From: a virus
Taxonomy: Duplodnaviria; Heunggongvirae; Uroviricota; Caudoviricetes
Virus record (IMG/VR): IMGVR_UViG_3300021400_001756
Span: 3,744-67,743 of that record
Direction: 5' to 3' (one strand)
Length of the DNA stretch: 64,000 bases
Shown: positions 1 through 64,000 of the stretch, piece after piece
Layout of the letters: every line of letters starts with the position of its first letter
How positions within the stretch are numbered: position 1 is the stretch's first letter
The notes under the pieces: generated by a model
The model's input: only the letters and a program-made list of their open reading frames with translations
What the model was told of the DNA's origin: nothing
Database searches by the model: none
Position numbers and translations under genes: made by a program

Positions 1-834
1 ATTGTTTAAAATTCTACCCTGATTTGCACTTAAAGCATCTTGACCAGATGTACTTGTTACACCATCTATAACATTTATATTTGTATGTTCTCCGTTACCA
101 TCTGTGATATTGTAAATAGTTCCATTAACTAAATCTCCGTTATTTTTTAATGTATTATATTCTGCTTGTGTTAATGAAATTATATTTGTAACTGTATCAT
201 CTAAACTATTTATTTTATGTGCAACTAAATTATCTACCTCTGTTTTTGTATAATAATTAGATAAATCAATTTTTTGTGAACCTAATAATTCCCATTGATT
301 ATTAACATATATATACTCTTCAAATATATTTCCTGTTTTTGGATTATCACTAGGTACTAGGTATACAGTTGTTGTAGAAATATTTGTAGTAGGTAATGTT
401 TGAACTACTAATATATTGAATTTTGGTATAGCACTTATTTTATTTTCTAAATCTCCAACAGTTTCATCTATTTGTGTTTTAGTGTAATAATTAGTTAAAT
501 CTGATGCAATACCACTCTCTACATCTGAAATTAAATTATCCACTTCCAGCTTAGTATAAACGTCTGATGGGGTTTGTCCTATTTCTGAAGCTAATTCATT
601 TATTGCATTTACTATACTTGTTTTATCTTGTGTAGTTAGATTAATTAAATTTCCTACACTATTTTTAAGTTGTGTTAGACTATTGTTTAAAACACGTCCT
701 TGATTAGCAGATAAAGCATCCACACTACTAGACGAGTTAAGATTATCTATTACAGTAACAGCACTTCCACTACTATTATCACTAGCATCTGCTATAATAT
801 ATTCTGTACCTTGTTTAATTATTCTTAAAGACAT
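1..834 (-). CDS. tail fiber protein, N-terminal 278 aa (start ATG at 834; 3' end runs off the window)
   Basis: The frame is open from the ATG at 834 down to position 1, with an aaggag RBS about 8 nt upstream. Internal repeats DL(T/S)NYYTKT(Q/E)(I/V)D are present. The DALSANQGR(V/I)LNN motif occurs twice and is also found in ORF 3452..3925. It was not in the ORF track, presumably because it is partial. Confidence 0.6.
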   Translation of the reverse strand, partial: MSLRIIKQGTEYIIADASDNSSGSAVTVIDNLNSSSSVDALSANQGRVLNNSLTQLKNSVGNLINLTTQDKTSIVNAINELASEIGQTPSDVYTKLEVDNLISDVESGIASDLTNYYTKTQIDETVGDLENKISAIPKFNILVVQTLPTTNISTTTVYLVPSDNPKTGNIFEEYIYVNNQWELLGSQKIDLSNYYTKTEVDNLVAHKINSLDDTVTNIISLTQAEYNTLKNNGDLVNGTIYNITDGNGEHTNINVIDGVTSTSGQDALSANQGRILNN

Positions 835-854
835 TTATTGTACTTAACTCCTTT

Positions 855-1268
855 CTAACAATGTTTAACTAATATACCATTTTTACCTACATAAAAATTA
901 TCATTATCAGCTATTTCTAAATTATATACATCATATTCCTTATTTATTTTATTTATATTCTCTAAAACTATATCTCCACTGCTAGTCACTAGTTTATTTC
1001 CAGGTCTTAAAAACTCTGTTCTTATTTCTGTTTTACCTACAAAGAATAATTCTTTATATGTAGTTAAAATCATCTCATTTTCAAAGTATAATCTATATAT
1101 AACGGATATATTATGTTTTGATACATTTATAATATCCTTATATTCTGTCTTTTCCTTTTCAAAGTTATATGTTAAAACTTTATCTCCACACTTTAAATCT
1201 TTAATTAGTTTTAATCCACTTTTTGTAACTATAAGTGTATCTCCTGTGAAACAATCTTTATTTATCAT
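855..1268 (-). CDS. free-standing Hint (intein-like) domain protein, 137 aa
   Basis: The N-terminal CFTGDTLI resembles intein block A, with Cys at position 6. The C-terminal VYNLEIADNDNFYVGKNGILVKHC resembles blocks F/G but ends in HC-stop rather than HN. It has its own RBS (aggag), and the upstream and downstream genes are not in frame with it. Confidence 0.55.
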   Translation of the reverse strand: MINKDCFTGDTLIVTKSGLKLIKDLKCGDKVLTYNFEKEKTEYKDIINVSKHNISVIYRLYFENEMILTTYKELFFVGKTEIRTEFLRPGNKLVTSSGDIVLENINKINKEYDVYNLEIADNDNFYVGKNGILVKHC

Positions 1269-1287
1269 GTTTTTACTCCTATAAATA

Positions 1288-2328
1288 TTAAAGTTGTTGA
1301 GCTACATTTTGAACATTCTTCTCTAACTGTTCATATGTAATCTCATCAACAGGTTTGCTAAACATTAACTCTATAAAATCATCTAATGTTGTTTTAAAAA
1401 TAATTCCCTGCAAATGATTACTCTTGCTATTATAAGCATTAGTATACATAGCTTTATAGTCATCTTCACTAATAAATTGCTGTATTTGTTTATAATAATC
1501 ATAATAAAATTTTCTACTTAACTCTTCTATAGCATTTAACGTTTCTTGTGGAACCTTTTTTGCTAAAGCTACATTATAGTATATAAAGCAACTAAATGCA
1601 GTTTCTAAAGCTGATGGTGCTATAGATTTAAGTGGAACGCCTTCTCGTTGTGCAACGTTGTAAGCATTGTGTAGGTTATAAATATACCCTGGTGTACATA
1701 TACCATATTCGTATTCATCCTTACCTCTTCTTGTTATGGACGCTTCATTATAATGCCACTCATAAGTAGGAATACTTAATATTTTACCACCTTCTGGACC
1801 CATATCTTTTTGAGCTATAAGATTGCACATACTATTAAAACCAACATCCTCATTAGCTCTAGTACTTGTAAATCTTATATTGTGTTGTTGTAAAAAACTT
1901 CTTCTATAAATGTGTCCAAATATCCAAACCAAATTAGCATTTACCATACCTTGTTCTTGATTTTTACCTATTTGTACAAAAGGACTTATAACAAACTTAG
2001 TACTAGTGTCTTTTATAGGTTTTGATAACAAACTTAAAGAGCAAGCTTCATAAAATGTATCATCTGCATCGATAAAAGTTATAAAGTCTTGTTTTGTGTT
2101 ATCTATACCATATTGTCTAGCATAGCCTGGACCTCTATTAGTCTCATATCCTATCTCTCTAATGTTTATAAGTGGTTTGAACATATCAACTATATCTTTA
2201 TAGTCTTTTCCGCCATCATTAACAATAGTTACAACTAACTCTTTTCTGTTTAATTGCATTGCTATACTACTAAGTGTTCGTATTATAGTATCTTGGCTGT
2301 TATATGCTGGAATTATTATATCAATCAT
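1288..2328 (-). CDS. family 2 glycosyltransferase
   Basis: The N-terminal IIIPAYN, VNDGGKDY and the DADD (DxD) motif are typical of the GT2 / GT-A fold. Confidence 0.8.
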   Translation of the reverse strand: MIDIIIPAYNSQDTIIRTLSSIAMQLNRKELVVTIVNDGGKDYKDIVDMFKPLINIREIGYETNRGPGYARQYGIDNTKQDFITFIDADDTFYEACSLSLLSKPIKDTSTKFVISPFVQIGKNQEQGMVNANLVWIFGHIYRRSFLQQHNIRFTSTRANEDVGFNSMCNLIAQKDMGPEGGKILSIPTYEWHYNEASITRRGKDEYEYGICTPGYIYNLHNAYNVAQREGVPLKSIAPSALETAFSCFIYYNVALAKKVPQETLNAIEELSRKFYYDYYKQIQQFISEDDYKAMYTNAYNSKSNHLQGIIFKTTLDDFIELMFSKPVDEITYEQLEKNVQNVAQQL

Positions 2329-2357
2329 TTTGTCTCTACCTCCAAAATTTCTTGTAT

Positions 2358-2373
2358 CAATAATATTTTACAC
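2358..2373 (-). promoter_or_regulatory. conserved late-promoter-like motif (minus sense GTGTAAAATATTATTGA)
   Basis: A recurring AT-rich motif about 30 nt upstream of the GT2 start. Confidence 0.4.
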
Positions 2374-2426
2374 AAATAAAAAGTATGTATATTTTATATA
2401 CATACTTTAATTTTCGTTATACTCTG

Positions 2427-3437
2427 TTAATATGTCCAACCAGCTTGAGTAAGTTCTGTCCATCTATTTTCATATCGTGTATTAGATATATTAGTACTTT
2501 GGAACGGACTAAATGCGTTACTTCCATTGACAAGTGTTTTAGTAGTTACACTAGTACAATTTAAAACAAAGTTTATTATATTTGTTACATCCATATCTGT
2601 TAAATTATTACACTTTTCAAACATACCTCCAATGTTTGTAATTTTATTTGGACTCCAATTGGAAATAGGTACGTTAGTTAAGTTATAACATAAACTAAAC
2701 ATCTTAGCTGTGTTAGTAACATTACTTACGTCCCAAGTTTCACATGAAGATGCATTTGCTAAATTATAACAGTATATACATAAGCTATCTAATCTTGTAG
2801 CACTATTTGTAACATTAAATTGAGGTAAATTACGTAATCCCACACATCCTCTTAATGTTTCTTGAAATGTAGTAGCATTAGCTGTATTTAGTGGAGGTAA
2901 ATCCATTACACTTTGACATCTAGCAAATGTTTGATACATATTCGTTACTTTACTTAAATTTAACTGAGGTACATGAACCAAAGCATAACAATTATAAAAA
3001 CATTGACTCATGTTACTTACATTATAAGTATTTACGTTAGGAAAAAACATTATATCTGGACTTTCGTAATATGCTCTATACATACTTGATTTATTATTAT
3101 TCCAGGTATTGTAAACATTTTTAGAATAGTTAACGTAGTAATCTAACTCTGTTGGAGCTGAGTTGTATCCAATTGCTTGCCAGTCATACATTACAGATTT
3201 GTTATCTACAATATTCTGTAATGTATTTATTTCATTATATAAATTTGTAATAAGTAAATTTTGTTGTTGTACAACAGGTTCTAAGTTACTAGTATCTCCC
3301 ATATTACTTATAATATTAGCATACTGTCTAAAAGGTGTATTTATCTGCACATCCTGCCCTTTATTCACTAAAGATTGTCTAATTAAATCTTTAGTTTCCG
3401 AAAGATATTCTATTTTACTAGCTATTGTATTATACAT
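2427..3437 (-). CDS. tail fiber / receptor-binding protein with BspA-type leucine-rich repeats
   Basis: There are six or more repeats of about 22 aa of the form NVTN(M/T)xxxFxxCxxLxxxP (LRR_5 / BspA-like). It lies in the distal tail module. Confidence 0.6.
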   Translation of the reverse strand: MYNTIASKIEYLSETKDLIRQSLVNKGQDVQINTPFRQYANIISNMGDTSNLEPVVQQQNLLITNLYNEINTLQNIVDNKSVMYDWQAIGYNSAPTELDYYVNYSKNVYNTWNNNKSSMYRAYYESPDIMFFPNVNTYNVSNMSQCFYNCYALVHVPQLNLSKVTNMYQTFARCQSVMDLPPLNTANATTFQETLRGCVGLRNLPQFNVTNSATRLDSLCIYCYNLANASSCETWDVSNVTNTAKMFSLCYNLTNVPISNWSPNKITNIGGMFEKCNNLTDMDVTNIINFVLNCTSVTTKTLVNGSNAFSPFQSTNISNTRYENRWTELTQAGWTY

Positions 3438-3451
3438 TAAAATCCTCCTAA

Positions 3452-3925
3452 TTAAAATTGCATATTATCTCCAACTTCGTATTCTCCGTTAATTAAGTCT
3501 AAAGCCTCTCCTATATCCCCTATCATATTATTAAGAATTCTACCTTGGTTTGCACTAAGAGCTTGAGTTGTAGATGTACTAGTTAAATTATCGACAATAA
3601 AAGTATTTTCTACACCATCATCCAATATTGCGTATAGTACGTCTTCTTCTAGTTCATTGTTATTTTGTAATTCATCATATTCTTGAGCAGTTAAAGATAT
3701 TATACCCTTAACACTTAAATCTTCACTAATAACAACATTACCAGGTAAATCAGAACCTAGTTGCTTCCAACGTGTTCCATCATATTGAAAATATTCTTTA
3801 CTTGTAGAGTTGTAATATAATTGTCCTAAAACACCTGTAGCTGGTTCTGTTGCTTGTACTTGAATTCTTACGTTTTTAATTTGATTATAATCCAAATCTA
3901 TATCCGATTTAAATGGTATCCCCAT
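3452..3925 (-). CDS. tail fiber-associated protein
   Basis: It shares the ALSANQGRILNN module with the partial fiber gene at 1..834 and lies between the baseplate J-like gene and the LRR fiber gene. Confidence 0.5.
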   Translation of the reverse strand: MGIPFKSDIDLDYNQIKNVRIQVQATEPATGVLGQLYYNSTSKEYFQYDGTRWKQLGSDLPGNVVISEDLSVKGIISLTAQEYDELQNNNELEEDVLYAILDDGVENTFIVDNLTSTSTTQALSANQGRILNNMIGDIGEALDLINGEYEVGDNMQF

Positions 3926-3941
3926 AAGTTTGTATTACCTC

Positions 3942-6137
3942 CTAGAATATACTTGTATTTGTATCTTGTATCTTTAATGATGACGCATCAAAATTAAATG
4001 TTTGTGTACTCAAATTTTTATATACAGCTATAGTAACTTTATTTTTTGTGTAGTTAACAATTAAGTCATCAGCTATTGGAGAGTTAAATTCTAGTGTGAC
4101 TTCTCCCGTTGTATAATCAATTTTACCGTTTCTTTGTAGTAAGTTCTCTGTATTATATATAGCTCCATTATTATTATCTCGTAATATATATTGTCCTCCA
4201 TTAACTCTTACCATTAAAGAACCAGGTAATATTGGAGCATTATCTAAAGTAAAATTATACACTAAGTCTTCTGATAGAACAGGGTTTTCTAATCTAGGTA
4301 CTTGTTTTGTATAGTACCCAATTAAATCCTCTTTATTAAGTTCATCTCCCTCTTCTGTTGTATATTTGATTGGGTCTAAATCTACCATTAAAATTCTATT
4401 ATCAACAGCTAATATAGTTTCTATTATTTCTTTATAATTTATAGCGGTATTAAAGTTTACTTTTTCCACAGAATAGTTAAATCTTAAGTCATTATTTATA
4501 TTAACAATCATTGTCTGTAATTCATCTAGTGTTAAAGGTTCTTTTGTATAAAAAGTTCCTGTAATTGTCCAGTAGAATTTTTGTATTGAATGTAAATCTA
4601 CTTGTAAATTTAATGGTAATATTTTGTATTGTTGCATATCTGATACTTCAGATAATATTAAAGATGTATATACTTCATCGTCCATGTCTTCATACTCAGG
4701 TGTTCTTAGTATATAAAGTTTAACAGTAAATGGGGATAATGTTTGTACACTATTTATAACTTGTTGTCCTATGTATCTACCTGCTGCTTCTACATCACCA
4801 TTTATAAAAGCTTCTAACATTTCTGCATCTTCATTTGATACAAAAGAGTCTTGGTTACAATCTGCTAATTGTTTTTGATATGGAGTAAGTGGATATTGAT
4901 TTGGTGCTTGTAAATAATTACGTAATAAATCTAAATCCTGCTCATTAATCTCACCATCCATATTTATATCTCCTACATAATGAGATATAGCAGTACCTGG
5001 GTCATTTGTTAAATCTGTAGCTCTAACATTAGCTACACCTGGTTCACGTAAACATGCTCTTTCAAAGTCTGCTAAAGTAATAAGTGTATCCAACGTATTG
5101 ATGTATTTAACAGATTCTTTTCTTGCTTCATCTGGAGTTTCTGGATTATATCCCCAACAACTATCATCATTAGTAAAATTTATAAATCCAGCAACATTAT
5201 ACATAGTAGTATTTGAACTTGTCTGTACTTTACTCCACACATTTCCAGTTAGTTTGGTAAGAGTGTTAGAAAATATTTGACCATTCTCACCGGCACTAAG
5301 TATATAGAAAATTTTAAACCTAGATACATTGTAGTTATCCCAATAATCTATTAACTCTAAATAAGGTCTATCATTAACATCTACGTCAAATTGGAAAAAT
5401 CTACCAACATCTGTAGTTAAATAAATATTTTCTTTTAATGTCCACTCGTTACCTGTATCATCAATCATTATAATATGGTCTTGGTCTATATTTGAATCCT
5501 TTAAATATATTCTATTATTTGTTATATCATCTACTGTATAATTATAACCATAAATTGTATGCCAAGCTTTACCTTCTTGAGCATAAGGCGAACTAGAACT
5601 TCTAACGGGAGTTACAGGTATACCTTGTATTAACTTGATTTTTGTCTCTTCACCATTATTAGTCATATTAGAAGGTAAATCGTAATAGTCAAATGTTGTA
5701 TATGTTATTTGACCATTGCTTGTAGTAAAGGTACAAAATCTAGGAATAGTTGCCATGTTAGAATATGTATTTATAACATTACAATAAAGTTCAGCTGACC
5801 TAAACCATTTCATTTTATAACCAATTAACTTATATATACTTGCAGCATTTTTTCGTAGAGTTACAGTACTAGGGTAAATCTCTAAAGATTCCATATCTTG
5901 TTGATAGTTTAACATATCACCCAATATTGCTATTAGTCTTACTAGAACCAATCCTGGGTCATTAGTATCCGTACTATTCCATTTTTGAGTAATAGTAGGA
6001 ATACTAGATATTAAATCATCCAATATTGTAGTGTAGTCTCTACTAGTGTAATCTATACGTTTAGCACTGTAATCTTCTTTTAAAACTTGATTTAATTGCG
6101 CCATTTGTAATACTATCATCCTTTCGTGTTTAATCAC
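3942..6137 (-). CDS. baseplate J (gp6)-like protein carrying an internal dockerin module
   Basis: It is 731 aa and sits immediately downstream of the gp25-like gene, which is the P2 W-J / T4 25-6 order. It contains the tandem calcium-binding repeats DINMDGEINEQDLDLLRNYL and DCNQDSFVSNEDAEMLEAFI, which make up a type I dockerin. The track start is GTG; an internal ATG start is possible. Confidence 0.6.
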   Translation of the reverse strand: MIKHERMIVLQMAQLNQVLKEDYSAKRIDYTSRDYTTILDDLISSIPTITQKWNSTDTNDPGLVLVRLIAILGDMLNYQQDMESLEIYPSTVTLRKNAASIYKLIGYKMKWFRSAELYCNVINTYSNMATIPRFCTFTTSNGQITYTTFDYYDLPSNMTNNGEETKIKLIQGIPVTPVRSSSSPYAQEGKAWHTIYGYNYTVDDITNNRIYLKDSNIDQDHIIMIDDTGNEWTLKENIYLTTDVGRFFQFDVDVNDRPYLELIDYWDNYNVSRFKIFYILSAGENGQIFSNTLTKLTGNVWSKVQTSSNTTMYNVAGFINFTNDDSCWGYNPETPDEARKESVKYINTLDTLITLADFERACLREPGVANVRATDLTNDPGTAISHYVGDINMDGEINEQDLDLLRNYLQAPNQYPLTPYQKQLADCNQDSFVSNEDAEMLEAFINGDVEAAGRYIGQQVINSVQTLSPFTVKLYILRTPEYEDMDDEVYTSLILSEVSDMQQYKILPLNLQVDLHSIQKFYWTITGTFYTKEPLTLDELQTMIVNINNDLRFNYSVEKVNFNTAINYKEIIETILAVDNRILMVDLDPIKYTTEEGDELNKEDLIGYYTKQVPRLENPVLSEDLVYNFTLDNAPILPGSLMVRVNGGQYILRDNNNGAIYNTENLLQRNGKIDYTTGEVTLEFNSPIADDLIVNYTKNKVTIAVYKNLSTQTFNFDASSLKIQDTNTSIF

Positions 6138-6149
6138 TAATATTTTACT
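6135..6149 (-). promoter_or_regulatory. conserved promoter-like motif (AGTAAAATATTAGTG)
   Basis: It abuts the annotated GTG start of the J-like gene. Confidence 0.35.
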
Positions 6150-6256
6150 TACTTTTTGTTAAACGTAATAAAGGATTTTTATATCTAAATAATAACTTTA
6201 TATTACTTAGTAATAAAAATCCTTTAAATTTGAACGTTATAGAGATAAAGCATAGT

Positions 6257-6647
6257 TTATCTATATGGATTATCCATAGGAGTTATATCCATATTGTATG
6301 TATTTATTTGATTGGTATCTTTTATAGTATATGTTAAATATATATTTAGTCTATCTACATCTTGAAATATTGTAATATCATCAGATGTCATTGTTATTCT
6401 AGGCTCATATTTAGATACAGCATTAAGTATGTCCTCTTTTACTAATTGCTGAATAATTATACCGTTATATCTAAAAACTCTTTCAATTAGTAAACAACCC
6501 CAATCTGGGTCACCTAACATTTCCCCGAGGTCTTGTTCTCAATAATATACCTAAACATTCATTTATTGATTTATTACCTGATGATAACATAGTCTTTTTA
6601 GATGACCTACTTATCATCTGTGGAAAACTAAATGTTGTTTGATTCAT
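6257..6647 (-). CDS. baseplate wedge protein gp25/GpW-like, split by an apparent -1 frameshift near 6521-6530
   Basis: The upstream 46-aa frame (ATG at about 6647, aggagg RBS) ends in ECLGILLRTRPRGNVR*. The downstream frame MLGDPDWGCLLIERVF...AVSKYEPRI continues the T4 gp25 alignment (SLLGIITTRKGSRPFDPEFGC...AVRNYEPRI). The junction lies in a cggggaaatg run. Confidence 0.65.
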
Positions 6648-6651
6648 ATAC

Positions 6652-8340
6652 TTATCCTCCTATAATCTTTCTAACTAACTCAATACCCGTATTCTTAATA
6701 GTATTTACTGTTTGTGTGAATATGTTTGTTCCATTATATATTTGACCTTCTACTATAGGTTGTGGGTCTATAGCTTCGCCATCTTTACGAATTTCAAAAT
6801 GTAAATGTGGTCCAGTACCAATACCTGTATTACCTACATATCCTATTACTTGTCCTGCTTTAACTTCAACTCCAACCGATATACCTGGAGCAAATCTACA
6901 CTGATGAGCATATCTTGTTTGATAGTTATTTGGGTGGTCTAAATAAATAACATTACCGTAACCCGATGCCCAACCTGCATAAGCTATTTTACCTGAACTA
7001 GATGCAATTATTTCTTTTCCCATAGCATTACCGCCTGAGATATCAATACCTTTATGATACGTACTAGCTCCAGCTGTTGGTGCTGACCTAGGTCCAAACT
7101 TTGATGTAATTGTAGTTAATTCTGTTACGGGCCAAAAGAATTTATTTCCATTAACTAGATTTGATAAGGCATTACCTATAAATCCAATAATACCATTACC
7201 TCCTGTTGGAGTAACACTAGTTAAAGAATTATCTGTTAATTTTCCAGCTGTATATAATTCTTTTATATACTCCAAAGTACGTCTTCTTCTAGACAAGTAA
7301 TTACCTGTACAACCCGACCAATAATTATAATACTGTTCGGCTTGTTGGTATAAATCTCCTGTACTATTTTGTATTGAATAAGCTTTATTCATACATCCTC
7401 TTAAATTAGGTGAACGTGAACTATTATTTATACCAGTACCATACTGATTCATTATATCTGAACACATAATTAGTAAGGAAGGACTAGTTACCTTAAAATC
7501 ATTTACTAACTTATCTACATAGTCTGTTTGTATATTACTACGAGCATAAGTTAATTGTGTTTGTCTACCTAAATCAGAGTTTATACACTCTTTTATAGCT
7601 CTATAAGCTGGATTACTTTGCCAAGGTTTATAACCTTCAAAATTATTTCTATGAGTATTACGTCCATTAGTTGTAACATCTTCCTCTAAACATCTATACA
7701 AATCACATCCAGCAGCACCTGCAAATAAAAACTTATTTTTCCAAGAAGTATCTGCCTTAGCTATTTCATACATTAAATCATATGCTAAACAATTGTGCCA
7801 CTGTATAATACCAATACTCCATCCACCGTTATCGTCCGGGTCAACAAAACCAAATGTATCATGGCCACCAGCGCTTTCTGGAATGTTATCTGGATAACTA
7901 TTATGAGGTATACCTACCTCATTTTCTAACATAATAGGCATAATAAGTTCTACCATACCACTAGCACCAATAGAACTATATGAACCCATAGCACCTGAAG
8001 TTCCAACGCCCATTAAAGCTATATTATTAGGGTCATACATATCTGCACCTAATATAACATAACTACCACTAACATTCTCCACAGTATTAACATATACTAT
8101 ACAACCTATAGCTAAATTACCTACTAAAGATACTGCCCATGGAAATAAATCTTTATATTCACTTTCCGTTTTATTTGGGTCTTCAAAATAAGTATTAAAT
8201 TGAGATTCTATATCTGATTGTATTGATGGAATATATACTTGTACCCTATTTTTGCCTTCGGGGTCTTGTGTTGTATCAGCATTTACTACTATAGCAGCGT
8301 ATATAGAATTTAAATATGTATTATCATTATAGACTTGCAT
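6652..8340 (-). CDS. tail-associated peptidoglycan hydrolase with C-terminal M23 (LytM) peptidase domain
   Basis: The C-terminus reads HKGIDISGG...YAHQ...GYVGNTGIGTGPHLHFE, which is the M23 HxxxD ... HxH signature. Its position just before the gp25-like gene matches a spike or tail lysin. Confidence 0.8.
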   Translation of the reverse strand: MQVYNDNTYLNSIYAAIVVNADTTQDPEGKNRVQVYIPSIQSDIESQFNTYFEDPNKTESEYKDLFPWAVSLVGNLAIGCIVYVNTVENVSGSYVILGADMYDPNNIALMGVGTSGAMGSYSSIGASGMVELIMPIMLENEVGIPHNSYPDNIPESAGGHDTFGFVDPDDNGGWSIGIIQWHNCLAYDLMYEIAKADTSWKNKFLFAGAAGCDLYRCLEEDVTTNGRNTHRNNFEGYKPWQSNPAYRAIKECINSDLGRQTQLTYARSNIQTDYVDKLVNDFKVTSPSLLIMCSDIMNQYGTGINNSSRSPNLRGCMNKAYSIQNSTGDLYQQAEQYYNYWSGCTGNYLSRRRRTLEYIKELYTAGKLTDNSLTSVTPTGGNGIIGFIGNALSNLVNGNKFFWPVTELTTITSKFGPRSAPTAGASTYHKGIDISGGNAMGKEIIASSSGKIAYAGWASGYGNVIYLDHPNNYQTRYAHQCRFAPGISVGVEVKAGQVIGYVGNTGIGTGPHLHFEIRKDGEAIDPQPIVEGQIYNGTNIFTQTVNTIKNTGIELVRKIIGG

Positions 8341-8374
8341 AATTTTTTATATACCTCCATAAAATTATAATGAT

Positions 8375-9790
8375 TTAAAATGAGCCGGATGCTCCACTAC
8401 CTCCGCTAGAACCTCCACCACCAGTTAATAAACTAAAACTCTCGTTGTCATCACTAGTTGTTTTATTATTTAGTTGTCTGTCTGTATTGTTTAAATTATC
8501 TACTCTAAATAAATTAAGTTCAGAAATATAAGTACCATTATTTGAAATTTTATCAGTCATACCTAAAATTATATAAATACCAGATTGTCTACTAGTTTTT
8601 TCTAAGATTCTAGGAACAATTTTAACTTCTGTGTTAATTACTGGGTCTGCAGGTATACCTAGTAATGTAAGTGTAGACTCGTAGTATTCCCAATTTTCTT
8701 CTTGCTTTTGACTTAATGCTTCTTTAATTTCTAAGTATTTTTTAACAGTTGAACTTCCATGTTCTCCTTTGGATATTTTAATCATTGTGGACTGTTTTTC
8801 TACATACTGGTCAACAGTTTTAACAGATAAATCTATTGCTCTTTCGTTATCCAACTCTTTCTCCACATCTGTTAGAGCATCCTCTAATTCTTTTCTATGT
8901 CTCAACCACAATGCTTTTTGTATAACATATTGTCGTAAATCTACCTTAGGATTCCACTGTAAGGCTAAATTAGACCAAAACGAACCAGTACTTTCTTCTT
9001 GTATACCCCACGTAAATCCTTTATTTAATCTGTAAACTGTATTTTCAACATCGTTCTCTTTAGTAAGTAATGGAGATACATGTGTTAGTCTAATAGTTTT
9101 TCCATCGGCTGTATCTGTTAAAAATAAGTACCAACGAGGTTGTTTATTTACAGGTATTTTACTCATATCATTATATTGACCACTCTCTATATCTGATTTA
9201 GTCATGTTATAAGTATCTAAGATATCTTGACAATACTTCCAAGGTGATATATCTTCTTTAGTATTACAAGCTACCTGTTGGTCTTCCATTTCGGAAAAAT
9301 ACTCATCAGGTATATCTATACGGTAATTATATATGTTATCTATATAATCATTAGTATCAGATAAATGGTTAGGAGGATTATTTTTATCCCCATAATACTT
9401 ATACAAAGTATCTACTACAACAGTTAATGGAGATATATTATCTTCTGTTGTTATTTGTTCAAACGTTGTTACATAAGAACAATCTTCACTTAGGATAGAT
9501 ACACCTTCAATAGTATAACTTATTAAACCTGTAGTTGTTTGTACTTGTGACCTAATATCCGTCATATATAATTCATATTTTGGTGAAACCAATGAATTAT
9601 CATTACCATCATATCCACTATATCCATATTGTATATAACACTTTAAACCATTGTGGTCGTCTTCTATTGTATGTGACATGGCTTTTACAATTAACTCATC
9701 TAAAGCCTCTATTTCATCGGAAGATTGTTGACCAAATTTAAATGGGTCATAGGTGAATTGTAAAGTAAAAGTATTTGTTGTACCGAGCAC
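8375..9790 (-). CDS. tail/baseplate structural protein (hypothetical), Gly/Ser-rich C-terminus
   Basis: A 471-aa ORF within the tail module. No recognised motif. Confidence 0.5.
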   Translation of the reverse strand: MLGTTNTFTLQFTYDPFKFGQQSSDEIEALDELIVKAMSHTIEDDHNGLKCYIQYGYSGYDGNDNSLVSPKYELYMTDIRSQVQTTTGLISYTIEGVSILSEDCSYVTTFEQITTEDNISPLTVVVDTLYKYYGDKNNPPNHLSDTNDYIDNIYNYRIDIPDEYFSEMEDQQVACNTKEDISPWKYCQDILDTYNMTKSDIESGQYNDMSKIPVNKQPRWYLFLTDTADGKTIRLTHVSPLLTKENDVENTVYRLNKGFTWGIQEESTGSFWSNLALQWNPKVDLRQYVIQKALWLRHRKELEDALTDVEKELDNERAIDLSVKTVDQYVEKQSTMIKISKGEHGSSTVKKYLEIKEALSQKQEENWEYYESTLTLLGIPADPVINTEVKIVPRILEKTSRQSGIYIILGMTDKISNNGTYISELNLFRVDNLNNTDRQLNNKTTSDDNESFSLLTGGGGSSGGSGASGSF

Positions 9791-10034
9791 CTACTTTCTC
9801 AACTTGCAAACTAACTAACAAGTTCTGTTCTTCACTTTGTGAACTAGTGTTAAAAATTAAGGGCTCACTATCTCCACCTATTTGAACTTTAATCCATGTA
9901 GTATATACAGACGTATTAGCAACCATATTACTAACACTATTTAAAACAGTATTAAAACGAGTATTTAATTTCTCTCTATCCATTGTAGCTACAACGTTAG
10001 AAAAATTTTTACTATACGTACGTCTAGTTACCAC
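9747..10034 (-). CDS. hypothetical tail protein
   Basis: A 95-aa ORF overlapping its neighbours by a few codons, suggesting an operon with translational coupling. Confidence 0.4.
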   Translation of the reverse strand: MVTRRTYSKNFSNVVATMDREKLNTRFNTVLNSVSNMVANTSVYTTWIKVQIGGDSEPLIFNTSSQSEEQNLLVSLQVEKVGARYNKYFYFTIHL

Positions 10035-10449
10035 TTAACACACCTCCTCTATTGTATAAAGAAAGCAGTGGTGGTATACGAAGCTTAGTGCCTATACTAA
10101 GTGTAAATGGGTCTATAATATAATTTGCTAATGCTATAACCCACCAATATCTAGCCGTACCGTAATAATCATTAGCTATAATATCCAATCTATTTTCTTC
10201 ACGTTGTGTTACAACAAAATAAGTATCCTCATTGGATTCATCTATGAACTTTTGAATCCAATTTTCGTCATATACATATTTAGTTTTTTCATCTCTTAAA
10301 CGTCTTATATTAGTATATCTACTTTCATTTGGATATAACCTAGGACTTAAATAAGGCCTTTGAGTAAATATCTCTCTTATATCTTGTAGATATGCTGGCG
10401 AAACATTTTTATATCTTATTGTATACTTTTTTCTATTACTTGTTGACAT
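10024..10449 (-). CDS. LysM-like tail protein (P2 gpX-like)
   Basis: The C-terminal segment VVTQREENRLDIIANDYYGTARYWWVIALANYIIDPFTLSIGTKLRIP has the LysM pattern. Confidence 0.5.
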   Translation of the reverse strand: MSTSNRKKYTIRYKNVSPAYLQDIREIFTQRPYLSPRLYPNESRYTNIRRLRDEKTKYVYDENWIQKFIDESNEDTYFVVTQREENRLDIIANDYYGTARYWWVIALANYIIDPFTLSIGTKLRIPPLLSLYNRGGVLSGN

Positions 10450-10458
10450 ACTTTACAC

Positions 10459-11304
10459 CTACCTTACATCCATTACTTGACCACCCATAGCATTGTCTGT
10501 TCTATAATTAGTTCTTGAACGCATATTATCTCTTTGTAATACATCTGCTCCAGCAGTAGCAATACTAGGAAAATTAGTATTATATGTATTTTGTGTGCTA
10601 GATGAACTATAGTTCTCTATTAAATCTCTAGCTGATACAATGAAATCTGGGTAACAATCCATACTAATATCTACACTATTCCAACCATAAAATGTATTTA
10701 TGATTGGTTTTTTCCATGTAGTAGAGTAGCTTGTTACATAACCCTTTAATATCATTTGTCCAAATATAAAATATGTAGTAGGTGGTATAAGTCCACTACT
10801 TGTATATTGAGGATAACATGCCATTTGTAACATTTTATTCATACTAACATACCAAGTTCTAGTATCGAATGGACCATCTGGAGATTGCTTTTGTTTACCC
10901 GCACTTTGATATGCTGGATGTCCTCCAACACTTAGCATTACATTATTAGTTAACGAATAACTACCTGTTAAAAAGTCCCTATGAAGGTCTAAAGAAAAGT
11001 TTACAGATTTTAAACTAGTATGTGCGTAAGCTGCAATACTTGATGACCTACCTAATGGGTCTTGTTTTTCCCAAGATGGTGATATAGATTCTGTTACTTG
11101 GTCTGGATATGCAGGTATCTCTATTAAATACTCATAATCTCCTCCAACACCAAATCTATTAGGTTTACCATACTTTAGTAACATATAACACTCAAATTGT
11201 TTAAATCCAGGTATACCATTTGTTCCCCAAGCAGGTCCCCAAGCTTCATAATATTCATATCTAGTTTGGGGTGATTGCTCTATAAAATCATCGTATTCTG
11301 GCAT
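10459..11304 (-). CDS. hypothetical tail/baseplate protein
   Basis: A 281-aa ORF in the tail module. Confidence 0.5.
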   Translation of the reverse strand: MPEYDDFIEQSPQTRYEYYEAWGPAWGTNGIPGFKQFECYMLLKYGKPNRFGVGGDYEYLIEIPAYPDQVTESISPSWEKQDPLGRSSSIAAYAHTSLKSVNFSLDLHRDFLTGSYSLTNNVMLSVGGHPAYQSAGKQKQSPDGPFDTRTWYVSMNKMLQMACYPQYTSSGLIPPTTYFIFGQMILKGYVTSYSTTWKKPIINTFYGWNSVDISMDCYPDFIVSARDLIENYSSSSTQNTYNTNFPSIATAGADVLQRDNMRSRTNYRTDNAMGGQVMDVR

Positions 11305-13367
11305 TATTTGCTCACCTCCGAAATATTTTCACTCATGTTTACATCTTGTTCTAGTATAGCTTCAGACTGTACATCTAACCAGCCCAACATAAAAGATATA
11401 TTATAATTACGTAAGTTTTTAGTTGTACCATCTACTTCAGATTCTAATAATTGATAATCCAATTTGTTTACTGTACCGTCTTTATTTATATCTGCTCTGT
11501 TAATTTGTGTTTTACTAACAGGGTTGCGTTCATTATTTAAATACTCTTGTATAATAGCCAAATCTTTACTATCAATTACACCATCGAAATTAACATCTGC
11601 CTTCTGTAATTGTTTTTCTGTTAAGCTTCCTGTACCATTTAGATAGTTACTTAGTAGTGTAAAATCTTCTTGTGTTATATAGCCATCTCCATTTATATCT
11701 GAATTTAAATACTCAATTACACTACGCTCTAAAATTAAATCATCTCTGTTTATTTTACCGTCTCTATTTAAATCACCTATATCATAATAAACAACAGATT
11801 CTTGAAATTGTGTAACTAAATTTCGCATATTATCACTATACTTACCTGGATAAAAATAACTTTTATCATAAGAATGTTCTGGATATTTATCTTTTAATAA
11901 TTTTTGTAGATAAGTTATATCTTCTGAATCACTGTATTTATGAATTGCAATACCTAATAAATAGTTAAAAAATTTATCGTGTATAACCCAATCATTTTCT
12001 GTAAATTCACTAAATGGTATATTAACATCTCTACTATAGTGTCCATCTATTATCAATAAATTTTCAACATTATCTCCAGTACCTTGTATAGAATCTGTTG
12101 TATCATATTTATATGTAACATACCCTAAAGATGGTTGTGAAGATTGACCTGTAATAAATTTATATAATTCTTTAGCATCATTTACATCTATTATACCATC
12201 CTTACTAGCTTTACCATCTACACCGGGAATAGGTATATCCATAACAGCTAATTGTTTAGGTGTTGGATTCCAATGTAGTTCTTCAGAACCAGGTCCTTCA
12301 GCTGTATATCTAGCAAGTAAGTGATAATCTATCATATCTATTTTACCATCAAAGTTAATATCTCCAACACGTAATAGCATTTCTCCTTGTTCATATCCAC
12401 TTAACGAGTTATAATCTGAAGGGCATTGTATACACACATAATTGGCGTTATATCCAGTTCCTTCAGCTTTACTAGTAGTTGTATATTGATAGCCTTCTCC
12501 AGGCTTTAAATCTAATTCTTGTACGTTTTGTAATATAAAACTAGGTATATTATCTCTTAATGTAGCACTACTACATCCAATAACTAAATGTTCTGTTTTA
12601 TTACTATTGTGTGCTATTGTTATTTTCTGTCCGGGTTTACATTTATATAAAGCTATTTTATGTGTTTTAGATGTATCTGGATGAGGTAAATTATCATACC
12701 CCTCTCCATTTCTTATAGCATAATTATACATAAATGAACCATCGAATTGATTTACAAAAACTAACATATCTTTGTTAGGGAAGTAATTTTTACGAGATGA
12801 CTTTTTAATTGTTATATATAATCGTGTATTAAGTATATAATTATCAAATACTTCCAAATCTTCATCATTTACTAAGCCATCTAAATTTATATCAGCTCTT
12901 TTAGTTATTTCTGAATCATATTGCTGTATACCATTAGCTATATTATATATAATTTCTCTATCTTGAGCATCAACAACACCATCTAAATTTATATCCATGT
13001 TAGTATCAAACCAATCAAATGTATCTCCTAATTCCCATCCAACACTAAGACAGTAATTTCTAATATCATTTAATTTTCTATGAATGTATTCAGAGCATTC
13101 CATGGATAATTGTTTAGATGCGTACACAATCTCATCATCTTTAAGTTGTATACTAAATAAAGAGTGTAGTTCCGGAAATAATTGTACTATTTCACGTTGT
13201 ACTTCTGTCATTAACTTAACATTAGGTAAATTTAAATAATTAATCAAAGTATATAAATCTTCTTTTTGAAATTTACCCAATATTTTATTAGACCTTCCGT
13301 ATTCGTTATTTAAAAATCTTTTAAGATATCTAACTAAGTAGTTATCCATACCAAATTTTATATTCAT
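11304..13367 (-). CDS. tail protein with multiple dockerin-type calcium-binding repeats
   Basis: It contains eight D-x-N-x-D-G-x-(I/V)-(D/N)-xx-D repeats (DINLDGVVDAQD, DINLDGLVNDED, DINFDGKIDMID, DLNRDGKINRDD, DINGDGYITQED, DVNFDGVIDSKD, DINKDGTVNKLD and others). These are arranged in pairs, each followed by LxxYL helices, which is the dockerin type I architecture. Confidence 0.6.
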   Translation of the reverse strand: MNIKFGMDNYLVRYLKRFLNNEYGRSNKILGKFQKEDLYTLINYLNLPNVKLMTEVQREIVQLFPELHSLFSIQLKDDEIVYASKQLSMECSEYIHRKLNDIRNYCLSVGWELGDTFDWFDTNMDINLDGVVDAQDREIIYNIANGIQQYDSEITKRADINLDGLVNDEDLEVFDNYILNTRLYITIKKSSRKNYFPNKDMLVFVNQFDGSFMYNYAIRNGEGYDNLPHPDTSKTHKIALYKCKPGQKITIAHNSNKTEHLVIGCSSATLRDNIPSFILQNVQELDLKPGEGYQYTTTSKAEGTGYNANYVCIQCPSDYNSLSGYEQGEMLLRVGDINFDGKIDMIDYHLLARYTAEGPGSEELHWNPTPKQLAVMDIPIPGVDGKASKDGIIDVNDAKELYKFITGQSSQPSLGYVTYKYDTTDSIQGTGDNVENLLIIDGHYSRDVNIPFSEFTENDWVIHDKFFNYLLGIAIHKYSDSEDITYLQKLLKDKYPEHSYDKSYFYPGKYSDNMRNLVTQFQESVVYYDIGDLNRDGKINRDDLILERSVIEYLNSDINGDGYITQEDFTLLSNYLNGTGSLTEKQLQKADVNFDGVIDSKDLAIIQEYLNNERNPVSKTQINRADINKDGTVNKLDYQLLESEVDGTTKNLRNYNISFMLGWLDVQSEAILEQDVNMSENISEVSK

Positions 13368-13413
13368 TTAAAATAGTGCTCCTTATATTATAAACATTTT
13401 TAATTCTGTAATC

Positions 13414-13430
13414 ACTAATATTTTACATAC
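13414..13430 (-). promoter_or_regulatory. conserved promoter-like motif (GTATGTAAAATATTAGTG)
   Basis: About 47 nt upstream of the dockerin-protein start. Confidence 0.4.
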
Positions 13431-13520
13431 TTTTAACATATCCGTATTTATAGGAAATAATAAAAATCTAACGTATTTTTTTTAATACATTAGATTTTAT
13501 TAACTTAATAAATGTATGTT

Positions 13521-16500
13521 TTAATCTTTTATTAAAGAGAATATGGATTTCATTTTTTTCATACTATTACGTGTATTTATATCGGTATCTGTTAAACTAG
13601 GATAACTATCTCCTTGTACAACTCTAATTAACTCATCTATTTTATTACACAATGTTGTAGTTTGGTCTTGTATAATAGTTTCAAAGTTGTAAGATTGATG
13701 TTTAGTATCTCTGTATTCCGATACTAAAGTTCTTAACTCGTTTGCCGTACTTGCTGTTAATACTGCTTCATCCTCATGTAATAATGCTGGGTAATTATCA
13801 TAAGGTACACGATTTAAACCTCTTCTTAATAAGTTAAAGTCTTTCTTAAGTGCTTCTTGCTGGTCATCTCTATCTGGAAAACCTAAATAATTGTAACCAT
13901 CTCCCGTCATTAAATGTACATCATACTTATGTAAAAATTTAAATATATCACGTAATTGCTCTGCACGAGTTATACCAGCTGTATGTAGAGCATCACCTAA
14001 TGCTGATTTATTGTTACTTAAATCTTCAAAATTTAATTCCTCACTGATAGGACCCATAATATCTGATTCCCCAGCTAAACCTTGATACATTGCCGCAATT
14101 TGTAAAGCCGCAGCTACACTCGCTACATTTATACCACTATAAGATTTCTCATGTAATAAAGAGGCTAACATTGCCAATAGTAATTTATTGTATTCTCGGT
14201 CTTTATGATTTCTTTTAAAATCCTCTAAGGCATTACCAGCTTCCTTAGAACCTGATAAATACCAATGTTTAGTTATACCATATTTTTTAGCTGTATTATC
14301 ATCTGACCAGTTAAACATTCTAAGTAATTGATTTTTATAGTATTCTGTACCATAATCCCCATTATTTCCAATGCTGTGGAACATTCCTCCTATTTCCGCC
14401 CCTACGTCTGAAACGCCAACAGCATTAAAAGATAACATATTATTATTGTGAGCCCCAGCTTCTTGACGTTCTCTTGCACCATATGCCTCCTTTGCTCCTT
14501 TAGTATTAGAAATAGTGCCAGACGCTACAGCATAATTTATAGCTTTTTGTTTTGCATCTTTATCCTTAGAATCTTCATCTTTTTTACGACTTTCTGCTGC
14601 AATTCCAGATGCAACAGCTGCTAAAGCTGCAACACCTACACCTACACCTGCTACAGCTAAACCTATTGGTCCTGTAGCTGCTAAACCAGAACCTATAGTT
14701 TTTATCAATCCGCCACTAGCTGCTAATCCCTTACCGCCGGAACCTCCAATCATACCTGCTATATTACCTATACCATCAGTAAATATCTTAGTGATGAGGA
14801 TGGTGCCAATACTTTTAATTGCATCTACTATTAAATCTCCTACAACACCCATCTTTGCTTGTAATTTTGCCATTTCTGTACTTATATTTTCCATAGTTAA
14901 CTCTTGCATCTCTTTTTCAGTGTTGTAAATACCATCAACTAAGTTTTGTGTTTCTTGTTCACTTGCTGCTACAACTTGTTCCTTAGTTAAGTTTGTTTGG
15001 TCTACCAAAGATGAACCAGTTATACCTTTCTCCTTTAATTGATACATTGCTCTTCTATTGCCAGGATTAATACCTAAAGCACTACCTACAATGTTAGTAG
15101 TTAATCCCTGTCTTGCATTACCGTATCCAGGAGCGTTACCCATTAACATCATATCTGCATCAACCATGACACCCATAGCATCATTCCATTTTGTTGGGTC
15201 CTCGTAGTCAATACCCTGAGCTATATTATTGATAACATGCATCTTTTGAGCAACTGTACCGTTTTGTATCATTGAATCAGAATAATTCATCATTTGGAAC
15301 AATTCTTTTCCATATGATTCTGCTACATCTTTACTAACTCCTTGTTTTATAAGAGAGTTCACATAAGCAGTAACTTCTGCTGAACCTTGTGCTAAATCTT
15401 CCAGTGCTTTATCAGATATTGGTTGTACCTCGTTAATAATGGTATTTAACATATCCTGAGTAGCATAATTATTACCGGCTATCTCTTTATTAAGTACATT
15501 TATTCCTCTAATATCCTTAACAAACCTATTATCCAATCTATTGTTGATAAGGCTAAATTCTGTACTTGTTGTATCCAAATAAGGTACTATTTTTTGAGTA
15601 ACTACTGTATCTAAAGCCGATTCAAATACTTGTCCCTCACTCATACCGGTTTTTGCTAAAACATCCCATTGCTCCATAACTGTGGATGTACCAACATTAT
15701 CTATTAAACCAGCAGATTTAATATTTCTGTTGGCATTGGTCCACTGACTTCTATATGTATCCCTATTTATATTCAAACGTGCGGCTACACTATCATAAGT
15801 ATTATTATAAGCATCTACTTGTTTTTGTGCACCACTAAAAAATAAATCCATAAATTTTTTAGCTACGCTAGATAAAAGTTTACCTGCTTCGTTAAGTACA
15901 TCTCCAGCTAAACTTAATTTTTTATTTGCATCATCTCTATTTTTATTAGCTTTTTTAGCTTCTGGACTTTTTAATCTATCTTCTTCTAATCGTCTTTCGG
16001 CAATTTCACGAACTTTTGACTCTTCTATGTTGTGTCCTTTATCTTGTAATCTTTTTAAAATTGCTTTAGTCTCATTATTTAAAACTTTTTCCTGTGAATT
16101 AAAGATACTTTTATCTCTAACATACGAACCCCAATTTAAAATACCATAATTTTTAAACTTAGGTCCTTGTTTATTAAGTTGTTCTTGTTTTAATCTTCTA
16201 GCTTCTTCAGCTCTTTCTTGTTGTCTTTGTCTTACTGTTTTTTGTGTAGTTTTTTGACCTTTCTCTAATTGTTGATTTTGCTGCTTAAGGATATTTAGTA
16301 ACACTAATGCTTCATTAGCTTCTTTTTGCATAGCTTTTAGAGAATTTTCATCTATACGAGCACCTTCTGTCTTAATTTTTATGCTCATACCCTCTAAACT
16401 ATTTATTATTTTTTGTTTTTTGTCAATCCAATTTTCTACCTCTTTACTAGATGAATCTGCGAAATTATCTAGTAGATTATTTAGTTGTGTTAACATATCT

Positions 16501-16580
16501 GCAGCTTTTTGTAAGTTGTCTATATCTACCATACTCCAACTTTTTCCAAGAGCTGATATTGATTGTTTTCCTTTAGGCAT
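13521..16580 (-). CDS. tail tape measure protein
   Basis: It is 1019 aa with an N-terminal coiled coil, a central Gly/Ala-rich hydrophobic segment and a long helical C-terminus, and lies upstream of the baseplate genes. Confidence 0.8.
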   Translation of the reverse strand: MPKGKQSISALGKSWSMVDIDNLQKAADMLTQLNNLLDNFADSSSKEVENWIDKKQKIINSLEGMSIKIKTEGARIDENSLKAMQKEANEALVLLNILKQQNQQLEKGQKTTQKTVRQRQQERAEEARRLKQEQLNKQGPKFKNYGILNWGSYVRDKSIFNSQEKVLNNETKAILKRLQDKGHNIEESKVREIAERRLEEDRLKSPEAKKANKNRDDANKKLSLAGDVLNEAGKLLSSVAKKFMDLFFSGAQKQVDAYNNTYDSVAARLNINRDTYRSQWTNANRNIKSAGLIDNVGTSTVMEQWDVLAKTGMSEGQVFESALDTVVTQKIVPYLDTTSTEFSLINNRLDNRFVKDIRGINVLNKEIAGNNYATQDMLNTIINEVQPISDKALEDLAQGSAEVTAYVNSLIKQGVSKDVAESYGKELFQMMNYSDSMIQNGTVAQKMHVINNIAQGIDYEDPTKWNDAMGVMVDADMMLMGNAPGYGNARQGLTTNIVGSALGINPGNRRAMYQLKEKGITGSSLVDQTNLTKEQVVAASEQETQNLVDGIYNTEKEMQELTMENISTEMAKLQAKMGVVGDLIVDAIKSIGTILITKIFTDGIGNIAGMIGGSGGKGLAASGGLIKTIGSGLAATGPIGLAVAGVGVGVAALAAVASGIAAESRKKDEDSKDKDAKQKAINYAVASGTISNTKGAKEAYGARERQEAGAHNNNMLSFNAVGVSDVGAEIGGMFHSIGNNGDYGTEYYKNQLLRMFNWSDDNTAKKYGITKHWYLSGSKEAGNALEDFKRNHKDREYNKLLLAMLASLLHEKSYSGINVASVAAALQIAAMYQGLAGESDIMGPISEELNFEDLSNNKSALGDALHTAGITRAEQLRDIFKFLHKYDVHLMTGDGYNYLGFPDRDDQQEALKKDFNLLRRGLNRVPYDNYPALLHEDEAVLTASTANELRTLVSEYRDTKHQSYNFETIIQDQTTTLCNKIDELIRVVQGDSYPSLTDTDINTRNSMKKMKSIFSLIKD

Positions 16581-16615
16581 TATTATTACTCCTTATCTCA
16601 ATAAAAATACTAATT

Positions 16616-16632
16616 TCAATAATATTTTACAC
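16616..16632 (-). promoter_or_regulatory. conserved promoter-like motif (GTGTAAAATATTATTGA)
   Basis: About 36 nt upstream of the tape-measure start. Confidence 0.4.
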
Positions 16633-16678
16633 TATTTTTGTATATGTAAATTTTTCAAAATATTTTACGTTAAGGTAT

Positions 16679-16707
16679 TTACATTTTTTAAAATATATGT
16701 TATACTA
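16679..16707 (+). promoter_or_regulatory. sigma-70-like promoter for the plus-strand island (TTTACA-N17-TATACT)
   Basis: Consensus-like -35 and -10 elements lie about 60 nt upstream of the aagggaggtg RBS and the ATG at 16768. Confidence 0.4.
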
Positions 16708-16767
16708 TATATAATAAAATAAATTATTGATTTAAACAAAGTTTATAATTTAAGGGAGGTGTAATAT

Positions 16768-17007
16768 ATGAAAGTGAAAGATGTATATAAAAAATACAAA
16801 GGATATACAATAATGTTATTTGGAAAACCTCTAAGTGAATCAAGTACACCATTTACACACTTACCTAAAAATAAAGACTTAAATGAATGTACTGTAGTAG
16901 ATATAAAAGTAGAAGAACGAAAGCAAACAATAATATCATTCAATATAAATTTAACAAAAGGTAAAAAAGAGGAATCTTTAGGAGATGTTTATTGTTATAT
17001 TAAATAA
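16768..17007 (+). CDS. hypothetical protein, first gene of the plus-strand island
   Basis: Strong RBS aagggaggtg, 79 aa. Confidence 0.55.
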   Translation: MKVKDVYKKYKGYTIMLFGKPLSESSTPFTHLPKNKDLNECTVVDIKVEERKQTIISFNINLTKGKKEESLGDVYCYIK

Positions 17008-17024
17008 AAAAGGGGGTGTTTATT

Positions 17025-17573
17025 ATGTATGACCCAAACAGACCACATGCAAATGATTATAAGTACAGAAATTTACCATTTCAAGAGAAATTAGCTCAAT
17101 CAGAAAGAGATGCAATGTTATATGATATTCAACAATCATTAAAAGCTCAACAAAATAATAATGCTAGTTCTACAAATTACTCAAGTTCTACCAGTCATTC
17201 AATTCCAACTGGAACTGGATATTATTTAACATCAAACAACTACACTAAAAAAGATTTAAGAAAATTGGACAGATTAGAAAGTTATTCATTCAGTTTACTT
17301 ACACCTACATTTTTAGCTTTATTTGCAACTGTGATAGTTGGAGTAACTGTAATGTTTAACTCAACAGCAGATGATAATTTACCATTTTATATTTCAGCAG
17401 GTTTTTTAGTAGTATTTGGAGGATTACACATTATAGTTAATGTAATTAAAGCTTATATGCAAACAGAATATTATATCGAAAAACATCATGATGAAGTAGT
17501 TAGAGAAAATAGAGAATTAGTTAAAAGAGCAAGACAACAGCAATTAGAAAGAGAATCAAGAAGGGAGGAATAG
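17025..17573 (+). CDS. membrane protein (two predicted transmembrane helices)
   Basis: A probable start at the second ATG, with an aggggg RBS. It has an S/T/N-rich N-terminal region, hydrophobic segments LLTPTFLALFATVIVGVTVMF and FYISAGFLVVFGGLHIIVNVI, and a charged C-terminus. Confidence 0.55.
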   Translation: MYDPNRPHANDYKYRNLPFQEKLAQSERDAMLYDIQQSLKAQQNNNASSTNYSSSTSHSIPTGTGYYLTSNNYTKKDLRKLDRLESYSFSLLTPTFLALFATVIVGVTVMFNSTADDNLPFYISAGFLVVFGGLHIIVNVIKAYMQTEYYIEKHHDEVVRENRELVKRARQQQLERESRREE

Positions 17574-17577
17574 CTAT

Positions 17578-17976
17578 ATGATTATAAGAGTTACATTTAA
17601 CAACAATGATTACCAAAATTTGTTGGAAAGTCAGTTTAAATATGGATTATCTACATCATTTTTAACAGTTAAATCTCAATATATTAGCAGTGAATCAGAA
17701 GAAGCTTTGAAAAAATACAAGGATATAAGTGTGTTGCAGGATAGTATATTTCATAAATTAAACAGTGAAAAGGAACTAACTTTAGAAGAAAAACAACAGT
17801 TAATAAATATTATTAAGGAAGCCTATAAAATCGTTATAGAAAGTCAATATAAAAATAGTAAATCTTATTTATTAAATAGCTTAACTGTAGATATCATAAA
17901 CAGTTTTAAAGATAAATGGGAGAATGGAGAAGTATTATATTACTTTTCATCGGCAGATAAATTTATTATAGAATAG
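17578..17976 (+). CDS. hypothetical protein
   Basis: A 132-aa ORF coupled to the upstream gene (the stop and start are 4 nt apart). Confidence 0.5.
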   Translation: MIIRVTFNNNDYQNLLESQFKYGLSTSFLTVKSQYISSESEEALKKYKDISVLQDSIFHKLNSEKELTLEEKQQLINIIKEAYKIVIESQYKNSKSYLLNSLTVDIINSFKDKWENGEVLYYFSSADKFIIE

Positions 17977-17989
17977 GAGGTGAATTGTT

Positions 17990-18153
17990 ATGACAGATAA
18001 AGAAAAATATATAGCTTATGAAAAAGTAAGAAGAAGTGGTGTAACAAATATGTTCGATATAATTACTGTAGAAGCATTAAGTGGTTTAAGTAAAGAAGAT
18101 ATAATTTATGTTATGAAAAACTACACAGAATTAAATAAAAAGTATAATTATTA
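17990..18153 (+). CDS. small hypothetical protein (about 54 aa)
   Basis: An aggaggtg RBS lies 7 nt upstream. It is below the track's size cut-off. Confidence 0.4.
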
Positions 18154-18182
18154 AAAATTACGTTATAAGAAGGTGAAAGTTT

Positions 18183-18603
18183 ATGAGACTATGGCATTAT
18201 AAATTAATCCCAGTATTACCTAATAAAATGTTGGTTAGTCAATGGCGTAAATGTATAGCTATTAAAAGACAATGGGAAAGACGGTACATTAAAAAACAAG
18301 TTGGTTAATTATGTTATGGACCACCCTAAAAGTTATTTTATAGACTATGTAATATATATAATAACTGAGATGGACAATAGAAAAATTAAATATCAAGGTA
18401 AATATTATTTAGAAATTCTTCATTTTTGTAAAAAAGTTAATGGAAATTATATGTATCCAGAACATAATAACAGATATCTGTTACAATGTTACTATAACTT
18501 ACAAGAACAATACGACCGTGGTATTATAAATGAGTTAGAATGGAACAGAATTAAAGAAACTGTCAATGTTGCTAAATGTTTAATGTACAGTAACGACACA
18601 TAA
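18183..18603 (+). CDS. TIGR02328-family (Pyr_excise-related) protein, interrupted by a +1 frameshift in an A6 run near 18291-18296
   Basis: The N-terminal frame reads MRLWHYKLIPVLPNKMLVSQWRKCIAIKRQWERRYIKKQVG*. The continuation LVNYVMDHPKSYF... is in the +1 frame (track ORF 18301..18603). Homologs, as I recall them, read MRLWHxxLIPxLPRQQLLGQHRE....VNYVFKHSP as one continuous protein. Confidence 0.55.
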
Positions 18604-18604
18604 T

Positions 18605-18645
18605 AAATTAAAAAAGTAAGTGTATTTAAACACCTACTTTTTATT
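18605..18645. terminator. bidirectional rho-independent terminator
   Basis: An imperfect hairpin agtaagtgt-attta-aacacctact is flanked by an A-run and a T-run, between convergent genes. Confidence 0.5.
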
Positions 18646-18888
18646 TTTTGCATTATCTAATGCTTTACGTTTTGCTTCATTTTCTTCTTTCTTTAATTCT
18701 ATAAGTTTATTGATAACATAAATTCGTTCATACTCATCCATATTATTTGTATCCTCAAAACTAATTCCAGAAGATAATTGACATATAACTATTTGTTGGT
18801 CTAGGATATCATTTAGGTCCTCTTTATTGTATTGATTTTTCTTTTCTTTGTACTCTTTATTTTTAGAATCATTAGATATCCTCATCAC
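18634..18888 (-). CDS. hypothetical protein (charged, coiled-coil)
   Basis: 84-aa ORF. Confidence 0.45.
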   Translation of the reverse strand: MMRISNDSKNKEYKEKKNQYNKEDLNDILDQQIVICQLSSGISFEDTNNMDEYERIYVINKLIELKKEENEAKRKALDNAKNKK

Positions 18889-19663
18889 TGGGATTGAATA
18901 GTTCGTATGTTATAGGTAAACCATGTGTTACTTCACTTTTACACTTAGGACAAAGTGTTTTTAAATCTTGAGATAAACCATAATCAGCACTTAACTTATT
19001 TATAGCTTTTCTTAGTGTTTTAAAGTCTACTATATCCATACTGTTAATATAATCTTCTTTTTCCTCTGCTAATAGTGTTTTACCATTAACCTTATCTATA
19101 TATATTAAATTAGTTTCTGTAAGTAACTTTTCTTGTCTATTAACATTAGGAAATCTATCGAAGAATTCTTCAAGAGTTTCTCCTAACTTAATAAGTTTAT
19201 TTAAATTTGGTACATCTAAATCTATTGTTTGTTTAGATATAGGTAACGTTACTTTTAGCTTATCTTTAATATCATCTGTTAAGTAATCTACAGGAACATC
19301 TGATAAATGAATTTCATGTATAAATTGAGCACCACAATGTGGACATGTAACTGTTACTTTGTATTTATCTGTTAATAAGCTTAATACCCTTAGTTTAAAT
19401 AATAAAAAGTTTGCATCCGATAACTTTAATTTTCCACAATCAACTGGAACTTGTGATACAATACAAGCATTTAATAAATCTTTAGTTACTTGTGTGTTGT
19501 CGTCACTTCTATATCTTAATTTTTCCTCAGCTGTTGTCATTCTTCTTAGTGTGATTGCTTCAGGTATACCATCCTCAGGTTTGTATAACAAACCTCTACT
19601 AGGTAATGTAAATGTATCCTGTTGTTTAATATTAGTTATTTCTGGCATAATGTCTTTTTCCAT
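18872..19663 (-). CDS. hypothetical protein with two CxxC pairs (zinc ribbon)
   Basis: CPHCG ... CPKCK. It lies directly downstream of the terminase large subunit gene. Confidence 0.5.
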   Translation of the reverse strand: MEKDIMPEITNIKQQDTFTLPSRGLLYKPEDGIPEAITLRRMTTAEEKLRYRSDDNTQVTKDLLNACIVSQVPVDCGKLKLSDANFLLFKLRVLSLLTDKYKVTVTCPHCGAQFIHEIHLSDVPVDYLTDDIKDKLKVTLPISKQTIDLDVPNLNKLIKLGETLEEFFDRFPNVNRQEKLLTETNLIYIDKVNGKTLLAEEKEDYINSMDIVDFKTLRKAINKLSADYGLSQDLKTLCPKCKSEVTHGLPITYELFNPSDEDI

Positions 19664-19723
19664 AATATCTCTAATCTACCTCCATTTAATTTTTTATATT
19701 ATTATACATATATAATAACATCT

Positions 19724-21850
19724 CTAGATTATAACCATTCCGTCACTAAACATATTATTATACATATTTAACAATTGTTCATCAGATAATTGTGAATCAC
19801 TATTTGTTTTTCTTATATTACTTAATATTTGATTATCTCGTTCTATTTGTTTATTTATATTTTGTTCTATTACATCCTCATCGTCTGTAACATCAATTGT
19901 TTGAAGTTTATTATTTTGAACGAATGAAAAATATTTATCTGCAACATTCTCATTAGGATTCAATGTTAATATATCCGAATTAGTATTACTTGTAAGTGTT
20001 ACGTTTTCCATATAATCTAGTTCATCTAAATTAACACTTAATACAGCATTATATATAGCTCCACCTATACTATCTGAAATATCTTTTCCAACAGATTTAA
20101 CTTTAGTTCCATCTTCTAATATTTTTATAGATTGTTTAGGGTGGTCTACTTTACCTGTAGCTTCATTTTTCTCTAGATTAGTTATTTCTCTAATTAGTTC
20201 CTGTATTTTTAATAATTTAATTCGTTGTTCCACTAAAACATTTCTAAATGTAGTGTATCCAATACATTCTTTATTCTTAATAATATCCATAGATACTTCT
20301 TTTACATCAAAACCATCTAATTTTAAACTTTGTAATAACATTAAGCTTTGGTATCCATCACAACTTACACCTACAATGTTCCAACCTAAATCATACTTTA
20401 AGTAGTGTATAAAATCTTTAACTTTTATCATACTTAATTCATCATTAGCTGGACATTGTATACCTACAGAGAACACGTGTCTAAATACCATTTCCTTTAA
20501 TAAACTTGTATCTCCTGTATCTGTATATCTTTCTTGGTTTTTATAACCTAGAACAGCAACTGCACTTATTCCTGTCATATCCCCACTTTTAGATAAGTCA
20601 CAGTGAATATAAATCTTTTTACTATATAACATAATTGGAACTAATTGAGGTAAGAAATAATCTTTAATTTGATTTTTATCCGCCATACCTGTTTTTATTA
20701 TTTCAGAACTAAATGGGTTTACTCCCTTACCTATACAAGGCTCTACTAATCTATAAGGTATATATTTATAACTGGATTGTACTGCTATACCACAAGTATC
20801 AATAAGTGTTCTATTTAAATCCATTTCAAATCTATGTAACATTTCTAAAGGGATATCTATTACTTCATATCCTTTCATTTCTGCCTCTTCAATCTCTTCT
20901 TTACTTACATTTGTGCCCATTATATAACTTGTTAACAATTCATTACCAACCGCTAATTTAAACCATTTACCACTAAACATACTTAATGGTTTTACTTCCC
21001 ACTGTTTATATCTACTTACATGCATTCCAGGTTGACCTTCGTTATCTCTAATGAAACTTTCTAATACAGCATTTGTAGATTTAGCAGAACTGATGAGGTA
21101 CATTCTACCTTGAATTCTACCACCTTTCATAAAACGTGAAGATAGACGTAAATATAACTGATTGTATATTTGCATCATTCCTGCTTGCATGTACTCAACA
21201 TTATCATTATCTCCAAAAGACATTTCATCTATGGCAACAAATTGAACAGCAACAGATAATGCGTGTTCCTCTGTAGAACCAATACCAAGTCTAATGTCTT
21301 TTTTAGGTTGATATACTAAATTTGTTCTTCCAGTAACAGTACCTCGTTCCATAAACCACGGACTCATTTGTAAAGCTTTTTGAAATTTACCCCACATTGT
21401 TTTTTCTGCTAATTTTAAATTAAGGTTAAAAAATAAAATCCAAATAGTTTCATTTGCTTCCAGATAATATCTGTTTGGATTTTTAAGACACATTAACTTA
21501 TACAATTCATAACATAAAGAGTATGTTGCCACAGTTGATTTACCTGTACCTGTACTTCCAGTTATTGCCCACTGGTCCACAAAGTTTATTGGATTGTGAA
21601 CATAATATAATTCTTTTTTCCAAGTTTCATAGATATCCTTACCGTAGTTAGTGTACTTACCTAAGTACTGCTCATTACTTAAAAATGTCCAAATATCTAC
21701 AGGTATTTCCTCATAATCATCATAATATAAATTATCTAATTTTTCGGATGAACCATTTTGTATTAAGTCACCCATAATAGATTTAAGTTCATTAATCTCA
21801 CTTTCACTTAATTGTGTTAGCGTTTTTAAATCTGTATCATTCTCTAACAA
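19724..21850 (-). CDS. terminase large subunit
   Basis: A Walker A motif ITGSTGTGKST and a Walker B motif VAIDEMSF are followed by the IHCDLSKSGDMTGISAV nuclease-like region. The architecture is co-linear with T4 gp17. It has a TTG start with a ggaggt RBS. Confidence 0.8.
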   Translation of the reverse strand: MLENDTDLKTLTQLSESEINELKSIMGDLIQNGSSEKLDNLYYDDYEEIPVDIWTFLSNEQYLGKYTNYGKDIYETWKKELYYVHNPINFVDQWAITGSTGTGKSTVATYSLCYELYKLMCLKNPNRYYLEANETIWILFFNLNLKLAEKTMWGKFQKALQMSPWFMERGTVTGRTNLVYQPKKDIRLGIGSTEEHALSVAVQFVAIDEMSFGDNDNVEYMQAGMMQIYNQLYLRLSSRFMKGGRIQGRMYLISSAKSTNAVLESFIRDNEGQPGMHVSRYKQWEVKPLSMFSGKWFKLAVGNELLTSYIMGTNVSKEEIEEAEMKGYEVIDIPLEMLHRFEMDLNRTLIDTCGIAVQSSYKYIPYRLVEPCIGKGVNPFSSEIIKTGMADKNQIKDYFLPQLVPIMLYSKKIYIHCDLSKSGDMTGISAVAVLGYKNQERYTDTGDTSLLKEMVFRHVFSVGIQCPANDELSMIKVKDFIHYLKYDLGWNIVGVSCDGYQSLMLLQSLKLDGFDVKEVSMDIIKNKECIGYTTFRNVLVEQRIKLLKIQELIREITNLEKNEATGKVDHPKQSIKILEDGTKVKSVGKDISDSIGGAIYNAVLSVNLDELDYMENVTLTSNTNSDILTLNPNENVADKYFSFVQNNKLQTIDVTDDEDVIEQNINKQIERDNQILSNIRKTNSDSQLSDEQLLNMYNNMFSDGMVII

Positions 21851-21882
21851 TATTTGTCTACCTCCAAAACATATCTTGTTTT

Positions 21883-21899
21883 CGTTAATATTTTACAAG
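21883..21899 (-). promoter_or_regulatory. conserved promoter-like motif (CTTGTAAAATATTAACG)
   Basis: About 33 nt upstream of the terminase TTG start. The same 17-mer occurs at 27852. Confidence 0.4.
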
Positions 21900-22169
21900 A
21901 TTTTATAGAATTTGAAATTTAGGTATTTACAAAACAAATCTATCATGTTATATTATCTATTGATGAACATACATTGTATACACAGAGTTAATTTATTATT
22001 TTTTAGTACTTAATAATTTATCTGTTAGTTCCAAAGGCTACAAATCTAGTTGTATTTATTTGTGTGTTTGTCGAATTATAACTTTGAAAGTTTACTATAA
22101 AATAGTTTTTGGGCCACTACATCAATAAGTTATGCAAGCTTTTATTCTATATAACGGTATACGAGTCCG

Positions 22170-22241
22170 AAAATCACAAAATTAAATTTCATGTGAACTA
22201 TTCCATTAAATCACGAAATTAAATATTCATGTGAACTATAT
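22170..22241. repeat. two tandem imperfect 36-bp direct repeats (aaatcacRaaattaaatWttcatgtgaactat...)
   Basis: Seen directly in the 600-bp non-coding gap between the tube and terminase genes. Confidence 0.6.
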
Positions 22242-22420
22242 TAGAACAAAAATTATTTATAGTAAAGCTTTCGTTTTTAAATTCATAAAGTGTGGTAATT
22301 TGTTGTAGGAGACAGACTATTACACTTTTTTAATTTTTAATAATGTAATTACATTATTTGTTGTTTAAAACTTGTTATTTTTGATTGTAGTACGAAATAA
22401 AGACATTTTTAAAGATAATA

Positions 22421-22452
22421 AAAAGGATACATTTTATTGTATCCTTTTTATT
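22421..22452 (-). terminator. rho-independent terminator after the tail tube gene
   Basis: A hairpin aaaggatac-N8-gtatccttt has T-runs on both sides. Confidence 0.55.
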
Positions 22453-22456
22453 TTTA

Positions 22457-23176
22457 TTAGTTTCGTAATTCTGTACTCATTGTACCTAAATAATTTGGAT
22501 TGTTGTAGTTTGTAAATGCCGCAGAAGTATTTTGATTATCTTTGTCATTTTCTGAAACAATCCAAGTATCAAAGTTAGGAGTTGTCCAAGGAATAGCTTT
22601 ATCATATACTATAGTTGTACTAAATTGTCTTTCCTCTGGATTTTGTCTATTAAATTGCCCTAGTGAGTAACTATTTATCCAACATCCCCTTAACTTCCAT
22701 GAAATTTGTCTAGTTCCATTTGGAGCCCATTTATATAAGATACCATCTTGTGAATAATATTCTTTGAAACCTATTTTATCATTTTGTACATTGTGTGCCA
22801 TTGCATACCAAGCTAATAAAATGTATTCTGTTTTCAAACCAATATAATCTGTAAATGATATTGAAGAATCACTTATACTTGGTGTACCTGCGTAGTTCAT
22901 TGTACCATTACCTGTTTTAATAGAAAGTTTTTCTATACTCATTTCAGGTCCAGCATAATCTCTTAATGAAAGTGCTAAAGCTTCACTTGCTTCTTCTGCC
23001 GTAGCTACCTTTTCACCGTCCATACTGTATAAGTCTCTTGTAAACTTAATTTTTAAAATAAAGTCTGAGCTTCTACCAGGTTCGAAATCGGCTTTATGAT
23101 TTAACATATAGGTTACACCAAGGTACTTCTCAATATCCTCATTCTTTAAATCTTCATCATGTTTAATTGCACCCAT
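22457..23176 (-). CDS. tail tube protein (putative)
   Basis: It lies immediately downstream of the sheath gene with an overlapping stop and start. The C-terminal region WKLRGCWINSYSLGQF...FSTTIVYD is reminiscent of the C-terminus of T4 gp19. Confidence 0.5.
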   Translation of the reverse strand: MGAIKHDEDLKNEDIEKYLGVTYMLNHKADFEPGRSSDFILKIKFTRDLYSMDGEKVATAEEASEALALSLRDYAGPEMSIEKLSIKTGNGTMNYAGTPSISDSSISFTDYIGLKTEYILLAWYAMAHNVQNDKIGFKEYYSQDGILYKWAPNGTRQISWKLRGCWINSYSLGQFNRQNPEERQFSTTIVYDKAIPWTTPNFDTWIVSENDKDNQNTSAAFTNYNNPNYLGTMSTELRN

Positions 23177-24753
23177 TAGCTCTCACCTCCTGTAGTTAAT
23201 GATACATTACCGTAAGCTACATTTAAGTAAATTTCAATAGCCTTAATTGTTGGTGTTAAGTATACATCTACTCTTACTTTTAGTTTTCTAGGTTCGTTTG
23301 CAGAACTTACATTAGTAATAGTGTAATCCATTACAGCTCCCTCTGTTTCCATTCTGTCTAATGAACTTCCAACTCTAAGTGCAAAGTTTTCAAATGCTTC
23401 AGTTAAGTTGTATTGATATTGTAGTTGTTGTGCTACATTATATATAATACGTCTTATTTCAATTACAGTTAAGTCTATACTTGATTCCATAAATGCATTA
23501 TCGTAATTTCCAGTTGCTTCTGGAATTAACAATGTACTATTTCCAGCTATAACATATCTTCCACCTTGCATTCTCATTATTGGGTTGATATTTACTTCTG
23601 TATCACTTTGCCATTGTTCTGATAAATCTGAACCAATTTCAAACTCAGGTTTTATTACGTTACTAACTTGACCACTAGTTATACCTGCTTTTGGTGTATA
23701 AGGCTCACCTCCAGCTGAAACAGCACTACCAACAACAGTTAAGAATGCATATGATGGTGGCATCCACAATTGATTAGAACCAACTTGCATATATTGCCAA
23801 GGTGAACAAATACTTGCACTTGGTATAGGTTGACTATCACTTAATTGTTGATATCCTAAAGCATTAGCATATTGTTGTTGTTCCTCAGCTGGTTTACCAT
23901 ATGGAATATCAATTAAAGCTCTACAGTCTTGTCTAAGTAAAGTTAAGTTTTTCATAGCCTCTGCTATTGGATATGTTGAAGAGTCTTCTGCGTCTGTATA
24001 TCCACCACTTGTTATAAATTTAGGTTGATACAAAATTTTATCTGTAATCATACTATAATATGCAGGTAGTTCTCTAACTACATTATCCTCATTGAAGTCT
24101 GTTCCGCCACTTAATTGAACATTTTGTACTGTTTGTGTATTAAATGTAGCTGGATTTGTATTAACAACTTCAATTTTTATTCTATCAAATTCTGTTGTTT
24201 TTAATCCTTTAATTAAATCTGTTGCAATTTCTAATTGAGTAGCTGTTGTATTAAATGTAACAACTTTCTTTTGCTCTAGTAATTGACTATTGTAATATAC
24301 ATCTATCCATATAGCTGTACTTGTGTTTCTCATTGTAACTGCCATACTGTTACCATAAGTTCCACCCCATTTTTCATATACTTTGAAATCAATTAAACTA
24401 GCAGGTGGGTCATCTTCACTTGCTGCAGCATGTTTAAATGATGCTTGAGCTGGAGTTACTGCTAATGTTTTAACAGTTTGTCCATCTACTGTAGTAGTTA
24501 CATAAGCAATTCTTTGGAAAATTACAGGTAAACCACTATTAAGTATACCAGCTACATACTCAAAAGTTTTTGAATCTACTGGGCTATGGTCACCACAAGC
24601 ATAAACAAAATCATTTAATGATTCAAATAGCATTGGTTGTCTTGGGTCACCTGTTATTGTAGTTCCAGGAATGTATACCCAGTTATCAATAAACGTAGTT
24701 GAGTTTCTTAATGTTCTAGATAAATTATTAGTGTTAATATTTATAAAACTCAT
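23176..24753 (-). CDS. tail sheath protein
   Basis: It is 525 aa. The C-terminal VNINPIMRMQGGRYVIAGNSTL matches the conserved sheath C-terminal INPI...G..VIWG..TL pattern. Confidence 0.65.
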   Translation of the reverse strand: MSFININTNNLSRTLRNSTTFIDNWVYIPGTTITGDPRQPMLFESLNDFVYACGDHSPVDSKTFEYVAGILNSGLPVIFQRIAYVTTTVDGQTVKTLAVTPAQASFKHAAASEDDPPASLIDFKVYEKWGGTYGNSMAVTMRNTSTAIWIDVYYNSQLLEQKKVVTFNTTATQLEIATDLIKGLKTTEFDRIKIEVVNTNPATFNTQTVQNVQLSGGTDFNEDNVVRELPAYYSMITDKILYQPKFITSGGYTDAEDSSTYPIAEAMKNLTLLRQDCRALIDIPYGKPAEEQQQYANALGYQQLSDSQPIPSASICSPWQYMQVGSNQLWMPPSYAFLTVVGSAVSAGGEPYTPKAGITSGQVSNVIKPEFEIGSDLSEQWQSDTEVNINPIMRMQGGRYVIAGNSTLLIPEATGNYDNAFMESSIDLTVIEIRRIIYNVAQQLQYQYNLTEAFENFALRVGSSLDRMETEGAVMDYTITNVSSANEPRKLKVRVDVYLTPTIKAIEIYLNVAYGNVSLTTGGES

Positions 24754-24775
24754 GTTTTACTCCTTTCTTATATTT

Positions 24776-26149
24776 TTATTTAAGTTTTTTAATTAACTTA
24801 CATTCTACTAAATTGTCTTTAGTAATAGTTAACATAGAAAAGTTACCTAAACTTTCATTTTTCATCTCTGTTGTTTTGTATTTAGCAACCCCTCTTGAAT
24901 CTACAATTTTGTTCATTTTAAATTCTATAGATTCCGTTTTATTTTCTTTTCCTTTTATGTTTCCTTTTACACAAATTCCATCATCTGATTCTGTTATAGA
25001 CTCTGTTTCAAATCCTTCCCAATTTGGGTCACACTCTTCACAATATTTTGAAAATTTCTCATCAAATAAATCAATTGTTAGTTCATCATCAGCTTCAACT
25101 TCTGTATCCTCTACTTCTGTTTCATCTGTAGCTTCTTCACATTCTCCATCTTCGCATACATCATTTTTTAGTGAATCTAATTCTGATTGTAGTTCACTTA
25201 ATTTATCTGTAAGTTCTTTAATTTTATCCTCTACAGTAGGTTCTTCTTGAACTTCTTGTGTATCATCAACTTCTTGTGTATCATCAACTTCTGTTGTATC
25301 TTCACTAACTTCTGTTTCAATTTCTTTTGATTCTTCAATTTCTTCAGTCTCTTCAACTTCTACAGTTTCTAGAGCATTATCAATGTTGTAATCTAAAGAA
25401 TCAACAACACTATCGTATACTTTATTAACTATTTCATTATCTTCAAAATCATTAACATCTATTTTATCTTTTAAATCTTGTCTCTTATTTATAATTTCAT
25501 ATGCTAAGAATTTCTTAAAGTCATATTCATCTTCTATCCATTCTTGTAACTTTTTAGATTCTGTACATTTTTCTGCTGTACCTTCTTTTTTACAAGATTC
25601 CTCTACTTCAAAAGATTCTTTATACCAATTTGTTATTTCATCTGTATTTATTGATGTTACATTAACTAAATCTGACCAAAAAGATTCTTCCATTCCTTGG
25701 TCTATATAATCTTGATGTATATCTTTAAGCATTTCATCATAATCTTTGTCTAAGCTAACTTCAACATCCTCTTTCTTAATTTTCTTTGATTCCTCAACAA
25801 CTTCCTCTGTTTCTCCTTCGACAACTTCCTCTGTTTCTTCTGGAGAAATGTCTTCAACTGGTGTATCTTCCACAGGAATTTCTTCGATAACTTCTGCTTG
25901 TTCTGCTGTATCTACAATTGCATCATCTGTTGTATTATCTACAACTGTAACAGTTTCATCGCCCATTATAATTTCAGTTTTTTTATCATCAATTGAAACT
26001 ACAGTATCGTCATTTGCTATTGCTATTGATTCTTCTAAATCTTTTTTATTGTTTTTTGATAATTTTTGTGGTTTTTCTATTTCGCAACTTTCTTCTAATT
26101 TACCTTGTAAAGCTAATTTAGTTGCCTCTAGTAAACTAATTTTTGACAT
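24776..26149 (-). CDS. highly acidic virion-associated protein carrying the conserved N-terminal leader (LLEATKLALQGKLEE)
   Basis: The N-terminus MSKISLLEATKLALQGKLEESCE matches the leader of the 42.6-48.4 kb cassette. The central region is D/E-rich with an 18-bp tandem repeat (TQEVDD x3). Confidence 0.55.
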   Translation of the reverse strand: MSKISLLEATKLALQGKLEESCEIEKPQKLSKNNKKDLEESIAIANDDTVVSIDDKKTEIIMGDETVTVVDNTTDDAIVDTAEQAEVIEEIPVEDTPVEDISPEETEEVVEGETEEVVEESKKIKKEDVEVSLDKDYDEMLKDIHQDYIDQGMEESFWSDLVNVTSINTDEITNWYKESFEVEESCKKEGTAEKCTESKKLQEWIEDEYDFKKFLAYEIINKRQDLKDKIDVNDFEDNEIVNKVYDSVVDSLDYNIDNALETVEVEETEEIEESKEIETEVSEDTTEVDDTQEVDDTQEVQEEPTVEDKIKELTDKLSELQSELDSLKNDVCEDGECEEATDETEVEDTEVEADDELTIDLFDEKFSKYCEECDPNWEGFETESITESDDGICVKGNIKGKENKTESIEFKMNKIVDSRGVAKYKTTEMKNESLGNFSMLTITKDNLVECKLIKKLK

Positions 26150-26181
26150 TGTTACATGTACTCCTTTCCTTAAAAATAATT

Positions 26182-26925
26182 TTAGTTTAAAACTGTAAAT
26201 ATATCTCTATTGTCATCTAAATATTGTCTAACACTTTGAACTTCTGCGTTACCCTCCGATAACAAGGTGTCTCCATCCAATTCAAATTTAGTAGAACTAG
26301 ACTTATACTTACTTCTAATTCTACCTAATATAATCTTACATTGACCTAAAGCTAACTTTCTTATTTGTGTTTCCCAGTAGTCCTCTCTTATATCTTCAAT
26401 ACAAAGATATTCCGGTTTAAAGTTAATTGTTACAAAACTAGGTATACTTTGATTAGCTGTTAAATATAATTTTTGGTTTGGTTTATCCCAAATAAATTGC
26501 ATATCAGTTGCTAAAATGTTTAAATTCCTTTTAGTCATTATAGCATTCATATATCCGTCCATATTGTACATCCCAAGCGATGTTACAGTACTTGTAGTTG
26601 GAACAGCAAAAATGGAACCAGTTAAAATGCTATCTTGTGCTCTCATAACAGATTCTACAGAATGTATATTATATCCAGCTAAATCTATGCAATTAGCATA
26701 GGGTACAGTAACAGTATATAAATCAGATATATAATGCTTAACTTCTTCAAATGAATCATCTACAACTTGTTTTATGTCTTTAGGTGTTAGTTCTAAGTCT
26801 AATACAGGAACGCCCAACTGTGTTTCAATGTATTTAACAATTGCTTTAGTTCTTTTTTTCATACGAGGATATGTACGAGGTTTTACTAAATCATTATCTT
26901 TATATATGTTATCTGTATTATCCAT
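26182..26925 (-). CDS. hypothetical virion protein (possible tail completion / neck)
   Basis: A 247-aa ORF upstream of the sheath operon. Confidence 0.4.
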   Translation of the reverse strand: MDNTDNIYKDNDLVKPRTYPRMKKRTKAIVKYIETQLGVPVLDLELTPKDIKQVVDDSFEEVKHYISDLYTVTVPYANCIDLAGYNIHSVESVMRAQDSILTGSIFAVPTTSTVTSLGMYNMDGYMNAIMTKRNLNILATDMQFIWDKPNQKLYLTANQSIPSFVTINFKPEYLCIEDIREDYWETQIRKLALGQCKIILGRIRSKYKSSSTKFELDGDTLLSEGNAEVQSVRQYLDDNRDIFTVLN

Positions 26926-27131
26926 GTGTACTATAACCTCCCTTATCTACTTTATAGTAGAAAATTATAAGTTTGTTGTTTTATTGTACGCCCTACTATC
27001 AATTAGTATCCATGAGGTAGAGCACGGACTTAATTGGTAAGACTATATACAATAAAACAACAAAAATTTATATCAACTTATTAAAATAAATTTATTAAGT
27101 TAATAACAAAACAATTATTACTGTCTATACA

Positions 27132-27350
27132 CTATTCACCTTTAGCTACTTCAACAGTTAAACCAGTTGCAGTATTTGCTAATGCAGCATAGTATGCAGC
27201 TTCTTCACTTGAACCTGCTGTTAATACAACAACATCTGCAGGTTTTAGTACTTCGATGAAATTAACTCTAAAATATCTAAATCCTACATCCTCTGTTCCA
27301 TTATTTGTAATTGTTACCGTTGCTGGTACTTCAAAATTCTTAGTTGCCAT
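27132..27350 (-). CDS. small Ala/Val-rich hypothetical protein
   Basis: A 72-aa ORF with its own RBS, followed by a 17-bp perfect inverted repeat. Confidence 0.45.
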   Translation of the reverse strand: MATKNFEVPATVTITNNGTEDVGFRYFRVNFIEVLKPADVVVLTAGSSEEAAYYAALANTATGLTVEVAKGE

Positions 27351-27482
27351 AACTAATACCTCCTCTATAATATTTTGATAGATTTGAATCTATCTAATTA
27401 TCTCCTATATAATTATTGTGTTAGTTTGGATAATAAAATCTAAACAAGGAATAACTATAAAAGAGTTTTATTATTGTTCTAC

Positions 27483-27501
27483 CTCAATAATATTTTACTA
27501 G
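27483..27501 (-). promoter_or_regulatory. conserved promoter-like motif (CTAGTAAAATATTATTGAG)
   Basis: Upstream of the 72-aa gene. Confidence 0.35.
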
Positions 27502-27519
27502 TGTAAAGTTAAATTTTTT

Positions 27520-27750
27520 CTAGTACAAAAATTGTGAAAGTGTACTAACTTTAGCTTTTTTAGCTTTTTCACTTTTTATTTTTGTTTTTTCTTCTACAAT
27601 CTCTGTTGTTTCACTTGGTTGTTCATCTGCTGCAGATTCAATTATATCATTTATAACTGCATCTTCCTCTGTAATATTTTCAGCCTCATTGTTTACAATT
27701 TCATCTATATTTGTAAATTCTGATTCTTCTACTTTATTTTTCTTACGCAT
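27520..27750 (-). CDS. small acidic hypothetical protein
   Basis: 76-aa ORF. Confidence 0.45.
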   Translation of the reverse strand: MRKKNKVEESEFTNIDEIVNNEAENITEEDAVINDIIESAADEQPSETTEIVEEKTKIKSEKAKKAKVSTLSQFLY

Positions 27751-27851
27751 AAAATACCTCCTATTTGCTACTAAAATCCATTTTAAAGGACTTTTATATT
27801 AGTTTAATATAGTTTGTTTATTGTTTTATAATTTATTCACAAACTACATAT

Positions 27852-27868
27852 CGTTAATATTTTACAAG
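27852..27868 (-). promoter_or_regulatory. conserved promoter-like motif (CTTGTAAAATATTAACG)
   Basis: Upstream of the 76-aa gene. Confidence 0.35.
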
Positions 27869-27934
27869 TAAAGACATAAAAAAGTTGTATGTTTAATTAC
27901 ATACAACTAATAATTTAACTTTATTCAATTTACT

Positions 27935-29308
27935 TTAGAAATAACTTTCTTCAGATTTATCATTTCTAACTTGTTTAAAAACAGGAAATCTTAAACTTAC
28001 ACTAGAATCTTTTTTGTTTGTAGTTTCCTCAAAGTATTGTACTTCTATAATTTTATTCAATATATCTTGTTTGTTTTGCCACCAATATTCTCTTTGTTCT
28101 TTAGTTAGTCCACTACCTACACTAACGTTGAACCCTTTATAGTTAACAACTAAGGCTCCTAATTTACCTTTATTTAAACCACTGCCTTCTTCCACATCAA
28201 TAACTTTTAAGTCTACAGTGTACATTTTCTTTACCTTTAACATATTTTTACTTCTTTTATACTCATAATTAGCATTAGCAATGTTAATCATTAGCCCTTC
28301 TTGTCCTAAACCTATAACTTTATCTAATAAGTTATTAACAATATTTTCATTCATTTTACCTTGATATAGTATTGGTGTATTTTTTATATTAGGACAGTCT
28401 TGTAAATTGTTTATTAAGTTTTCTAGATGACTTTTTCTATAAGATGTTGGTTGTTTAAAATCGGTGAATGTATCAAAACTATCTAAACTTGTATAATCGT
28501 ATAACCATATATTTATGTTTTTCTTATCTTCCATATCAGAATTTACAATAGAAGCAGTTTTCTTAAATAATTCTTTAGACTCTATTTTTGGTACATATAT
28601 ACCATCTATCATATTATTTTCTTCAACAGTATTAGAAAATAAATCATTGTGTTTATTAAGTTTGTAATCTAATAATAGCTCCCCATCATACATTCCATTA
28701 GGTAATTTACTTAATTGATTTTGTAAATCTATTAAACCTTCATATACTTTACCATTTCTAGAGTACAGTAATACATTTCCATCTTGTACTCTTGCTGAAC
28801 ATCTTTGTCCATCAAATTTTTGTGTAACAATTATATCTAAATTCTCTTTATATATTCTATCTAAGTTATCATATAAACGTTCTCCTTGTTGAACTTCATA
28901 TACTGGAATTAAATCCTTCCACACTTTATTTATACTTTTTACATTAACACCTAGAGTTAAATCTTTAGTTATTATGTCTTTATATAATTGTTGATATTGC
29001 TCCGGTTGATTTTTTATAAATTGCTGAACTTTGTAACATATTTGATTTGAACCTGTATTGTTAACTCTCAAAAATTTAAATAAATCAATAATATTATCTA
29101 TCTTATTTTCACTAATATTTAATGTCATATCAGGCAAATCTTTATTTATCTTTTTACCTGATATTCCATAAACATAGAATGGGTTATATGTATAAAATAA
29201 AATATCCTTTAGTTCTTGATTATCTATATTTTGTTTTAATATTTCTAATTTATCATTTGTTCCACTTGTATTTTGAATTGATAATAATATGTCTAAAACA
29301 CTTTCCAA
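27935..29308 (-). CDS. ATP-dependent DNA ligase
   Basis: Motif I KFDGQR (KxDGxR) is followed by DGELLL (III), EGLMINI (IV) and LKVKK (V). It is 457 aa with an N-terminal DNA-binding domain. Confidence 0.75.
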   Translation of the reverse strand: MESVLDILLSIQNTSGTNDKLEILKQNIDNQELKDILFYTYNPFYVYGISGKKINKDLPDMTLNISENKIDNIIDLFKFLRVNNTGSNQICYKVQQFIKNQPEQYQQLYKDIITKDLTLGVNVKSINKVWKDLIPVYEVQQGERLYDNLDRIYKENLDIIVTQKFDGQRCSARVQDGNVLLYSRNGKVYEGLIDLQNQLSKLPNGMYDGELLLDYKLNKHNDLFSNTVEENNMIDGIYVPKIESKELFKKTASIVNSDMEDKKNINIWLYDYTSLDSFDTFTDFKQPTSYRKSHLENLINNLQDCPNIKNTPILYQGKMNENIVNNLLDKVIGLGQEGLMINIANANYEYKRSKNMLKVKKMYTVDLKVIDVEEGSGLNKGKLGALVVNYKGFNVSVGSGLTKEQREYWWQNKQDILNKIIEVQYFEETTNKKDSSVSLRFPVFKQVRNDKSEESYF

Positions 29309-29324
29309 TAACTTTCAACTCCCT

Positions 29325-29675
29325 CTAATTATTTTTAATAAATTCTGTTAATCTTTTAATTACATCTTGTGCTGTGTGTCCATCATAAGGATGTAATGAT
29401 TTAGGTACTTCAGGTATTTTAAATAAATCCCAATCTTTTAATTCGTAATGATTACTTATTTGTTGTCCATTTGGTAGAATAGCTACAACTATAAACCAGT
29501 TACCATCAAAACATTCAACATTGTCATAATGTTTTTTACTTTTGTATACTATGATATCTTTCCTAAACTTGTACCATTCATTAAAAAGTGCTGCGTTATA
29601 TAACTTTCTAAAATCGTACAATTCATTAAATGTGTGATAACCATCACTTACATTTCCCATATCTTCTTTATTCAT
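29325..29675 (-). CDS. hypothetical protein
   Basis: 116-aa ORF. Confidence 0.5.
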   Translation of the reverse strand: MNKEDMGNVSDGYHTFNELYDFRKLYNAALFNEWYKFRKDIIVYKSKKHYDNVECFDGNWFIVVAILPNGQQISNHYELKDWDLFKIPEVPKSLHPYDGHTAQDVIKRLTEFIKNN

Positions 29676-29830
29676 AATTTTATCCCCATTCTATTTAACA
29701 TTTATTTGTTTATCTTCTATATAGTATTTACAGTCTACATATCCATTACAATACTGTTATAAATAATCGATATTATAGTTATAAATATTATAATCGTTAG
29801 AAAATATAATTAAATTATAAACCGTATCAA

Positions 29831-29995
29831 TTATTCCTCTAATTTAAAATTTTCTATAAATACTTTACCACATTTATAACATCTGTACTTAATAAAATAA
29901 TGTTTATTAGAATCAACATAAGGTTGTACTATTGGATTTTCCAAATCTAATTGATGTTCACAAAATAAGGGTTTAATAAGTTTAATTATATTCAT
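29831..29995 (-). CDS. small Cys-containing hypothetical protein (about 54 aa)
   Basis: The ATG at about 29995 has an aggagagag RBS. It has CxH ... CxxC spacing and is below the track cut-off. Confidence 0.3.
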   Translation of the reverse strand: MNIIKLIKPLFCEHQLDLENPIVQPYVDSNKHYFIKYRCYKCGKVFIENFKLEE

Positions 29996-30020
29996 ATATT
30001 TAACTCTCTCCTCTACTGTA

Positions 30021-30551
30021 TTACATACCTTCTAATGTATATTTCATATGCTTTAGAATGTCTTGTCTGCCAGCCCTTTCGAGTGCAATTAGAAACTTTT
30101 GTTCATCTACTTTTCTATTTGAATCTCTAGCTATTTCGGCTAACATTAGTATTAAATAAGAACAATCTCCATATATTAAATCGTCAAATGTTGCCATTTT
30201 AAAATGTTTGTCAAGAACTCCATTATACTTAGCTCTTTGAGCATATTTAACTCTTCTTTGTCTCCAATCTTTGTGGTCACATTTAAAATCTCTACAGACA
30301 TAAGGTCTTACTTCATAAATTTTACACATGTTATCTTCACCTAGAAAACAACACTTAGCATTCATATTATTTTCATTGATTCTATTTGTTGGTTGTATAT
30401 TATGTACCTTAACATAGTCTTTTATTACCTGTACTTCTTTTTCCGTTAAGGGTATTATTATACTACAACATTCTCCACAATTAGAACATTTATGATTTAT
30501 TGTATTAGGTTGTGGGTCCCTATCTGTAAATATATCTGAATATTCAATCAT
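30021..30551 (-). CDS. YkgJ-family Cys-cluster (putative zinc/iron-binding) protein
   Basis: CSNCGECC ... CCFLGEDNMC ... CRDFKC, the PF03692-type CxxCxxCC pattern. Confidence 0.6.
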   Translation of the reverse strand: MIEYSDIFTDRDPQPNTINHKCSNCGECCSIIIPLTEKEVQVIKDYVKVHNIQPTNRINENNMNAKCCFLGEDNMCKIYEVRPYVCRDFKCDHKDWRQRRVKYAQRAKYNGVLDKHFKMATFDDLIYGDCSYLILMLAEIARDSNRKVDEQKFLIALERAGRQDILKHMKYTLEGM

Positions 30552-30605
30552 TATATCTCCTCCAAACTTAATACAAATTATAACATATATTTTAAAAAAT
30601 GTAAA

Positions 30606-31439
30606 CTATTTATTATCAAATATTGAATCATCTTTAATAAATACATAACTATCTACACCACATCTATGCTCTAATTCTTCTATATATTCTTTGAGACATT
30701 TTAAAGCATTATATTTATCACTAACTTCTCGAGTAATATTAGGTAAATCTACACAACTATAATTATATAACTCTTGTGTGATATATTGTTTTCCTTTGTC
30801 TATAATTAACTTATGTTTCTCTGTATGTGTTTGTATGTACCCACCTTGATTCCACTTAAAGTTAAAATCAGTTCTTTTTATTTTACACATATGTCCATCT
30901 TCATCATAAAACACTATACCTTCTATATAATTATCATGTAAATATTGTTTTATACCTTCGTAGTCAAAGGGTACACCATCCAATTTAATACTACCATGTT
31001 TAATTAGTTTATCTTTTTTAAGGTTATAAGGATTAGAACTAAAGTGTGGACCAACAATTTCATACGTACCATCCTCCCACTCATCTTGCTCTTCTAATGC
31101 TTGAATGTACCAATTATCATCAAATTGTTTATTGTCCTTTTCACACAATAGCCAGTGAGGAAAGTGACCTGTAATTGGGTCCGCCTTCTCTTGACAAGGA
31201 ATAGCTCCTTTAGGTAATATCTTTCCAGGTTTTAAATCATATCTCCTATAAATTTTGTTATTTTTAATTAAACAACAACTTCCATCTATTTTTTCAGTTG
31301 CCCACCTATGTTTAGATGTATCGTATAACCATAAACAATTAGGATTGATTTCATTTTCACATCTACGATAATCAACTATCTGACCATTTAACGTACCTTG
31401 TAAAAACGTTCTTTTAAATAAAGAATCCATCTTTCTCAT
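30606..31439 (-). CDS. RNA-ligase-like covalent nucleotidyltransferase (KxDG)
   Basis: Motif I reads EKIDGS, with no Arg after DG, which favours an RNA ligase over a DNA ligase. It is followed by GTYEIVG, EGIVFY (motif IV) and KIKR (motif V). It is 277 aa. Confidence 0.5.
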   Translation of the reverse strand: MRKMDSLFKRTFLQGTLNGQIVDYRRCENEINPNCLWLYDTSKHRWATEKIDGSCCLIKNNKIYRRYDLKPGKILPKGAIPCQEKADPITGHFPHWLLCEKDNKQFDDNWYIQALEEQDEWEDGTYEIVGPHFSSNPYNLKKDKLIKHGSIKLDGVPFDYEGIKQYLHDNYIEGIVFYDEDGHMCKIKRTDFNFKWNQGGYIQTHTEKHKLIIDKGKQYITQELYNYSCVDLPNITREVSDKYNALKCLKEYIEELEHRCGVDSYVFIKDDSIFDNK

Positions 31440-31483
31440 ATTTAATACAACCTCCTATATAGATATTAACATCTATAGAAGAA

Positions 31484-31522
31484 TAAAAAAAATACGTTCA
31501 ATTGAACGTATTTAATTTTTTT
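31484..31522. terminator. bidirectional rho-independent terminator
   Basis: A perfect palindrome aatacgttcaattgaacgtatt is flanked by A8 and T7 runs, just downstream of the SPFH gene. Confidence 0.6.
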
Positions 31523-32444
31523 ATTTATTTAATGTAAGTAAGGAGTTAATTCCATCATTTAACATTGTAGTAGGTAATTGTCCATTCCACTTGTTAATTA
31601 AATTTTGTTGTACCTCTAATTCCTTTAGTCTAAGTGTATTTTCTGTTATTTGACTGTTCTGTAATCTCATTACCTCTGCATCCTTTTCTGCTACAGATAT
31701 CTCTTTTTCATTTTGAATTTTTTGTTTTTCTAGTTCTGCTTTAGCTGTTTCCACTTCTTGTTGTTTAACAGCTTTAGTTTCAATAGCTTGGTCAAATGTA
31801 TCACTAAAGTCTATATTTGTAATGTTAAACTCTGTTACGTCAAAACCTCTATTTTGTATTTTATTAAATAGTGTTTCATGTATTTTAGATGAAACTTCTG
31901 CTCTTTTAGTAATTAACTCCTCAGCTGTATATTGTGCCATAACAGATTTTATACTCTCTTGTATTGCTGGACTAATTATAATATTTTCATAATCTGTTCC
32001 AACTTCTTTATATAGTTTATTTGCTGTATTTTTGTTAACATTATAGTTTACAGCTATAGTTACTTTAACTGTTTGTAAATCTTTAGACGAACTCTCACTT
32101 GTTACTTCTATTTTCTTGGTTTTACAATCTATAAGTATTATCTTTTCTATGTAAGGTGCTTTAAAATTAAAACCCTCACTAATGGTGTTATCTTGTACCT
32201 TACCAAATCTAGTTTTTACACCAACACATCCTGTAGGAACAGTTTTAATAGAATTAAAAAAAGTAATTATACCAAAAATTATTAAACCTACTATTATTAT
32301 AACTTTTAACCATTGTTTAAATTTTTTGGAAAATTCATGTAAATCTATCATATCAGATTTACGATAATCAGGTAACTCATTCCACTCCTTTTCAGTTAAT
32401 TTAAAAATTTTTTCATATTCAGGTTTGTAATCATACTTTGCCAT
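31521..32444 (-). CDS. SPFH / band-7 (prohibitin/HflK-like) membrane protein
   Basis: An N-terminal TM helix is followed by the SPFH core (GCVGVKTRFGKV...NAKT... ) and a C-terminal coiled coil. Confidence 0.65.
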   Translation of the reverse strand: MAKYDYKPEYEKIFKLTEKEWNELPDYRKSDMIDLHEFSKKFKQWLKVIIIVGLIIFGIITFFNSIKTVPTGCVGVKTRFGKVQDNTISEGFNFKAPYIEKIILIDCKTKKIEVTSESSSKDLQTVKVTIAVNYNVNKNTANKLYKEVGTDYENIIISPAIQESIKSVMAQYTAEELITKRAEVSSKIHETLFNKIQNRGFDVTEFNITNIDFSDTFDQAIETKAVKQQEVETAKAELEKQKIQNEKEISVAEKDAEVMRLQNSQITENTLRLKELEVQQNLINKWNGQLPTTMLNDGINSLLTLNK

Positions 32445-32497
32445 ACAATAATCTACCTCCTTATTATAATTTAATTGTTACATAATATTCTTACAGT

Positions 32498-32962
32498 TTA
32501 AATTTCTTCTACAATATTTTTATTCATTATTAAGATACTATCACAATCCCAACCATATAATTGATAATATAACTCTATATCACTTGAAATTATAACTTCA
32601 ATAGCGTCATAGATTTGAGATAGTTGTTCAAAATCTAATAATGTCCAATTGGAAAGTGAACATAAAGAATTATAATCTGAGTTACTTTGATGTGGTAAAT
32701 CTTCTAATTGTGATACATTGGTTATAGTTAATACTTTGGCACTGGGTTTTAGTTTGAATTTAAAATATAAGTTATCTAGGTTAAATTTATCTGTGTAATA
32801 ATTGTTTTGCTGTACCCAATCTAACCAACTAAATTTACTATTCACACAACTAGCCCAAAATCCACCTAAGGGTTTAGTTAAAAAACAGTTATTTTTGATG
32901 GGTAACATTTTATTAGAATCAAAATGTGAATGTCCATAGTGGATATAAATTTTATTATTCAT
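32498..32962 (-). CDS. hypothetical protein
   Basis: A 154-aa ORF downstream of the tRNA array. Confidence 0.5.
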   Translation of the reverse strand: MNNKIYIHYGHSHFDSNKMLPIKNNCFLTKPLGGFWASCVNSKFSWLDWVQQNNYYTDKFNLDNLYFKFKLKPSAKVLTITNVSQLEDLPHQSNSDYNSLCSLSNWTLLDFEQLSQIYDAIEVIISSDIELYYQLYGWDCDSILIMNKNIVEEI

Positions 32963-32983
32963 ACCTAACTCCTAAAAATATTG

Positions 32984-33059
<76 letters not shown>

Positions 33060-33069
33060 GTCATTTAAA

Positions 33070-33155
33070 TGGTGGGCAGTTCTAGATTCGAACTAGAGAA
33101 CTCAAATGAGACCAGATTTACAGTCTGGCGGTTTTAACCACTCACCCAACTGCCC
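33070..33155 (-). tRNA. tRNA-Tyr (anticodon GTA), class II long variable arm
   Basis: Acceptor gggcagt/actgccc, anticodon loop ctgtaaa, a long variable arm and an encoded CCA. Confidence 0.65.
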
Positions 33156-33164
33156 AAAAACAAA

Positions 33165-33240
<76 letters not shown>

Positions 33241-33954
33241 ATATAAACTGTGTTAACTTTTTGACGTCCAAAAGTTAATATACATACCCACAGTTAAGTA
33301 TTGGGTTATAGAGGACTAACCCTCAATCCTGTAACATTTTAAAACCAGGTTCACTGGAAGTTGTACACACTTAGAATCACTTACTATCGGAAAGTAACTC
33401 TCAGAAACCGTTATTCATCTTGAATAATAGTCAACTTACAATTATATTCTATGATTTTTCGTTTGTAGTAACGAAGTGTATCTTTAGCACATAGTTACCA
33501 TAGACTACACCAAATCTATGCCCTCCTCGGTCAGGCGCCGTCAATATACTTTAAGTGTTTCATATTGATGAAGTACGGTTATTTACGTGGTTCCCACGAG
33601 AGCTTTATATTCTTTATAAAGTTGAACGGCTTCGATGCTCTGCTCCTAACAATCTTATCTATAATATAATTATAAAATTACATGTTGTACTACATATAAA
33701 TACTACATTTCTTTCTAAACATATATTATAGATTGGAGTAATAGTTTTTGAAATGAACTATTAAAGAAACATTTCTTATTTCAATAAGAGGTTATTCTGT
33801 CTCTCCAGAATGTCACGTTGCTACTTAATACACTGCTTACTCACCACAACGTTTATACCGAGCACTCTTGCCGTGTGTACTTGACTCTTGGACTTTATCC
33901 TACTTTACCAAGAATAGACTATACGGAGTGTTACTGTATAGGTAGGGCCTAAAG

Positions 33955-34029
33955 TGGTGACGCTACTGTGAGTTGAACACAGCACTTTGGAATGAAAATC
34001 CAATGGCTTAACCGACTGCCCCTAGCGCC
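33955..34029 (-). tRNA. tRNA-Glu (anticodon TTC)
   Basis: Acceptor ggcgcta/tagcgtc and anticodon loop ttttcat. Position 8 is G, the D-stem is weak, and the CCA is encoded. Confidence 0.55.
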
Positions 34030-34047
34030 ATATATTAAATTAAAATA

Positions 34048-34123
34048 TGGTCCGGGTAGCAGGATTCGAACCTGCGACCCCATGGTCCCAAACCACGTGC
34101 GCTACCAACTGCGCTACACCCGG
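34048..34123 (-). tRNA. tRNA-Pro (anticodon TGG)
   Basis: cgggtgtagcgcagttggtagcgc ... anticodon loop tttggga, with an encoded CCA. Confidence 0.7.
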
Positions 34124-34453
34124 ATATAAGAGATATATGTGTCCTCCCTGATACATTTAATTAGCCTTCGGCCAAGTCAATTAAAAACATATCCAGCATA
34201 CATCTCTCTTAGTAAGGAACTGTTTTACTATAAACTATATGTATTTTAATCCTCGCAAAACAAAAATACACAAATAATAAAACAACATGCACATATTAGT
34301 GGAGGTATTTTCTTGTACGTGAAAATACTATAAATATCTAAAGAGTTGAACGAACCTCTCCAAACTGTTAGCCACTCCTCTAACCAAAATAACAAATAAA
34401 ACTCTTATTAGTTAAGAAAATGAACAACTATGGATAAAAACTTAACTAATAAG

Positions 34454-34529
34454 TGGGTGCAGGAATAGGATTCGAACCTATGACCTTCAGGTTATGGGCC
34501 TGACGAGATAACCACTTCTCTACCCTGCA
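34454..34529 (-). tRNA. tRNA with CAT anticodon (Met, or Ile2 if lysidinylated)
   Basis: Anticodon loop cccataa and T-loop ttcgaat, with an encoded CCA. The anticodon stem lacks the initiator-type three G:C pairs. Confidence 0.65.
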
Positions 34530-34777
34530 GTATATTTTTTATATATTTTACAGTATTATAACCTTATACTTAATACTGTATTACTATAATAACATCTTAA
34601 CCTTATTATAAAATTAGAGATATTATTAAACCAATTTAATAATAAGTACAAAAATACAAAATTTCTATCATAAAAACATTTTTAATTTTTTATAAATGTT
34701 ATATTATAATAACTAGTTTTTAACTAAATAATATAATTAAAATGAAGCAATTAAACTTATATTATTAAGTTAGGTAT

Positions 34778-34851
34778 GGTTGGACGAGTTAGATTCGAAC
34801 TAACGCATGCATGAGTCAAAGTCATGTGCCTTACCACTTGGCTACCGTCCA
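34778..34851 (-). tRNA. tRNA-Gln (anticodon TTG)
   Basis: tggacggtagccaagtggtaaggc ... anticodon loop ctttgac, with an encoded CCA. Confidence 0.7.
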
Positions 34852-34990
34852 ATGTATAACTTCCATTTTTATTTTTACGAAGTGTTGAAAGTATAGCTAT
34901 CACTTTTACTATAAATTGCTTTGACCTCTATATTGTGATAAGCAATAAAACCAATTAGAGTAGTAAAGATGTTATAGTCATCTCTGCTTA

Positions 34991-35057
34991 TCTTGTGTAG
35001 GAATTGAACCCACATAACTGTCGTCACAGTTGTTCTACCATTAAACTAACAAGATAT
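34991..35057 (-). tRNA. tRNA-like element / probable tRNA pseudogene with a truncated anticodon arm
   Basis: It has a perfect 7-bp acceptor stem (atcttgt/acaagat), a canonical D-arm (tagtttaatggtagaac) and T-arm (gtgggttcaattcctac). The anticodon region is only a 6-bp stem with a GACG tetraloop, the total is about 67 nt, and there is no CCA. Confidence 0.35.
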
Positions 35058-35136
35058 AAATCTTATAAAATTGTGTAAGGTAGGTTAGGGTTCCTACCTT
35101 ACGGACGTTAATAATTTTGATAGCACTAACACTATC

Positions 35137-35228
35137 TGGCGTGGTAAGAAGGATTCGAACCTTCGGAAACTTTATAAGCTTCGCAACCTTAGCAGGGTTG
35201 TGGTTTAAGCCAACTCACCCATTACCAC
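35137..35228 (-). tRNA. tRNA-Ser (anticodon GCT), class II
   Basis: Acceptor gtggtaa/ttaccac, anticodon loop ctgctaa, a long variable arm and an encoded CCA. Confidence 0.7.
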
Positions 35229-35270
35229 ATATATAAAAGTGTGTATGAAAATTTATTTAGTTTATGTAAT

Positions 35271-35279
35271 ATTATATCA
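35271..35279 (-). promoter_or_regulatory. candidate extended -10 (TGATATAAT) for the tRNA array
   Basis: The minus-sense TGATATAAT lies about 45 nt upstream of the 5' end of tRNA-Ser. A second TGTTATAAT lies about 65 nt further up. Confidence 0.3.
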
Positions 35280-35471
35280 TCTACAAGGTAGAAATTGTAT
35301 AAAAATATTAAGCATATAATATATAATAACTTTATATATTATAACATCTTAGGGTTTTTTAAATTTTTAGAACAGATTAATTTTTATAAATTTTTATTAC
35401 ACACTTACATTTGTAATATAACATAAATATATGTAAAAAACAAGTATATTTTAAAAAAAGTAAATATTTAT

Positions 35472-35726
35472 TTATTCTTCTAATTTATGTTTTTTAACAT
35501 TCATGTTTTTGGTATTACTTACATTACTGTTTTTTAAATACTCTCCCATAAAATACGTATTTATTAGTATAGATAATGTTGGAAAAATTAGACACCACCA
35601 AACATTATATTTATAAGCAATATACGTCCAAGCATATAATAACGCAGCATCTACAACTCCTCTAGTACCTATATAAAGTATATTTGTAAAAAAACGTTCT
35701 GTGCTAATATCTGTTTTATCTTTCAT
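35472..35726 (-). CDS. small membrane protein (two TM helices)
   Basis: 84 aa with hydrophobic segments. Confidence 0.5.
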   Translation of the reverse strand: MKDKTDISTERFFTNILYIGTRGVVDAALLYAWTYIAYKYNVWWCLIFPTLSILINTYFMGEYLKNSNVSNTKNMNVKKHKLEE

Positions 35727-35733
35727 ATGTTAA

Positions 35734-36339
35734 TTATCCTCCATATTTTAATTTATTTAGATATTCATAACCTGCAGTAACTAATTGTCCAAAAGCATTC
35801 CAATCAATATTATCTTTCAATCTATCTTCGCAACTATTTACTTGGTATATGCCATCATCAAGATTAAGAACAAAATTAGCAATTGTATAACAAGTACCAT
35901 CTTCAATTCTCTTAACTATCTCTATTTCATTTTTATCTGCAGGTTTATTTATAAAAACACAATGTCTTAACTCTAAATCACCTACAGCTTTAATAGTAGT
36001 TGAATCAGAGTTACAACTATCTTCATATTCTTTACCTAATAGTTGAACTAATTTATTTTTTATATCTACAACAGATGTATTCTCATTTAAATTGTATAAA
36101 ACTTCTTCGTATATAACATCCTTACTTATATAAAATTCGTCCTTATTTTCTAAAGTAAATTTAGCAATATTTATAGCTTCCATTAAATCTCCAACACTAA
36201 ATGGGATTTGTAAATTACTTATAGATAAAGGTATTAAATTTGTTTTTAAAAAACCATGAAAATCATCTAATATTTGTACAGCTCTATTATCTAACATTCT
36301 GATTAACCTCCAATTAAGATTGTAGAATATCTGAAACAA
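35734..36339 (-). CDS. hypothetical protein
   Basis: 201-aa ORF. Confidence 0.5.
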   Translation of the reverse strand: MFQIFYNLNWRLIRMLDNRAVQILDDFHGFLKTNLIPLSISNLQIPFSVGDLMEAINIAKFTLENKDEFYISKDVIYEEVLYNLNENTSVVDIKNKLVQLLGKEYEDSCNSDSTTIKAVGDLELRHCVFINKPADKNEIEIVKRIEDGTCYTIANFVLNLDDGIYQVNSCEDRLKDNIDWNAFGQLVTAGYEYLNKLKYGG

Positions 36340-36583
36340 TTATATAATAACCAGTTCTTCTTATTACAATATTTTCTCTTAAATTATTTAATACACTTTG
36401 AGCTAACTCTAAATCTCTATACTTACCTAAAGTAACTTTTTGGCTATTTGGACTTTCGTCTACTAGTGCTACAACTTCATTATATTCTGTTTGTGTTTGC
36501 TCAGTATCTTCTACATACATTTTTATAACGTATTTAAAATTTATAAGTACATTATCCTGAGTTTGTATTATAAATGTATCCAT
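36314..36583 (-). CDS. hypothetical protein
   Basis: 89-aa ORF. Confidence 0.45.
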   Translation of the reverse strand: MDTFIIQTQDNVLINFKYVIKMYVEDTEQTQTEYNEVVALVDESPNSQKVTLGKYRDLELAQSVLNNLRENIVIRRTGYYIIVSDILQS

Positions 36584-36584
36584 A

Positions 36585-36875
36585 TTATTTTTTACTCCTT
36601 TCTACAATTCGTCTTCCATAAAACATAAACCCATAATTAGCAATAGGTTGTATTTTATATCCCATCTTTCTTATGGAATTTACAAGTTTATTAACTTGTT
36701 TTTTATTAACACTACCTCCAAAACATTTATGTGCTATCTGTTTATATGTTAGAGGGTTACATTCCTTAAAATACTCCAATAGCAATGTATCTGGTGTAGC
36801 ATTGTTATGATTTAAATTCTTAACATCTATCATAAATAATAACATCCTTTGTATATTTAATTTAACTAATCCCAC
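36585..36875 (-). CDS. hypothetical protein, possible winged-helix DNA-binding protein
   Basis: 96 aa; LTYKQIAHKCFGGSVNKKQVNKLVNSIRKMGY resembles an HTH. Confidence 0.4.
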   Translation of the reverse strand: MGLVKLNIQRMLLFMIDVKNLNHNNATPDTLLLEYFKECNPLTYKQIAHKCFGGSVNKKQVNKLVNSIRKMGYKIQPIANYGFMFYGRRIVERSKK

Positions 36876-37228
36876 AAATCATAATGATATTTTTCTAATA
36901 ATCTATATGCTTCTTCTTTATATTTTAACATCTCTTCGGATTTTTCATCCCACCAAGTTATAAATTCTTTATCTCCTACATTGTAAGGACATTTATAAAT
37001 ATCCTCATCTAAATGTTCAAAACAATATGCAATCCTAGTCAATATAAGTAACCACATGTGTGCATCATTATTGGGATTAAATCGCTCTACATCTCCTCTA
37101 TCTCGCAGAATTTTTTCTATAATTGGTATATAGGATTTTACCCAGTCTTTTGGAAATTCTGTTATATTTGTTCGTTCTTTAATGTTCATAGGATATCCTA
37201 TACTATTATCTCTTAAACACAATATCAT
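36866..37228 (-). CDS. hypothetical protein
   Basis: 120-aa ORF. Confidence 0.45.
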   Translation of the reverse strand: MILCLRDNSIGYPMNIKERTNITEFPKDWVKSYIPIIEKILRDRGDVERFNPNNDAHMWLLILTRIAYCFEHLDEDIYKCPYNVGDKEFITWWDEKSEEMLKYKEEAYRLLEKYHYDLWD

Positions 37229-37383
37229 ACCTACAAATTGATGACTTAACCAACTATTTATATTATAACAGTCTGTATAAGAAAAACCTCTTTTAGCTCT
37301 TTGTATTTTAACTTTAATATCATCTATAAAGCTTTCTATTTTATATTTTAATCCGCATATATTTTTCTCCTACAATAAATATT

Positions 37384-38370
37384 TTATATTTCGCTATACA
37401 AGGAAATATATTTGTCTATGTTAACTGGACTATAGTTATTAACATCTACACCCACATTAAATGCATTTTTAATTGGATATTCTAACTCATTAGAGTGTAT
37501 GTGTCCAAATAAGTGAATTGCACCTTTGTTAGCTTTATTAAAACATTGTATTGGATAATGACTTAAAACAAATTTATGATTTTTATAATCAAACTCCTTA
37601 TAATCTACTATTTCATCAAATAAAGATAAATCAGCATCTTTATCCATCCATATGTTTTCGTGGTTACCTTTAACTAAAACTTTATGTCCATTTAAACGTT
37701 TTAATATCTCATTAGTTTCTAAACCTGATTTAAAAGATAAATCTCCTAGAATGTATACTATGTCATTATTACTCACAACACTATTCCAATTATTTATTAG
37801 TTTTTCGTCGTGTTTATCTATCCATAACTTAATTACTTCATTTTCTATTCCTAACCAATCATCATCTACTAAGTTACACATTTCCTCTTGTGATGTGCCC
37901 AAATCAGTAATATATTTAACTATACTAGTTTGTTCATTAGTACCCATCATTTCCCAACGTTTATATTCATATTTTAATATATTGTTATGTCCAAAATGTA
38001 AATCAGATGTAACGAAAACATGTTTAAAATTTGTTGGGTAAACTTTTTTTGTACATGTTGCTTTTGGAATATTTAAATGTTGTTTAAATACATCTATAGT
38101 AATTTTATCAAGTATTTTATCTATGGATTCCTTATTATCTGAGTATATATTCTGTATAGCGCTATTCATTTTATTTAAAGTTTCTTCTGTTACTTTATTA
38201 GCTAAATCTACTGCTTCTTGTAAACTATATTGATTAAACTTAGCTTTTTCCAAACTCTCTTTATTGTTATGTGTAACTAAACACTCTGAGTAAGGTTTGC
38301 CTTCTATGTAATTATCAATAAACTCTGATAAACGTAGTATATGATGTAATTGTTTACCGGTCATATCCAA
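37384..38370 (-). CDS. calcineurin-like metallophosphoesterase
   Basis: VFVTSDLHFGH (motif I/II), ILGDLSF, GNHEN, HYP and GHIH make up the MPE signature. It is the first gene of a three-gene overlapping operon. Confidence 0.7.
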   Translation of the reverse strand: MDMTGKQLHHILRLSEFIDNYIEGKPYSECLVTHNNKESLEKAKFNQYSLQEAVDLANKVTEETLNKMNSAIQNIYSDNKESIDKILDKITIDVFKQHLNIPKATCTKKVYPTNFKHVFVTSDLHFGHNNILKYEYKRWEMMGTNEQTSIVKYITDLGTSQEEMCNLVDDDWLGIENEVIKLWIDKHDEKLINNWNSVVSNNDIVYILGDLSFKSGLETNEILKRLNGHKVLVKGNHENIWMDKDADLSLFDEIVDYKEFDYKNHKFVLSHYPIQCFNKANKGAIHLFGHIHSNELEYPIKNAFNVGVDVNNYSPVNIDKYISLYSEI

Positions 38371-38908
38371 ATTTATTTATCTTATCCATTAAAGATGGAT
38401 AAGGATGACATAATGCCTTTAATTTTTGTACACTCATATTGCCTATCATCTTTAAAGCAAGTATGGGGTCATATCTAGCAATAAGTTCATTGTTAGCTAA
38501 TAAAGTCATTATAGATTCCCTGTAATTTTTATTTATTATTCTATATTTTGAAAATAGTATTTCTATGTAATTGATGTTTTGCTTTTTAAAACATTCAAAC
38601 ATTAATCTAATATCTTTAACATCACAATGCTCCGAAGGTTCACACACAATACCGTTATGAACTGTTGGAACTAGTAAAGTTATAGATGTAGGTTTTTCAT
38701 TTAATATTATATCTTCTAATGTAGGTAAAATTATAGCCTTTGTATCCACATCACTTGTATACTCTTCAGTGTAGTAATCTAAATTATAATTTTGACTTCC
38801 CTGTAATGCTATATAAACTATATCATTATTAGGAAACTGCTCTTTAACATAATTTAGATGTTGTTTTAATCTTTTAAAAATCATTGTATCGTGTTCATTA
38901 TTTGTCAT
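38354..38908 (-). CDS. Pol-beta-superfamily nucleotidyltransferase (minimal NTase)
   Basis: ALQGSQNYNLDYYTEEYTSDVDTKAII carries the GS ... DxD motif. It overlaps the upstream gene by 17 nt. Confidence 0.5.
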   Translation of the reverse strand: MTNNEHDTMIFKRLKQHLNYVKEQFPNNDIVYIALQGSQNYNLDYYTEEYTSDVDTKAIILPTLEDIILNEKPTSITLLVPTVHNGIVCEPSEHCDVKDIRLMFECFKKQNINYIEILFSKYRIINKNYRESIMTLLANNELIARYDPILALKMIGNMSVQKLKALCHPYPSLMDKINKFGYDR

Positions 38909-39401
38909 TGTATTTAATCACTTCCTTTAGTTTTTGTTGTATAATACCCATGTAATCTAATGTTAAACCCGTTTGCCCATTTACATATATTAAAACATCT
39001 TTATATTGCTCTAAATCAAAAGTATCATCATCTATAACTATAAAAGGCAATTTGCAATTATGTTTATTTATATAAGATGTAATTTCATCTTGTCTTATAC
39101 AATTAGATGATGCGGGTGTAACTCCAATTATATTAGGTTTGATTTGGTTTATATCAAAAATAAAATTCCACTGTTCTAAGCTAAACTCATATCTCCTTGT
39201 ACTACTTAAAACAATAGAATATTTACACTTATCATATAAATAATTTAAACATTTAACACCATCTTCACTAAATATGTAGCGTTGTAATATGTTTCTATAG
39301 TGAAAACTATTATCTTCATTAACAAATTTGTTATGTATATACTTTAAGTAATTACAAGGAGTTAATACACCGTCGAGGTCTAAAAATATAATGTAATTCA
39401 T
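38898..39401 (-). CDS. HAD-superfamily phosphatase
   Basis: Motif I FLDLDGVLT, motif II VLSST and motif IV VIDDDTFD are present. It overlaps the upstream gene by 11 nt. Confidence 0.7.
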   Translation of the reverse strand: MNYIIFLDLDGVLTPCNYLKYIHNKFVNEDNSFHYRNILQRYIFSEDGVKCLNYLYDKCKYSIVLSSTRRYEFSLEQWNFIFDINQIKPNIIGVTPASSNCIRQDEITSYINKHNCKLPFIVIDDDTFDLEQYKDVLIYVNGQTGLTLDYMGIIQQKLKEVIKYNDK

Positions 39402-39402
39402 A

Positions 39403-40287
39403 TTAACTCCTTTCTATACTTGTAGGTTGTAGTGTAATTGTTTGTTGTCTAAATTCTTTATTCTTACCTTTTACATAGGATTTAACAAATACAACCTTAC
39501 CATCTTTATATCTTCTATAGTGTCCTTGTACTTGAAATGAATGTGAATATGTGTATCCCTGTCTATGTTGTATTAGTTTTTTAACAGTTGTTTTACGTAT
39601 CTTGTTAAAATCATATATAGGTGTATTTATACATCTATGTTGCTTAACTTGTACTACACGCTTATCCTTAGTAGACTCTATATAATCTTTATTTGTTTTT
39701 TCGTAATAATAACTTGTTTTGTGTGTAGTTGTAGCCATATACCACAAACTAGTTACTAGTAAATCTACCACAACCTTATTAAGTTCATTTTGTATGTCAT
39801 TCAATGTATGTAATTTTGGAAAATTATCAAAAGGCGATATTGGGTCCATATCCTCAACATTCTTCATACTAGGTGTAGCTAGTTGAATATCCATACCACT
39901 AAACAATTCATTATTACTATTGTAATTTAGTATTTTTAATTTATCGTCTTCAAATCTAAAGTGTGCTGTAAATTTTCTAGTGGACATTATTTGCTCTTTT
40001 AGAATATTTTCTATTTCTCTGTATGTTTTACTATAGTGTTTAGCATTATCAATAATAATATCTTTATATTTAGATAAATCATCGTCCAGTATTTCGTTTT
40101 CAATAATAAAATATCCCTCATTAAATGTTCGTGGAACATCTTTTAGAAATCTAACGTCTTCATTCCACCATTCAATAAACATAGGTATTTTATTCTTAGG
40201 TAAAATAATTTGAGGTAATTTATTTCTTATATGTAAATGTTGATATTTAGGGTCTACACGTAAATTTACATTTTGTACATTAGTCAT
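39403..40287 (-). CDS. hypothetical protein with a basic C-terminus
   Basis: 294-aa ORF. Confidence 0.5.
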   Translation of the reverse strand: MTNVQNVNLRVDPKYQHLHIRNKLPQIILPKNKIPMFIEWWNEDVRFLKDVPRTFNEGYFIIENEILDDDLSKYKDIIIDNAKHYSKTYREIENILKEQIMSTRKFTAHFRFEDDKLKILNYNSNNELFSGMDIQLATPSMKNVEDMDPISPFDNFPKLHTLNDIQNELNKVVVDLLVTSLWYMATTTHKTSYYYEKTNKDYIESTKDKRVVQVKQHRCINTPIYDFNKIRKTTVKKLIQHRQGYTYSHSFQVQGHYRRYKDGKVVFVKSYVKGKNKEFRQQTITLQPTSIERS

Positions 40288-40303
40288 CTACATCATCTCC
40301 TCA

Positions 40304-40498
40304 CTACCAGTTAATCTTATTTTTATTTTTATTATACTCCTTAACAAGTTGCTTTATTAACTTATTAACTTTGTTTTTAGGTATTGTTCCTAACTCCATA
40401 TACTTATATACTTTGTTGATTAATTTGGGTTTTCTTATATACTTCATCATCTCATTTAAATTAGATATATTTATGTCTTGCCAATTTTCATCAAACAT
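40304..40498 (-). CDS. small hypothetical protein
   Basis: 64-aa ORF. Confidence 0.4.
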   Translation of the reverse strand: MFDENWQDINISNLNEMMKYIRKPKLINKVYKYMELGTIPKNKVNKLIKQLVKEYNKNKNKINW

Positions 40499-40716
40499 TA
40501 TTCTTGTTCCTCCTTAGCCTTAATATTGTCCTGTAGTTGGTCGTACTTTCTTTGATAATAACACATTTGAGCAGTTAATGTTGTTTCTTTACGTTTGTAA
40601 CATAACTTTTCACAAACTAAAATGATATTCCATATAAGTAAAGCTTGTGTTGTTATAAAGAATATTAAAGCTGTTGTGAACCAATTATTCTCCATTAAAA
40701 TCACCTCCACTGTCAC
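40498..40716 (-). CDS. small membrane protein
   Basis: 72 aa with one hydrophobic helix. Confidence 0.4.
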   Translation of the reverse strand: MTVEVILMENNWFTTALIFFITTQALLIWNIILVCEKLCYKRKETTLTAQMCYYQRKYDQLQDNIKAKEEQE

Positions 40717-40867
40717 TATCGTTGTTAAACCTAAATCCTGCTGGAGTTCGTTTTTGTAATTTCATATTATACTCACTGTTATTAGTTACAATTGTTATAT
40801 ATGCTTCTTTGTAGTCCAACTGTTCAACTAACTTTTGTATTTTATTTAATATTGTAGTCTCTCTCAT
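40685..40867 (-). CDS. small hypothetical protein
   Basis: 60-aa ORF. Confidence 0.35.
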   Translation of the reverse strand: MRETTILNKIQKLVEQLDYKEAYITIVTNNSEYNMKLQKRTPAGFRFNNDSDSGGDFNGE

Positions 40868-40886
40868 TTATAATACCTTCCTATGT

Positions 40887-41147
40887 TTATTTATATCCCA
40901 TACCTTCGTATTTAAAAAAGGTTGTAAATTCTATTTTACCACATTTTGGACAAATACTAACTATTTCATCTCCTTGAATATTTTCAAAAACTGTAGTTTT
41001 ATCAAATCTATTAAGAAGTATATAGTTATGCTTACAAAATAATTGTGCTAATTTGTTTTTATGTTGTACATTAACTAAAGAATAAGGTTTACTGGTTAAT
41101 AAAGGCATTCTATAACCGTATTTATCTTTATTCATTTTAAATAACAC
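40887..41147 (-). CDS. small hypothetical protein with a CPKCG zinc-ribbon motif
   Basis: 86-aa ORF. Confidence 0.45.
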   Translation of the reverse strand: MLFKMNKDKYGYRMPLLTSKPYSLVNVQHKNKLAQLFCKHNYILLNRFDKTTVFENIQGDEIVSICPKCGKIEFTTFFKYEGMGYK

Positions 41148-41257
41148 CTCCTATTTATAATATATGTCCATATCGTGTTAGGTTCAATTTTAAAACACTT
41201 TTATAGTTTAATAATAACTTTACATTATATTATATTAAATATAGCTTAAATCTCAAT

Positions 41258-41653
41258 TTAAAACTTTGGTAAGTATTTAGGGTTCCACCCCTCCAGTTCA
41301 TCATATATGTATGTGTTATACATATACTCCAGTTGGTCTTTATATGTTTTTAGTTTTGTAAGATTTTCTATATCTGTTTTTAACATATTAAATTCATCTA
41401 AAGTGTAAATTTTATGTACATCGCATAGATAATACTTACGTGAATCTTCTAAGTTTGTTACATGCACTTTGTATCGTCTTTTAATATCATCTATATTATC
41501 CAAATTTATGGTTAAAGAATCAGGCAATTTATATGCTCCACGTTTACTTATAAAGTTACGAATAAATCCCTTAACATATCTATAAGGTTCTACCTTGGTT
41601 GGAGGTAATAGTACGTATACCTCATCATTAACATTTAGTGTATATTCTTTCAT
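41258..41653 (-). CDS. hypothetical protein
   Basis: 131-aa ORF. Confidence 0.5.
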   Translation of the reverse strand: MKEYTLNVNDEVYVLLPPTKVEPYRYVKGFIRNFISKRGAYKLPDSLTINLDNIDDIKRRYKVHVTNLEDSRKYYLCDVHKIYTLDEFNMLKTDIENLTKLKTYKDQLEYMYNTYIYDELEGWNPKYLPKF

Positions 41654-41676
41654 TTTAATAACACCCCCTCTAATAA

Positions 41677-41961
41677 CTAAGCATTTACAATACTGTAAAC
41701 ATTATTATGATGTTTTCTAATATTGTAATCTCCATAACTATTTGTAGCTGTTTCCAAAGTAATTATATAGTCTAATTTATATCCCATCTCTTCTATATCA
41801 CATTTTTTACAGTATTTAATAAATTCGTATATCTCTGCCAACTGTTTTTGTATATCGTTATCTTGATTAATTTTAAATGCTTTAACTTCCTCATATTCAA
41901 ATGTTTTTACAGTTATTGTTACAACATCCTCATTACCTATTTTTAACATACTAATATCCAC
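41677..41961 (-). CDS. hypothetical protein
   Basis: 94-aa ORF. Confidence 0.45.
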   Translation of the reverse strand: MDISMLKIGNEDVVTITVKTFEYEEVKAFKINQDNDIQKQLAEIYEFIKYCKKCDIEEMGYKLDYIITLETATNSYGDYNIRKHHNNVYSIVNA

Positions 41962-42167
41962 TCCTTCATTTTATTATATATTTGGTTAATAGCTTTAGTA
42001 CTCTTACAACATAAACGTAGTTCATTAAGTTCTCCTACTAAAAATTCATGTTTTATTTGAGATATATCTGATATGTTGTAGCAGAATGTTTTATAGTTCT
42101 CAAACCATTTTAATATATTATCTTTATTGTATAAATTTATAACATCTTGTGTTTTCATACAAATCAC
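41943..42167 (-). CDS. hypothetical protein
   Basis: 74-aa ORF. Confidence 0.4.
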   Translation of the reverse strand: MICMKTQDVINLYNKDNILKWFENYKTFCYNISDISQIKHEFLVGELNELRLCCKSTKAINQIYNKMKEWILVC

Positions 42168-42170
42168 TCC

Positions 42171-42422
42171 TTATTTAGAACTATTACAAAATTCATCTAG
42201 TTCTATTTCAGTGTAAGCTGAATCATATAGTTGTCCTGTACAACTATCTATTTTTGGACAATTATTTATATCCGTTTTACCAAGTTTTTCAAAAGCATCT
42301 ACTATTTGTTTTGCTGTATAGTTTTTATATAATTCTCTTTCAAGTTTATACATCTCTTTAATAATTGTTTCAGGTCGTTTCATAATTAACCATCCTCCTA
42401 TTCTATATAATATTAAAAACAA
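42171..42422 (-). CDS. hypothetical protein
   Basis: 83-aa ORF. Confidence 0.45.
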   Translation of the reverse strand: MFLILYRIGGWLIMKRPETIIKEMYKLERELYKNYTAKQIVDAFEKLGKTDINNCPKIDSCTGQLYDSAYTEIELDEFCNSSK

Positions 42423-42483
42423 AAACTATTTATTATAAAATAAGTATAACATATATTTTAAAAAATGTAAATAACAAAATAAT

Positions 42484-42517
42484 AAAAAAAATAAAGTGTA
42501 TTCTAAAAATACACTTT
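42484..42517 (-). terminator. rho-independent terminator after cargo gene 7
   Basis: A hairpin aaagtgtat-tctaaaa-atacacttt is followed on the minus strand by a T8 run. Confidence 0.6.
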
Positions 42518-42633
42518 AAAATCTTATTTGTATAATAAAAACAGTTCATTTAACTTATTTTCCATATCCACATCTATTTAAAAATAATACAATTATTTAG
42601 TTTTAGTGTACTTAATTATTATACCTTTTTAAT

Positions 42634-43329
42634 CTATACATATCTTTTATTGTGTTCTAGGTCATATTTAAACAGATTTATAATTTTATCTATGTTATTA
42701 CACCAACCATAATATGGATATTTGATTTGTGGTTTACCACTTCTTATACCCTTAAAATGAAGTGTTACACCTGTATTATCAGAGTCGAAAAGTGTTGGAT
42801 AAGGAGTACCCGTATTTATTCTAAAATCTACACCAGTTTCATCTAATAACCTTTGATGAACATTTGAAATATACGATGCTACAATATCCGTTTCTGAATT
42901 TAAAGGTTCTGTACAAATAAAACTAAGCGTATCATGGTCGTCATTGTTATATATATATCCAATCTGATATGTTAAATTTTTATTGTCCTTGTTAACTCCC
43001 CACTCAGCTATATAATTGTAATAAAATTGATGGTTTGGACAATCTGACCTAGTTTTAATATAGTTCATTTGTTTTAAAATATTATCTACTTTCACACCTT
43101 CAATATATAAGTCACTTATATGTGCAGTATAATAATATGATTGTGTATTATTTTTAATATCTGTATCTACTTTAGATGTAAACTTTAGATTAGGTTTTCC
43201 AGCTAATTCTTTGAAAGTTTGTGCTTCTCTTTTTGCTAACTCCCTACCGTCAATATCTTCTTTACCTTCTACAAGTTTTCCTTGTAAAGCTAACATAGTG
43301 TTTTCTACCAATCTATCCTTTTGATTCAT
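42634..43329 (-). CDS. leader-tagged variable protein 7 (MNQKDRLVENTMLALQGKLVEGKE...)
   Basis: It carries the conserved 21-aa N-terminal leader and a unique 210-aa C-terminal domain. Confidence 0.6.
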   Translation of the reverse strand: MNQKDRLVENTMLALQGKLVEGKEDIDGRELAKREAQTFKELAGKPNLKFTSKVDTDIKNNTQSYYYTAHISDLYIEGVKVDNILKQMNYIKTRSDCPNHQFYYNYIAEWGVNKDNKNLTYQIGYIYNNDDHDTLSFICTEPLNSETDIVASYISNVHQRLLDETGVDFRINTGTPYPTLFDSDNTGVTLHFKGIRSGKPQIKYPYYGWCNNIDKIINLFKYDLEHNKRYV

Positions 43330-43418
43330 ATTTTATCTCCTTATAAATCTAGTATCTAATATTATTTTACTTATTTTAGTATATAAGGAAAGGAAGTATT
43401 TTTCAATACTCCCGTTAT

Positions 43419-43455
43419 ATAATAAAAAATAAAGTGTACCTAAATTGTACACTTT
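43419..43455 (-). terminator. rho-independent terminator after cargo gene 6
   Basis: A hairpin aaagtgtac-ctaaatt-gtacacttt is followed on the minus strand by a T-run. Its stem is related to that of the 42484 terminator. Confidence 0.6.
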
Positions 43456-43468
43456 ATAATATAAAATA

Positions 43469-44272
43469 TTATCCATTATTTTCCCAATAAGTTGTTAGTT
43501 TATTAGCAATAGCATCTAAATCTTGACTAACTTCACGGTATAATTTTAGTTCTTCCTTATCCACACCTGCTTCAAAGCTATCTTCTAAACTAAATAGTTC
43601 AAAGTATGTAACTAAATCATTTAATGTATCTAAAGCATCTGTGTTAGACATTGAACCAAACTCTGTTTCATCTGTAAAGTTGAAAGCTATACCCTCAGTT
43701 TTTAATTGTTTTGATTCTGCAGCACATAAAGATTCTTTAAATAAATAATTTTTACCAGTTATTCTCCAAACACAGTTTAAAAGGTCTTCTATGTTAGCCT
43801 TATTAGCTATTTTTTCTTCATAATCTAAGGGGTCTTCTATCATATTGCAATTATCATCTACATTTTCTTCAGATATCCAATTAGTATAACTTAATAAATA
43901 ATTAGCTAACACATTTTTATATTCTTCTTTAGATAAAATATCTTTTATATCAACTAAAGTTTTAGGAAATAATCTAGATTCATTAAGTTGGATTTCTTCC
44001 CAATTATCAGCACCATTATTTCCAAATTTAGACTCTCTTTCTATAAAATCGAAAACATCTTCATAACTAGAAAACTTTCTAGCTTTTTCTATATCTTTTA
44101 CCCAGTAATAATTATTATTTGATTTCTCAGATAAATATCTATTTGTTTTATTATTTCTAATAACCCAAATTTCTGACTTAGATTCTTCTATTCTTCTAGT
44201 ATCTTGAGCTTCAGTTAATTTATTTTGTAAAGCTAGCATTGTGTTTTCTGTTAGTCTGTCTTTTTCATTCAT
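43469..44272 (-). CDS. leader-tagged variable protein 6 (MNEKDRLTENTMLALQNKLTEAQD...)
   Basis: Conserved leader with a unique C-terminal domain. Confidence 0.6.
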   Translation of the reverse strand: MNEKDRLTENTMLALQNKLTEAQDTRRIEESKSEIWVIRNNKTNRYLSEKSNNNYYWVKDIEKARKFSSYEDVFDFIERESKFGNNGADNWEEIQLNESRLFPKTLVDIKDILSKEEYKNVLANYLLSYTNWISEENVDDNCNMIEDPLDYEEKIANKANIEDLLNCVWRITGKNYLFKESLCAAESKQLKTEGIAFNFTDETEFGSMSNTDALDTLNDLVTYFELFSLEDSFEAGVDKEELKLYREVSQDLDAIANKLTTYWENNG

Positions 44273-44325
44273 AATTTTCCTCCTATATTTTAAAATTTAT
44301 TAAATTAACACGTACTTTTTCACAT
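44250..44325 (-). repeat. about 75-bp repeat copy A (5' end plus UTR of cargo gene 6)
   Basis: It is identical to 46498..46573. It contains the RBS and ttttaaaatat, and overlaps the stop of gene 5. Confidence 0.7.
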
Positions 44326-45183
44326 TTCATAGAATGATTTTTTAGTTAAACCACTATTATATTTATAATTTTTTCCAACTACTTTGCAAATTATAACCTC
44401 TCCATCACCATAATCTTGATTTTGAAAATAGTTAATTATAGTTTTTATCTTCTCTTCATCAGTTTCTTCAGCATCATAATAATCTTCTGGATTTAATCCT
44501 AATATATCAGTCATTACATACTCAAACGCTTCTAAATCAGTATCAAAATATTCTACTGTGTTACAATAATCGTCGTCTACATCTTCTCTAGTTTCTTCTC
44601 TTCTTTCACGAGTTGCAGTGTTTAAATAATAAACTATATTATATTTTAAATTTCCTTTAGATGGTTTATTACTTAGTTCATTTAGAGCATTTTCTACAAA
44701 TGTTGTAAGATTTTTATTTACTATATTTACAGTTTTATCAATTAAATTTTTACATTGTTTAATTAACTCTAACCCATTTTCATTTGTTACAGGTTTACGA
44801 TATACAGAATCATCCTTTAACTCTGGATATTTATAATAAAAATCATTAGCTATATCGTTTGTTAAATCTCCATATTTCTCATAAACTCTATATAATTGTT
44901 TATCTTCGTCAGATATTAGTTTATCTACTTCATCCTCGATATATGAAAAAGATGAATAATATATATAATATGTATCATCATATAAACGTTGTATCACATC
45001 TATTTGATTGTTTAAATATACACACTCAATTATTCCAGTGCCTTTAACACAACTAGGTTTCAAATTACATTGTTTAAACCAATTCATAATTGTAGTTTCA
45101 CTTAATTTAGATTCATTATCTTCAGTTAATTTACCTTGTAAAGCTAGCATTGTGTTTTCTGTTAATTTATCCTTTTGATTCAT
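44320..45183 (-). CDS. leader-tagged variable protein 5 (MNQKDKLTENTMLALQGKLTEDNE...)
   Basis: Conserved leader with a unique C-terminal domain. Confidence 0.6.
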   Translation of the reverse strand: MNQKDKLTENTMLALQGKLTEDNESKLSETTIMNWFKQCNLKPSCVKGTGIIECVYLNNQIDVIQRLYDDTYYIYYSSFSYIEDEVDKLISDEDKQLYRVYEKYGDLTNDIANDFYYKYPELKDDSVYRKPVTNENGLELIKQCKNLIDKTVNIVNKNLTTFVENALNELSNKPSKGNLKYNIVYYLNTATRERREETREDVDDDYCNTVEYFDTDLEAFEYVMTDILGLNPEDYYDAEETDEEKIKTIINYFQNQDYGDGEVIICKVVGKNYKYNSGLTKKSFYEM

Positions 45184-45194
45184 ATCTGCCTCCT

Positions 45195-45944
45195 TTAACT
45201 TATTATTTTAAATATATCTTCATCCCACATTAAATATGATTTATCTCCAAAAGGTCTACCATCTCTATATGTAGAATGTGTATCAATAAATATAAAATTG
45301 TTTTCATCCAATACTGTTTTAACAGGTGTATGTCCTATAATTTGATATGGTACTATAGGTTTTTCTATTTTATTATAGTATATATGTTCTGTATAATCTG
45401 CCCATACAAAGGAACTAAATGGACAATTTCCACCTCTACTACTTGATACTACAGATAACATATATAAATTATTAAGTTTATCATTATTTATATTTTCTAA
45501 TTGTTTTTGCCAATTATTTTCTTCATCTAACATATTTTTAATATAATCGTTAGTTATTCCTGCATGTGTACATACATAATCTTTATCATTACATTTTACA
45601 ACTGTATAGAAATTTAATTTATCAATATTCTCTTTTAGTTTATTAGTCATTACATCATCTAAATTATAATCATGTCCTGAGCACTCATACCCTAAATAAC
45701 TTAACTCATGATTTCCTAAGAGAAATGTATATTTATTGGGTTCATTTTCTTTTAAATTAAAAACTGTATTTAATGTCTCTAAAGAATTATGATTATCTGT
45801 TAACCAATCATCTACATAATCACCCATAAATATTATTCTATTAAATTTATATTTTTCATCTAATCGTTTTACATCTTCAAATATGTAAGAATGATTGTGC
45901 ACATCTCCTACAAATAGATATTTCATTATTATATACTCCTCCAT
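45195..45944 (-). CDS. calcineurin-like metallophosphatase (lambda-PPase-like)
   Basis: GDVHN, GDYVDD and GNHE motifs. It has no leader and is embedded in the cargo cassette. Confidence 0.65.
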   Translation of the reverse strand: MEEYIIMKYLFVGDVHNHSYIFEDVKRLDEKYKFNRIIFMGDYVDDWLTDNHNSLETLNTVFNLKENEPNKYTFLLGNHELSYLGYECSGHDYNLDDVMTNKLKENIDKLNFYTVVKCNDKDYVCTHAGITNDYIKNMLDEENNWQKQLENINNDKLNNLYMLSVVSSSRGGNCPFSSFVWADYTEHIYYNKIEKPIVPYQIIGHTPVKTVLDENNFIFIDTHSTYRDGRPFGDKSYLMWDEDIFKIIS

Positions 45945-46040
45945 TTAAGTTAATAAAATATAACTTAACTTTTATAATAATTATCTTTATATCAAATATT
46001 ATATCCTTTTATGTTATAATTAAATCCGTTATTATATAGA

Positions 46041-46520
46041 TTATTTAAAATTTTTTAATACCTCTCTGTAATCTTCACCATCTTCGGAATGATAGTTTGT
46101 TTGTGTTCTAACATATTCAGCATTATTTATACAACGTTTAAAATAGTCATCAACTATTTTCTTAGGAGTATAATTTATTATAAATGCTGTTGCATCGTCT
46201 TCATGATTTTCATTAAGAAAAGCAACTATATTATTTTGACCCATTGTTTCACTGTATTCTTTTAATTCAAAATCATTTAATATTTTTTTTCGACATTTAG
46301 TTGGAAGCTTATTAAAAAAGTACATAGCGACTCTTTTGTCTTTAATATATCTTGAATTTCCATATGGGTCAGCATATACTATTAAATACAGTATTTTATC
46401 CGCAATAACTTTACTTTCTTTTTCATTATATGTAATAGTTTCTTCACTTTTTGATTCCTTAGTTAGTTTACCTTGTAGAGCTAATACAGTGGCTTCTTGT
46501 AGTCTGTCTTTTTCATTCAT
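46041..46520 (-). CDS. leader-tagged variable protein 4 (MNEKDRLQEATVLALQGKLTKESK...)
   Basis: Conserved leader. Its 5' region is identical at the DNA level to that of gene 6. Confidence 0.6.
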   Translation of the reverse strand: MNEKDRLQEATVLALQGKLTKESKSEETITYNEKESKVIADKILYLIVYADPYGNSRYIKDKRVAMYFFNKLPTKCRKKILNDFELKEYSETMGQNNIVAFLNENHEDDATAFIINYTPKKIVDDYFKRCINNAEYVRTQTNYHSEDGEDYREVLKNFK

Positions 46521-46573
46521 AATTTTCCTCCTATATTTTAAAATTTATTAAATTAACACGTACTTTTTCACAT
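46498..46573 (-). repeat. about 75-bp repeat copy B (5' end plus UTR of cargo gene 4)
   Basis: It is identical to 44250..44325. Confidence 0.7.
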
Positions 46574-46628
46574 ATATTTATAACTTTCTTTTTCTGTTGG
46601 ATAGTCTGTTAATTCATTAGGTATTCTA

Positions 46629-47135
46629 TTAGTTTTCTAATTTATTTCGCATTTCACTCATTCGGTCTGCAGTAAATTTAGGGTTAGCATAAGATTTAAC
46701 TTTTGATAAAGATAATCTATGTTCAAACCCTGCTCTTATTTCATCCAGTTGTTCTTCATTAAATTTACCACTTTCTTCACATTGTTTTAAGAACTCTTCG
46801 TTCTTATTTTGATTACTGTACTGTCTCTTAACATAATCAAATAATAGTGCTGTAGCATTCCAAGCTGTACTTTCGTAACAATCGTAATTATCACAAATAT
46901 TATCTAGCCAATCTGGACCCCAAGCATTTAACTCATCTATAAAACAACCTAAATCATCATTACTTTTTTTATAAGCACGAAATAGGTCTGTCATATCATA
47001 TTCAAATTCTTCTTTAAGGTCCCTATATATGTCGTTAGCTCCTTCAGTTAATTTTGTTTTTAATCTTTTACCTTCTACAAGTTTACCTTGTAAAGCTAGC
47101 ATTGTAGCTTCTGTTAATTTGTCTTTTTCATTCAT
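46629..47135 (-). CDS. leader-tagged variable protein 3 (MNEKDKLTEATMLALQGKLVEGKR...)
   Basis: Conserved leader with a unique C-terminal domain. Confidence 0.6.
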   Translation of the reverse strand: MNEKDKLTEATMLALQGKLVEGKRLKTKLTEGANDIYRDLKEEFEYDMTDLFRAYKKSNDDLGCFIDELNAWGPDWLDNICDNYDCYESTAWNATALLFDYVKRQYSNQNKNEEFLKQCEESGKFNEEQLDEIRAGFEHRLSLSKVKSYANPKFTADRMSEMRNKLEN

Positions 47136-47149
47136 TCTTTAATCCTCCT

Positions 47150-47722
47150 TTAATATAAAAAAGCTAATGGGTCAAATGAATTTGCTGGATATAAACGTTC
47201 TCCATAAACACCATTTAAAACTTTTTGTAATTCTTGTTTTAATTCCTTTATAGAAGTATAACCAGAAACATCTTCATATTCATATACATTTCCAGTACTA
47301 GTATCAGCAATTATATATGTTTTATAATTTTCTACAGAATATGGGTCTGTATATCTACCTAAAAGATAGGGAGGTAAATTTGTACTCATTTTATAATAAT
47401 CTTTTTGATTATTTACCTCGTGCCAACCAGAATTATTTCCATAGAAGAATTTATTATTTTCATATTTACACCACTTATTTTTAGTAAAATATTCGTTCTT
47501 TAAAAATGTAATAAATAATTCATTTACACTATTATCTTTATATTGTCCTTTAACATTTTTAGCATCTAGTTTTTCTGCTTCTTTTTGTGCAGTTTTTAAA
47601 TCTGTAAATTCTTTATCCATTACAGTATCATCTTTAAGTACAATCTTATATATGTATGGATTATTTTCTCCTTCTGTTAAGACTTTTATAGTAGCCTCCA
47701 GCAGTTTGTCTTTTTGATTCAT
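47150..47722 (-). CDS. leader-tagged variable protein 2, degenerate leader (MNQKDKLLEATIKVLTEGEN...)
   Basis: The leader has a 3-residue deletion relative to the consensus. Confidence 0.55.
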   Translation of the reverse strand: MNQKDKLLEATIKVLTEGENNPYIYKIVLKDDTVMDKEFTDLKTAQKEAEKLDAKNVKGQYKDNSVNELFITFLKNEYFTKNKWCKYENNKFFYGNNSGWHEVNNQKDYYKMSTNLPPYLLGRYTDPYSVENYKTYIIADTSTGNVYEYEDVSGYTSIKELKQELQKVLNGVYGERLYPANSFDPLAFLY

Positions 47723-47723
47723 T

Positions 47724-48332
47724 TTATCTCCTTTCTAAATATTTTGGATTTGACGATGGTATAATTTTGTAATCAATAATTTCGCCATCTGAAGTAAAAG
47801 TACGTTTATATGTTTCTCCATCATGTTTAGCTAAATCCAAGGTTTTATAAATATATGCAGTTTTAATATCATCATTCAAAGTTTTATCTGGTTGTATATA
47901 TTTAAGCTTGTCATTATTAGCTATCTTTATACCAACTATGTAGTAATCAATTAAACCCAATTCATATTTAATATCAATTATGTTCTTATCTACATAATTT
48001 TTAATATATTTAATATAATCCTCACTATTATCTTTATTAAGATAATCTACTCTAATTATCTCTTGATTTTTTTCGTTTTTATCTTTTACAGTTAATTGTA
48101 TATAACTATTTTTGTTAGTGTTAACCCTATTTCTAAAATTTAAGGTACAATCTAAATCATTATATTTAAAACGTATATAATGTCCTTGTTCATGTTGACT
48201 AAGGATTGTATAATTATTAAACGTATTTTTAAAATTGTTAATGGCTTTAAACTTATCTATATAAATACCCTCACATAATTTACCTTGTAAACCAAGCATA
48301 GTAGCTTCTGTTAATTTGTCTTTAATATTCAT
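47724..48332 (-). CDS. leader-tagged variable protein 1 (MNIKDKLTEATMLGLQGKLCEG...)
   Basis: The start is probably the second ATG, about 30 nt inside track ORF 47724..48362. A gggag RBS lies 10 nt upstream of it, and the promoter-like motif abuts the first ATG. Confidence 0.55.
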   Translation of the reverse strand: MNIKDKLTEATMLGLQGKLCEGIYIDKFKAINNFKNTFNNYTILSQHEQGHYIRFKYNDLDCTLNFRNRVNTNKNSYIQLTVKDKNEKNQEIIRVDYLNKDNSEDYIKYIKNYVDKNIIDIKYELGLIDYYIVGIKIANNDKLKYIQPDKTLNDDIKTAYIYKTLDLAKHDGETYKRTFTSDGEIIDYKIIPSSNPKYLERR

Positions 48333-48363
48333 ATAATTATATTCTCCCTTCAATATAAACATC

Positions 48364-48381
48364 TAATAATATTTTACATCA
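48364..48381 (-). promoter_or_regulatory. conserved promoter-like motif (GATGTAAAATATTATTAG)
   Basis: About 32 nt upstream of the probable start of cargo gene 1. Confidence 0.4.
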
Positions 48382-48575
48382 AATCTTGAGCCCATACATA
48401 GGTAACACTTCCACAACCATACACCTTCACATAACCCTCTTGAATAATTAAATATTCATTATCAGTCTCATATTAGTACAATTATAACATATATGTATAT
48501 TAACATCAATTATAGAGATAAAATAAAAGGACATACTTAATTGTATGTCCTCTAAATTTATTGTTTAAGTGAATA

Positions 48576-49979
48576 TTAAACAGTAACACGTCCTCTAATG
48601 TAAAGGTTAGCGTTAACCATCTTGTTACCATATATACTTACAAATCCTTGTTGTGTTGTAAAGTCTCCTAGTGTAGTTGGAGCTGTATATGTGATTGGCA
48701 TATAGTTACCTACAACATATCCGCTCATCCAGAAGTCATTTCCAATTCCACCTAAGTAGAAATCGTTTGGTCCCATAGCTGGTGATTGATATACTTTAAG
48801 TGTTCCTAAAGTACCTGCTAAGAATGAACCACCGTTTTGTGGTACTTCATTACCTACAAAGTTTACACATTTTTGTAAGTAAGCTACAACGTTAGCTCCA
48901 GCTACAACATGGTTAGCAATTAAGTTACCATTTGTGTTTTGATAAATCTCAGCTGCTGCTAAGTTTAATGCTAATTGTAGTGATTGAGCATGTTCTACAT
49001 CACTTACACCTGGTCTTGGAGTTGAGCTCCATACTATAGCATTTCCACCAGCTGCATTTGCGAATATATCACCAATAACTACTCTCTCTTGTTCCTTATT
49101 CATTTCATTAGCAACTTGTTGTTCAAATACCATAGGCATGTTAACACCATATTCTTTGTTAACTCTATAAGCTGCTGTTAGTGCATATACTGCTCTTAAC
49201 TTATGCTCTTGAGCTTCAATAATAACTGGGTTAATTCCCATTGTGATGTCTCCAACTTGTTGTTTATTGTGTCCATCTAATTCTGGGTATAAATAGTTAG
49301 GAACTACTTCATTACTATATGTATAAGAAATAGTTGTATCAGCTGCTACTGCACTTGTGAATGTAACTTCACCTGTTGCAAAGTTAATTGTTGTTCCATC
49401 TGATAATGTTGAAACTCCAGCTGCTGGTGTTACTTGTTCATCAGTAACAATTGTTCCTGCTTTATTTATAGAAACTGATTTAGGTACAATTGGAGTAAAT
49501 GGTGCTAAATATTTTGTTATACCAGCTGTAATAGGTTGGTCTTTAATAATTCTTCCATCATAGTTAGCATCTGTTTTTCCTGCTCCTGTTGAATCGATGA
49601 TTAAATCACCTGCTTTAACTGCACCTTTGTCTGTTCCATATCTTAATTCAAGAACTGGTAATAGTTGAGCTGCTGTGCTCATTGCTTGCATAGATACGAT
49701 TTCAGGTAAGATTGTGTTTTGAACTGCAATACTTACAATATTGAATGCATCTCTTTTGAAGTTTCCTACATTTGATGTTTGTGTATATCCTTCAAATAAA
49801 TTTCCTTTTTGAATGTTTTCAAATAATTGTGCTGCATAATATTTATCATATGCTGACATTGGTTTTGCACCACTAACTTGTCTAGCATTTTCTAATAGTC
49901 CAATTCTCTTAGAGTATTTTTGAACTAATGGATTTTCTCTAACTTCTTTGTTTAGAGATTCTCTAGTAATTGTTTTCAT
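48576..49979 (-). CDS. major capsid protein (T4 gp23-like superfamily)
   Basis: It is 467 aa and lies immediately downstream of the protease/scaffold gene. The N-terminal 30-aa segment ends in RIGLLE-NARQ, a possible propeptide cleavage site. Confidence 0.65.
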   Translation of the reverse strand: MKTITRESLNKEVRENPLVQKYSKRIGLLENARQVSGAKPMSAYDKYYAAQLFENIQKGNLFEGYTQTSNVGNFKRDAFNIVSIAVQNTILPEIVSMQAMSTAAQLLPVLELRYGTDKGAVKAGDLIIDSTGAGKTDANYDGRIIKDQPITAGITKYLAPFTPIVPKSVSINKAGTIVTDEQVTPAAGVSTLSDGTTINFATGEVTFTSAVAADTTISYTYSNEVVPNYLYPELDGHNKQQVGDITMGINPVIIEAQEHKLRAVYALTAAYRVNKEYGVNMPMVFEQQVANEMNKEQERVVIGDIFANAAGGNAIVWSSTPRPGVSDVEHAQSLQLALNLAAAEIYQNTNGNLIANHVVAGANVVAYLQKCVNFVGNEVPQNGGSFLAGTLGTLKVYQSPAMGPNDFYLGGIGNDFWMSGYVVGNYMPITYTAPTTLGDFTTQQGFVSIYGNKMVNANLYIRGRVTV

Positions 49980-50023
49980 AATACTTCTCTCCTTCTATTA
50001 TTTTTGTTTCAATGTGCAAATTT

Positions 50024-50036
50024 TAAATAATATTTT
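50024..50036 (-). promoter_or_regulatory. variant promoter-like motif (CAAAATATTATTT) upstream of the capsid gene
   Basis: It is preceded, in the minus sense, by the hairpin gttgcta-N8-tagcaac. Confidence 0.3.
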
Positions 50037-50287
50037 GTTGCTATGCTTGTCTAGCAACTTGCTATAATTAAAATTTTATATTTTTTATAATTTTTAAAGT
50101 TTATACTACTGCTAGTTGTTATCTATATCTTAAATAACTAAATTTATATAAATTCAATATTTAATGCTATTAAAATGTATTATAAGCTACTTTATAACTA
50201 TATATATCTTATAATAGTATTCCTTTAGAACTTATATTGTTTTAATAGTGTTTTATATTATTAAATATTGTAATTTAATATCTAATA

Positions 50288-51784
50288 TTATCTGTGTGTT
50301 AATACGTTGTATAATGCTCTCTCTTCTTCTGAAAGGTTTTCACTGTTTTGTTCATTATCTGTAAATTTACCCAAAGCAGAAACCGAATTAAATGAAACAT
50401 TTGATAATCTCTCTTGTGCTTCCAATGCTTTAGCATTTTCTTCTTTTAATCTTTTAATTTCCATTTCTAATTTAGTTACTTTTGCCTCTTCTAGTTTTTT
50501 ACCTTCAGTTAATTTAATAGCATTTTGTTCTTTTTCAGATAATAATTTGTTAACTTGTTCTTGTAACATTTTGTTATCTGTTAATATTTTACTTTTATCT
50601 TTTACACTTTCTGTTAATTTTAGATTTTCTTTAATTAAATTATTAACTTGTTGTTGTAATTTAGTATTATTTTCTTCTAAGTTTGTTAATTTTTCTAAAT
50701 ATTCTTTTTCAGCTTTTTCTAGTTTTAACTCTGTTACTTTCTTTACGTTTCTTAATAACTCTTTATTTTCAACTAATTGTTTTTGTATTTCCTCTGTTTT
50801 ATCCTCAACGTCTTTCTTTGTCTTAGATAGAGCTGTATTACTCTCTTCTAATTTAGTTGAAATATCTTTGTTTATATCTTTTTGTTCTTTTAATTTTAAT
50901 TTAAGCATATTTTTTGAATTTACATAGTAGTTATTAGTTTCTAGTAATTTTTTGTTTTCCATACTAAGTGATTCATTTGCTTTTAATGATTCACTTAATT
51001 GGTTATTTAATTCTGCAACTTTATTATTAAGTAATCTTATTGCAATTGGTCTATTAACTTCAATAAATTTATTACTTGCTGATACTTTTGATTCTGTAAA
51101 TGACTGTAATTTTGATTCAATTTTATTTTGAACTTCTTGCTTATTATCTACAGCTATACTATCTACTACAGTCTTAATTTGATTTAATTGATTTTCTGTT
51201 TCACAATCATCAATTTCTCTATTTAAACTCTCCAATAATTTGGATACATGTTTACTTTCTGTTAAAGAAACTCTTGCTTTTGTATTAGCTGGAGTTACAA
51301 CAACATCAAATGTTATAAAGTCATAAGTTTCTGGGTCGATAATGTTTTTACCTTCAGAATAAATTTCTTCACCCATACCACGAGAGCTGATACCTAACTT
51401 TGCACCACTATCAGCTAATGCTTTTACTATTCTACCTGTAGGTGTATCTAATATCTCAGCTTCGCCGTATATAACACCTTCCTCAGGTCTTTTTTCCAAT
51501 TTTGTAATTGTTATAGCAGCGTTTTTTGCTAATGTTTCACATCTATCACCTTCTGGGTGGTCTAATTCACCAAAAAGTGTTTTTGTTTCCAATGCTTCCA
51601 TTACATCCTCTGAACCGAATACTCTATTATCCCATAACTCTTCAGTATATAATCTATCTGAATTTCGTGTTCCGTGTTTATAATCGGCAAACACACCTTT
51701 TAATTTACCTAATATACCTGATTTATTTGTGTTTTCAAATTCAGTTGATGAAGATTGAGCTTCTATTATAGTAGCTTTTCCCAT
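50288..51784 (-). CDS. prohead protease fused to coiled-coil scaffolding domain
   Basis: The N-terminal roughly 200 aa (LFGELDHPEGDR ... AKLGISSRGMG) match the HK97/T4-type prohead serine protease pattern with a His ... Ser dyad. The C-terminal roughly 280 aa are a K/E-rich coiled coil. Confidence 0.6.
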   Translation of the reverse strand: MGKATIIEAQSSSTEFENTNKSGILGKLKGVFADYKHGTRNSDRLYTEELWDNRVFGSEDVMEALETKTLFGELDHPEGDRCETLAKNAAITITKLEKRPEEGVIYGEAEILDTPTGRIVKALADSGAKLGISSRGMGEEIYSEGKNIIDPETYDFITFDVVVTPANTKARVSLTESKHVSKLLESLNREIDDCETENQLNQIKTVVDSIAVDNKQEVQNKIESKLQSFTESKVSASNKFIEVNRPIAIRLLNNKVAELNNQLSESLKANESLSMENKKLLETNNYYVNSKNMLKLKLKEQKDINKDISTKLEESNTALSKTKKDVEDKTEEIQKQLVENKELLRNVKKVTELKLEKAEKEYLEKLTNLEENNTKLQQQVNNLIKENLKLTESVKDKSKILTDNKMLQEQVNKLLSEKEQNAIKLTEGKKLEEAKVTKLEMEIKRLKEENAKALEAQERLSNVSFNSVSALGKFTDNEQNSENLSEEERALYNVLTHR

Positions 51785-51855
51785 ATCTCTAATTCTCTCC
51801 TCTTATATAAAAGTATATCTAACAACGAATAGAATAGAAGAATATTCTTTTCCGT

Positions 51856-51870
51856 TCAATAATATTTTAC
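51856..51870 (-). promoter_or_regulatory. conserved promoter-like motif (GTAAAATATTATTGA)
   Basis: About 72 nt upstream of the protease/scaffold start. Confidence 0.4.
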
Positions 51871-52009
51871 TTTGAAAATATTTTAAAATATGTAAAGATA
51901 ACAAAAGACAGTGATTAGATAATTTAATCACTGTCTTTAATTGTATATTATATTCGCTTACCTTATTAAAAGTATAAATAACTTTTATTTATAGTTATAC
52001 AAAAAGTAA

Positions 52010-54463
52010 TTATTCTTCATTGTCATCTTGTAACTTTAATAAAAAGTTCTCTCTATAGTCCATTTCGTTTTCTATAGCTTCATCATCATTAGCTACATAT
52101 ATAGCATTTCTTGCTATCTCCTTTAATAATTCTATTGGCATTGTAGTATAATTATTAGCTACAAAATCATAAGGTGCTTTTTTAAATTTTTCTAAGTATT
52201 CTTTATATTCTTCTTGTTCCTCATCAGTCATTCTATCTACTAACTCGTTGTATATTTGTTCATCTTTATTTGCTACGTATATGCCGTTAAGTGCTAGTTC
52301 TTTTAAATAATATCTATCATCTGTATTATATGTTCTATCATATAAGCCTTCTTTTAATTTTTTAGATTCATCTAATTCATCTTCTTCATCTTCTGGGTCA
52401 TACCAACTGCCATCACAAGATATTTGTTGAGAACCATATTTATCCGAATATAAAGTCCAACCTATATTTTTTGTTAAAACTCCTTCATCTATAAATCTTC
52501 TAGGATTTAATCCAGCATCTTCAAAAGCTTCTTCTATTTCTTGAAATATTCCACTATCATAAGTGTCTCCTTCTTGAAGTTTTTTACTTTCTAATTTAGA
52601 ACTAACTTTATCAGAACCGTTTTTTGTACTTTCTCTAATCCATATTGTAGAGCCTGTATTGTTTAGTCCTAATTCAGCCTCAGGATATTTTGATTTTATA
52701 TATGCTTCAACATCATCATAAAACTTACGTGTAAAATTAACAATACCTGAATCTATATAATCTGTAGGAGCTAATTTTAAATCAATTACATTACCATATG
52801 TTCTCATATCACCGTCAATTCTAACTGTAACTGCATCTCCAACAAGTGATTTAATATAATCTACATCACTATCGTCCCAATTATAAACATTAATTCCATC
52901 ACCAACTTGTTTTTTATAAACTTCAGTTTTATATGGTTTTAAATAGAACCATACACCTGCACCATTTTCGGTTATTTCACCTTGTAATTGATTATATTTA
53001 TCTTCTACAGTTTTCTTTATATCTTTTGCTGTATTCTCAGATTTACCATTTCTACTTACGATTATAATCTTATTTCCTCTACCATCCTTAGTATATGATT
53101 GAACTGACCAAGCATTACCTTTATGTACATCTAAATCATATATAAACTTACTTATATTTGGAAGTCTACGGTTTACTTGATTTTTATTTTTATCTTCATT
53201 TATTTTAGTTAATTCCACTATAGTGTCTTCCTCTCCGCTAAAATCAGATTCTATACAACTTTTAAGTTCATTTACAATATCTTCGTACTCTTCTGAATCT
53301 TCATCCATCTCATATACGTCTGGGTATTCTTGCTCTATAGCTTCAATTTCTGCATTAACTATATTTTTATCCATATCATTAACAAATTTATCTGCCCACA
53401 CATTTATCTCACTAACTGTAGTCATTGAATCTAATTCCTCTAATAAGTCTCCAATTGTAATAGACTCACTAAGTTTTTTAGACTCATCTAAATCATCTTC
53501 ATCATAATCATCATCTGTGTCTTCTTCCCAGTCATCTTCTTCCTTATCGTCCCAATGTTCATCAAACTCAAAAGGACCATCACACTCATAAATGTCTCCC
53601 TGCTTATTTGAATTATTAGCTTGTTCAAGGAATTCTTCTGCTAAAAACTCATCAGCTAACTTCTTTAATAAATCTTCGTATTCAGAGTCTGTAGAAACAC
53701 CTTCAATAGACATTAAAATTTCTTGTGTTCCATCTACATATTCGTATAACCAATTTGCATAACTAGATAAGTCATTAGCCCATCCGTTCATTCCAGACAT
53801 TACATTATCGTATACATCTCCATCATTATACCATTTATATACTAACTTAGTTATAGCAGTTACTATTTGTGTTGCAAAAGTATCTCCTTGTCCCTCTACA
53901 GGTAAATACTTATCTTCTATTGATTTGAACTTATCATAGTAACTCCAATTAACGGATTCATCCATCTTCTTTTTAGTATTGGTTTTTAAATTTTCTTGTT
54001 TATCTTTATTTTTAACCCTAAATTCTCTGTAAATCAAGTTATCTTCTTTTCCTTGGGATTTAAGTTCATCACCCATTTTTCTCATTTCCTCATAGCCTTT
54101 AGCTTCTTCGCTGGCACTAAATACTTTAAGAACCTTATTATTAGATGTATCTATTATTCTAAATTCTTTAGATGTTTTAGACTCACCTAGTTTTTCTGGT
54201 TTAACATCTTCATCTGGAATAAAATTCTCTGATTGTATAAACAACTCTTTAGCTGTATCTTCCCATAAATCTTTATCTTCTAAACTTCCATATTGTTCAA
54301 TACATTTATCATCTATTAAACCTTTATATTGTATTTTATATGATTCAAAATCAGCTTTATTATTTAATTTAGTTTGTTTGTTATTATTAGTACTAATTTC
54401 TAGTACAGTATGATTTTGTAAATCTTTAACAATACTCTCTTTCTTAATATCACGTTTTGACAT
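52010..54463 (-). CDS. large acidic head-module protein (possible portal; uncertain)
   Basis: It is 817 aa and lies upstream of the protease-scaffold-capsid genes, where a portal is usually encoded. It has a poly-acidic tract (DDWEEDTDDDYDEDDLDE) and a C-terminal internal repeat (YLKELALNGIYVANKDE / LLKEIARNAIYVANDDE). Confidence 0.35.
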   Translation of the reverse strand: MSKRDIKKESIVKDLQNHTVLEISTNNNKQTKLNNKADFESYKIQYKGLIDDKCIEQYGSLEDKDLWEDTAKELFIQSENFIPDEDVKPEKLGESKTSKEFRIIDTSNNKVLKVFSASEEAKGYEEMRKMGDELKSQGKEDNLIYREFRVKNKDKQENLKTNTKKKMDESVNWSYYDKFKSIEDKYLPVEGQGDTFATQIVTAITKLVYKWYNDGDVYDNVMSGMNGWANDLSSYANWLYEYVDGTQEILMSIEGVSTDSEYEDLLKKLADEFLAEEFLEQANNSNKQGDIYECDGPFEFDEHWDDKEEDDWEEDTDDDYDEDDLDESKKLSESITIGDLLEELDSMTTVSEINVWADKFVNDMDKNIVNAEIEAIEQEYPDVYEMDEDSEEYEDIVNELKSCIESDFSGEEDTIVELTKINEDKNKNQVNRRLPNISKFIYDLDVHKGNAWSVQSYTKDGRGNKIIIVSRNGKSENTAKDIKKTVEDKYNQLQGEITENGAGVWFYLKPYKTEVYKKQVGDGINVYNWDDSDVDYIKSLVGDAVTVRIDGDMRTYGNVIDLKLAPTDYIDSGIVNFTRKFYDDVEAYIKSKYPEAELGLNNTGSTIWIRESTKNGSDKVSSKLESKKLQEGDTYDSGIFQEIEEAFEDAGLNPRRFIDEGVLTKNIGWTLYSDKYGSQQISCDGSWYDPEDEEDELDESKKLKEGLYDRTYNTDDRYYLKELALNGIYVANKDEQIYNELVDRMTDEEQEEYKEYLEKFKKAPYDFVANNYTTMPIELLKEIARNAIYVANDDEAIENEMDYRENFLLKLQDDNEE

Positions 54464-54515
54464 AATAAAAATATCTCCTTCCCTAAATATTATTATAAGA
54501 ATTGCTCATTGAAAT

Positions 54516-54534
54516 TCAATAATATTTTACAAGG
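54516..54534 (-). promoter_or_regulatory. conserved promoter-like motif (CTTGTAAAATATTATTGA)
   Basis: About 53 nt upstream of the 817-aa gene. Confidence 0.4.
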
Positions 54535-55180
54535 TTTTTAACTGTTTAAGTATATCTGTAATCTCAAATAGTATACCTTGAAGTTTAGATTCTAATTCTT
54601 GTTTTATAATATCTTTTTCTTTCTCCAACTTATTTTCCATATTTATTATTAAGTCATTCACATCTTGGTCAGTACTTATATTTTTTCTAAAATCGTATGT
54701 AATAAGTAATCTAATATTATAGTCCTTTAATGCTCTTATTAAAGCACCCAATACCCAAATTACTTCTGTAGTATAGACAGCACATATATATTTTTCTTGT
54801 CCGTCTCTATCCGTAACTAGTTTTAATTTATGATTTTTATTACCTTTGTACAAACTGCTTGTTATAAAACTGTCATCTGTAAATAGTTCTGGTTTAAAAC
54901 AATAATTATAAGTAAAATTTCCTTTATTTATTGTAGTTTTTAAAAGTCTATTAAAGTTATTTTCAAAAGCTGTTGTGTTCTTATCTATATAAGGTGTAAC
55001 TAATTCCACTATTTTTCTTAAAGCTCTTGACCAAGCTGTAGCAATCCACTCTTCATGTAATACATCATCCACGTATAATTTAACAGATTCAATTCTCGTA
55101 TGTTCGTATCCATTCTCATAATCATAATTAAATGTGTTAGGACCTATATCCAAAACATAACTCATAATATCTACCTCCAA
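54527..55180 (-). CDS. hypothetical protein
   Basis: 217-aa ORF. Confidence 0.5.
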   Translation of the reverse strand: MEVDIMSYVLDIGPNTFNYDYENGYEHTRIESVKLYVDDVLHEEWIATAWSRALRKIVELVTPYIDKNTTAFENNFNRLLKTTINKGNFTYNYCFKPELFTDDSFITSSLYKGNKNHKLKLVTDRDGQEKYICAVYTTEVIWVLGALIRALKDYNIRLLITYDFRKNISTDQDVNDLIINMENKLEKEKDIIKQELESKLQGILFEITDILKQLKTL

Positions 55181-55299
55181 TTTTTATTTTTTAAGTAAAA
55201 AATTTACTTACTGTTCGTATTATATTACTTAATTTTTATTTTGTAAATAGGTAAAATAAAAATACCATAATTTTATTTTATGGTATTTTTATTTAACTT

Positions 55300-56142
55300 T
55301 TATTTAACTACGTAACCTTTTATATATTGCCTTCCAAAATTATTACAAGCTGAATGGGAATCAAAATAAACATCTATTTTATTACCTTTTATAGCTCCAC
55401 CTCTATCCTGTACTATATAAGTACCTAAACCCTCTAAATGTATTTTAGTTCCAAATGGGTACTGTGAGCCTGCTGCTATAGTTATACCTTGTACAGGAGT
55501 AGCTCCACTAGCTGTTTGATTACCCCAACCTTCGCTACACTCTTTACAACCACAATAAGCAGATACATTAAATGTAATATATTCCACATCCTCTGTAGAG
55601 TTATCCACAGAGTTATCCACAGTTTCCACAGGTTGTTGTGTATAACTTTCTGTTAAAGAGTTACTTCGTCTTGAAGATACATTCTTTACTTTAGTATCTA
55701 AAGTATCTATTTTATCATCCAAATCAGTTTGAGTTTTATCTATTTGTTCTTTGTATGTATTTAAATTAGATTCTAAAGTGTTTACATTCTCTTGTAAATT
55801 ATTTATATTTTGTTGTATATTATTTAACTCATTTTGTATATTCTGTAATTGTGTACTTTGTGTGTTATATAGTTGTTCCTGATAATTAACTTTATTATAT
55901 ATAAGTGATATAATTATAATTATTATAATTGAAATTATAATATTTTTATAAAACTTTTTTATAAACTTAATTATATTTTTTATAATAATTAGTATCATAA
56001 AATCCCATATAACCCATTTTATACCATACAGTATTAAAAATCCAAGTATTAGTATCCATACAATTATATCTGTTATAATTGATTGTATAATACCTGGTTT
56101 ATCCTTTTTGGACTTATTCTTTTTAGTGTTATTTTTATTCAT
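55300..56142 (-). CDS. membrane-anchored protein with C-terminal 3D (MltA/YuiC-like) domain
   Basis: An N-terminal TM segment is followed by a coiled coil. The C-terminal YCGCKECSEGWGNQTASG ... DRGGAI ... IDVYFDSH matches the 3D-domain pattern. Confidence 0.55.
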   Translation of the reverse strand: MNKNNTKKNKSKKDKPGIIQSIITDIIVWILILGFLILYGIKWVIWDFMILIIIKNIIKFIKKFYKNIIISIIIIIIISLIYNKVNYQEQLYNTQSTQLQNIQNELNNIQQNINNLQENVNTLESNLNTYKEQIDKTQTDLDDKIDTLDTKVKNVSSRRSNSLTESYTQQPVETVDNSVDNSTEDVEYITFNVSAYCGCKECSEGWGNQTASGATPVQGITIAAGSQYPFGTKIHLEGLGTYIVQDRGGAIKGNKIDVYFDSHSACNNFGRQYIKGYVVK

Positions 56143-56162
56143 ATAAAATACATCACACCTTT

Positions 56163-56177
56163 CTAATAATATTTTAT
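56163..56177 (-). promoter_or_regulatory. conserved promoter-like motif (ATAAAATATTATTAG)
   Basis: About 21 nt upstream of the 3D-domain gene. Confidence 0.35.
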
Positions 56178-56192
56178 ATTTTATAATAACAT

Positions 56193-56591
56193 CTAATTTG
56201 TAGATTGTTCTGCTAATATAAATGAGTTGATTTTATTTTTAACTTTGGTATATTGTGTTTTTAAATATTTAATGTGGTCTACAATTTCTTGTTTTTCCTT
56301 ATTAGTTTTATCTTCATTAAAAATATTATCTTTATATAATTGTTCTGCTATATTTAATTCACACTCAATATCATTTAATTTTGTAGTTAATTTTACAAAT
56401 TCTTGTTCATGTTCTTTTTTAGCTTCTAATTCTGCTTTTTGTTGTGTAGCTAATCTAATTGCCTCATCAAACTCCTTATCAAATTGAGAATCTTTTATTT
56501 TCTCTAAATACTCCTTAGTGGACATACATTTTCCTTGTACATCTATAATATATTTACCCATAATAAATATACCTCCCTTGTTTAACTCCAT
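56193..56591 (-). CDS. hypothetical coiled-coil protein
   Basis: 132-aa ORF. Confidence 0.45.
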   Translation of the reverse strand: MELNKGGIFIMGKYIIDVQGKCMSTKEYLEKIKDSQFDKEFDEAIRLATQQKAELEAKKEHEQEFVKLTTKLNDIECELNIAEQLYKDNIFNEDKTNKEKQEIVDHIKYLKTQYTKVKNKINSFILAEQSTN

Positions 56592-57127
56592 AATTTATTC
56601 TGTTCCATTTGATTATTTCTTAGTTGTGCTTTTATTTTTTGGGAATGAACTGTAACCCTTTGACTAATATTAGCTTTAGGTTCCTTCTCATTATATATAC
56701 TAACTAATTTATTAAATTGATGCCTACTTAACTTAACTTCATCACAATACTCACCTATAGTTAACATTTTCTTTAAATAGTTATCTACAATTTGTTTAAT
56801 CTCAGTGTCTGTAAAGTGAGAATATGCTTTATGACGCTTATTTAATTTAGTTCTAATATCATATCTATTTGACTCAGCTTGTTTAACTAAATTTTCATCT
56901 AGTCTACAATTATCACATATAAAAGTAATCATATATGGATTACCTTCATTATGTAATATTTTACCGGGTTGACCACATATACAGCATCTTCTATCAATAC
57001 CACTATTTCTAGCAACTAAATTTGCTATTTTTGTTCTTAGTTTACGCTTATTGTATGCTCTATCTCGTTCTGCTTGAGTTTTTAATTTTGGTTGTCTAAT
57101 ATATAGTTTTTCATCCATATTAATCAC
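56582..57127 (-). CDS. zinc-finger plus HTH protein (candidate late regulator or small terminase-like protein)
   Basis: CCICGQ ... CDNCR cysteine pairs, followed by a C-terminal HTH-like segment LTIGEYCDEVKLSRHQFNKL. Confidence 0.4.
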   Translation of the reverse strand: MINMDEKLYIRQPKLKTQAERDRAYNKRKLRTKIANLVARNSGIDRRCCICGQPGKILHNEGNPYMITFICDNCRLDENLVKQAESNRYDIRTKLNKRHKAYSHFTDTEIKQIVDNYLKKMLTIGEYCDEVKLSRHQFNKLVSIYNEKEPKANISQRVTVHSQKIKAQLRNNQMEQNKLWS

Positions 57128-57220
57128 CTCCCTACATATAATTTTTATATTTAATGTTTATTTATGTCTTAACTCTAATTAGGTTCCAATTTAAACAATT
57201 TTTATACATTAAACAACTTA

Positions 57221-57685
57221 CTATATTGTTTTAGCATCTAATTCGTTTAATTTTAAATCTAATTGTTCTACTTTACTTGTATATTCTTCTAATAATGTAT
57301 TAAGTCTATCTATTTTTTCTCTATATAATTTATTATAGTCGTATTCCTTAAATTTTATACCTATACTCTTTAATTCCTCTAAATACTCATTTGGATTACA
57401 TTCACCTGTTTTATATGTATCTATAGTAGCTAATAAATCTGCCATAAAGTCCGGTATATCCTCTGCCTTTATTTGTACTTCCTCACTGTAATAAAGTGTA
57501 TAAGCTAAAGCTATTAACATATTAGTTATAGAATCTTCTATTTCTTCTTTATAAGCATTATTGTATACTATTCTTAACTCAGATGAAATTTGTGTTTCGT
57601 AATCTTTAGCCCACTCAACTAATTTTGCTTTATCCTTCTCTCTAGCTGCCTTTTCCAATCTTCTTATTTCACTACGATTAACCAT
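57221..57685 (-). CDS. hypothetical protein
   Basis: 154-aa ORF. Confidence 0.5.
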   Translation of the reverse strand: MVNRSEIRRLEKAAREKDKAKLVEWAKDYETQISSELRIVYNNAYKEEIEDSITNMLIALAYTLYYSEEVQIKAEDIPDFMADLLATIDTYKTGECNPNEYLEELKSIGIKFKEYDYNKLYREKIDRLNTLLEEYTSKVEQLDLKLNELDAKTI

Positions 57686-57846
57686 TTGTAATTACCACAC
57701 TCCCACAAACAATATTTGTATAAATATATTATATAATAAATTTTAAAATTTGTAAATAACTTTATTAAAATAAAAATAAGATGTTACTACAAACAATATA
57801 TTGTAAATATAGTAACATCTTTTTATATTATAAAATTTGGAGTATA

Positions 57847-58329
57847 TTAAACTTCTTCATCCGTTTCTACAGTTTGTTCGTCATTAACTTCGACATCTGT
57901 ATTAGTATCATTAAACATATCATTTAATTCATCTTCTTCATTTTCTTCATCATTAACTTCATCACGTCTATTTTCATCGGCTTGTATTTTACCTACCATT
58001 ACAAAGTTACCAGGTTGTTCTAAACATACCGGACAGTTATCTTCACTTCCTAAAATATCTTTAGTTACAAACGTATTTCCACATATTGGACAAGTTTGTA
58101 AGTAACATCCTAAATAATCTTCCATAAATGGTATTTGTCCTTCAGGTGTATCTTCTATAATTTCTTGAGCATTTTCAATAACTTCTGTGTAATCCTCTTC
58201 AGATATTTCTGGGTCAGTTACAACCAAGATACCATCTACTACACCTTCTACCTCTACATCATCTTCTTTTGGAATTTCATTAACTAAAGCTTGTATTGTT
58301 GCTTGTGTTACATTTAAATTATTTGCCAT
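57847..58329 (-). CDS. acidic zinc-ribbon protein
   Basis: CPICGN ... CPVC, with D/E-rich termini. Confidence 0.5.
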   Translation of the reverse strand: MANNLNVTQATIQALVNEIPKEDDVEVEGVVDGILVVTDPEISEEDYTEVIENAQEIIEDTPEGQIPFMEDYLGCYLQTCPICGNTFVTKDILGSEDNCPVCLEQPGNFVMVGKIQADENRRDEVNDEENEEDELNDMFNDTNTDVEVNDEQTVETDEEV

Positions 58330-58352
58330 TTTATAAATACCTCCATCTCAAA

Positions 58353-59675
58353 TTATAAACTTGCTAACGTTGTGTATAAATCTGTAAACGCATTCATATT
58401 ATCTATAGTTAATGGTATATTTCCACCAAGTGTACTACTTAATTTATCGTTCTCATTTTGTACTGGAACTAACAAACTACCACCTTTCTTATCTATAGGA
58501 ATTTGTATTAACCCCTCACCATTACTATAGGAAACACCTACATCATACCCATCTTTTGATAATTCGTTATATATCTTAGATAATCTTAACACTAATTTAC
58601 CTTCAGGTGTACTTGCATCAAAATCATCTGCAGTTAATAAACTATCTATTACTTGCTTACTTTTTTGATTGTCTTCTACAAGATATCTAACACTTTCAGT
58701 TTTTATATCACTATTATTTACAACTTCAAAACCATATTCTACTAATTGGTTTAGTAGTTTGACTTGACTTAATCTGTAATCATCTTTATCCGCAGCAAAA
58801 TCTACAATTTGTGTATCTGTTAAGTTTGGAAGCAATTCTTTAAGTTTTGTGAATTGAGTTTTTATTTCTAATTGTAATTCTTTTGCTCTATCACTATTAA
58901 CTCCTAAATTTTGTTTTAAAAATACTAAATTAGTTCCCATACTAGCACATATACTTCTTATTTGCTGTTCTTTAAATTTTTCTTCGCTGTTATTTTCTGA
59001 ATTTGAATTATCTTCTACTAGAGTTTGTTTAGACTCATTTAAGTCAGTAAATTGTGCTATCATATTCTCTACAGCACCTCTTACATAGTCTGCTTCTATA
59101 CCAATTTCATCTTCATAATCTGTATTTGTTACTTCACTTCTACGTCTAATATAATCTGCACACTTTGTTTCTTGTTCATTTGCTATGTCATAACATATAT
59201 CATACACACCATTATCTATTATATCTTCATCTACTAATCTTTCTAGTTCATCTTTTAATTCTACAAAGTTAGAAACATTTAAACTAGTTAATGCATCTTT
59301 AACATTTTTATTAGATTCTGTTTTTATTTCTTTACTCTCTGTGTGTAACTCATATGCTTCAATATTGTCTACAAGTTGCTTATCTTTAAATTTTGTTATT
59401 AAAGAATCTTTATACCAAACTTGACCATTATTAAATGCTTCACGTATCCACATTTCTATTGCATCTTCTTCTGTAATAGCTCCATCGCCTATATAATTTA
59501 GTATTTCAGATGTTATTCTTTTAATTTCACGTTCGTCTGTAACTTCTCCATACTCATCTAGTTTAATGTAGTTATCTACAGATACACCAAATAAGCCTAC
59601 TATTGGGTCATGTTCTGTTGTAAACCACATGTCTTTATCATTAAGCATTAAAATTAGTTTACTTATTATATCCAT
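58353..59675 (-). CDS. hypothetical protein
   Basis: 440-aa ORF. Confidence 0.5.
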   Translation of the reverse strand: MDIISKLILMLNDKDMWFTTEHDPIVGLFGVSVDNYIKLDEYGEVTDEREIKRITSEILNYIGDGAITEEDAIEMWIREAFNNGQVWYKDSLITKFKDKQLVDNIEAYELHTESKEIKTESNKNVKDALTSLNVSNFVELKDELERLVDEDIIDNGVYDICYDIANEQETKCADYIRRRSEVTNTDYEDEIGIEADYVRGAVENMIAQFTDLNESKQTLVEDNSNSENNSEEKFKEQQIRSICASMGTNLVFLKQNLGVNSDRAKELQLEIKTQFTKLKELLPNLTDTQIVDFAADKDDYRLSQVKLLNQLVEYGFEVVNNSDIKTESVRYLVEDNQKSKQVIDSLLTADDFDASTPEGKLVLRLSKIYNELSKDGYDVGVSYSNGEGLIQIPIDKKGGSLLVPVQNENDKLSSTLGGNIPLTIDNMNAFTDLYTTLASL

Positions 59676-59704
59676 TATTCATTTTACCTCCAACTTTGTT
59701 AATT

Positions 59705-59720
59705 ACTAATATTTTACACA
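59705..59720 (-). promoter_or_regulatory. conserved promoter-like motif (GTGTAAAATATTAGT)
   Basis: About 30 nt upstream of the 440-aa gene. Confidence 0.4.
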
Positions 59721-59770
59721 TAAAAGGGATTATATTTAACTTATTAAATATAATCCCAGTTATTTTATAT

Positions 59771-60061
59771 TTATTTATTTAATTTATTTACCCATCTAGT
59801 TAAGTAATTAGCTAAAACATTACTTACAGATATTTTATACTGTCTTAGCATTACATTAGTTTTAACTGAGAATTCCATATTCCATATATTGTATCCTACA
59901 GTATACGTCTGGTCCTTACTAAATGCTATTTTTATAAATTTACCGTCTCTGCCAAAATTAACTAATACATAATCGTTACTATTTTTAGCACTCTTAATTT
60001 GCTTTTCCATTTCATTTAAATTAAGTTGCTCTTTGGGTTTTAAGTTAATTACATATTTCAT
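59771..60061 (-). CDS. hypothetical protein
   Basis: 96-aa ORF. Confidence 0.45.
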   Translation of the reverse strand: MKYVINLKPKEQLNLNEMEKQIKSAKNSNDYVLVNFGRDGKFIKIAFSKDQTYTVGYNIWNMEFSVKTNVMLRQYKISVSNVLANYLTRWVNKLNK

Positions 60062-60074
60062 CTTTAATATCTCC

Positions 60075-60419
60075 TTATTGTATATCCCAAACTGTTACTA
60101 TACATTTATCATAGTCTTTAATTTTATAAACTAGTTCATAGTTGTTACCCAAATAATCTTTTAAGTATAAACTATATGTATCTTCTGGATTTACAACGTA
60201 TTCTATACCCGTAGTTTCATCTAATACTATATCCACATAATTTCTAAACTCATCTTCTACATATATTTCGTTATACTCTCTTATATCATCCCACACGTAC
60301 TCATCGTTTATAAAATCTTTTTTTAAGTTGAAAATTTGTTGTAACTTAGTATTAAGTTCATTTGTAGTAAAAGATTTATCCAACATCTCTTCTAACTGTT
60401 CCATTATTGTTTTGTCCAT
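60075..60419 (-). CDS. hypothetical protein
   Basis: 114-aa ORF. Confidence 0.45.
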   Translation of the reverse strand: MDKTIMEQLEEMLDKSFTTNELNTKLQQIFNLKKDFINDEYVWDDIREYNEIYVEDEFRNYVDIVLDETTGIEYVVNPEDTYSLYLKDYLGNNYELVYKIKDYDKCIVTVWDIQ

Positions 60420-60437
60420 ATATTCATTACCTCCATG

Positions 60438-63038
60438 TTATATAGAAACTGCTCCAAATTCAGTAAATGTGTAATCCATACTTATATCTGACCCGTAATC
60501 TTCAAAGTCAAAGTAAGTTTCTAACCCTTCTTCATTACCTCCATTGTACATATCTGTAATATACATATCAACATATTCATCTAAATATTCGTCAATTGTG
60601 TCATCATCTACATCATCTATAGAATTTGCATCTTCCTCTTGTAATACATAATCTTGAAACATTTCATCTTGACGTAAATCATCACGTACTAAATCCTCAT
60701 CTATATATTGTCGAATAGTATCTAAAGTTAAAGCACTAAGTAATCCACCCGCATCTGATACTACTTGTTGACCCAGCTCTTCGTCATCGGAAACACCACT
60801 ATAGTAAACATAACTACCACTATTTAATATATCCATAGCTTCATCTACATTACATGAATCCGATTCCATTATTGCTTGTAATATTTCTTGGTCTTGACAT
60901 CTACAGTATGTTCTAACATCCTCAATAAAATTTAATACATCTGTATCATCTGTAACATCTTTACATACACAAGGTGTAAATGTAGTTTCCCAATCTATAT
61001 CGTTTATGAAAGGTTCTTCCTCTCCATGTGATTTGTAAAACTCTTCTGCTTCATCAATATTCATCCAACCTCCGCCAATAGATTCGGCTTCAGCACCATT
61101 CTCATTATAATTCTTCCATGTGTTCATATATAATTTAATATCGTTTTCTTGTACATCTTTCCAAGATTCAGTACCTTCAGTTAATTTAGATTCAACTTGT
61201 TTAATCTTTACAGGTTTTAATACTGTTTGTCCATCTTCCATAGTTATAATCATTGGGTCTTGTTCTGAAAAACCTAAATTCTTGTAGTAATTAACTACGT
61301 CTTCTCTATTTTTACCCCAATAATTAACTTCCACATCTATGGTATGTCCTACAGTTGTTTTATAATCATCATCCATTGCGTCTAATTCTTCTTGTGTAAT
61401 ATATTGTATATCTTTAGACTCCTGTATTTTACATTCTTGTATCCACTCTGGTTTGATATCATAATACTTTAGTTCTTCATCTGTTAAAGGTCTATTTGTA
61501 TATATTGCTGTCTTAAAGTTTGGTAATACTTCTGCTCTTACAAAAACTCCACTAGGTAATGTTCCAGGCCCTATACCATGATTTGTTATATATCTGTATT
61601 CCTTTACCTCTTGTTCCTCTGAAGACTCAGTTTTACTGTCTATCTTTTCATCTACAATATGTTTAACATTTGCTATAAATTCATCTACAGTTAAACCTTT
61701 ACGTTCTATTTTAGTAGGTGAATCATCTTTATATGCCGAATAACTTCCTCCAGGTATTTCTTCCATAGTAGAACTTTCACTATATTGTAAATCTGTACCT
61801 TCTATTTGTCCTGACCCAGTTTGAGTAATTTTATCTCCAGAATAATTTAATCTTATATAGTTGTAAATACCATCAGGTAATGAGTAAGCTAAACGTATTT
61901 TTACAGATACAGTGTCATCAACATTTATAATAGCTGTTTTATACTGTTCATCAAATCTACCAAAAGCATCACCTTGTAATGTAATACCTAGTTTAGAATT
62001 TAATCTAGATTCCAAATCTTTATATATTGTATCCATTTGTTTCTTTAATTCTAAATTATTATTTATATATGTACGGTCTACTTCCTCTGTTTTAATTTGT
62101 TTCGAGTTCCATTTTCTAAGTTGGTCTACTGTTACTTCCAATTTAGATGGTATTTCAAGTGTTACAAAATGATTATCTGTTATATCTATTATTGGAGCTT
62201 CTGTAAATTCTCCTGGAGTATATGAACCATATTTATAAGGAACCTTTACTACATCTCCAACCTTAAATTCTACACTAGCTTCCTCTGCTTTAATTTGTTT
62301 ACTTTCATTTACTTTTACATATCCATTATTATCTAATATTGATTGTAGTGATTCATCACTATCTGTTCCTCTACATTCGTAAGTACCTCTAGTGAAGTCC
62401 ACAGGCATACCTATATCAAATTGTGGGGTTCCAGCTTTTGTATAGTCAGTTATTCTAATCATTGCTCCTTGTCCATTTATATAAACATCACCTTTTTTAA
62501 ATTTCCCATTAGAAGATGTTAGAACTTTTTCTGTTTTAACCTTTTTAGTTTCATTTAATTGATATATGATATCAGATATTTGACCTGCTTTATATTGTGT
62601 AGTACCTTCTCCATCAATTATTTCCATACATCTTGTATATGTTGGTTCACTGTAATATCTTATTTCACCTATTATATCCTTTAGTTCGTTATCTGTTTGT
62701 GCGTCTAAAACTTTTTTACTAAATGTTGTTTTCTCGAATGTATTTAATTTCTCTGTTGTTTTTTGTTTAGCTTCGTCTAAATTTTCTAATTCTTCATCTT
62801 CCATTTCTGTTAAATCTTCATCATTGTTTAAATATATCTTATCATCTAAATGAACTGTACTAACTAAACTCCAACATGTCTCTAAATCGTCTCCATCACG
62901 TTTACAAATGTCTATCATATCTACAACGTCTGCATGTAAATTAGGATTAACTATTTCATCTGCTAATGTATACATTTCATCATAAGACTCTGCTTGTTCC
63001 ATTGCATCTATTATTTCTCTAAATTCCACATTACTCAC
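60438..63038 (-). CDS. large acidic hypothetical protein (866 aa)
   Basis: A long ORF with a strongly acidic C-terminal third. Confidence 0.5.
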   Translation of the reverse strand: MSNVEFREIIDAMEQAESYDEMYTLADEIVNPNLHADVVDMIDICKRDGDDLETCWSLVSTVHLDDKIYLNNDEDLTEMEDEELENLDEAKQKTTEKLNTFEKTTFSKKVLDAQTDNELKDIIGEIRYYSEPTYTRCMEIIDGEGTTQYKAGQISDIIYQLNETKKVKTEKVLTSSNGKFKKGDVYINGQGAMIRITDYTKAGTPQFDIGMPVDFTRGTYECRGTDSDESLQSILDNNGYVKVNESKQIKAEEASVEFKVGDVVKVPYKYGSYTPGEFTEAPIIDITDNHFVTLEIPSKLEVTVDQLRKWNSKQIKTEEVDRTYINNNLELKKQMDTIYKDLESRLNSKLGITLQGDAFGRFDEQYKTAIINVDDTVSVKIRLAYSLPDGIYNYIRLNYSGDKITQTGSGQIEGTDLQYSESSTMEEIPGGSYSAYKDDSPTKIERKGLTVDEFIANVKHIVDEKIDSKTESSEEQEVKEYRYITNHGIGPGTLPSGVFVRAEVLPNFKTAIYTNRPLTDEELKYYDIKPEWIQECKIQESKDIQYITQEELDAMDDDYKTTVGHTIDVEVNYWGKNREDVVNYYKNLGFSEQDPMIITMEDGQTVLKPVKIKQVESKLTEGTESWKDVQENDIKLYMNTWKNYNENGAEAESIGGGWMNIDEAEEFYKSHGEEEPFINDIDWETTFTPCVCKDVTDDTDVLNFIEDVRTYCRCQDQEILQAIMESDSCNVDEAMDILNSGSYVYYSGVSDDEELGQQVVSDAGGLLSALTLDTIRQYIDEDLVRDDLRQDEMFQDYVLQEEDANSIDDVDDDTIDEYLDEYVDMYITDMYNGGNEEGLETYFDFEDYGSDISMDYTFTEFGAVSI

Positions 63039-63966
63039 CTGCCTTCATTTTAATTATTGTTTCAGCTACATCCTCAGCTAATTCTTCATTATTAGTTTTA
63101 TCTAATACAACTAGTTTAGCTTCATCACTATCTAAGTCTTTTAAGTCGTTAACCCAACTCATCAAATCATTAAATTCATAATTAGACTCTGTTACTTTAG
63201 ATTCATTAACAATTTCCATTATAGTTCTTATATCTTGTTCTTTATTTTCTTGTAATGATTCTTGTTTTATATTTTTAATTTTATCTACTCTTTCTTTTAA
63301 ATCTTTTAACCAATAACTAACCTTTTTGAAATTTTCTTCAGAATCGTATCCTAAATTTCTTCTTCTTGAAATTTGGTCTGTTTTAGATTTTCTTTCCCAA
63401 GACCATGTATCTATTTCATTCTTTATGTGTTGTAAATCTTCTTTCATTACTTTTATATCCCACTCAGAAGTATTTAATAAATCTTCAGGCTCCAAACTTT
63501 TTATAGACTGTTTAGCTTCCTCAAATTCTCTTTTTGCTTTTTCTAAATATTTATCAGTATAAGCTTTATAATCATCATCAGATACATCTTTAACATTTTT
63601 TAAAGCATTATCGTATTCGGCTTTAACTCTTTTACATATTTCAACTACATCTGCTAAATCAACCTTATCTTCGGCTACATAATTATATTTATCGCAATCT
63701 TTGTATGAAGGTAATTTACTATATTCATTATAAGTTAATCCATCTAAATAATCTACCCTTATAGCTAAAAATACATTTCCGTCATCCTTTAGATATGAAA
63801 TTGGTATACCGTTGCATCGATACATTCTAAATCTATTGCCATCGTCCGAAAAATCTAATTCTGGAGCTCTTTCAATTCCATACTTTTTAAAGTTAAGTCT
63901 ATCCTCAGTTAATTTAGTTTCTTCCAAGCCTAGTCTAGTTTTCTTTTCGTACCCTCTATTTAACAT
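63031..63966 (-). CDS. hypothetical protein
   Basis: 311 aa. The N-terminus LGLEETKLTEDR weakly resembles the cargo leader. Confidence 0.5.
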   Translation of the reverse strand: MLNRGYEKKTRLGLEETKLTEDRLNFKKYGIERAPELDFSDDGNRFRMYRCNGIPISYLKDDGNVFLAIRVDYLDGLTYNEYSKLPSYKDCDKYNYVAEDKVDLADVVEICKRVKAEYDNALKNVKDVSDDDYKAYTDKYLEKAKREFEEAKQSIKSLEPEDLLNTSEWDIKVMKEDLQHIKNEIDTWSWERKSKTDQISRRRNLGYDSEENFKKVSYWLKDLKERVDKIKNIKQESLQENKEQDIRTIMEIVNESKVTESNYEFNDLMSWVNDLKDLDSDEAKLVVLDKTNNEELAEDVAETIIKMKAGE

Positions 63967-64000
63967 ATTATCAATTTCTTTTTTAGCTGTCCCATTTGTT

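Follow-up and report, generated by a model that had tools for sequence, protein, structure and literature searches.

A free-standing Hint-domain gene in a phage tail-fibre locus and its relation to Hint domains at the C-termini of fibre proteins

Introduction

In the accepted view, Hint domains act in cis and turn over once, with no task other than cutting or splicing the protein that carries them. What, then, does a Hint domain do when a phage encodes it as a gene of its own among its tail-fibre genes? The question is raised by a 64-kb stretch of phage DNA (the window, by which the whole stretch analysed is meant), in which an earlier note had described a 137-aa ORF as essentially a mini-intein without a host protein, perhaps decayed and excised from a fibre gene, which together with a GT2 glycosyltransferase had been inserted between tail-fibre genes. 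The observation itself has been confirmed, and the interpretation is partly supported. A separate and selected Hint gene, in which most of the chemistry has gone, implies a second function for the fold, and a genomic series leading from fused to split forms ties this second function to tail fibres. This bears on how receptor-binding proteins are annotated and engineered in uncultured large phages, which apparently come from gut or rumen samples.

A complete gene without exteins

The two ORFs have been found where the earlier note had placed them, both on the minus strand, the Hint ORF at 855-1268 (137 aa, with a TAG stop at 857-855) and the glycosyltransferase at 1288-2328 (346 aa), and the strings CFTGDTLI and VYNLEIADNDNFYVGKNGILVKHC quoted from the former are present in it. 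Within the 19-nt gap past the glycosyltransferase stop, an AGGAG ribosome-binding site can be read from the sequence at 1276-1280 (minus strand), spaced 7 nt from the Hint ATG, and equivalent sites precede the Hint gene in the related loci L003, L004 and L005. The gene after Hint starts at 834 in a different frame and carries its own AAGGAG. The earlier description has thereby been borne out in that the Hint fold is encoded by an ORF standing alone, which has Cys1 and its own ribosome-binding site and lacks exteins. Of the roughly five flanking residues that had been proposed for either side, those at the N-terminal side are there (MINKD, ahead of Cys1), while the C-terminal side holds a single residue past the fold (C137). 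Exteins are absent, as they are in three homologs.

Several ways of attaching the domain to another protein have been considered and rejected. Read-through or recoding would not join it to the next fibre, since the frame shuts nine codons past the TAG and the fibre ATG lies in another frame; recoding of TAG is also disfavoured, as the window holds no suppressor tRNA and under code 11 its long ORFs, with 7 TAG stops, are unbroken. A split intein is rejected because a single ORF covers the entire fold (positions 1-135 of the 137 in the profile), and neither a second Hint, nor a split-intein half, nor a donor intein in a replication gene has been found in the 64-kb window.

The surroundings are made up of fibre and baseplate genes, namely those for Phage_fiber_rpt proteins, a DUF285/LRR protein and a baseplate-J-like protein, all on the minus strand. 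The dockerin type I-containing, baseplate-J-like protein (3942-6137; Dockerin_1 at 9.9e-10, TIGR02243 at 5.7e-12) marks the beginning of the block of fibre genes in every related locus and holds the same position in L003, L022 and L025. It is followed by a 157-aa fibre protein with the N-terminus 'MGIPF…' (3452-3925; Phage_fiber_rpt at 8.4e-13, phrog_8309) and by a DUF285 (BspA-like leucine-rich repeat) protein, which is a candidate receptor-binding protein (2427-3437; PF03382 at 4.7e-17) and shows 64% identity and a dN/dS of 0.24 against its ortholog in L003. Past the Hint gene, the 5' part (278 codons) of a tail-fibre gene, 'MSLRIIKQG…', occupies positions 1-834 and is cut by the window edge; it is 70% identical to a 450-aa Phage_fiber_rpt protein that follows Hint in L003, and a like N-terminus ('MSxR') follows Hint in L005, L022 and L024. 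Fibre modules have clearly been shuffled between relatives in the Hint region.

Fold and family

Based on its sequence and predicted fold, the ORF is a complete Hint domain of the BIL/PT-HINT branch. PT-HINT (PF07591) is the only Pfam model above threshold, with an E-value of 8.4e-14 and 52.4 bits over a cut-off of 27.7, so that the assignment lies well past chance level. The Hedgehog Hint model PF01079, by which the earlier note had proposed to check the ORF, stays under its cut-off (24.3 against 29.7), and the matches to intein models are likewise below theirs; the check for a Hint domain has thus come out positive through PT-HINT. The best PDB match in a profile search is a BIL domain (2LWY, 1.1e-15, 30% identity). 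The AlphaFold2 model has been predicted with a pLDDT of 95.5 and superimposes on 2LWY in Foldseek with a TM-score of 0.90 and an rmsd of 1.4 Å; 69 Hint structures in the PDB are matched at E ≤ 1e-3, the first five being BIL structures.

The relation to the known members of the fold is one of shared framework and different equipment. BIL4 of Clostridium thermocellum (2LWY) has in common with the window Hint a size of ~135 aa, Cys1 and the framework of blocks A, B and F/G; BILs, however, are embedded in larger, variable proteins of bacteria and cleave or splice, with TxxH and usually also His-Asn in place, whereas the window Hint is free-standing and phage-encoded, with Glu in place of the block B His and without the terminal Asn. 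Canonical PT-HINTs, to which many of the best database matches belong, are found in polymorphic toxins (Rhs/YD), in which they end in VHN and are followed by a toxin domain, mostly of ~100-150 aa; examples of canonical BIL/PT-HINT domains in L030, L066 and L001 stand in such Rhs or toxin contexts. In contrast, nothing comes after the window Hint, HN is absent, and the context is one of tail fibres and not of toxin/immunity pairs. Class 1 mini-inteins (gp41-1, Npu/Ssp DnaB) share the fold, begin with Cys and are of similar length, but the window Hint has no host protein, no block B or block F His and no terminal Asn, and its +1 residue is variable. The Hedgehog C-terminal autoprocessing domain (1AT0), finally, has the fold in common, and its 'G…|CF' junction resembles that of the fused fibre clade described below; the 137-aa window Hint differs from it in having no cargo or signalling domain, no sterol-recognition region, no extra C-terminal region and no block B His.

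Catalytic positions

Two catalytic positions only have been kept, Cys1 and the block B Thr. The nucleophile of block A is Cys6 of the ORF (Hint position 1; codon at 1251-1253, minus strand), which has only MINKD ahead of it. Block B reads T70-Y-K-E73 (1050-1061, minus strand), and the alignment to 2LWY, in which TTFDH is set against TTYKE, places Glu at the canonical His of TxxH; across four homologs this position is E/E/E/Q. The block F His position is taken by D123 and is Asp or Lys among homologs. At the C-terminus, the same alignment puts K135-H136-C137 (858-866, minus strand) in place of the block G His-Asn and the +1 residue. The 'VKH-C' end had been taken for a splice junction, a view with which the missing Asn is at odds; moreover, the homolog at 54% identity (P0003) ends in L-E-H, again with no Asn, and neither the His nor the Cys is conserved.

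Judged by these residues, the window Hint is not a mini-intein, as Cys1 is present while the block B His, the block F His and the terminal His-Asn are absent. Among the features that define a class 1 intein, a Cys/Ser/Thr nucleophile is present, and an in-frame insertion into a host with ligated exteins is not; from the residue set that serves N- and/or C-terminal autocleavage in BIL and PT-HINT domains (Cys1, TxxH and a terminal Asn), only Cys1 and the Thr are left. The claim that the ORF is essentially a mini-intein has consequently been given up in favour of the BIL/PT-HINT branch, to which both sequence and fold point, with E73, D123 and K135-H136 at catalytic positions.

Selection on a 137-aa gene

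Three homologs are available, at 95, 76 and 54% identity, and each is exactly 137 aa long. The ORF has accordingly been observed in four independent assemblies, each time with its own ribosome-binding site, and start, ribosome-binding site and stop are conserved. The gene order is GT2-Hint-fibre in L003 and GT2-Hint in L004, and in L005 Hint is followed by an 'MSIR' fibre start. Between homologs, a dN/dS of 0.21-0.26 has been obtained, with zero indels or frameshifts at 47% amino-acid divergence. The gene is kept by purifying selection as a 137-aa gene, and the word 'decayed', as far as it refers to the gene, does not hold in the face of a length fixed in four assemblies. At the same time, no gene of the block evolves faster than Hint (53% identity, pS 0.63; for comparison, GT2 92%, the 157-aa fibre 86% and the baseplate protein 84%), and such a rate of divergence is typical of proteins that touch variable receptor-binding regions.

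These values weigh on two readings in which the protein would matter little. It could be a non-functional remnant whose frame simply happens to be open still, either a fragment of an intein or BIL in decay or a selfish element that has survived a deletion, a reading that fits the loss of several catalytic residues and the rarity of the free-standing family, of which only 4 clusters and P0009 have been found in 1.8-5.8 billion proteins. We consider this reading very improbable, given the dN/dS, the unbroken frame, the conserved start, ribosome-binding site and stop, the confident and complete predicted fold, and the absence of a homing endonuclease. Alternatively, the Hint DNA might serve as a homology block for swaps of fibre modules, with the protein being incidental, on the model of the orphan PT-HINT cassettes in polymorphic toxin loci. 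The shuffling of fibre modules among relatives would be in line with such a recombination handle, as would the canonical PT-HINT cassettes with almost no N-extein that Ruminococcus phages carry; yet the gene that is least conserved of the block in both DNA and protein makes a poor homology block, selection acts at the protein level, and no downstream fusion is there to be swapped, which leaves this idea equally far-fetched.

The family has remained narrow in all databases searched. In cultured phages (INPHARED), no close relatives have been found, the matches being inteins in RNR, helicase and terminase and PT-HINT-toxin proteins of Ruminococcus phages. Scans of IMG/VR, JGI metagenomes and GTDB genomes with the family alignments have yielded no further members of the free-standing or 'TYDE' type (see below), and returned only Rhs/PT-HINT toxins (e.g., Bovifimicola) and inteins.

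Hint domains at the ends of tail fibres and a proposed gene fission

As far as the tree can tell, the window Hint is most closely related to Hint domains that make up the very C-terminus of phage tail-fibre proteins. In a neighbour-joining tree of 182 Hint domains (200 bootstraps), the four free-standing Hints are sister to P0009, P0012, P0013, P0016 and P0018 with 104 of 200 bootstraps (52%), and this group of 9 nests within a 32-member clade. In the other 23 clade members, Hint is found at the C-terminal end of the protein, with 4-19 residues beyond it (47 in one). Outside the 'TYDE' subgroup, Cys1 and the block B His (TxxH) are kept in 23/23 clade members, ~20 of which also have a Gly-rich linker before Cys1 ('GGGGxA|CFT'). 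In the 'TYDE' fusions P0012, P0013, P0016 and P0018, the block B His is Glu and the linker is absent. In the top 150 matches alone, the fibre-terminal set makes up at least 27 clusters (50% identity); 25 of 27 such proteins match phrog_21587, and their N-terminal parts match Collar, Gp10_C, Mtd_N and tail-fibre PHROGs. We have found no description of fibre-associated Hint domains in the literature searched, which covered free-standing Hints and inteins, fibres, and phage PT-HINT.

The window Hint and the fibre clade (phrog_21587-like) share two features, a conserved His52 and the genomic slot upstream of the 'MSxR' fibre, and they differ in that Hint is fused in the clade and a separate polypeptide with degenerate chemistry in the window; P0009, from L022, is likewise separate. 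On its upstream side this slot has the dockerin baseplate protein, and the 'MSxR' fibre follows it directly. In L024 it is filled by a 462-aa fibre-Hint fusion; in L022 by a 1150-aa fibre with the same 'MAIPF' N-terminus as the L024 fusion, then a stop, a ribosome-binding site and a free 151-aa Hint; and in the window and L003 by the 157-aa 'MGIPF' fibre, DUF285, GT2 and the free 137-aa Hint. A tblastn search with the fusion proteins P0012, P0013 and P0016 matches positions 3925-3752 of the window, i.e., their N-terminus is homologous to that of the 157-aa fibre. Since the fused form, the second free-standing form and the window form all stand upstream of an 'MSxR…' fibre, the series points to an origin of the window gene by fission of a fibre-Hint fusion; that the direction was fission rather than fusion we infer by parsimony.

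The proposed historical link to fibre genes has thereby been retained, in a different form from excision out of the interior of a fibre: the comparison with related phages has brought up no internal intein, and in the relatives the domain is a C-terminal appendage. That relatives carry the ORF in frame within a longer gene, which had been named as evidence against the original reading, is true of distant relatives only (34-40% identity), all close relatives being free-standing.

Proposed role

We tentatively favour the view that the window Hint is a trans-acting accessory protein of fibre assembly or of the fibre tip, which would have arisen by fission of a fibre-Hint fusion and would act independently of the GT2. 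Separately encoded tail-fibre chaperones are found next to fibre genes in other phages, e.g., gp38/gp57A in T4 and Tfa in lambda. An accessory or chaperone role for the window Hint is suggested by analogy to them and by gene position. The fused ancestors, with Cys1, TxxH and often a Gly-rich linker, would probably have cut themselves loose once the fibre was finished, first by an N-S acyl shift and then by hydrolysis of the thioester. Other tail fibres and spikes would offer a parallel in the S74 intramolecular chaperone, which sits at the C-terminus and cleaves itself off (PMC7824862). The window phage, in turn, would make the 'post-cleavage' Hint directly as its own polypeptide, whereupon the cleavage chemistry would be unneeded and has largely decayed. 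Hint may then attach non-covalently to the distal portion of a fibre or of a receptor-binding protein and aid its folding or trimerisation, in a helper mode that can be likened to the separately encoded Tfa/gp38-type chaperones. As selection still acts on the gene, the domain would have a job beyond self-removal.

The likeness to S74 and to gp38/gp57A/Tfa is a functional analogy only, with no kinship in sequence or fold; S74 relies on a Ser-Lys dyad and Hint on a Cys thioester, and the window Hint matches no fibre-chaperone family in Pfam, PHROG or NCBIfam. Phage tail-fibre proteins with an apparently active Hint at their end make up a sizeable set, and those of the fused clade probably cleave themselves, as their residues suggest. 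If so, phages would have arrived at a second, independent solution to the self-processing of fibres beside the S74 chaperone. Some points speak against the accessory role. Known chaperone genes are usually placed after their client gene, and the gene directly upstream of Hint is the GT2. Furthermore, the constancy of Cys1, Thr70 and His52 in the alignments would be unexpected if all chemistry were dispensable.

The fusions with a block B Glu (P0012, P0013, P0016 and P0018) may not cleave, and if these 'TYDE' proteins stay uncleaved, a permanent structural or tip role would be favoured over that of a chaperone. Hint might then be a permanent component of the virion, a small distal subunit or adhesin on the fibre tip in the manner of T2-type gp38, the 'TYDE' fusions bearing it as an uncleaved terminal knob that the window phage supplies separately. 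We regard this as rather unlikely. It draws on the closest fused members, which lack both linker and block B His and probably stay attached, on the divergence of the gene, whose dN/dS of 0.26 is close to the 0.24 of the DUF285 receptor-binding candidate, and on its being co-oriented and closely spaced with structural genes. Against this, the larger sister clade has lost none of its cleavage residues, which suggests that the domain is normally removed, and we know of no receptor-binding features in Hint folds.

The constant residues lead to a further question, namely whether some catalysis is left. Cys6 is invariant in 8/8 sequences of the subclade alignment and in 27/27 fibre-terminal Hints; Cys1 and Thr70 are invariant in 9/9 subclade members and His52 in 8/9. 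His52 (codon at 1113-1115, minus strand), a clade-specific residue marked out by its conservation among fibre-terminal Hints, is invariant in 27/27 of these (H380 of alignment A4) and in the 4 window-type proteins, while P0009 has Tyr at this position; in hhalign, His52 comes to lie one residue off Asp46, the general base of Hedgehog, beside a gap. Among inteins, some function although they lack the block B His (Tko CDC21-1), and the D46H variant of Hedgehog is still active; 6TYY, the structure of this variant, is among the Foldseek matches of the window Hint. It is conceivable, then, that Cys6 together with Thr70, and with Glu73 and/or His52, still forms a thioester at Asp5-Cys6, by which MINKD is shed and an N-terminal Cys exposed, or that the thiol processes or ligates a fibre protein in trans; the similar leader M-x-N-x-[DN] in the window type and P0009 would agree with this. 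We consider such catalysis improbable. Four of the six canonical catalytic positions have been replaced, three of which vary in close homologs (E/Q, D/K, KH/LE), the 5-residue 'extein' has no obvious use, and one invariant Cys says little among 4-9 sequences, as 21 of the 137 columns in alignment A3 are invariant; to our knowledge, no trans-acting Hint has been described.

A bolder variant would see fibre Hints in general as a reactive module, in which the Cys1 thioester is resolved by a nucleophile activated by His52, so that the fibre is coupled covalently to a virion protein or glycan, and the window Hint acts in trans through Cys6 and His52. To this we assign a slim chance, yet if true, it would be the first Hint to work in trans and a new route to build or arm phage fibres.

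The neighbouring glycosyltransferase

The identity of the 346-aa neighbour as a GT2-family (GT-A) glycosyltransferase (1288-2328, minus strand), and its place beside Hint in the fibre cluster, have stood up to the analysis. It matches PF00535 at 1.4e-19 (71.1 bits, cut-off 23.3), and its DxD motif is D87-A88-D89 of the translation. The best solved relatives are GalT1 (5HEA), PglI and TarS, which are matched over the N-terminal ~120 aa only. It reaches none of the NCBIfam equivalog cut-offs, and no homologs have been found in INPHARED at 1e-5.

As a functional partner of Hint the enzyme has been rejected, since the two occur apart, GT2 without Hint in L025-L028 and Hint without an adjacent GT2 in L022. 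Nor can it be regarded as an insertion, as had been supposed: no other gene of the block is as well conserved (92% identity, with its neighbours at 53-86%), its dN/dS is 0.07, and it is present in at least 120 clusters (75-99% identity), on contigs of up to 230 kb. The GT2 is an independent, highly conserved gene of a clade of roughly 200-kb phages.

Genomic context of the free-standing Hint gene

The window has a G+C content of 28% and carries almost all of its genes on the minus strand. The earlier note had placed a 137-aa Hint ORF at 855-1268 and a 346-aa GT2 glycosyltransferase ORF at 1288-2328, both on the minus strand, and this placement has been confirmed. The GT2 stop and the Hint start are spaced by 19 nt, with an AGGAG box at 1280-1276, and the Hint gene ends in TAG at 857-855 (both minus strand). 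The downstream gene starts at 834 in another frame and has its own AAGGAG box, and read-through of the TAG would extend the product by nine residues only. No suppressor tRNA is found among the window's eight tRNA genes (Thr, Tyr, Asn, Glu, Pro, Met, Gln and Ser; 32984-35228, minus strand), and TAG, a minority stop codon, terminates 7 of 45 long ORFs. Taken together, these features establish the Hint ORF as an independent cistron. TAG also ends the Hint genes at L003 (10412-10414), L004 and L005, the loci of its three free-standing homologs, so that all four such genes share it, and it terminates (7943-7945) the 1150-aa fibre ahead of the free Hint at another locus, L022. None of these five genes is joined to the next by a read-through product.

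Fold and catalytic residues

The product of 855-1268 is a Hint domain. The Pfam PT-HINT model covers profile positions 1-135 of 137 with 52.4 bits (gathering score 27.7), while Hint_2, Intein_splicing and Hint stay below their cut-offs. A profile of the four-member family retrieves 2LWY, a bacterial intein-like (BIL) domain of C. thermocellum, at 1.1e-15. An AlphaFold2 model built with 36 aligned Hint domains reaches a mean pLDDT of 95.5, and its top five Foldseek matches in the PDB are BIL domains, followed by mini-inteins and Hedgehog Hh-C; with 2LWY it superimposes at TM 0.90 and rmsd 1.4 Å, at 30% identity. The protein is thus a member of the Hint superfamily, belonging by similarity to the BIL/PT-HINT branch.

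The catalytic positions have been mapped on 2LWY and on an alignment of 182 Hint domains. Cys1 of block A (Cys6) and the block B Thr (Thr70) are retained in all homologs. The His of the block B TxxH motif is replaced by Glu73 (Glu in homologs P0001 and P0002, Gln in P0003), the block F His by Asp123 (Lys in P0003), and the block G His-Asn pair by Lys135-His136 (Leu-Glu in P0003), while the +1 position, canonically Cys, Ser or Thr, is Cys137 (His in P0003). This excludes Asn cyclisation and deprives the N-terminal scissile bond of its usual activation. The description of the ORF as essentially a mini-intein is not borne out, as most catalytic positions are replaced and exteins are missing; the proposed splice junction 'VKH-C' fails likewise, with Lys135-His136 at the His-Asn positions and the +1 Cys not conserved. 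As only five residues precede Cys1 and one follows the fold, there is nothing to splice. A split intein has also been ruled out, since a second Hint fragment occurs nowhere in the 64-kb window. The protein accordingly fails the defining features of inteins and split inteins, of canonical BIL/PT-HINT modules and of Hedgehog domains.

Conservation and selection

A search of 5.8 billion proteins has returned three homologs from three further assemblies, with 95, 76 and 54% identity and each exactly 137 aa long. Their genes have an RBS and the TAG stop, and the order is GT2, Hint and fibre at L003, GT2 then Hint at L004, and Hint followed by the start of an 'MSIR' fibre gene at L005. The Hint dN/dS (Nei-Gojobori) is 0.21-0.26 with zero indels, more relaxed than GT2 (0.07) and the baseplate protein (0.11) and comparable with the value against L003 of the DUF285 receptor-binding candidate (0.24). 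The constant length, this dN/dS and the lack of indels contradict the suggestion of a decayed intein.

Fibre-terminal Hint domains and probable gene fission

Scanning 1.84 billion cluster representatives in full with HMMER has yielded 8,839 Hint matches. In the best 150, which were analysed, most Hint domains are canonical PT-HINTs within large proteins, with a VHN end and more sequence after it. In a separate set among these 150, the Hint is the last domain of the protein, with the pattern '…GGGG[LVE]A|CFTxDT … TxxH … ILVY|NE[DE]SVL', with only 4-19 residues beyond the domain (47 in one member). This set consists of phage tail proteins: PT-HINT is passed by 27/27, the functionally unannotated viral family phrog_21587, which ends in the Hint, is matched by 25/27, and the N-terminal parts match Collar, Gp10_C, Mtd_N, tail-fibre, tail-collar and virion-structural PHROGs. 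His52 (window numbering) is invariant in all 27 and variable in ordinary PT-HINTs. Tail-fibre proteins with an apparently active terminal Hint are a sizeable set that includes P0021, P0025, P0030, P0045, P0050, P0059 and P0093; they combine a Gly-rich linker, Cys1, TxxH, the 'VYNE[DE]SVL' tail and the invariant extra His. Their Hints resemble a self-cleaving C-terminal module, in analogy to S74 chaperone domains.

Four fused fibre-Hint proteins (P0012, P0013, P0016, P0018) and the free 151-aa Hint of L022 (P0009) carry 'TY[DN]E' in place of TxxH and are devoid of the Gly-rich linker. A neighbour-joining tree of the 182 Hint domains shows this subgroup as the sister group of the four window-type proteins in 104 of 200 bootstraps, and the nine nest within a 32-member clade whose remaining 23 members all have a C-terminal Hint that keeps Cys1 and the block B His.

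The loci form a corresponding series. The fusion locus L024 encodes a baseplate-J/dockerin protein, a 462-aa fibre-Hint fusion and a gene beginning 'MSVRTVINGTEY…'. The 161-kb contig L022 has the dockerin baseplate protein, a 1150-aa 'MAIPF' fibre with its stop, 55 nt including an RBS, the free 151-aa Hint and a 'MSVRVIKNGQEF…' fibre. The window and L003 have the dockerin baseplate protein, a 157-aa 'MGIPF' fibre (3452-3925 in the window), DUF285, GT2, the free 137-aa Hint and a 'MSLRIIKQGTEY…' fibre. Whether fused to the upstream fibre or not, the Hint lies directly upstream of an 'MSxR' fibre gene, and the 'MAIPF…' N-terminus of P0012, P0013 and P0016 is common to the 157-aa fibre. With the fused forms taken as outgroup, parsimony favours gene fission, which would have occurred in no fewer than two lineages, that of the window and that of P0009.

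A BspA-like LRR protein (DUF285 or LRR_5) is repeatedly paired with a short Phage_fiber_rpt adaptor that comes before it (window 2427-3437 and 3452-3925; L022 8460-10744). The pair precedes the Hint in the window but follows it in L022, which indicates module shuffling within the fibre block. The baseplate-J-like protein (3942-6137, minus strand; TIGR02243 N-terminus) contains a dockerin type I domain at residues 389-446, which L003, L022 and L025/L026 also have in their orthologs. Such a baseplate dockerin could use cohesins or cellulosome scaffoldins of the host as its receptor.

Possible function

The comparative picture is coherent, and from it we infer a function. Members of the fused clade possess residues and a flexible linker of the kind that autocleavage at the N-terminal side would require. 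Cleavage would yield a finished fibre plus a free Hint of about 140 aa, and this free product is what the window phage would encode directly. As a mere by-product would not be kept by purifying selection, the Hint must have a role of its own; we propose a non-covalent fibre accessory, most likely one that assists folding or trimerisation in trans. Fibres with a self-cleaving intramolecular S74 chaperone, and others that depend on a separately encoded chaperone, offer an analogy for the fused and free Hints. The main rival is a permanent subunit of the fibre tip, favoured by the closest fused forms already being devoid of the block B His and linker, and by the fast divergence of the Hint gene (53% identity vs 84-92% for conserved neighbours). 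Less probably, the Hint may be catalytic in trans: Cys6 and Thr70 are invariant in 9/9 subclade members and His52 in 8/9, and hhalign puts His52 one residue off the general base Asp46 of Drosophila Hh-C, beside a gap.

The neighbouring glycosyltransferase

Judged by sequence, GT2 is a genuine GT-A enzyme (PF00535, 71 bits; DxD motif at residues 87-89). It reaches no NCBIfam equivalog cut-off, and its solved relatives GalT1, PglI and TarS align over the N-terminal roughly 120 aa only. Putative glycosylation of the fibres is a reasonable idea. GT2 is not an insertion between fibre genes: no other gene of the block is so well conserved (92% identity to L003, dN/dS 0.07). At least 120 homolog clusters share 75-99% identity on contigs of up to about 230 kb, and tblastn against 50,697 deposited phage genomes gave no match; GT2 is near-universal and strongly conserved across a large uncultured phage family with genomes of roughly 200 kb. 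In the GT2-bearing relatives L025-L027 a T4-type portal gene follows a few kb downstream, and in L028 the post-GT2 gene resembles the window's DUF285 receptor-binding candidate at its N-terminus; in both the window and L028, GT2 is surrounded by variable fibre/RBP genes. As L025-L028 have no Hint and L022 has one without an adjoining GT2, the two genes are independent.

Other Hint proteins

BFVD contains uncharacterised Hint-only proteins of 143-153 aa from other phages, with 14-23% identity to the window Hint (A0A1S5RCV4 from Lactobacillus phage P1, 143 aa; A0A8S5P792; A0A8S5VRF6; A0A1C3NFC5). Stand-alone Hint genes, called unusual in the earlier note, are therefore rare but not unique. In a literature search of incomplete coverage, we found no report on C-terminal Hints of fibres or on free-standing Hint genes in fibre modules. 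Unusual architectures among the Hint matches include P0004 (194 aa), with a leader-peptide-like N-terminus, a putative Gly-Gly end and a degenerate Hint; P0006 (1435 aa), a subtilase that carries four canonical Hints in tandem; and the giant P0007/P0008 (about 3400 aa), with two or three in tandem. Ruminococcus phage NatCom_3870 (L001 2721-4415 and 4983-5780) encodes canonical PT-HINT proteins in which a C-terminal domain of about 115-125 aa comes after the VHN end; one of these proteins has only six residues ahead of Cys1 and resembles an orphan polymorphic-toxin cassette in a phage.

What the first reader, a model, noticed from the sequence alone, without database searches (positions are those of the whole stretch)
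11304..13367. Tail/baseplate protein built from about four dockerin modules (eight Ca-binding repeats)
The repeats have the form D-I/V-N-x-D-G-x-I/V-N/D-xx-D followed by L..YL helices and occur in pairs. This is the type I dockerin signature of cellulosomal enzymes, which bind cohesins on scaffoldins. Dockerins in a phage tail protein suggest the virion docks onto cohesin-bearing cell-surface structures. They also hint that the host is a cellulosome-producing clostridial species, but this is speculative.
Basis: partly seen in the sequence, partly recalled or inferred. Interest (0 to 1): 0.75.

Follow-up and report, generated by a model that had tools for sequence, protein, structure and literature searches.

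The report
Dockerin-studded baseplate protein of rumen phage
A large uncultured rumen phage has inserted several genuine dockerin modules, the calcium-dependent "plugs" that bacteria use to build cellulosomes, into two of its tail-baseplate proteins; this suggests, but does not prove, that the virus uses the bacterial plug-and-socket system to stick to cells.

Summary

The gene sits between a tape-measure-like gene and baseplate genes of a contractile-tailed phage of about 175-220 kb. An identical protein occurs in sheep-rumen metagenomes.

Dockerin-free relatives of 375-406 aa occupy the same gene slot. The dockerins are therefore later insertions into an older core: a PG_binding_1-like domain, a CBM-like beta-sandwich and a second PG_binding_1 domain. 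A second baseplate protein of gp6/gpJ type (3942-6137) carries 1 dockerin here and 2-4 in relatives.

Ca-binding residues are conserved, while the cohesin-facing positions 10/11 are hypervariable. No cohesin was found in the window or its flanks.

Best reading: exposed, multivalent, Ca-dependent adhesion modules on the baseplate, probably binding cohesin-type partners on cell surfaces. The binding partner and the host are untested. A cellulosome-producing clostridial host is not shown.

The parts
11304..13367 (-). Whole gene: 687-aa dockerin-bearing post-tape-measure tail-tip/baseplate protein
   Evidence: ORF; Dockerin_1 128 bits; 179 homologue clusters, many on 160-213 kb contigs; conserved synteny.
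13008..13367 (-). N-terminal domain (aa 1-120): PG_binding_1-like helical bundle plus a small alpha/beta subdomain. It is shared with the dockerin-free relatives.
12822..13007 (-). Dockerin module 1 (aa 121-182; Ca loops at 125 and 159)
   Evidence: 34.1 bits alone; PDB dockerins align to profile positions 124-180; absent from remote relatives, so it is an insertion.
12369..12818 (-). CBM-like beta-sandwich domain (aa 184-333)
12153..12368 (-). Dockerin module 2 (aa 334-405; loop at 336; second loop about 376-397 interrupted by an insertion)
   Evidence: 28.3 bits, first half only; second loop is canonical in relatives; first helix is unusually conserved; dockerin-like sequence at this position in P0270 and P0287, absent in P0277, P0285 and P0314.
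11784..12152 (-). Beta/alpha region plus first two helices of a PG_binding_1 domain (aa 406-528)
11418..11783 (-). C-terminal dockerin array (aa 529-650; loops at 532, 557, 591, 626), inserted inside the PG_binding_1 domain
11307..11417 (-). Conserved C-terminal tail (aa 651-687): the displaced last segment of the PG_binding_1 domain ('ISFMLGWLDVQSEAILE')
   Evidence: Aligns to 'ISFSLGYLDVESEALMAE' of P0287 and equivalents, scoring 37-59 against 15-22 for the alternative register.
13521..16580 (-). Upstream neighbour: 1019-aa tape-measure-like protein
   Evidence: Assigned by position, length, and a coiled-coil plus Gly/Ala-rich hydrophobic stretch. No family hit. Same slot in relatives at 931-1154 aa. 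This is an inference.
10459..11304 (-). Downstream neighbour (281 aa); its start codon overlaps the dockerin gene's stop codon
   Evidence: No family hit. Conserved in relatives.
10024..10449 (-). Baseplate wedge subunit (phrog_7145; weak match to T4 gp53 family)
   Evidence: phrog_7145 E 1.7e-20; Pfam Phage_gp53 is weak.
6652..8340 (-). Tail-associated M23 peptidoglycan peptidase (562 aa)
   Evidence: PF01551 104.5 bits.
6257..6520 (-). gp25-like baseplate wedge subunit (87-aa ORF)
   Evidence: phrog_261 and phrog_43; GPW_gp25 weak.
3942..6137 (-). Second dockerin protein: gp6/gpJ-type baseplate wedge protein (731 aa)
4800..4973 (-). Dockerin module inserted in the gp6/gpJ-type protein (aa 389-446)
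2427..3925 (-). Fibre-like proteins: Phage_fiber_rpt (3452-3925) and DUF285/BspA-like (2427-3437)
   Evidence: Further fibre proteins with Collar/Gp10_C lie just beyond the window's left edge.
18872..24753 (-). Rest of the contractile-tail module: hub (18872-19663), tube (22457-23176), sheath (23176-24753)
   Evidence: PF12322 and phrog_150, phrog_45, phrog_23.

Best explanation
The gene encodes a structural tail-tip/baseplate protein of an uncultured contractile-tailed phage of about 175-220 kb that is found in the sheep rumen.

Shown:
- An ancestral protein of about 400 aa sits just after the tape-measure-like gene. It consists of a PG_binding_1-like N-domain, a CBM-like beta-sandwich and a C-terminal PG_binding_1 domain.
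- That core has acquired true dockerin-fold modules at three sites: between the N-domain and the sandwich, after the sandwich, and inside the last domain.
- The gp6/gpJ-type wedge protein of the same baseplate has a fourth insertion site, holding 1-4 dockerins.

Inferred:
- The modules are solvent-exposed decorations.
- Because the protein has no signal peptide and is made in the low-calcium cytoplasm, the modules would become fully folded and binding-competent only after lysis, in the calcium-rich rumen fluid.
- They then act as multivalent, Ca-dependent protein-protein adhesion modules that plug into cohesin-type modules on the surface of the host or its scaffoldins.
- This holds the baseplate at the cell envelope, alongside the peptidoglycan-binding and CBM-like domains, while separate fibres with a Collar/Gp10_C tip give specific recognition and the M23 peptidase opens the wall.
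For: - Virion and baseplate context: sheath, tube, hub, tape-measure-like gene, this gene, wedge subunit, M23, gp25-like and gp6/gpJ-like genes are in one orientation. The stop codon overlaps the next start, and no terminator lies between them. The order is conserved in relatives at 43-57% identity.
- Accessory nature: dockerin-free (P0277, P0285, P0314) and Doc2-only (P0270, P0287) relatives exist. P0270 sits in the identical slot.
- Copy-number plasticity: 4-8 loops per family member. L006 has a nested extra dockerin. The wedge protein holds 1-4 dockerins at one hot-spot.
- Selection pattern: Ca positions 1, 3, 5 and 12 are 93-100% conserved, while recognition positions 10/11 have about 3 bits of entropy in Doc1 and the array. 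This resembles the species-specific recognition residues described for type I dockerins (PMC12484212).
- Habitat: an identical protein occurs in sheep-rumen runs SRR873602 and SRR873599. Rumen Firmicutes are rich in cohesins and dockerins, including non-fibrolytic ones (PMC6487960).
- No phage-encoded cohesin was detected.
Against: - No binding data exist, and no cohesin-bearing host has been identified.
- Only about 75 kb of a genome of about 175 kb or more was examined for cohesins, and divergent cohesins can escape Pfam.
- Dockerin-like modules occur widely without known cohesin partners (Peer et al. 2009, as cited in PMC6487960).
- Hypervariable positions 10/11 are equally expected if that surface has no function.
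- The first helix of Doc2 is highly conserved, which suggests it packs against the core or binds a conserved partner rather than a variable host ligand.
- The position directly after the tape-measure-like gene could mean a central rather than peripheral location in the baseplate. Model coordinates could not be inspected, so exposure is not shown.
- No virion proteomics are available.
Confidence: 0.4

Rival explanations
1. Self-assembly plug. The dockerins bind cohesin-like or other sockets on another virion protein of the phage, such as fibres or outer baseplate proteins. In this reading they serve modular virion assembly, not host binding.
For: Two different baseplate proteins carry dockerins. 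The first helix of Doc2 is as conserved as the core, as expected for a fixed internal partner. The gene overlaps the start of the next structural gene. About 100 kb of the genome was not examined.
Confidence: 0.17
2. No cohesin is involved. The modules are Ca-binding structural elements: stabilisers, spacers or Ca sensors that couple baseplate stability or triggering to extracellular calcium. Alternatively they bind a non-cohesin ligand.
For: Only the Ca-ligand and hydrophobic-core positions are conserved, while the surface positions drift. Many dockerin-like modules have no known cohesin (cited in PMC6487960). The modules sit in loops and linkers of a core that already has peptidoglycan- and carbohydrate-binding-type domains. 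No cohesin was found.
Against: The sequences score much better as type I dockerins than as EF-hands. They superpose at 1.0-1.8 A on dockerins solved in cohesin complexes. Repeated independent gain and multiplication at four sites in two proteins looks like selection for avidity rather than for stability.
Confidence: 0.3
3. Not a virion protein. It would be a phage-encoded accessory or lysis-associated cell-wall protein that is recruited through its dockerins into the host's cohesin scaffolds during or after infection.
For: PG_binding_1 domains are typical of endolysins and spore-cortex lytic enzymes. A Ruminococcus phage (PV036439.1) has a non-tail-context protein with a C-terminal dockerin.
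Against: There is no catalytic domain and no signal-peptide-like N-terminus (read from the sequence). The gene is embedded, co-oriented and overlapping within the tail/baseplate genes in every relative.
Confidence: 0.06

Closest known systems
Cellulosomal type I dockerins (e.g. C. thermocellum Xyn10B/XynY dockerin, PDB 1OHZ/2CCL; Pfam PF00404)
   Same: Duplicated 12-residue Ca loop plus helix at about 34-residue spacing. 33% identity and rmsd 1.1 A over 61 residues on the predicted model. Ca ligands are conserved and positions 10/11 vary.
   Different: The modules are internal insertions, 3-4 per protein, in a phage structural protein. There is no signal peptide, no catalytic module and no cohesin partner in view. 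Cohesin and Ca binding are untested.
Double-dockerin module of C. thermocellum Clo1313_0689 (PDB 8X39)
   Different: The first two loops of the phage array are only 25 residues apart, and relatives have 2-4 loops. The array is inserted inside a PG_binding_1 domain.
Non-cellulosomal dockerin-cohesin pairs, e.g. C. perfringens NagH-NagJ toxin complex (PDB 2OZN)
   Different: That is a bacterial secreted-enzyme complex. There is no evidence linking this phage to C. perfringens.
Accessory adhesion domains displayed on phage structural proteins (Ig-like, BACON, CBM, FN3 decorations); from general knowledge, not tested here
   Same: Non-essential, copy-number-variable domains are inserted into conserved virion proteins, and homologues lack them.
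   Different: The domain type is a dockerin, a protein-protein module with a dedicated partner fold, rather than a glycan-binding module. I found no paper describing this.
Small peptidoglycan-binding (LysM) tail-tip proteins encoded near the tape measure in other contractile systems (P2 gpX, PBSX XkdP, T4 gp53); from general knowledge
   Same: A peptidoglycan-binding-type domain protein is encoded next to the tape-measure-like gene, with conserved synteny.
   Different: The fold is PG_binding_1, not LysM, and the protein is much larger and multi-domain. No homology has been shown. The family is absent from PHROGs.
Hypothetical protein XTK83925.1 of Ruminococcus phage NatCom_28274 (PV036439.1, human faeces)
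   Same: A phage-encoded protein with a Pfam-significant Dockerin_1 (45.8 bits), in a phage whose record names a Ruminococcus sp. host.
   Different: It has a single C-terminal dockerin in a 362-aa protein. It lies near DNA invertase and DNA polymerase genes rather than in a tail module, and it is unrelated outside the dockerin.

Membership tests
Type I dockerin module (PF00404) | Profile match above the curated threshold, and better than EF-hand profiles | tested here: met
   128.3 bits overall. Single modules score 28-63 bits against a cutoff of 22.9. EF-hand models always score lower and are below their cutoffs on the whole protein.
Type I dockerin module (PF00404) | Two duplicated segments, each a 12-residue Ca loop (D/N at positions 1, 3, 5, 9, 12) followed by a helix, about 34 residues apart | tested here: met
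   Loops at 125/159, 557/591 and 591/626 are spaced 34-35 residues apart. Doc2 has a longer, interrupted second loop, and 532/557 are spaced only 25 residues apart. Positions 1, 3, 5 and 12 are 93-100% conserved.
Type I dockerin module (PF00404) | Three-dimensional fold superposable on solved dockerins | tested here: met
Type I dockerin module (PF00404) | Calcium-dependent folding and binding | not testable with these tools
   Only the conservation of the ligand residues is known.
Cohesin-dockerin system (functional membership) | A cognate cohesin (PF00963) partner exists and is bound | tested here: inconclusive
   No cohesin was found in window ORFs of 100 aa or more or in flanks of the same phage and relatives. 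The rest of the genome and the unknown host were not examined. Binding is not testable here.
Cellulosomal component | Secreted protein (signal peptide) with a catalytic or CBM module and a usually C-terminal dockerin | tested here: not met
   The N-terminus MNIKFGMDNYLVRYLKRFLNNEYGR has no hydrophobic signal-like stretch (read; no predictor was run). There is no catalytic domain. The dockerins are internal.
   On the whole protein EF-hand_5 scores 24.8 and EF-hand_7 23.6 bits, both below cutoff, against 128 bits for Dockerin_1. There is no thrombospondin hit.
PG_binding_1 (PF01471) domain | Profile match or a demonstrable homologue, plus the three-helix fold | tested here: inconclusive
Phage baseplate/tail-tip structural protein | Encoded within, and co-oriented with, the tail/baseplate genes, with synteny conserved across relatives | tested here: met
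   Presence in virions is not testable here.
gp6/gpJ (Baseplate_J) wedge protein (for the second dockerin protein, 3942-6137) | Fold and profile similarity to gp6/gpJ-type wedge proteins | tested here: met

The most novel reading that the evidence does not exclude
A lineage of large rumen and gut phages has captured the bacterial cohesin-dockerin system. It displays arrays of dockerins on its baseplate to dock virions onto cohesin-bearing scaffoldins or surface proteins of its host. This would be the first natural case of cohesin-dockerin-mediated virus attachment. The rapidly evolving positions 10/11 would track host cohesin specificity.
Probability: 0.3. Interest if true: 0.8.

Novelty: new variant of a known kind. 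Interest (0 to 1): 0.62.

Why it matters
Dockerins are studied almost entirely as the assembly plugs of cellulosomes and related bacterial complexes. This case has several unusual features:
- They are repeatedly inserted and multiplied in two baseplate proteins of a widespread phage lineage.
- The phage lives in the rumen, where cohesins abound.
- Together these give a concrete, testable hypothesis for how phages might target fibre-degrading or other cohesin-displaying bacteria.

If binding is confirmed, three things follow. It would add a new class of phage adhesion module. It would give a sequence-readable specificity code (positions 10/11) for host prediction. It would also offer ready-made, naturally multivalent dockerin scaffolds for engineering.

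Even if no cohesin is involved, the series from dockerin-free through one dockerin to many dockerins is a clear example of domain accretion in virion proteins. The core protein family itself matches no PHROG family.

Tried and rejected
- tblastn of the whole protein against 50,697 phage records found no match. With the C-terminal array at E<=0.1 there were only 4 weak hits.
- The finding protein had no PHROG match at E<=0.01, and a lenient pass at E<=1 gave only insignificant hits for it, the tape-measure-like, 281-aa and 471-aa proteins and P0270.
- Cohesin search: Pfam on every window ORF of 100 aa or more that was not already confidently assigned by PHROGs, some packed into pseudo-proteins. 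The Serglycin hits there are artefacts of my Gly-Ser spacers. Nothing was found.
- The BFVD viral fold search gave only weak, uninformative matches, apart from showing that 'Dockerin type 1' proteins exist in uncultured phages.
- Host identification failed. The major capsid protein is only about 30% identical to Bacillota myoviruses and the sheath matches are weaker. The genome-contig scan gave three MAG labels, Romboutsia, Bacilli and Clostridia, which may reflect composition-based binning. GC content (28%) is not decisive, because large virulent phages can be far more AT-rich than their hosts (general knowledge).
- My early assumption of a human-gut origin was rejected once the sample accession was traced to sheep rumen.
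- The giant multi-dockerin protein P0267 was on a contig holding only that gene.
- The promoter and terminator scans were not above the shuffle expectation.
- The idea that the 281-aa neighbour is a gp48/gp54-type tube initiator rests on memory only and found no support.
Full report
**1. The observation**

The window holds an ORF at exactly 11304..13367 on the minus strand (687 aa). Pfam Dockerin_1 (PF00404) matches with E 1.2e-37 and 128.3 bits in four stretches. All EF-hand models fall below their gathering scores on the whole protein.

Scored separately, the segments give these Dockerin_1 bit scores, and each time the score is higher than any EF-hand model:
- aa 116-190: 34.1
- aa 328-405: 28.3
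- aa 526-585: 38.3
- aa 550-616: 63.3
- aa 585-650: 58.0

Canonical loops D-x-N-x-D-G-x-[IV]-x-x-x-D start at aa 125, 159, 336, 532, 557, 591 and 626. An eighth loop, paired with 336, is interrupted by an insertion in this protein but is canonical in relatives.

The DNA copies are only 61-72% identical, so these are old duplications and not an assembly artefact.

**2. Context**

The window has about 28% GC, and almost all its genes are on the minus strand. It carries a head module and a contractile-tail module:
- 50288-51784: prohead protease
- 48576-49979: major capsid protein
- 23176-24753: sheath
- 22457-23176: tube
- 18872-19663: T4-type hub protein
- 13521-16580: 1019-aa tape-measure-like protein (assigned by position and composition only)
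- 11304-13367: the dockerin protein
- 10459-11304: 281-aa protein whose start overlaps the dockerin gene's stop
- 10024-10449: baseplate wedge subunit (phrog_7145; weak match to the T4 gp53 family)
- 6652-8340: M23 peptidase
- 6257-6520: gp25-like subunit
- 3942-6137: a second Dockerin_1 protein
- 2427-3925: fibre-like proteins

Just beyond the window's left edge lie two more fibre proteins, one with Collar and Gp10_C domains, and then the portal gene.

**3. Relatives and provenance**

There are 179 homologue clusters. Full-length relatives are 47-59% identical, and many lie on contigs of 160-213 kb. Gene order is conserved.

No deposited phage genome has a homologue. The capsid protein is about 30% identical to large Bacillota myoviruses such as Listeria LIS04, Bacillus SP-15 and Streptococcus GXN1.

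An identical protein is encoded on contigs from runs SRR873602 and SRR873599 and on 175-kb scaffolds. Those runs are sheep-rumen metagenomes (Shi et al. 2014, PMC4158751).

Relatives sit in MAGs labelled Romboutsia sp., Bacilli and Clostridia. This is weak host evidence. One relative carries anaerobic ribonucleotide reductase genes (read from the sequences, not scored).

**4. Anatomy and history**

The exhaustive profile search found shorter relatives that share only the core. In P0270, P0277, P0285 and P0287 the region homologous to window aa ~460-525 passes Pfam PG_binding_1. P0270 (476 aa) lies in the identical slot: sheath, tube, hub, 1154-aa tape-measure-like gene, P0270, then M23 and gp25.

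Aligning these with the window protein gives an accretion series:
- P0277, P0285 and P0314 (375-406 aa) have no dockerin.
- P0270 and P0287 have dockerin-like sequence only at the Doc2 position (P0270 gave no Pfam Dockerin_1 hit at E<=0.001).
- The window's family adds Doc1 between the N-domain and the sandwich.
- It also adds a C-terminal array inserted inside the PG_binding_1 domain. The window's tail 'ISFMLGWLDVQSEAILE' matches the end of that domain in the short relatives, scoring 37-59 against 15-22 for the alternative register.
- L006 (886 aa) has a further beta-domain plus dockerin nested within Doc1.

Family members have 4-8 loops. In the wedge protein, one hot-spot between the motifs 'DLTNDPG' and 'GF.VKLY' holds 1, 2 or 3-4 dockerins.

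**5. Selection pattern**

Ca-ligand positions 1, 3, 5 and 12 are 93-100% conserved in loops 125, 159, 336, 532 and 626. The classical recognition positions 10/11 have about 2.6-3.4 bits of entropy. The exception is the first half of Doc2, whose helix is nearly invariant.

**6. Search for a partner**

No Pfam cohesin was found in any window ORF of 100 aa or more, or in the precomputed annotations of flanking genes in this phage and its relatives. The remaining roughly 100 kb of the genome and the unknown host could not be examined.

**7. Interpretation**

Shown:
- The modules have a genuine dockerin fold.
- The genes have a baseplate context.
- The modules are accessory and vary in copy number.
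- The phage occurs in the rumen.

Inferred:
- The modules are exposed and act as Ca-dependent multivalent adhesion plugs for cohesin-type sockets on the host surface.
- They work with the PG_binding_1 and CBM-like domains, while dedicated fibres and the M23 peptidase do recognition and wall penetration.
- The lack of a signal peptide means the protein is made in the low-Ca cytoplasm. Binding competence after release is plausible (general knowledge of Ca-induced dockerin folding) but untested.

I put this model at about 0.4. The rivals are:
- A purely structural or Ca-sensing role, or a non-cohesin ligand: about 0.3.
- A phage-internal partner: about 0.17.
- A non-virion role: about 0.06.

The claim that the host is a cellulosome-producing clostridium is not supported by any direct evidence. 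The rumen habitat only makes a cohesin-bearing host plausible. In bovine rumen, 70-75% of cohesins and dockerins are from Firmicutes, mostly Ruminococcus, and many are non-fibrolytic (PMC6487960).

**8. Novelty**

I found no paper describing natural dockerin-bearing phage tail or baseplate proteins. Neither the rumen virome database paper nor a large jumbo-phage survey mentions dockerins.

Automatic names such as 'Dockerin type 1' do exist for uncultured phage proteins. One Ruminococcus phage record has an unannotated protein with a C-terminal dockerin.

The domain type is known, and accessory adhesion domains on virions are known. A dockerin as that accessory, accreted at four sites in two baseplate proteins, is a new variant. 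The core protein family itself is absent from PHROGs.

Noticed in passing
window 42634-48362 (- strand; ORFs 42634-43329, 43469-44272, 44320-45183, 46041-46520, 46629-47135, 47150-47722, 47724-48362): Seven otherwise unrelated ORFs sit between the major capsid gene (48576-49979) and the early region. All begin with a nearly identical N-terminus, 'MN[EQ]KD[RK]L.E.TMLALQGKL.E'. It looks like a shared capsid-targeting or propeptide signal with an L-x-E protease site for internal head proteins. The prohead protease is at 50288-51784.
   Followed up: no
window 6257-6650 (- strand): The gp25-like baseplate subunit appears split into a 45-aa ORF and an overlapping 87-aa ORF, whereas relatives encode one protein of 130-142 aa. 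The same split is called on several contigs of this phage from three samples. It may be a real frameshift or a programmed event rather than a sequencing error.
   Followed up: no
window 32984-35228 (- strand): A cluster of eight tRNA genes (Thr, Tyr, Asn, Glu, Pro, Met, Gln, Ser) lies between the early and structural regions.
   Followed up: no
window 855-1268 and 1288-2328 (- strand): A free-standing 137-aa HINT/PT-HINT (intein-like) ORF and a family-2 glycosyltransferase are embedded among the tail-fibre genes.
   Followed up: no
window 19724-21850 (- strand) versus L001 48-4292: The 708-aa protein upstream of the hub gene corresponds by position to a 1414-aa protein with an intein-splicing domain in a relative. 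This suggests intein presence/absence polymorphism.
   Followed up: no
window 30606-31439, 38898-39401, 37384-38370, 27935-29308: RNA/DNA repair-type genes: RNA ligase 1-like, a HAD domain of 'Swiss Army Knife' RNA repair proteins, a phosphoesterase and an ATP-dependent DNA ligase. These could counter host tRNA-cleaving defences.
   Followed up: no
window 55300-56142 (- strand): A 280-aa protein with an N-terminal hydrophobic stretch, an Asn/Gln-rich coiled-coil-like region (both read from the sequence) and a C-terminal 3D domain (PF06725). It is a possible cell-wall-active or lysis-related protein.
   Followed up: no
L006 17815-22295: The 220-kb relative appears, by reading the sequences, to encode anaerobic ribonucleotide reductase (NrdD/NrdG-like) and serine hydroxymethyltransferase right after the baseplate genes. 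This fits a strictly anaerobic host (not scored against profiles).
   Followed up: no
P0267 (2796 aa, L017) and P0283 (1868 aa): Giant proteins with 21-29 dockerin-like stretches are among the best non-family hits of the profile. P0267 fills an entire 8.4-kb MAG contig. Their origin and function are unknown.
   Followed up: partly

What the first reader, a model, noticed from the sequence alone, without database searches (positions are those of the whole stretch)
16679..18645. Opposite-strand, self-contained gene island (own promoter and terminator) inserted between the terminase and tape-measure genes
The island runs from the TTTACA-N17-TATACT promoter to the bidirectional terminator. It has five plus-strand genes, including a two-TM membrane protein with an S/T/N-rich cytoplasmic tail and a TIGR02328 (Pyr_excise-related) protein. 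All flanking structural genes are on the minus strand. This is the typical layout of a moron or accessory island, for example superinfection exclusion or host-interaction functions expressed independently of the late operons.
Basis: inference. Interest (0 to 1): 0.6.

Follow-up and report, generated by a model that had tools for sequence, protein, structure and literature searches.

The report
Early-promoter accessory gene slot in phage
A small block of genes that runs against the flow of a rumen phage's tail genes is real, but it is a conserved early-expressed slot holding one clade-wide membrane-protein gene plus swappable passenger genes (one already broken), which is a fairly ordinary way for large phages to carry accessory genes.

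Summary
Between a tape-measure-like gene and a gp26-like hub/terminase block, all on the minus strand, lies a plus-strand unit (16678-18642). It has a sigma70-like promoter, five ORF units with strong ribosome-binding sites, and a bidirectional hairpin terminator.

Three corrections:
- The fifth gene (Pyr_excise/TIGR02328-like) is split by a +1 frameshift in an A6 run and carries Lys where relatives have the catalytic Glu23. It is probably a decaying gene.
- The S/T/N-rich stretch of the membrane protein is a linker between a conserved N-terminal domain and the two TM helices, not a tail.
- The 29-nt promoter is the phage's own. Two more copies drive minus-strand operons at 30.6 and 42.5 kb. 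It differs from a second motif (GTAAAATATTATTG) found upstream of the structural genes.

Comparison with about 60 related loci shows the slot is empty in distant relatives. It is occupied in every relative whose hub protein is at least 50% identical. The membrane protein belongs to an uncharacterised family that is always there, on the opposite strand. The other genes vary, and one (w132) sits in a different operon with the same promoter in a relative.

So "moron" is only partly right. This is a small hyperplastic region with a conserved anchor gene. The biochemical function is unknown.

The parts
16678..16706 (+). Sigma70-like promoter of the island (TTTACA-N17-TATACT, with TG before the -10). 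It is one of three copies of a 29-nt phage promoter in the window.
   Evidence: It is identical or near-identical at the same place in L011 and L013. Consensus sigma70 promoters sit at the equivalent place in more distant relatives.
16768..17007 (+). w79, a 79-aa protein of unknown function and the first gene of the cassette.
   Evidence: no family match. A 96% identical homologue is in L011. Paralogue-like 61-85-aa genes (41-47% identity) sit at other positions of the cassette in L013 and L014.
17025..17573 (+). w182, the anchor gene. It has a conserved N-terminal domain of about 40 aa (RPxxxDxKYxxLxxxEKxxQxERDxxLY), an S/T/N-rich disordered linker, two TM helices (about 87-115 and 119-145) and a charged C-terminal helix.
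   Evidence: Remote homologues lie in the same opposite-strand slot in related phages.
17578..17976 (+). w132, a 132-aa protein of unknown function and a mobile passenger gene.
   Evidence: A 62% identical homologue sits in a different operon in L062, driven by the same promoter, with homology limited to the ORF itself. There is no paralogue in the window. The AF2 model is unusable (pLDDT 43).
17990..18154 (+). w54, a 54-aa protein, DUF5049-like below threshold.
   Evidence: Pfam DUF5049 24.7 bits against a cut-off of 28.7; phrog_8677 E 2.6e-5. Absent from the L011 cassette.
18183..18603 (+). Pyr_excise/TIGR02328-like gene, disrupted. The +1 frameshift lies in the A6 run 18291-18296. Lys replaces the Glu23 that relatives keep.
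   Evidence: Relatives L011 and L014 read QWREC and stay in frame through this site. The second ORF has no Shine-Dalgarno sequence.
18611..18642 (.). Bidirectional hairpin terminator shared with the convergent 84-aa gene.
   Evidence: An equivalent hairpin closes the cassette in L001.
16617..16630 (-). Putative late-type promoter motif GTAAAATATTATTG for the divergent tape-measure-like gene. It marks the island's left boundary.
   Evidence: 13 of 14 matches (up to 2 mismatches) are on the minus strand, all intergenic, from 2 nt inside the called start (one case) to 135 nt upstream of minus-strand gene starts; 6.05 +/- 2.4 expected. Conserved upstream of the tape-measure gene in relatives.
30577..30605 (-). 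Second copy of the 29-nt promoter (1 mismatch), upstream of a CxxCxxCC-domain gene in the ligase region.
42443..42471 (-). Third copy of the 29-nt promoter (identical). It is preceded by a stem-loop and lies upstream of a run of small genes of unknown function.
   Evidence: (I1: 92-nt similarity including the leader). In L062 this operon carries the w132 homologue.

Best explanation
**What the island is.** It is a small hyperplastic (accessory-gene) slot in the virion module of a large, distantly T4-like rumen phage. It is not a recently captured foreign moron.

**How it is transcribed.**
- A sigma70-type promoter belonging to the phage's own repeated promoter class drives the unit. This most likely gives early, host-RNA-polymerase transcription.
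- Transcription runs against the surrounding structural genes, which carry a different, putatively late motif.
- A bidirectional hairpin stops both this transcript and the convergent hub operon.

**What it holds.**
- One gene, w182, is the conserved anchor. It belongs to an uncharacterised family defined by an N-terminal cytoplasmic domain of about 40 aa. In most members this domain is tethered to the membrane by a two-helix hairpin with a charged cytoplasmic tail.
- A member of this family occupies the same opposite-strand position in every phage of the clade.
- The other genes (w79, w132, w54, Pyr_excise-like) are passengers gained, lost, reordered and exchanged gene by gene. At least one has moved between operons that share the same promoter.
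- The Pyr_excise-like passenger is being lost in this lineage (frameshift plus loss of the catalytic Glu).

**Shown.** The anatomy, the promoter repetition, the synteny, the cargo turnover and the frameshift.

**Inferred.**
- Early timing.
- The N-in/C-in topology of w182.
- That w182 acts at the cytoplasmic face of the membrane through its N-domain.

**Function of w182.** My best single guess is an early membrane-level function directed at phage DNA entry or handling (superinfection exclusion of the Imm or gp15 type). I give that only about 0.25-0.3.
For: **Transcription unit.**

**Promoter class.**
- The 29-mer occurs three times in the window where none is expected.
- The other two copies sit in non-structural regions.
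- A distinct GTAAAATATTATTG motif lies upstream of the tape-measure, terminase, fibre and prohead-protease genes and others.
- Both motifs are conserved in relatives.

**Phage type.** Gp23, Peptidase_S77, gp13 and T4_baseplate domains; 8-9 tRNAs.

**Slot survey.**
- Hub, small gene and tape-measure gene are contiguous in about 18 loci with hub 26-36% identical.
- An opposite-strand gene or cassette is present in all 9 IMG/VR loci of that clade that extend past the slot, 1 MAG locus, and the 12 further metagenome-collection loci that extend past the slot, all with hub at least 50% identical.

**Anchor family.**
- Only 4 close homologues among 5.8 G proteins.
- Only 4 remote ones among 1.84 G representatives.
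- Two of the remote ones (P0005, P0006) lie in exactly this slot.
- The N-domain HMM hits the slot gene in L019-21, L056-61, L068-70, L074 and L080.
- hhalign of type I against type II full-length gives 95% probability, E 2e-8.
- L074, L080 and L063 bridge the subtypes.

**Cargo turnover.**

**Composition.** No anomaly.

**Pyr_excise decay.**

**Precedents.** PeSL-mediated shuffling in T4-like phages (PMC2839356, PMC4122927). The HK97 gp15 moron next to the tape-measure gene (PMC3594210).
Against: - No expression data. "Early" and "late" rest only on promoter motifs.
- The island's copy of the promoter has no adjacent stem-loop as in canonical PeSLs. The w132 relocation is bounded by the ORF ends, not by promoter repeats. 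Promoter-mediated recombination is therefore not demonstrated.
- Homology between the type I and type II N-domains is weak on the N-domain alone (hhalign probability 8%). The full-length score may be inflated by the TM segments.
- Some family members have no TM helices (L025, L026, L071, L080). Membrane tethering is therefore not essential to the family.
- The tape-measure identity of the 1019-aa gene is inferred from size, position, synteny and hydrophobic segments only.
Confidence: 0.7

Rival explanations
1. Classical moron. A self-contained unit (promoter, genes, terminator) was acquired horizontally as a block and expresses a host-benefiting or exclusion function independently of the phage programme.
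For: - The unit has its own promoter and terminator.
- The slot is empty in distant relatives.
- The cargo differs between relatives.
- The HK97 gp15 moron lies at an analogous position next to the tape-measure gene.
Against: - The promoter is the phage's own repeated 29-mer.
- Composition is not deviant.
- The membrane gene is conserved and syntenic across the clade.
- Genes turn over singly, not as a block.
- The phage looks virulent-type: T4-like modules, tRNAs, and no integrase or repressor domain in the Pfam annotation of the 64 kb. Prophage expression, which is central to the moron concept, probably does not apply.
Confidence: 0.12
2. w182 is a superinfection-exclusion or 'immunity' protein. 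It is made early and inserted in the membrane, and it blocks genome injection by related phages. Its specificity is linked to the neighbouring tape-measure protein.
For: - Two predicted TM helices and a sigma70-type promoter.
- Adjacency to the tape-measure gene, as for HK97 gp15, an inner-membrane protein whose exclusion depends on the phage tail region.
- Between the window and L012 the linker and TM part of w182 is only 58% identical in DNA, while the flanking genes are 97-100% identical. This mosaic pattern fits arms-race loci.
- T4 precedent of early exclusion genes imm and sp (general knowledge).
Against: - The best conserved part is the predicted cytoplasmic N-domain, not the external loop.
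- Some family members lack TM helices.
- One member carries a cytoplasmic FtsK-gamma DNA-binding domain.
- No similarity to any known exclusion or defence family.
Confidence: 0.27
3. w182 is a host-takeover or DNA-handling factor. The conserved N-domain binds a cytoplasmic host or phage partner at the membrane. Possible roles are interference with cell division or the nucleoid, or anchoring of phage DNA as phi29 p16.7 does. Membrane tethering or a coiled coil provides localisation.
For: - The predicted cytoplasmic N-domain is invariant across the close homologues and remains the best-conserved part in remote ones, with interchangeable C-terminal modules: charged helix, coiled coil, FRQNHY domain, FtsK-gamma.
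- Core-like conservation within the clade.
- A putative early promoter.
Against: - No partner is known.
- No homology to known takeover proteins.
- The FtsK-gamma member (L055) lies on a 4.3-kb contig of unknown nature.
Confidence: 0.28
4. w182 is a class II-like holin or lysis-timing protein, and the island is part of the lysis system.
For: - Two TM helices with predicted N-in/C-in topology and a highly charged C-terminus.
- No canonical holin-endolysin pair was recognised in the window.
Against: - There is a 90-aa N-terminal extension.
- The promoter is sigma70-type and not the motif shared by the structural genes.
- No endolysin is adjacent.
- Family members without TM helices exist.
- Other membrane-protein candidates exist elsewhere: a 72-aa one-TM protein at 40498-40716 and a 3D-domain protein with N-terminal TM segments at 55300-56142.
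Confidence: 0.08

Closest known systems
Hyperplastic regions and PeSL (promoter-early stem-loop) cassettes of T4-like phages (Arbiol et al. 2010, PMC2839356; Comeau et al. 2014, PMC4122927)
   Same: - Repeated strong sigma70-like promoters sit in front of small ORFan genes.
- A few such units lie inside the virion module.
- Terminator stem-loops insulate them from late genes.
- Closely related phages differ by gene-sized insertions, deletions and replacements at these places.

In this window there are three copies of a 29-nt promoter, the copy at 42.5 kb has a stem-loop just upstream, and w132 has moved between two operons that carry this promoter.
   Different: - The phage is only distantly T4-like, comes from the rumen and is probably a phage of Clostridia (dockerin fibre; MAG label).
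- The island's promoter copy has no adjacent stem-loop.
- The recombination junctions seen are at ORF ends, not in the promoter.
- The slot has a conserved anchor gene and is inverted relative to the whole 64 kb.
HK97 gp15 moron (Cumby et al. 2012; review PMC3594210)
   Same: An independent transcription unit with its own promoter and terminator, wedged next to the tape-measure gene and encoding a small inner-membrane protein.
   Different: - HK97 is a temperate siphovirus.
- gp15 is a YebO-family protein expressed from the prophage.
- The HK97 element is absent from close relatives and deviates in composition.

Here the membrane gene is clade-conserved, lies on the opposite strand, is unrelated in sequence, shows no compositional deviation, and sits in what is probably a virulent phage.
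T4 early exclusion genes imm and sp (general knowledge)
   Same: Small membrane proteins made from early promoters in a virulent T4-type phage.
   Different: No sequence similarity was detected, the genomic position differs, and the function here is untested.
T4 endonuclease V / Pyr_excise (PF03013) and TIGR02328
   Same: The repaired fifth ORF matches Pyr_excise from position 1 (39.8 bits, cut-off 23). It also aligns over the whole TIGR02328 profile.
   Different: - The TIGR02328 score of 53.7 bits is below the curated cut-off of 121.15.
- The ORF is frameshifted.
- Lys stands at the position where T4 endonuclease V and relatives L011 and L014 have Glu23.

Membership tests
Moron (Juhala/Hendrix sense, as summarised in PMC3594210) | Own promoter and terminator flanking the inserted gene(s) | tested here: met
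   Promoter at 16678-16706 and bidirectional hairpin at 18611-18642. Sequence-level evidence only.
Moron (Juhala/Hendrix sense, as summarised in PMC3594210) | Present in one phage and absent from the same place in related phages | tested here: inconclusive
   Absent in distant relatives (hub 26-36% identical). Passenger genes vary. The w182-family gene is present in all relatives with hub at least 50% identical.
Moron (Juhala/Hendrix sense, as summarised in PMC3594210) | Nucleotide composition different from the surrounding genes | tested here: not met
   Island 25.3% GC against 28.1% for the window. Island genes are 21.8-28.9% against 27.0 +/- 3.1% for small minus-strand genes.
Moron (Juhala/Hendrix sense, as summarised in PMC3594210) | Expression from a repressed prophage | not testable with these tools
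   No lysogeny genes appear in the Pfam annotation of the 64 kb. T4-like modules and a tRNA cluster suggest a virulent phage.
PeSL-type hyperplastic region of T4-like phages | Repeated sigma70-like early promoter motifs in front of ORFans | tested here: met
   Three copies of the 29-mer where none is expected. All precede small genes of unknown function.
PeSL-type hyperplastic region of T4-like phages | Stem-loop terminator combined with the promoter in one composite motif | tested here: inconclusive
   A stem-loop lies about 20 nt upstream of the -35 at the 42.5 kb copy, also in L062. None lies next to the island copy or the 30.6 kb copy. The island ends in a separate hairpin.
PeSL-type hyperplastic region of T4-like phages | Indels or replacements between relatives bounded by the repeated motifs | tested here: inconclusive
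   w132 lies in the island here and, in L062, in the operon driven by the same promoter. Homology there ends at the ORF boundaries.
PeSL-type hyperplastic region of T4-like phages | T4-type phage background | tested here: met
   Gp23, Peptidase_S77, Phage_T4_gp13 and T4_baseplate domains. The relationship is only distant: terminase at most 35% identical to any cultured phage and no DNA match.
TIGR02328 family | Whole-protein score above the curated cut-off (121.15 bits) | tested here: not met
   Fragments score 25.3 and 24.4 bits. The repaired ORF scores 53.7 bits, profile positions 1-116 of 120.
Pyr_excise (PF03013, T4 endonuclease V-like) | Domain match above the gathering score | tested here: met
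   The 41-aa fragment scores 26.9 bits and the repaired ORF 39.8 bits against a cut-off of 23.
Pyr_excise (PF03013, T4 endonuclease V-like) | Intact reading frame and catalytic Glu23 | tested here: not met
   +1 frameshift at 18291-18296. The window reads QWRKC where L011 and L014 read QWREC. Equivalence to T4 endonuclease V Glu23 is inferred from the shared register in the Pfam match.
Known superinfection-exclusion or defence protein families (YebO/gp15, Imm, SieA, PADLOC set) | Sequence membership in a described family | tested here: not met
   No hits for w182 or the other island proteins in Pfam, PHROGs, NCBIfam, PADLOC or PDB beyond noise.
Known superinfection-exclusion or defence protein families (YebO/gp15, Imm, SieA, PADLOC set) | Exclusion phenotype on expression | not testable with these tools
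   Needs the (unknown) host and phage.
Class II holins | Small two-TM protein with a charged C-terminus, late expression, next to an endolysin | tested here: not met
   The two TM helices and charged tail are present. Against membership: 182 aa with a 90-aa N-terminal extension, a sigma70-type promoter, no adjacent lysin, and TM-less family members.
DUF5049 (PF16468) | Score above the gathering cut-off (28.7 bits) | tested here: not met
   w54 scores 24.7 bits, and only residues 11-30 are matched.

The most novel reading that the evidence does not exclude
The conserved opposite-strand gene encodes a new family of early phage proteins. Its 40-aa N-terminal domain acts at the cytoplasmic face of the membrane on incoming or resident DNA: exclusion of sibling phages at the injection step, or capture of DNA as hinted by the FtsK-gamma fusion. 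Its rapidly exchanged TM module co-evolves with the adjacent, equally fast-evolving tape-measure protein. Gene and target would thus be kept together as a linked pair.
Probability: 0.2. Interest if true: 0.55.

Novelty: new member of a known kind. Interest (0 to 1): 0.33.

Why it matters
**What it shows.** The promoter-cassette style of accessory-gene turnover, described so far for T4-like phages of Gram-negative bacteria, also operates in an uncultured clade of large rumen phages that is distantly T4-like and probably infects Clostridia.

**What it offers.** It flags one uncharacterised protein family that this clade always keeps in a fixed, inverted position beside the tape-measure gene. The family has a conserved N-domain and usually a two-TM anchor. 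It is a concrete candidate for an early membrane-level function such as exclusion or takeover.

**Limits.** This is a tidy example rather than a surprise. No new principle is required to explain it.

Tried and rejected
**Searches that found nothing.**
- Megablast of 13.5-22 kb against 50,697 phage records gave no match.
- tblastn of the tape-measure-like protein gave no match, so its identity stays inferred.
- Pfam, PHROGs, NCBIfam, PADLOC and PDB sequence searches of the island proteins, and Pfam, PHROGs and PADLOC searches of relatives' cargo, gave nothing beyond the Pyr_excise and sub-threshold DUF5049 hits.
- BLASTP of the L011 Pyr_excise-like protein against T4 endonuclease V gave no alignment. 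Only the Pfam profile links them.
- Rfam found nothing but tRNAs in the window.
- A metagenome scan with the w182 alignment found no confirmed locus.
- The word-index search for w79 returned one near-identical protein only.

**Structure prediction.**
- The AF2 model of w132 had pLDDT 43 and was unusable.
- The w182 model shows only a helix, a linker and a TM hairpin.
- No fold search was run, because the matches would be meaningless.

**Ideas rejected.**
- The frameshift as an assembly artefact. It is present in several assemblies, although those are 100% identical and probably come from one study. It is also present in L012, from another sample, with a diverged w182.
- Programmed frameshifting. 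It cannot be excluded at an A6 run. It is made unlikely by the Glu23-to-Lys change and by an independent disruption of the same gene in L011 (a 28-nt insertion).
- w132 as a duplicate of a gene elsewhere in the window. No paralogue was found.
Full report
**1. What is in the sequence**

The window is AT-rich (28% GC) and almost entirely coded on the minus strand. Of 75 ORFs of at least 50 aa, 69 are on the minus strand. Pfam marks on identical public contigs show a large, distantly T4-like phage:
- Gp23 major capsid protein
- Peptidase_S77 prohead protease
- Phage_T4_gp13
- a T4_baseplate (gp26-like) hub protein
- DNA ligase
- an RNA-ligase-like (RLIG1-domain) gene
- a tRNA cluster

No cultured phage matches at the DNA level. 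The best terminase match is 35% identical. Contigs 100% identical to the window come from sheep-rumen data sets.

The only real plus-strand coding block is 16768-18603. Its layout:

| Feature | Coordinates | Strand |
|---|---|---|
| Tape-measure-like gene (1019 aa) | 13521-16580 | minus |
| w79 | 16768-17007 | plus |
| w182 | 17025-17573 | plus |
| w132 | 17578-17976 | plus |
| w54 | 17990-18154 | plus |
| Pyr_excise-like gene | 18183-18603 | plus |
| 84-aa gene | 18634-18888 | minus |
| Hub gene | 18872-19663 | minus |
| Terminase large subunit | 19724-21850 | minus |

The tape-measure assignment is inferred from size, synteny and hydrophobic segments. No family or BLAST match supports it.

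**2. Promoter and terminator**

TTTACA-N17-TATACT with an extended-10 TG lies at 16678-16706. Promoter-like hits in general are no more frequent here than in shuffled sequence. This particular 29-mer, however, occurs three times in the window against none expected:
- at the island (plus strand)
- at 42443-42471 (minus strand, identical)
- at 30577-30605 (minus strand, one mismatch)

The two other copies precede small genes in non-structural regions. The similarity to the 42.5 kb copy extends over 92 nt, including the leader (I1).

A different motif, GTAAAATATTATTG, has 14 matches with up to 2 mismatches. Thirteen are on the minus strand and all thirteen are intergenic, from 2 nt inside the called start (one case) to 135 nt upstream of minus-strand gene starts. 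These include the tape-measure-like, terminase, dockerin-fibre and prohead-protease genes (6.05 +/- 2.4 expected anywhere). I read this as the phage's late-type promoter and the 29-mer as its sigma70-type, probably early class. This is an inference from motifs, by analogy with T4.

Both motifs are conserved in relatives in the divergent region between the cassette and the tape-measure gene. Some relatives have perfect TTGACA-N17-TGnTATAAT promoters in front of the cassette.

The hairpin at 18611-18642 folds on both strands (z -3.3 and -4.7) with U-tracts on both sides. An equivalent hairpin closes the cassette in L001.

**3. The five genes**

- **w79** has no family match. It recurs as diverged copies (41-47% identity) at other positions of the cassette in L013 and L014.
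- **w182** has an N-terminal segment that is invariant among its close homologues (residues 1-35). This is followed by a hypervariable S/T/N-rich linker that AF2 leaves disordered (residues 45-73), two TM helices and a charged C-terminal helix. Positive charges before TM1 and after TM2, and an acidic loop between them, predict both ends in the cytoplasm (inference). The S/T/N-rich piece is therefore a linker, not a tail.
- **w132** has four homologues and no family.
- **w54** is DUF5049-like below threshold.
- **The fifth gene** is broken. A 41-aa ORF matches positions 1-34 of TIGR02328 and a 100-aa ORF in the +1 frame matches positions 39-116.
  - Deleting one A from the A6 run at 18291-18296 gives a 139-aa protein. 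It aligns over the whole TIGR02328 profile at 53.7 bits, below the cut-off of 121, and passes Pfam Pyr_excise at 39.8 bits against 23.
  - The second ORF has no ribosome-binding site.
  - The window reads QWRKC where L011 and L014 read QWREC. In the shared register with T4 endonuclease V this is the catalytic Glu23 (inference).
  - L011 carries a different lesion in the same gene, a 28-nt insertion.
  - The frameshift allele is also present in L012, a different sample with a diverged w182.
  - I conclude that the gene is decaying. Low-level frame restoration at the A-run cannot be excluded.

**4. Related loci: the key test**

Loci were anchored on the hub gene: 38 from IMG/VR, 19 from metagenomes and 2 from genomes, plus loci fetched by exact protein look-ups.

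- **Distant relatives (hub 26-36% identical).** Hub, a 50-90-aa gene and a 750-1500-aa gene follow each other on one strand with no credible opposite-strand gene between them in about 18 loci (L034, L041 and L042 show only short, spurious-looking minus-strand ORFs there).
- **Close relatives (hub at least 50% identical).** Every locus that extends past the slot has an opposite-strand gene or cassette between the small gene and the long gene.
  - In many it is a single gene of 151-207 aa with the same architecture as w182.
  - An unbiased profile search of 1.84 billion representatives with the w182 alignment found only four remote relatives. The two whose contigs showed phage context (P0005, P0006) lie in exactly this slot and orientation.
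  - An HMM of the N-domain (RPxxxDxKYxxLxxxEKxxQxERDxxLY) hits the slot gene in L019-21, L056-61, L068-70, L074 and L080.
  - A second subtype (RPGWIDSRYKDYSW..DAQNTWDL) is not hit by that HMM. It aligns full-length by hhalign (95%, E 2e-8, with a caveat for TM bias; N-domain alone not significant).
  - Intermediates bridge the two subtypes. L074 has an intermediate N-domain. L080 has a type I N-domain with the C-terminal FRQNHY domain otherwise seen with type II. L063 has type II with two TM helices and FRQNHY.
  - C-terminal modules are interchangeable: charged helix, long coiled coil without TM, or an FtsK-gamma domain in P0007 (Pfam 1.7e-22).

w182 therefore belongs to a clade-conserved, syntenic family, which I call the anchor.

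**5. The rest is cargo**

Cassette contents in relatives:

| Locus | Cassette content |
|---|---|
| L001-L003 clade (terminase 75% identical) | Unrelated genes of 65, 126-129, (88) and 298-329 aa |
| L011 (about 78% DNA identity) | w79, w181, a new 70-aa gene, Pyr_excise; no w132 or w54 |
| L013 | Membrane gene first, then a w79-like gene |
| L014 | A second w79-like gene, then Pyr_excise directly after |
| L012 | An extra upstream gene |

In L062 a 62% identical w132 homologue is inserted in the operon that starts with the identical 29-nt promoter. That operon corresponds to the 42.4 kb operon of the window. Homology to the window's island is confined to the ORF. The window has no second copy.

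Between the window and L012, w79, w132, w54 and the 5' part of Pyr_excise are 97-100% identical. The linker and TM part of w182 is only 58% identical. This is a sharply local allelic replacement.

Island composition is unremarkable.

**6. Interpretation**

Three points argue against a captured moron:
- The promoter is the phage's own.
- The composition is native.
- One gene is fixed in the clade.

The closest description is a small hyperplastic region of the kind described for T4-like phages. There, repeated sigma70-like early promoters with stem-loops (PeSLs) precede ORFans, sometimes inside the virion module, and mediate gene-sized shuffling (PMC2839356, PMC4122927). The match is incomplete. 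Only one of the three promoter copies has an adjacent stem-loop, and no breakpoint was seen inside a promoter.

The HK97 gp15 moron is a positional analogue. It is an inner-membrane exclusion protein encoded next to the tape-measure gene (PMC3594210). It is unrelated in sequence and context.

**7. Function**

No island protein matches a known exclusion, defence, holin or takeover family.

For w182 I weigh three readings:
- **Early membrane-level exclusion.** Supported by position, membrane anchoring and the mosaic TM module.
- **A cytoplasmic-face takeover or DNA-handling role.** Supported by the conserved cytoplasmic N-domain, TM-less and FtsK-gamma variants, and core-like conservation.
- **A holin.** Weak: the promoter class is wrong, no lysin is adjacent, and TM-less relatives exist.

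None is tested. I give the first two about equal weight.

**8. Verdict**

The feature is real and its anatomy well supported. The mechanism of expression is inferred from motifs and the biochemical function is unknown. It is a new member of a known kind of phage genome feature and of moderate interest only. The uncharacterised anchor family is the part most worth an experiment.

Noticed in passing
window 42634-48362 and 24776-26149 (minus strand): Six or seven genes share a conserved N-terminal segment of about 25 aa (MNxKDRLxExTMLALQGKL...), seen as DNA repeat families D1 and D3. They lie beside the Gp23 and prohead-protease genes. This may be a capsid-targeting or propeptide sequence like that of T4 internal proteins.
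   Followed up: no
window 11304-13367 (minus strand): The 687-aa protein directly after the tape-measure-like gene carries Dockerin_1 repeats (DINLDGxVD motifs, repeat family D4). Relatives L059-L061 have the same. A dockerin-bearing tail fibre suggests a cellulosome-type (cohesin-bearing) rumen host.
   Followed up: no
window, 13 sites on the minus strand (e.g. 2358-2371, 16617-16630, 21883-21896, 51857-51870, 54517-54530): The conserved intergenic motif GTAAAATATTATTG lies upstream of structural and other minus-strand genes. It is a candidate phage-specific late promoter, reminiscent of T4's TATAAATA.
   Followed up: partly
window 21851-22456: A 606-nt gene-free stretch lies between the terminase gene and a 239-aa gene. 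It has a strong hairpin at 22417-22452 and a plus-strand promoter-like site at 21926-21954. No Rfam family matches.
   Followed up: partly
window 32984-35228 (minus strand): A cluster of 8-9 tRNA genes (Thr, Tyr, Asn, Glu, Pro, Met, Gln, Ser, plus one found only by Rfam at 34989-35055).
   Followed up: no
L025 (913 aa), L063 (850 aa), L071 (1214 aa), L027 (1077 aa) against window 19724-21850 (708 aa): Terminase large-subunit ORFs of relatives vary greatly in length. This suggests inteins or other inserts, as annotated in the best cultured match, Bacillus phage vB_BceM-HSE3.
   Followed up: no
L011 (ERZ27291637 k119_1077507): This relative has several split genes: terminase 587+95 aa, gp13-like 122+135 aa, and Pyr_excise with a 28-nt insertion flanked by GGTAATTAT repeats. 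Either the genome is degenerate or the assembly has errors.
   Followed up: partly
L024-L026, L056-L058, L063, L077-L081, first gene of the opposite-strand cassette: A second recurrent small family (65-78 aa, EFTLICMKLKSGKEVYLAEGPG...FETEKEAE) occupies the first position of the cassette in many relatives. The window lineage has the unrelated w79 there instead.
   Followed up: partly
L055 1228-2121 (P0007): One member of the w182 family carries a C-terminal FtsK-gamma DNA-binding domain after the two TM helices. It lies on a 4.3-kb contig next to a BLIP-domain gene, and the context is not identifiable as phage.
   Followed up: partly
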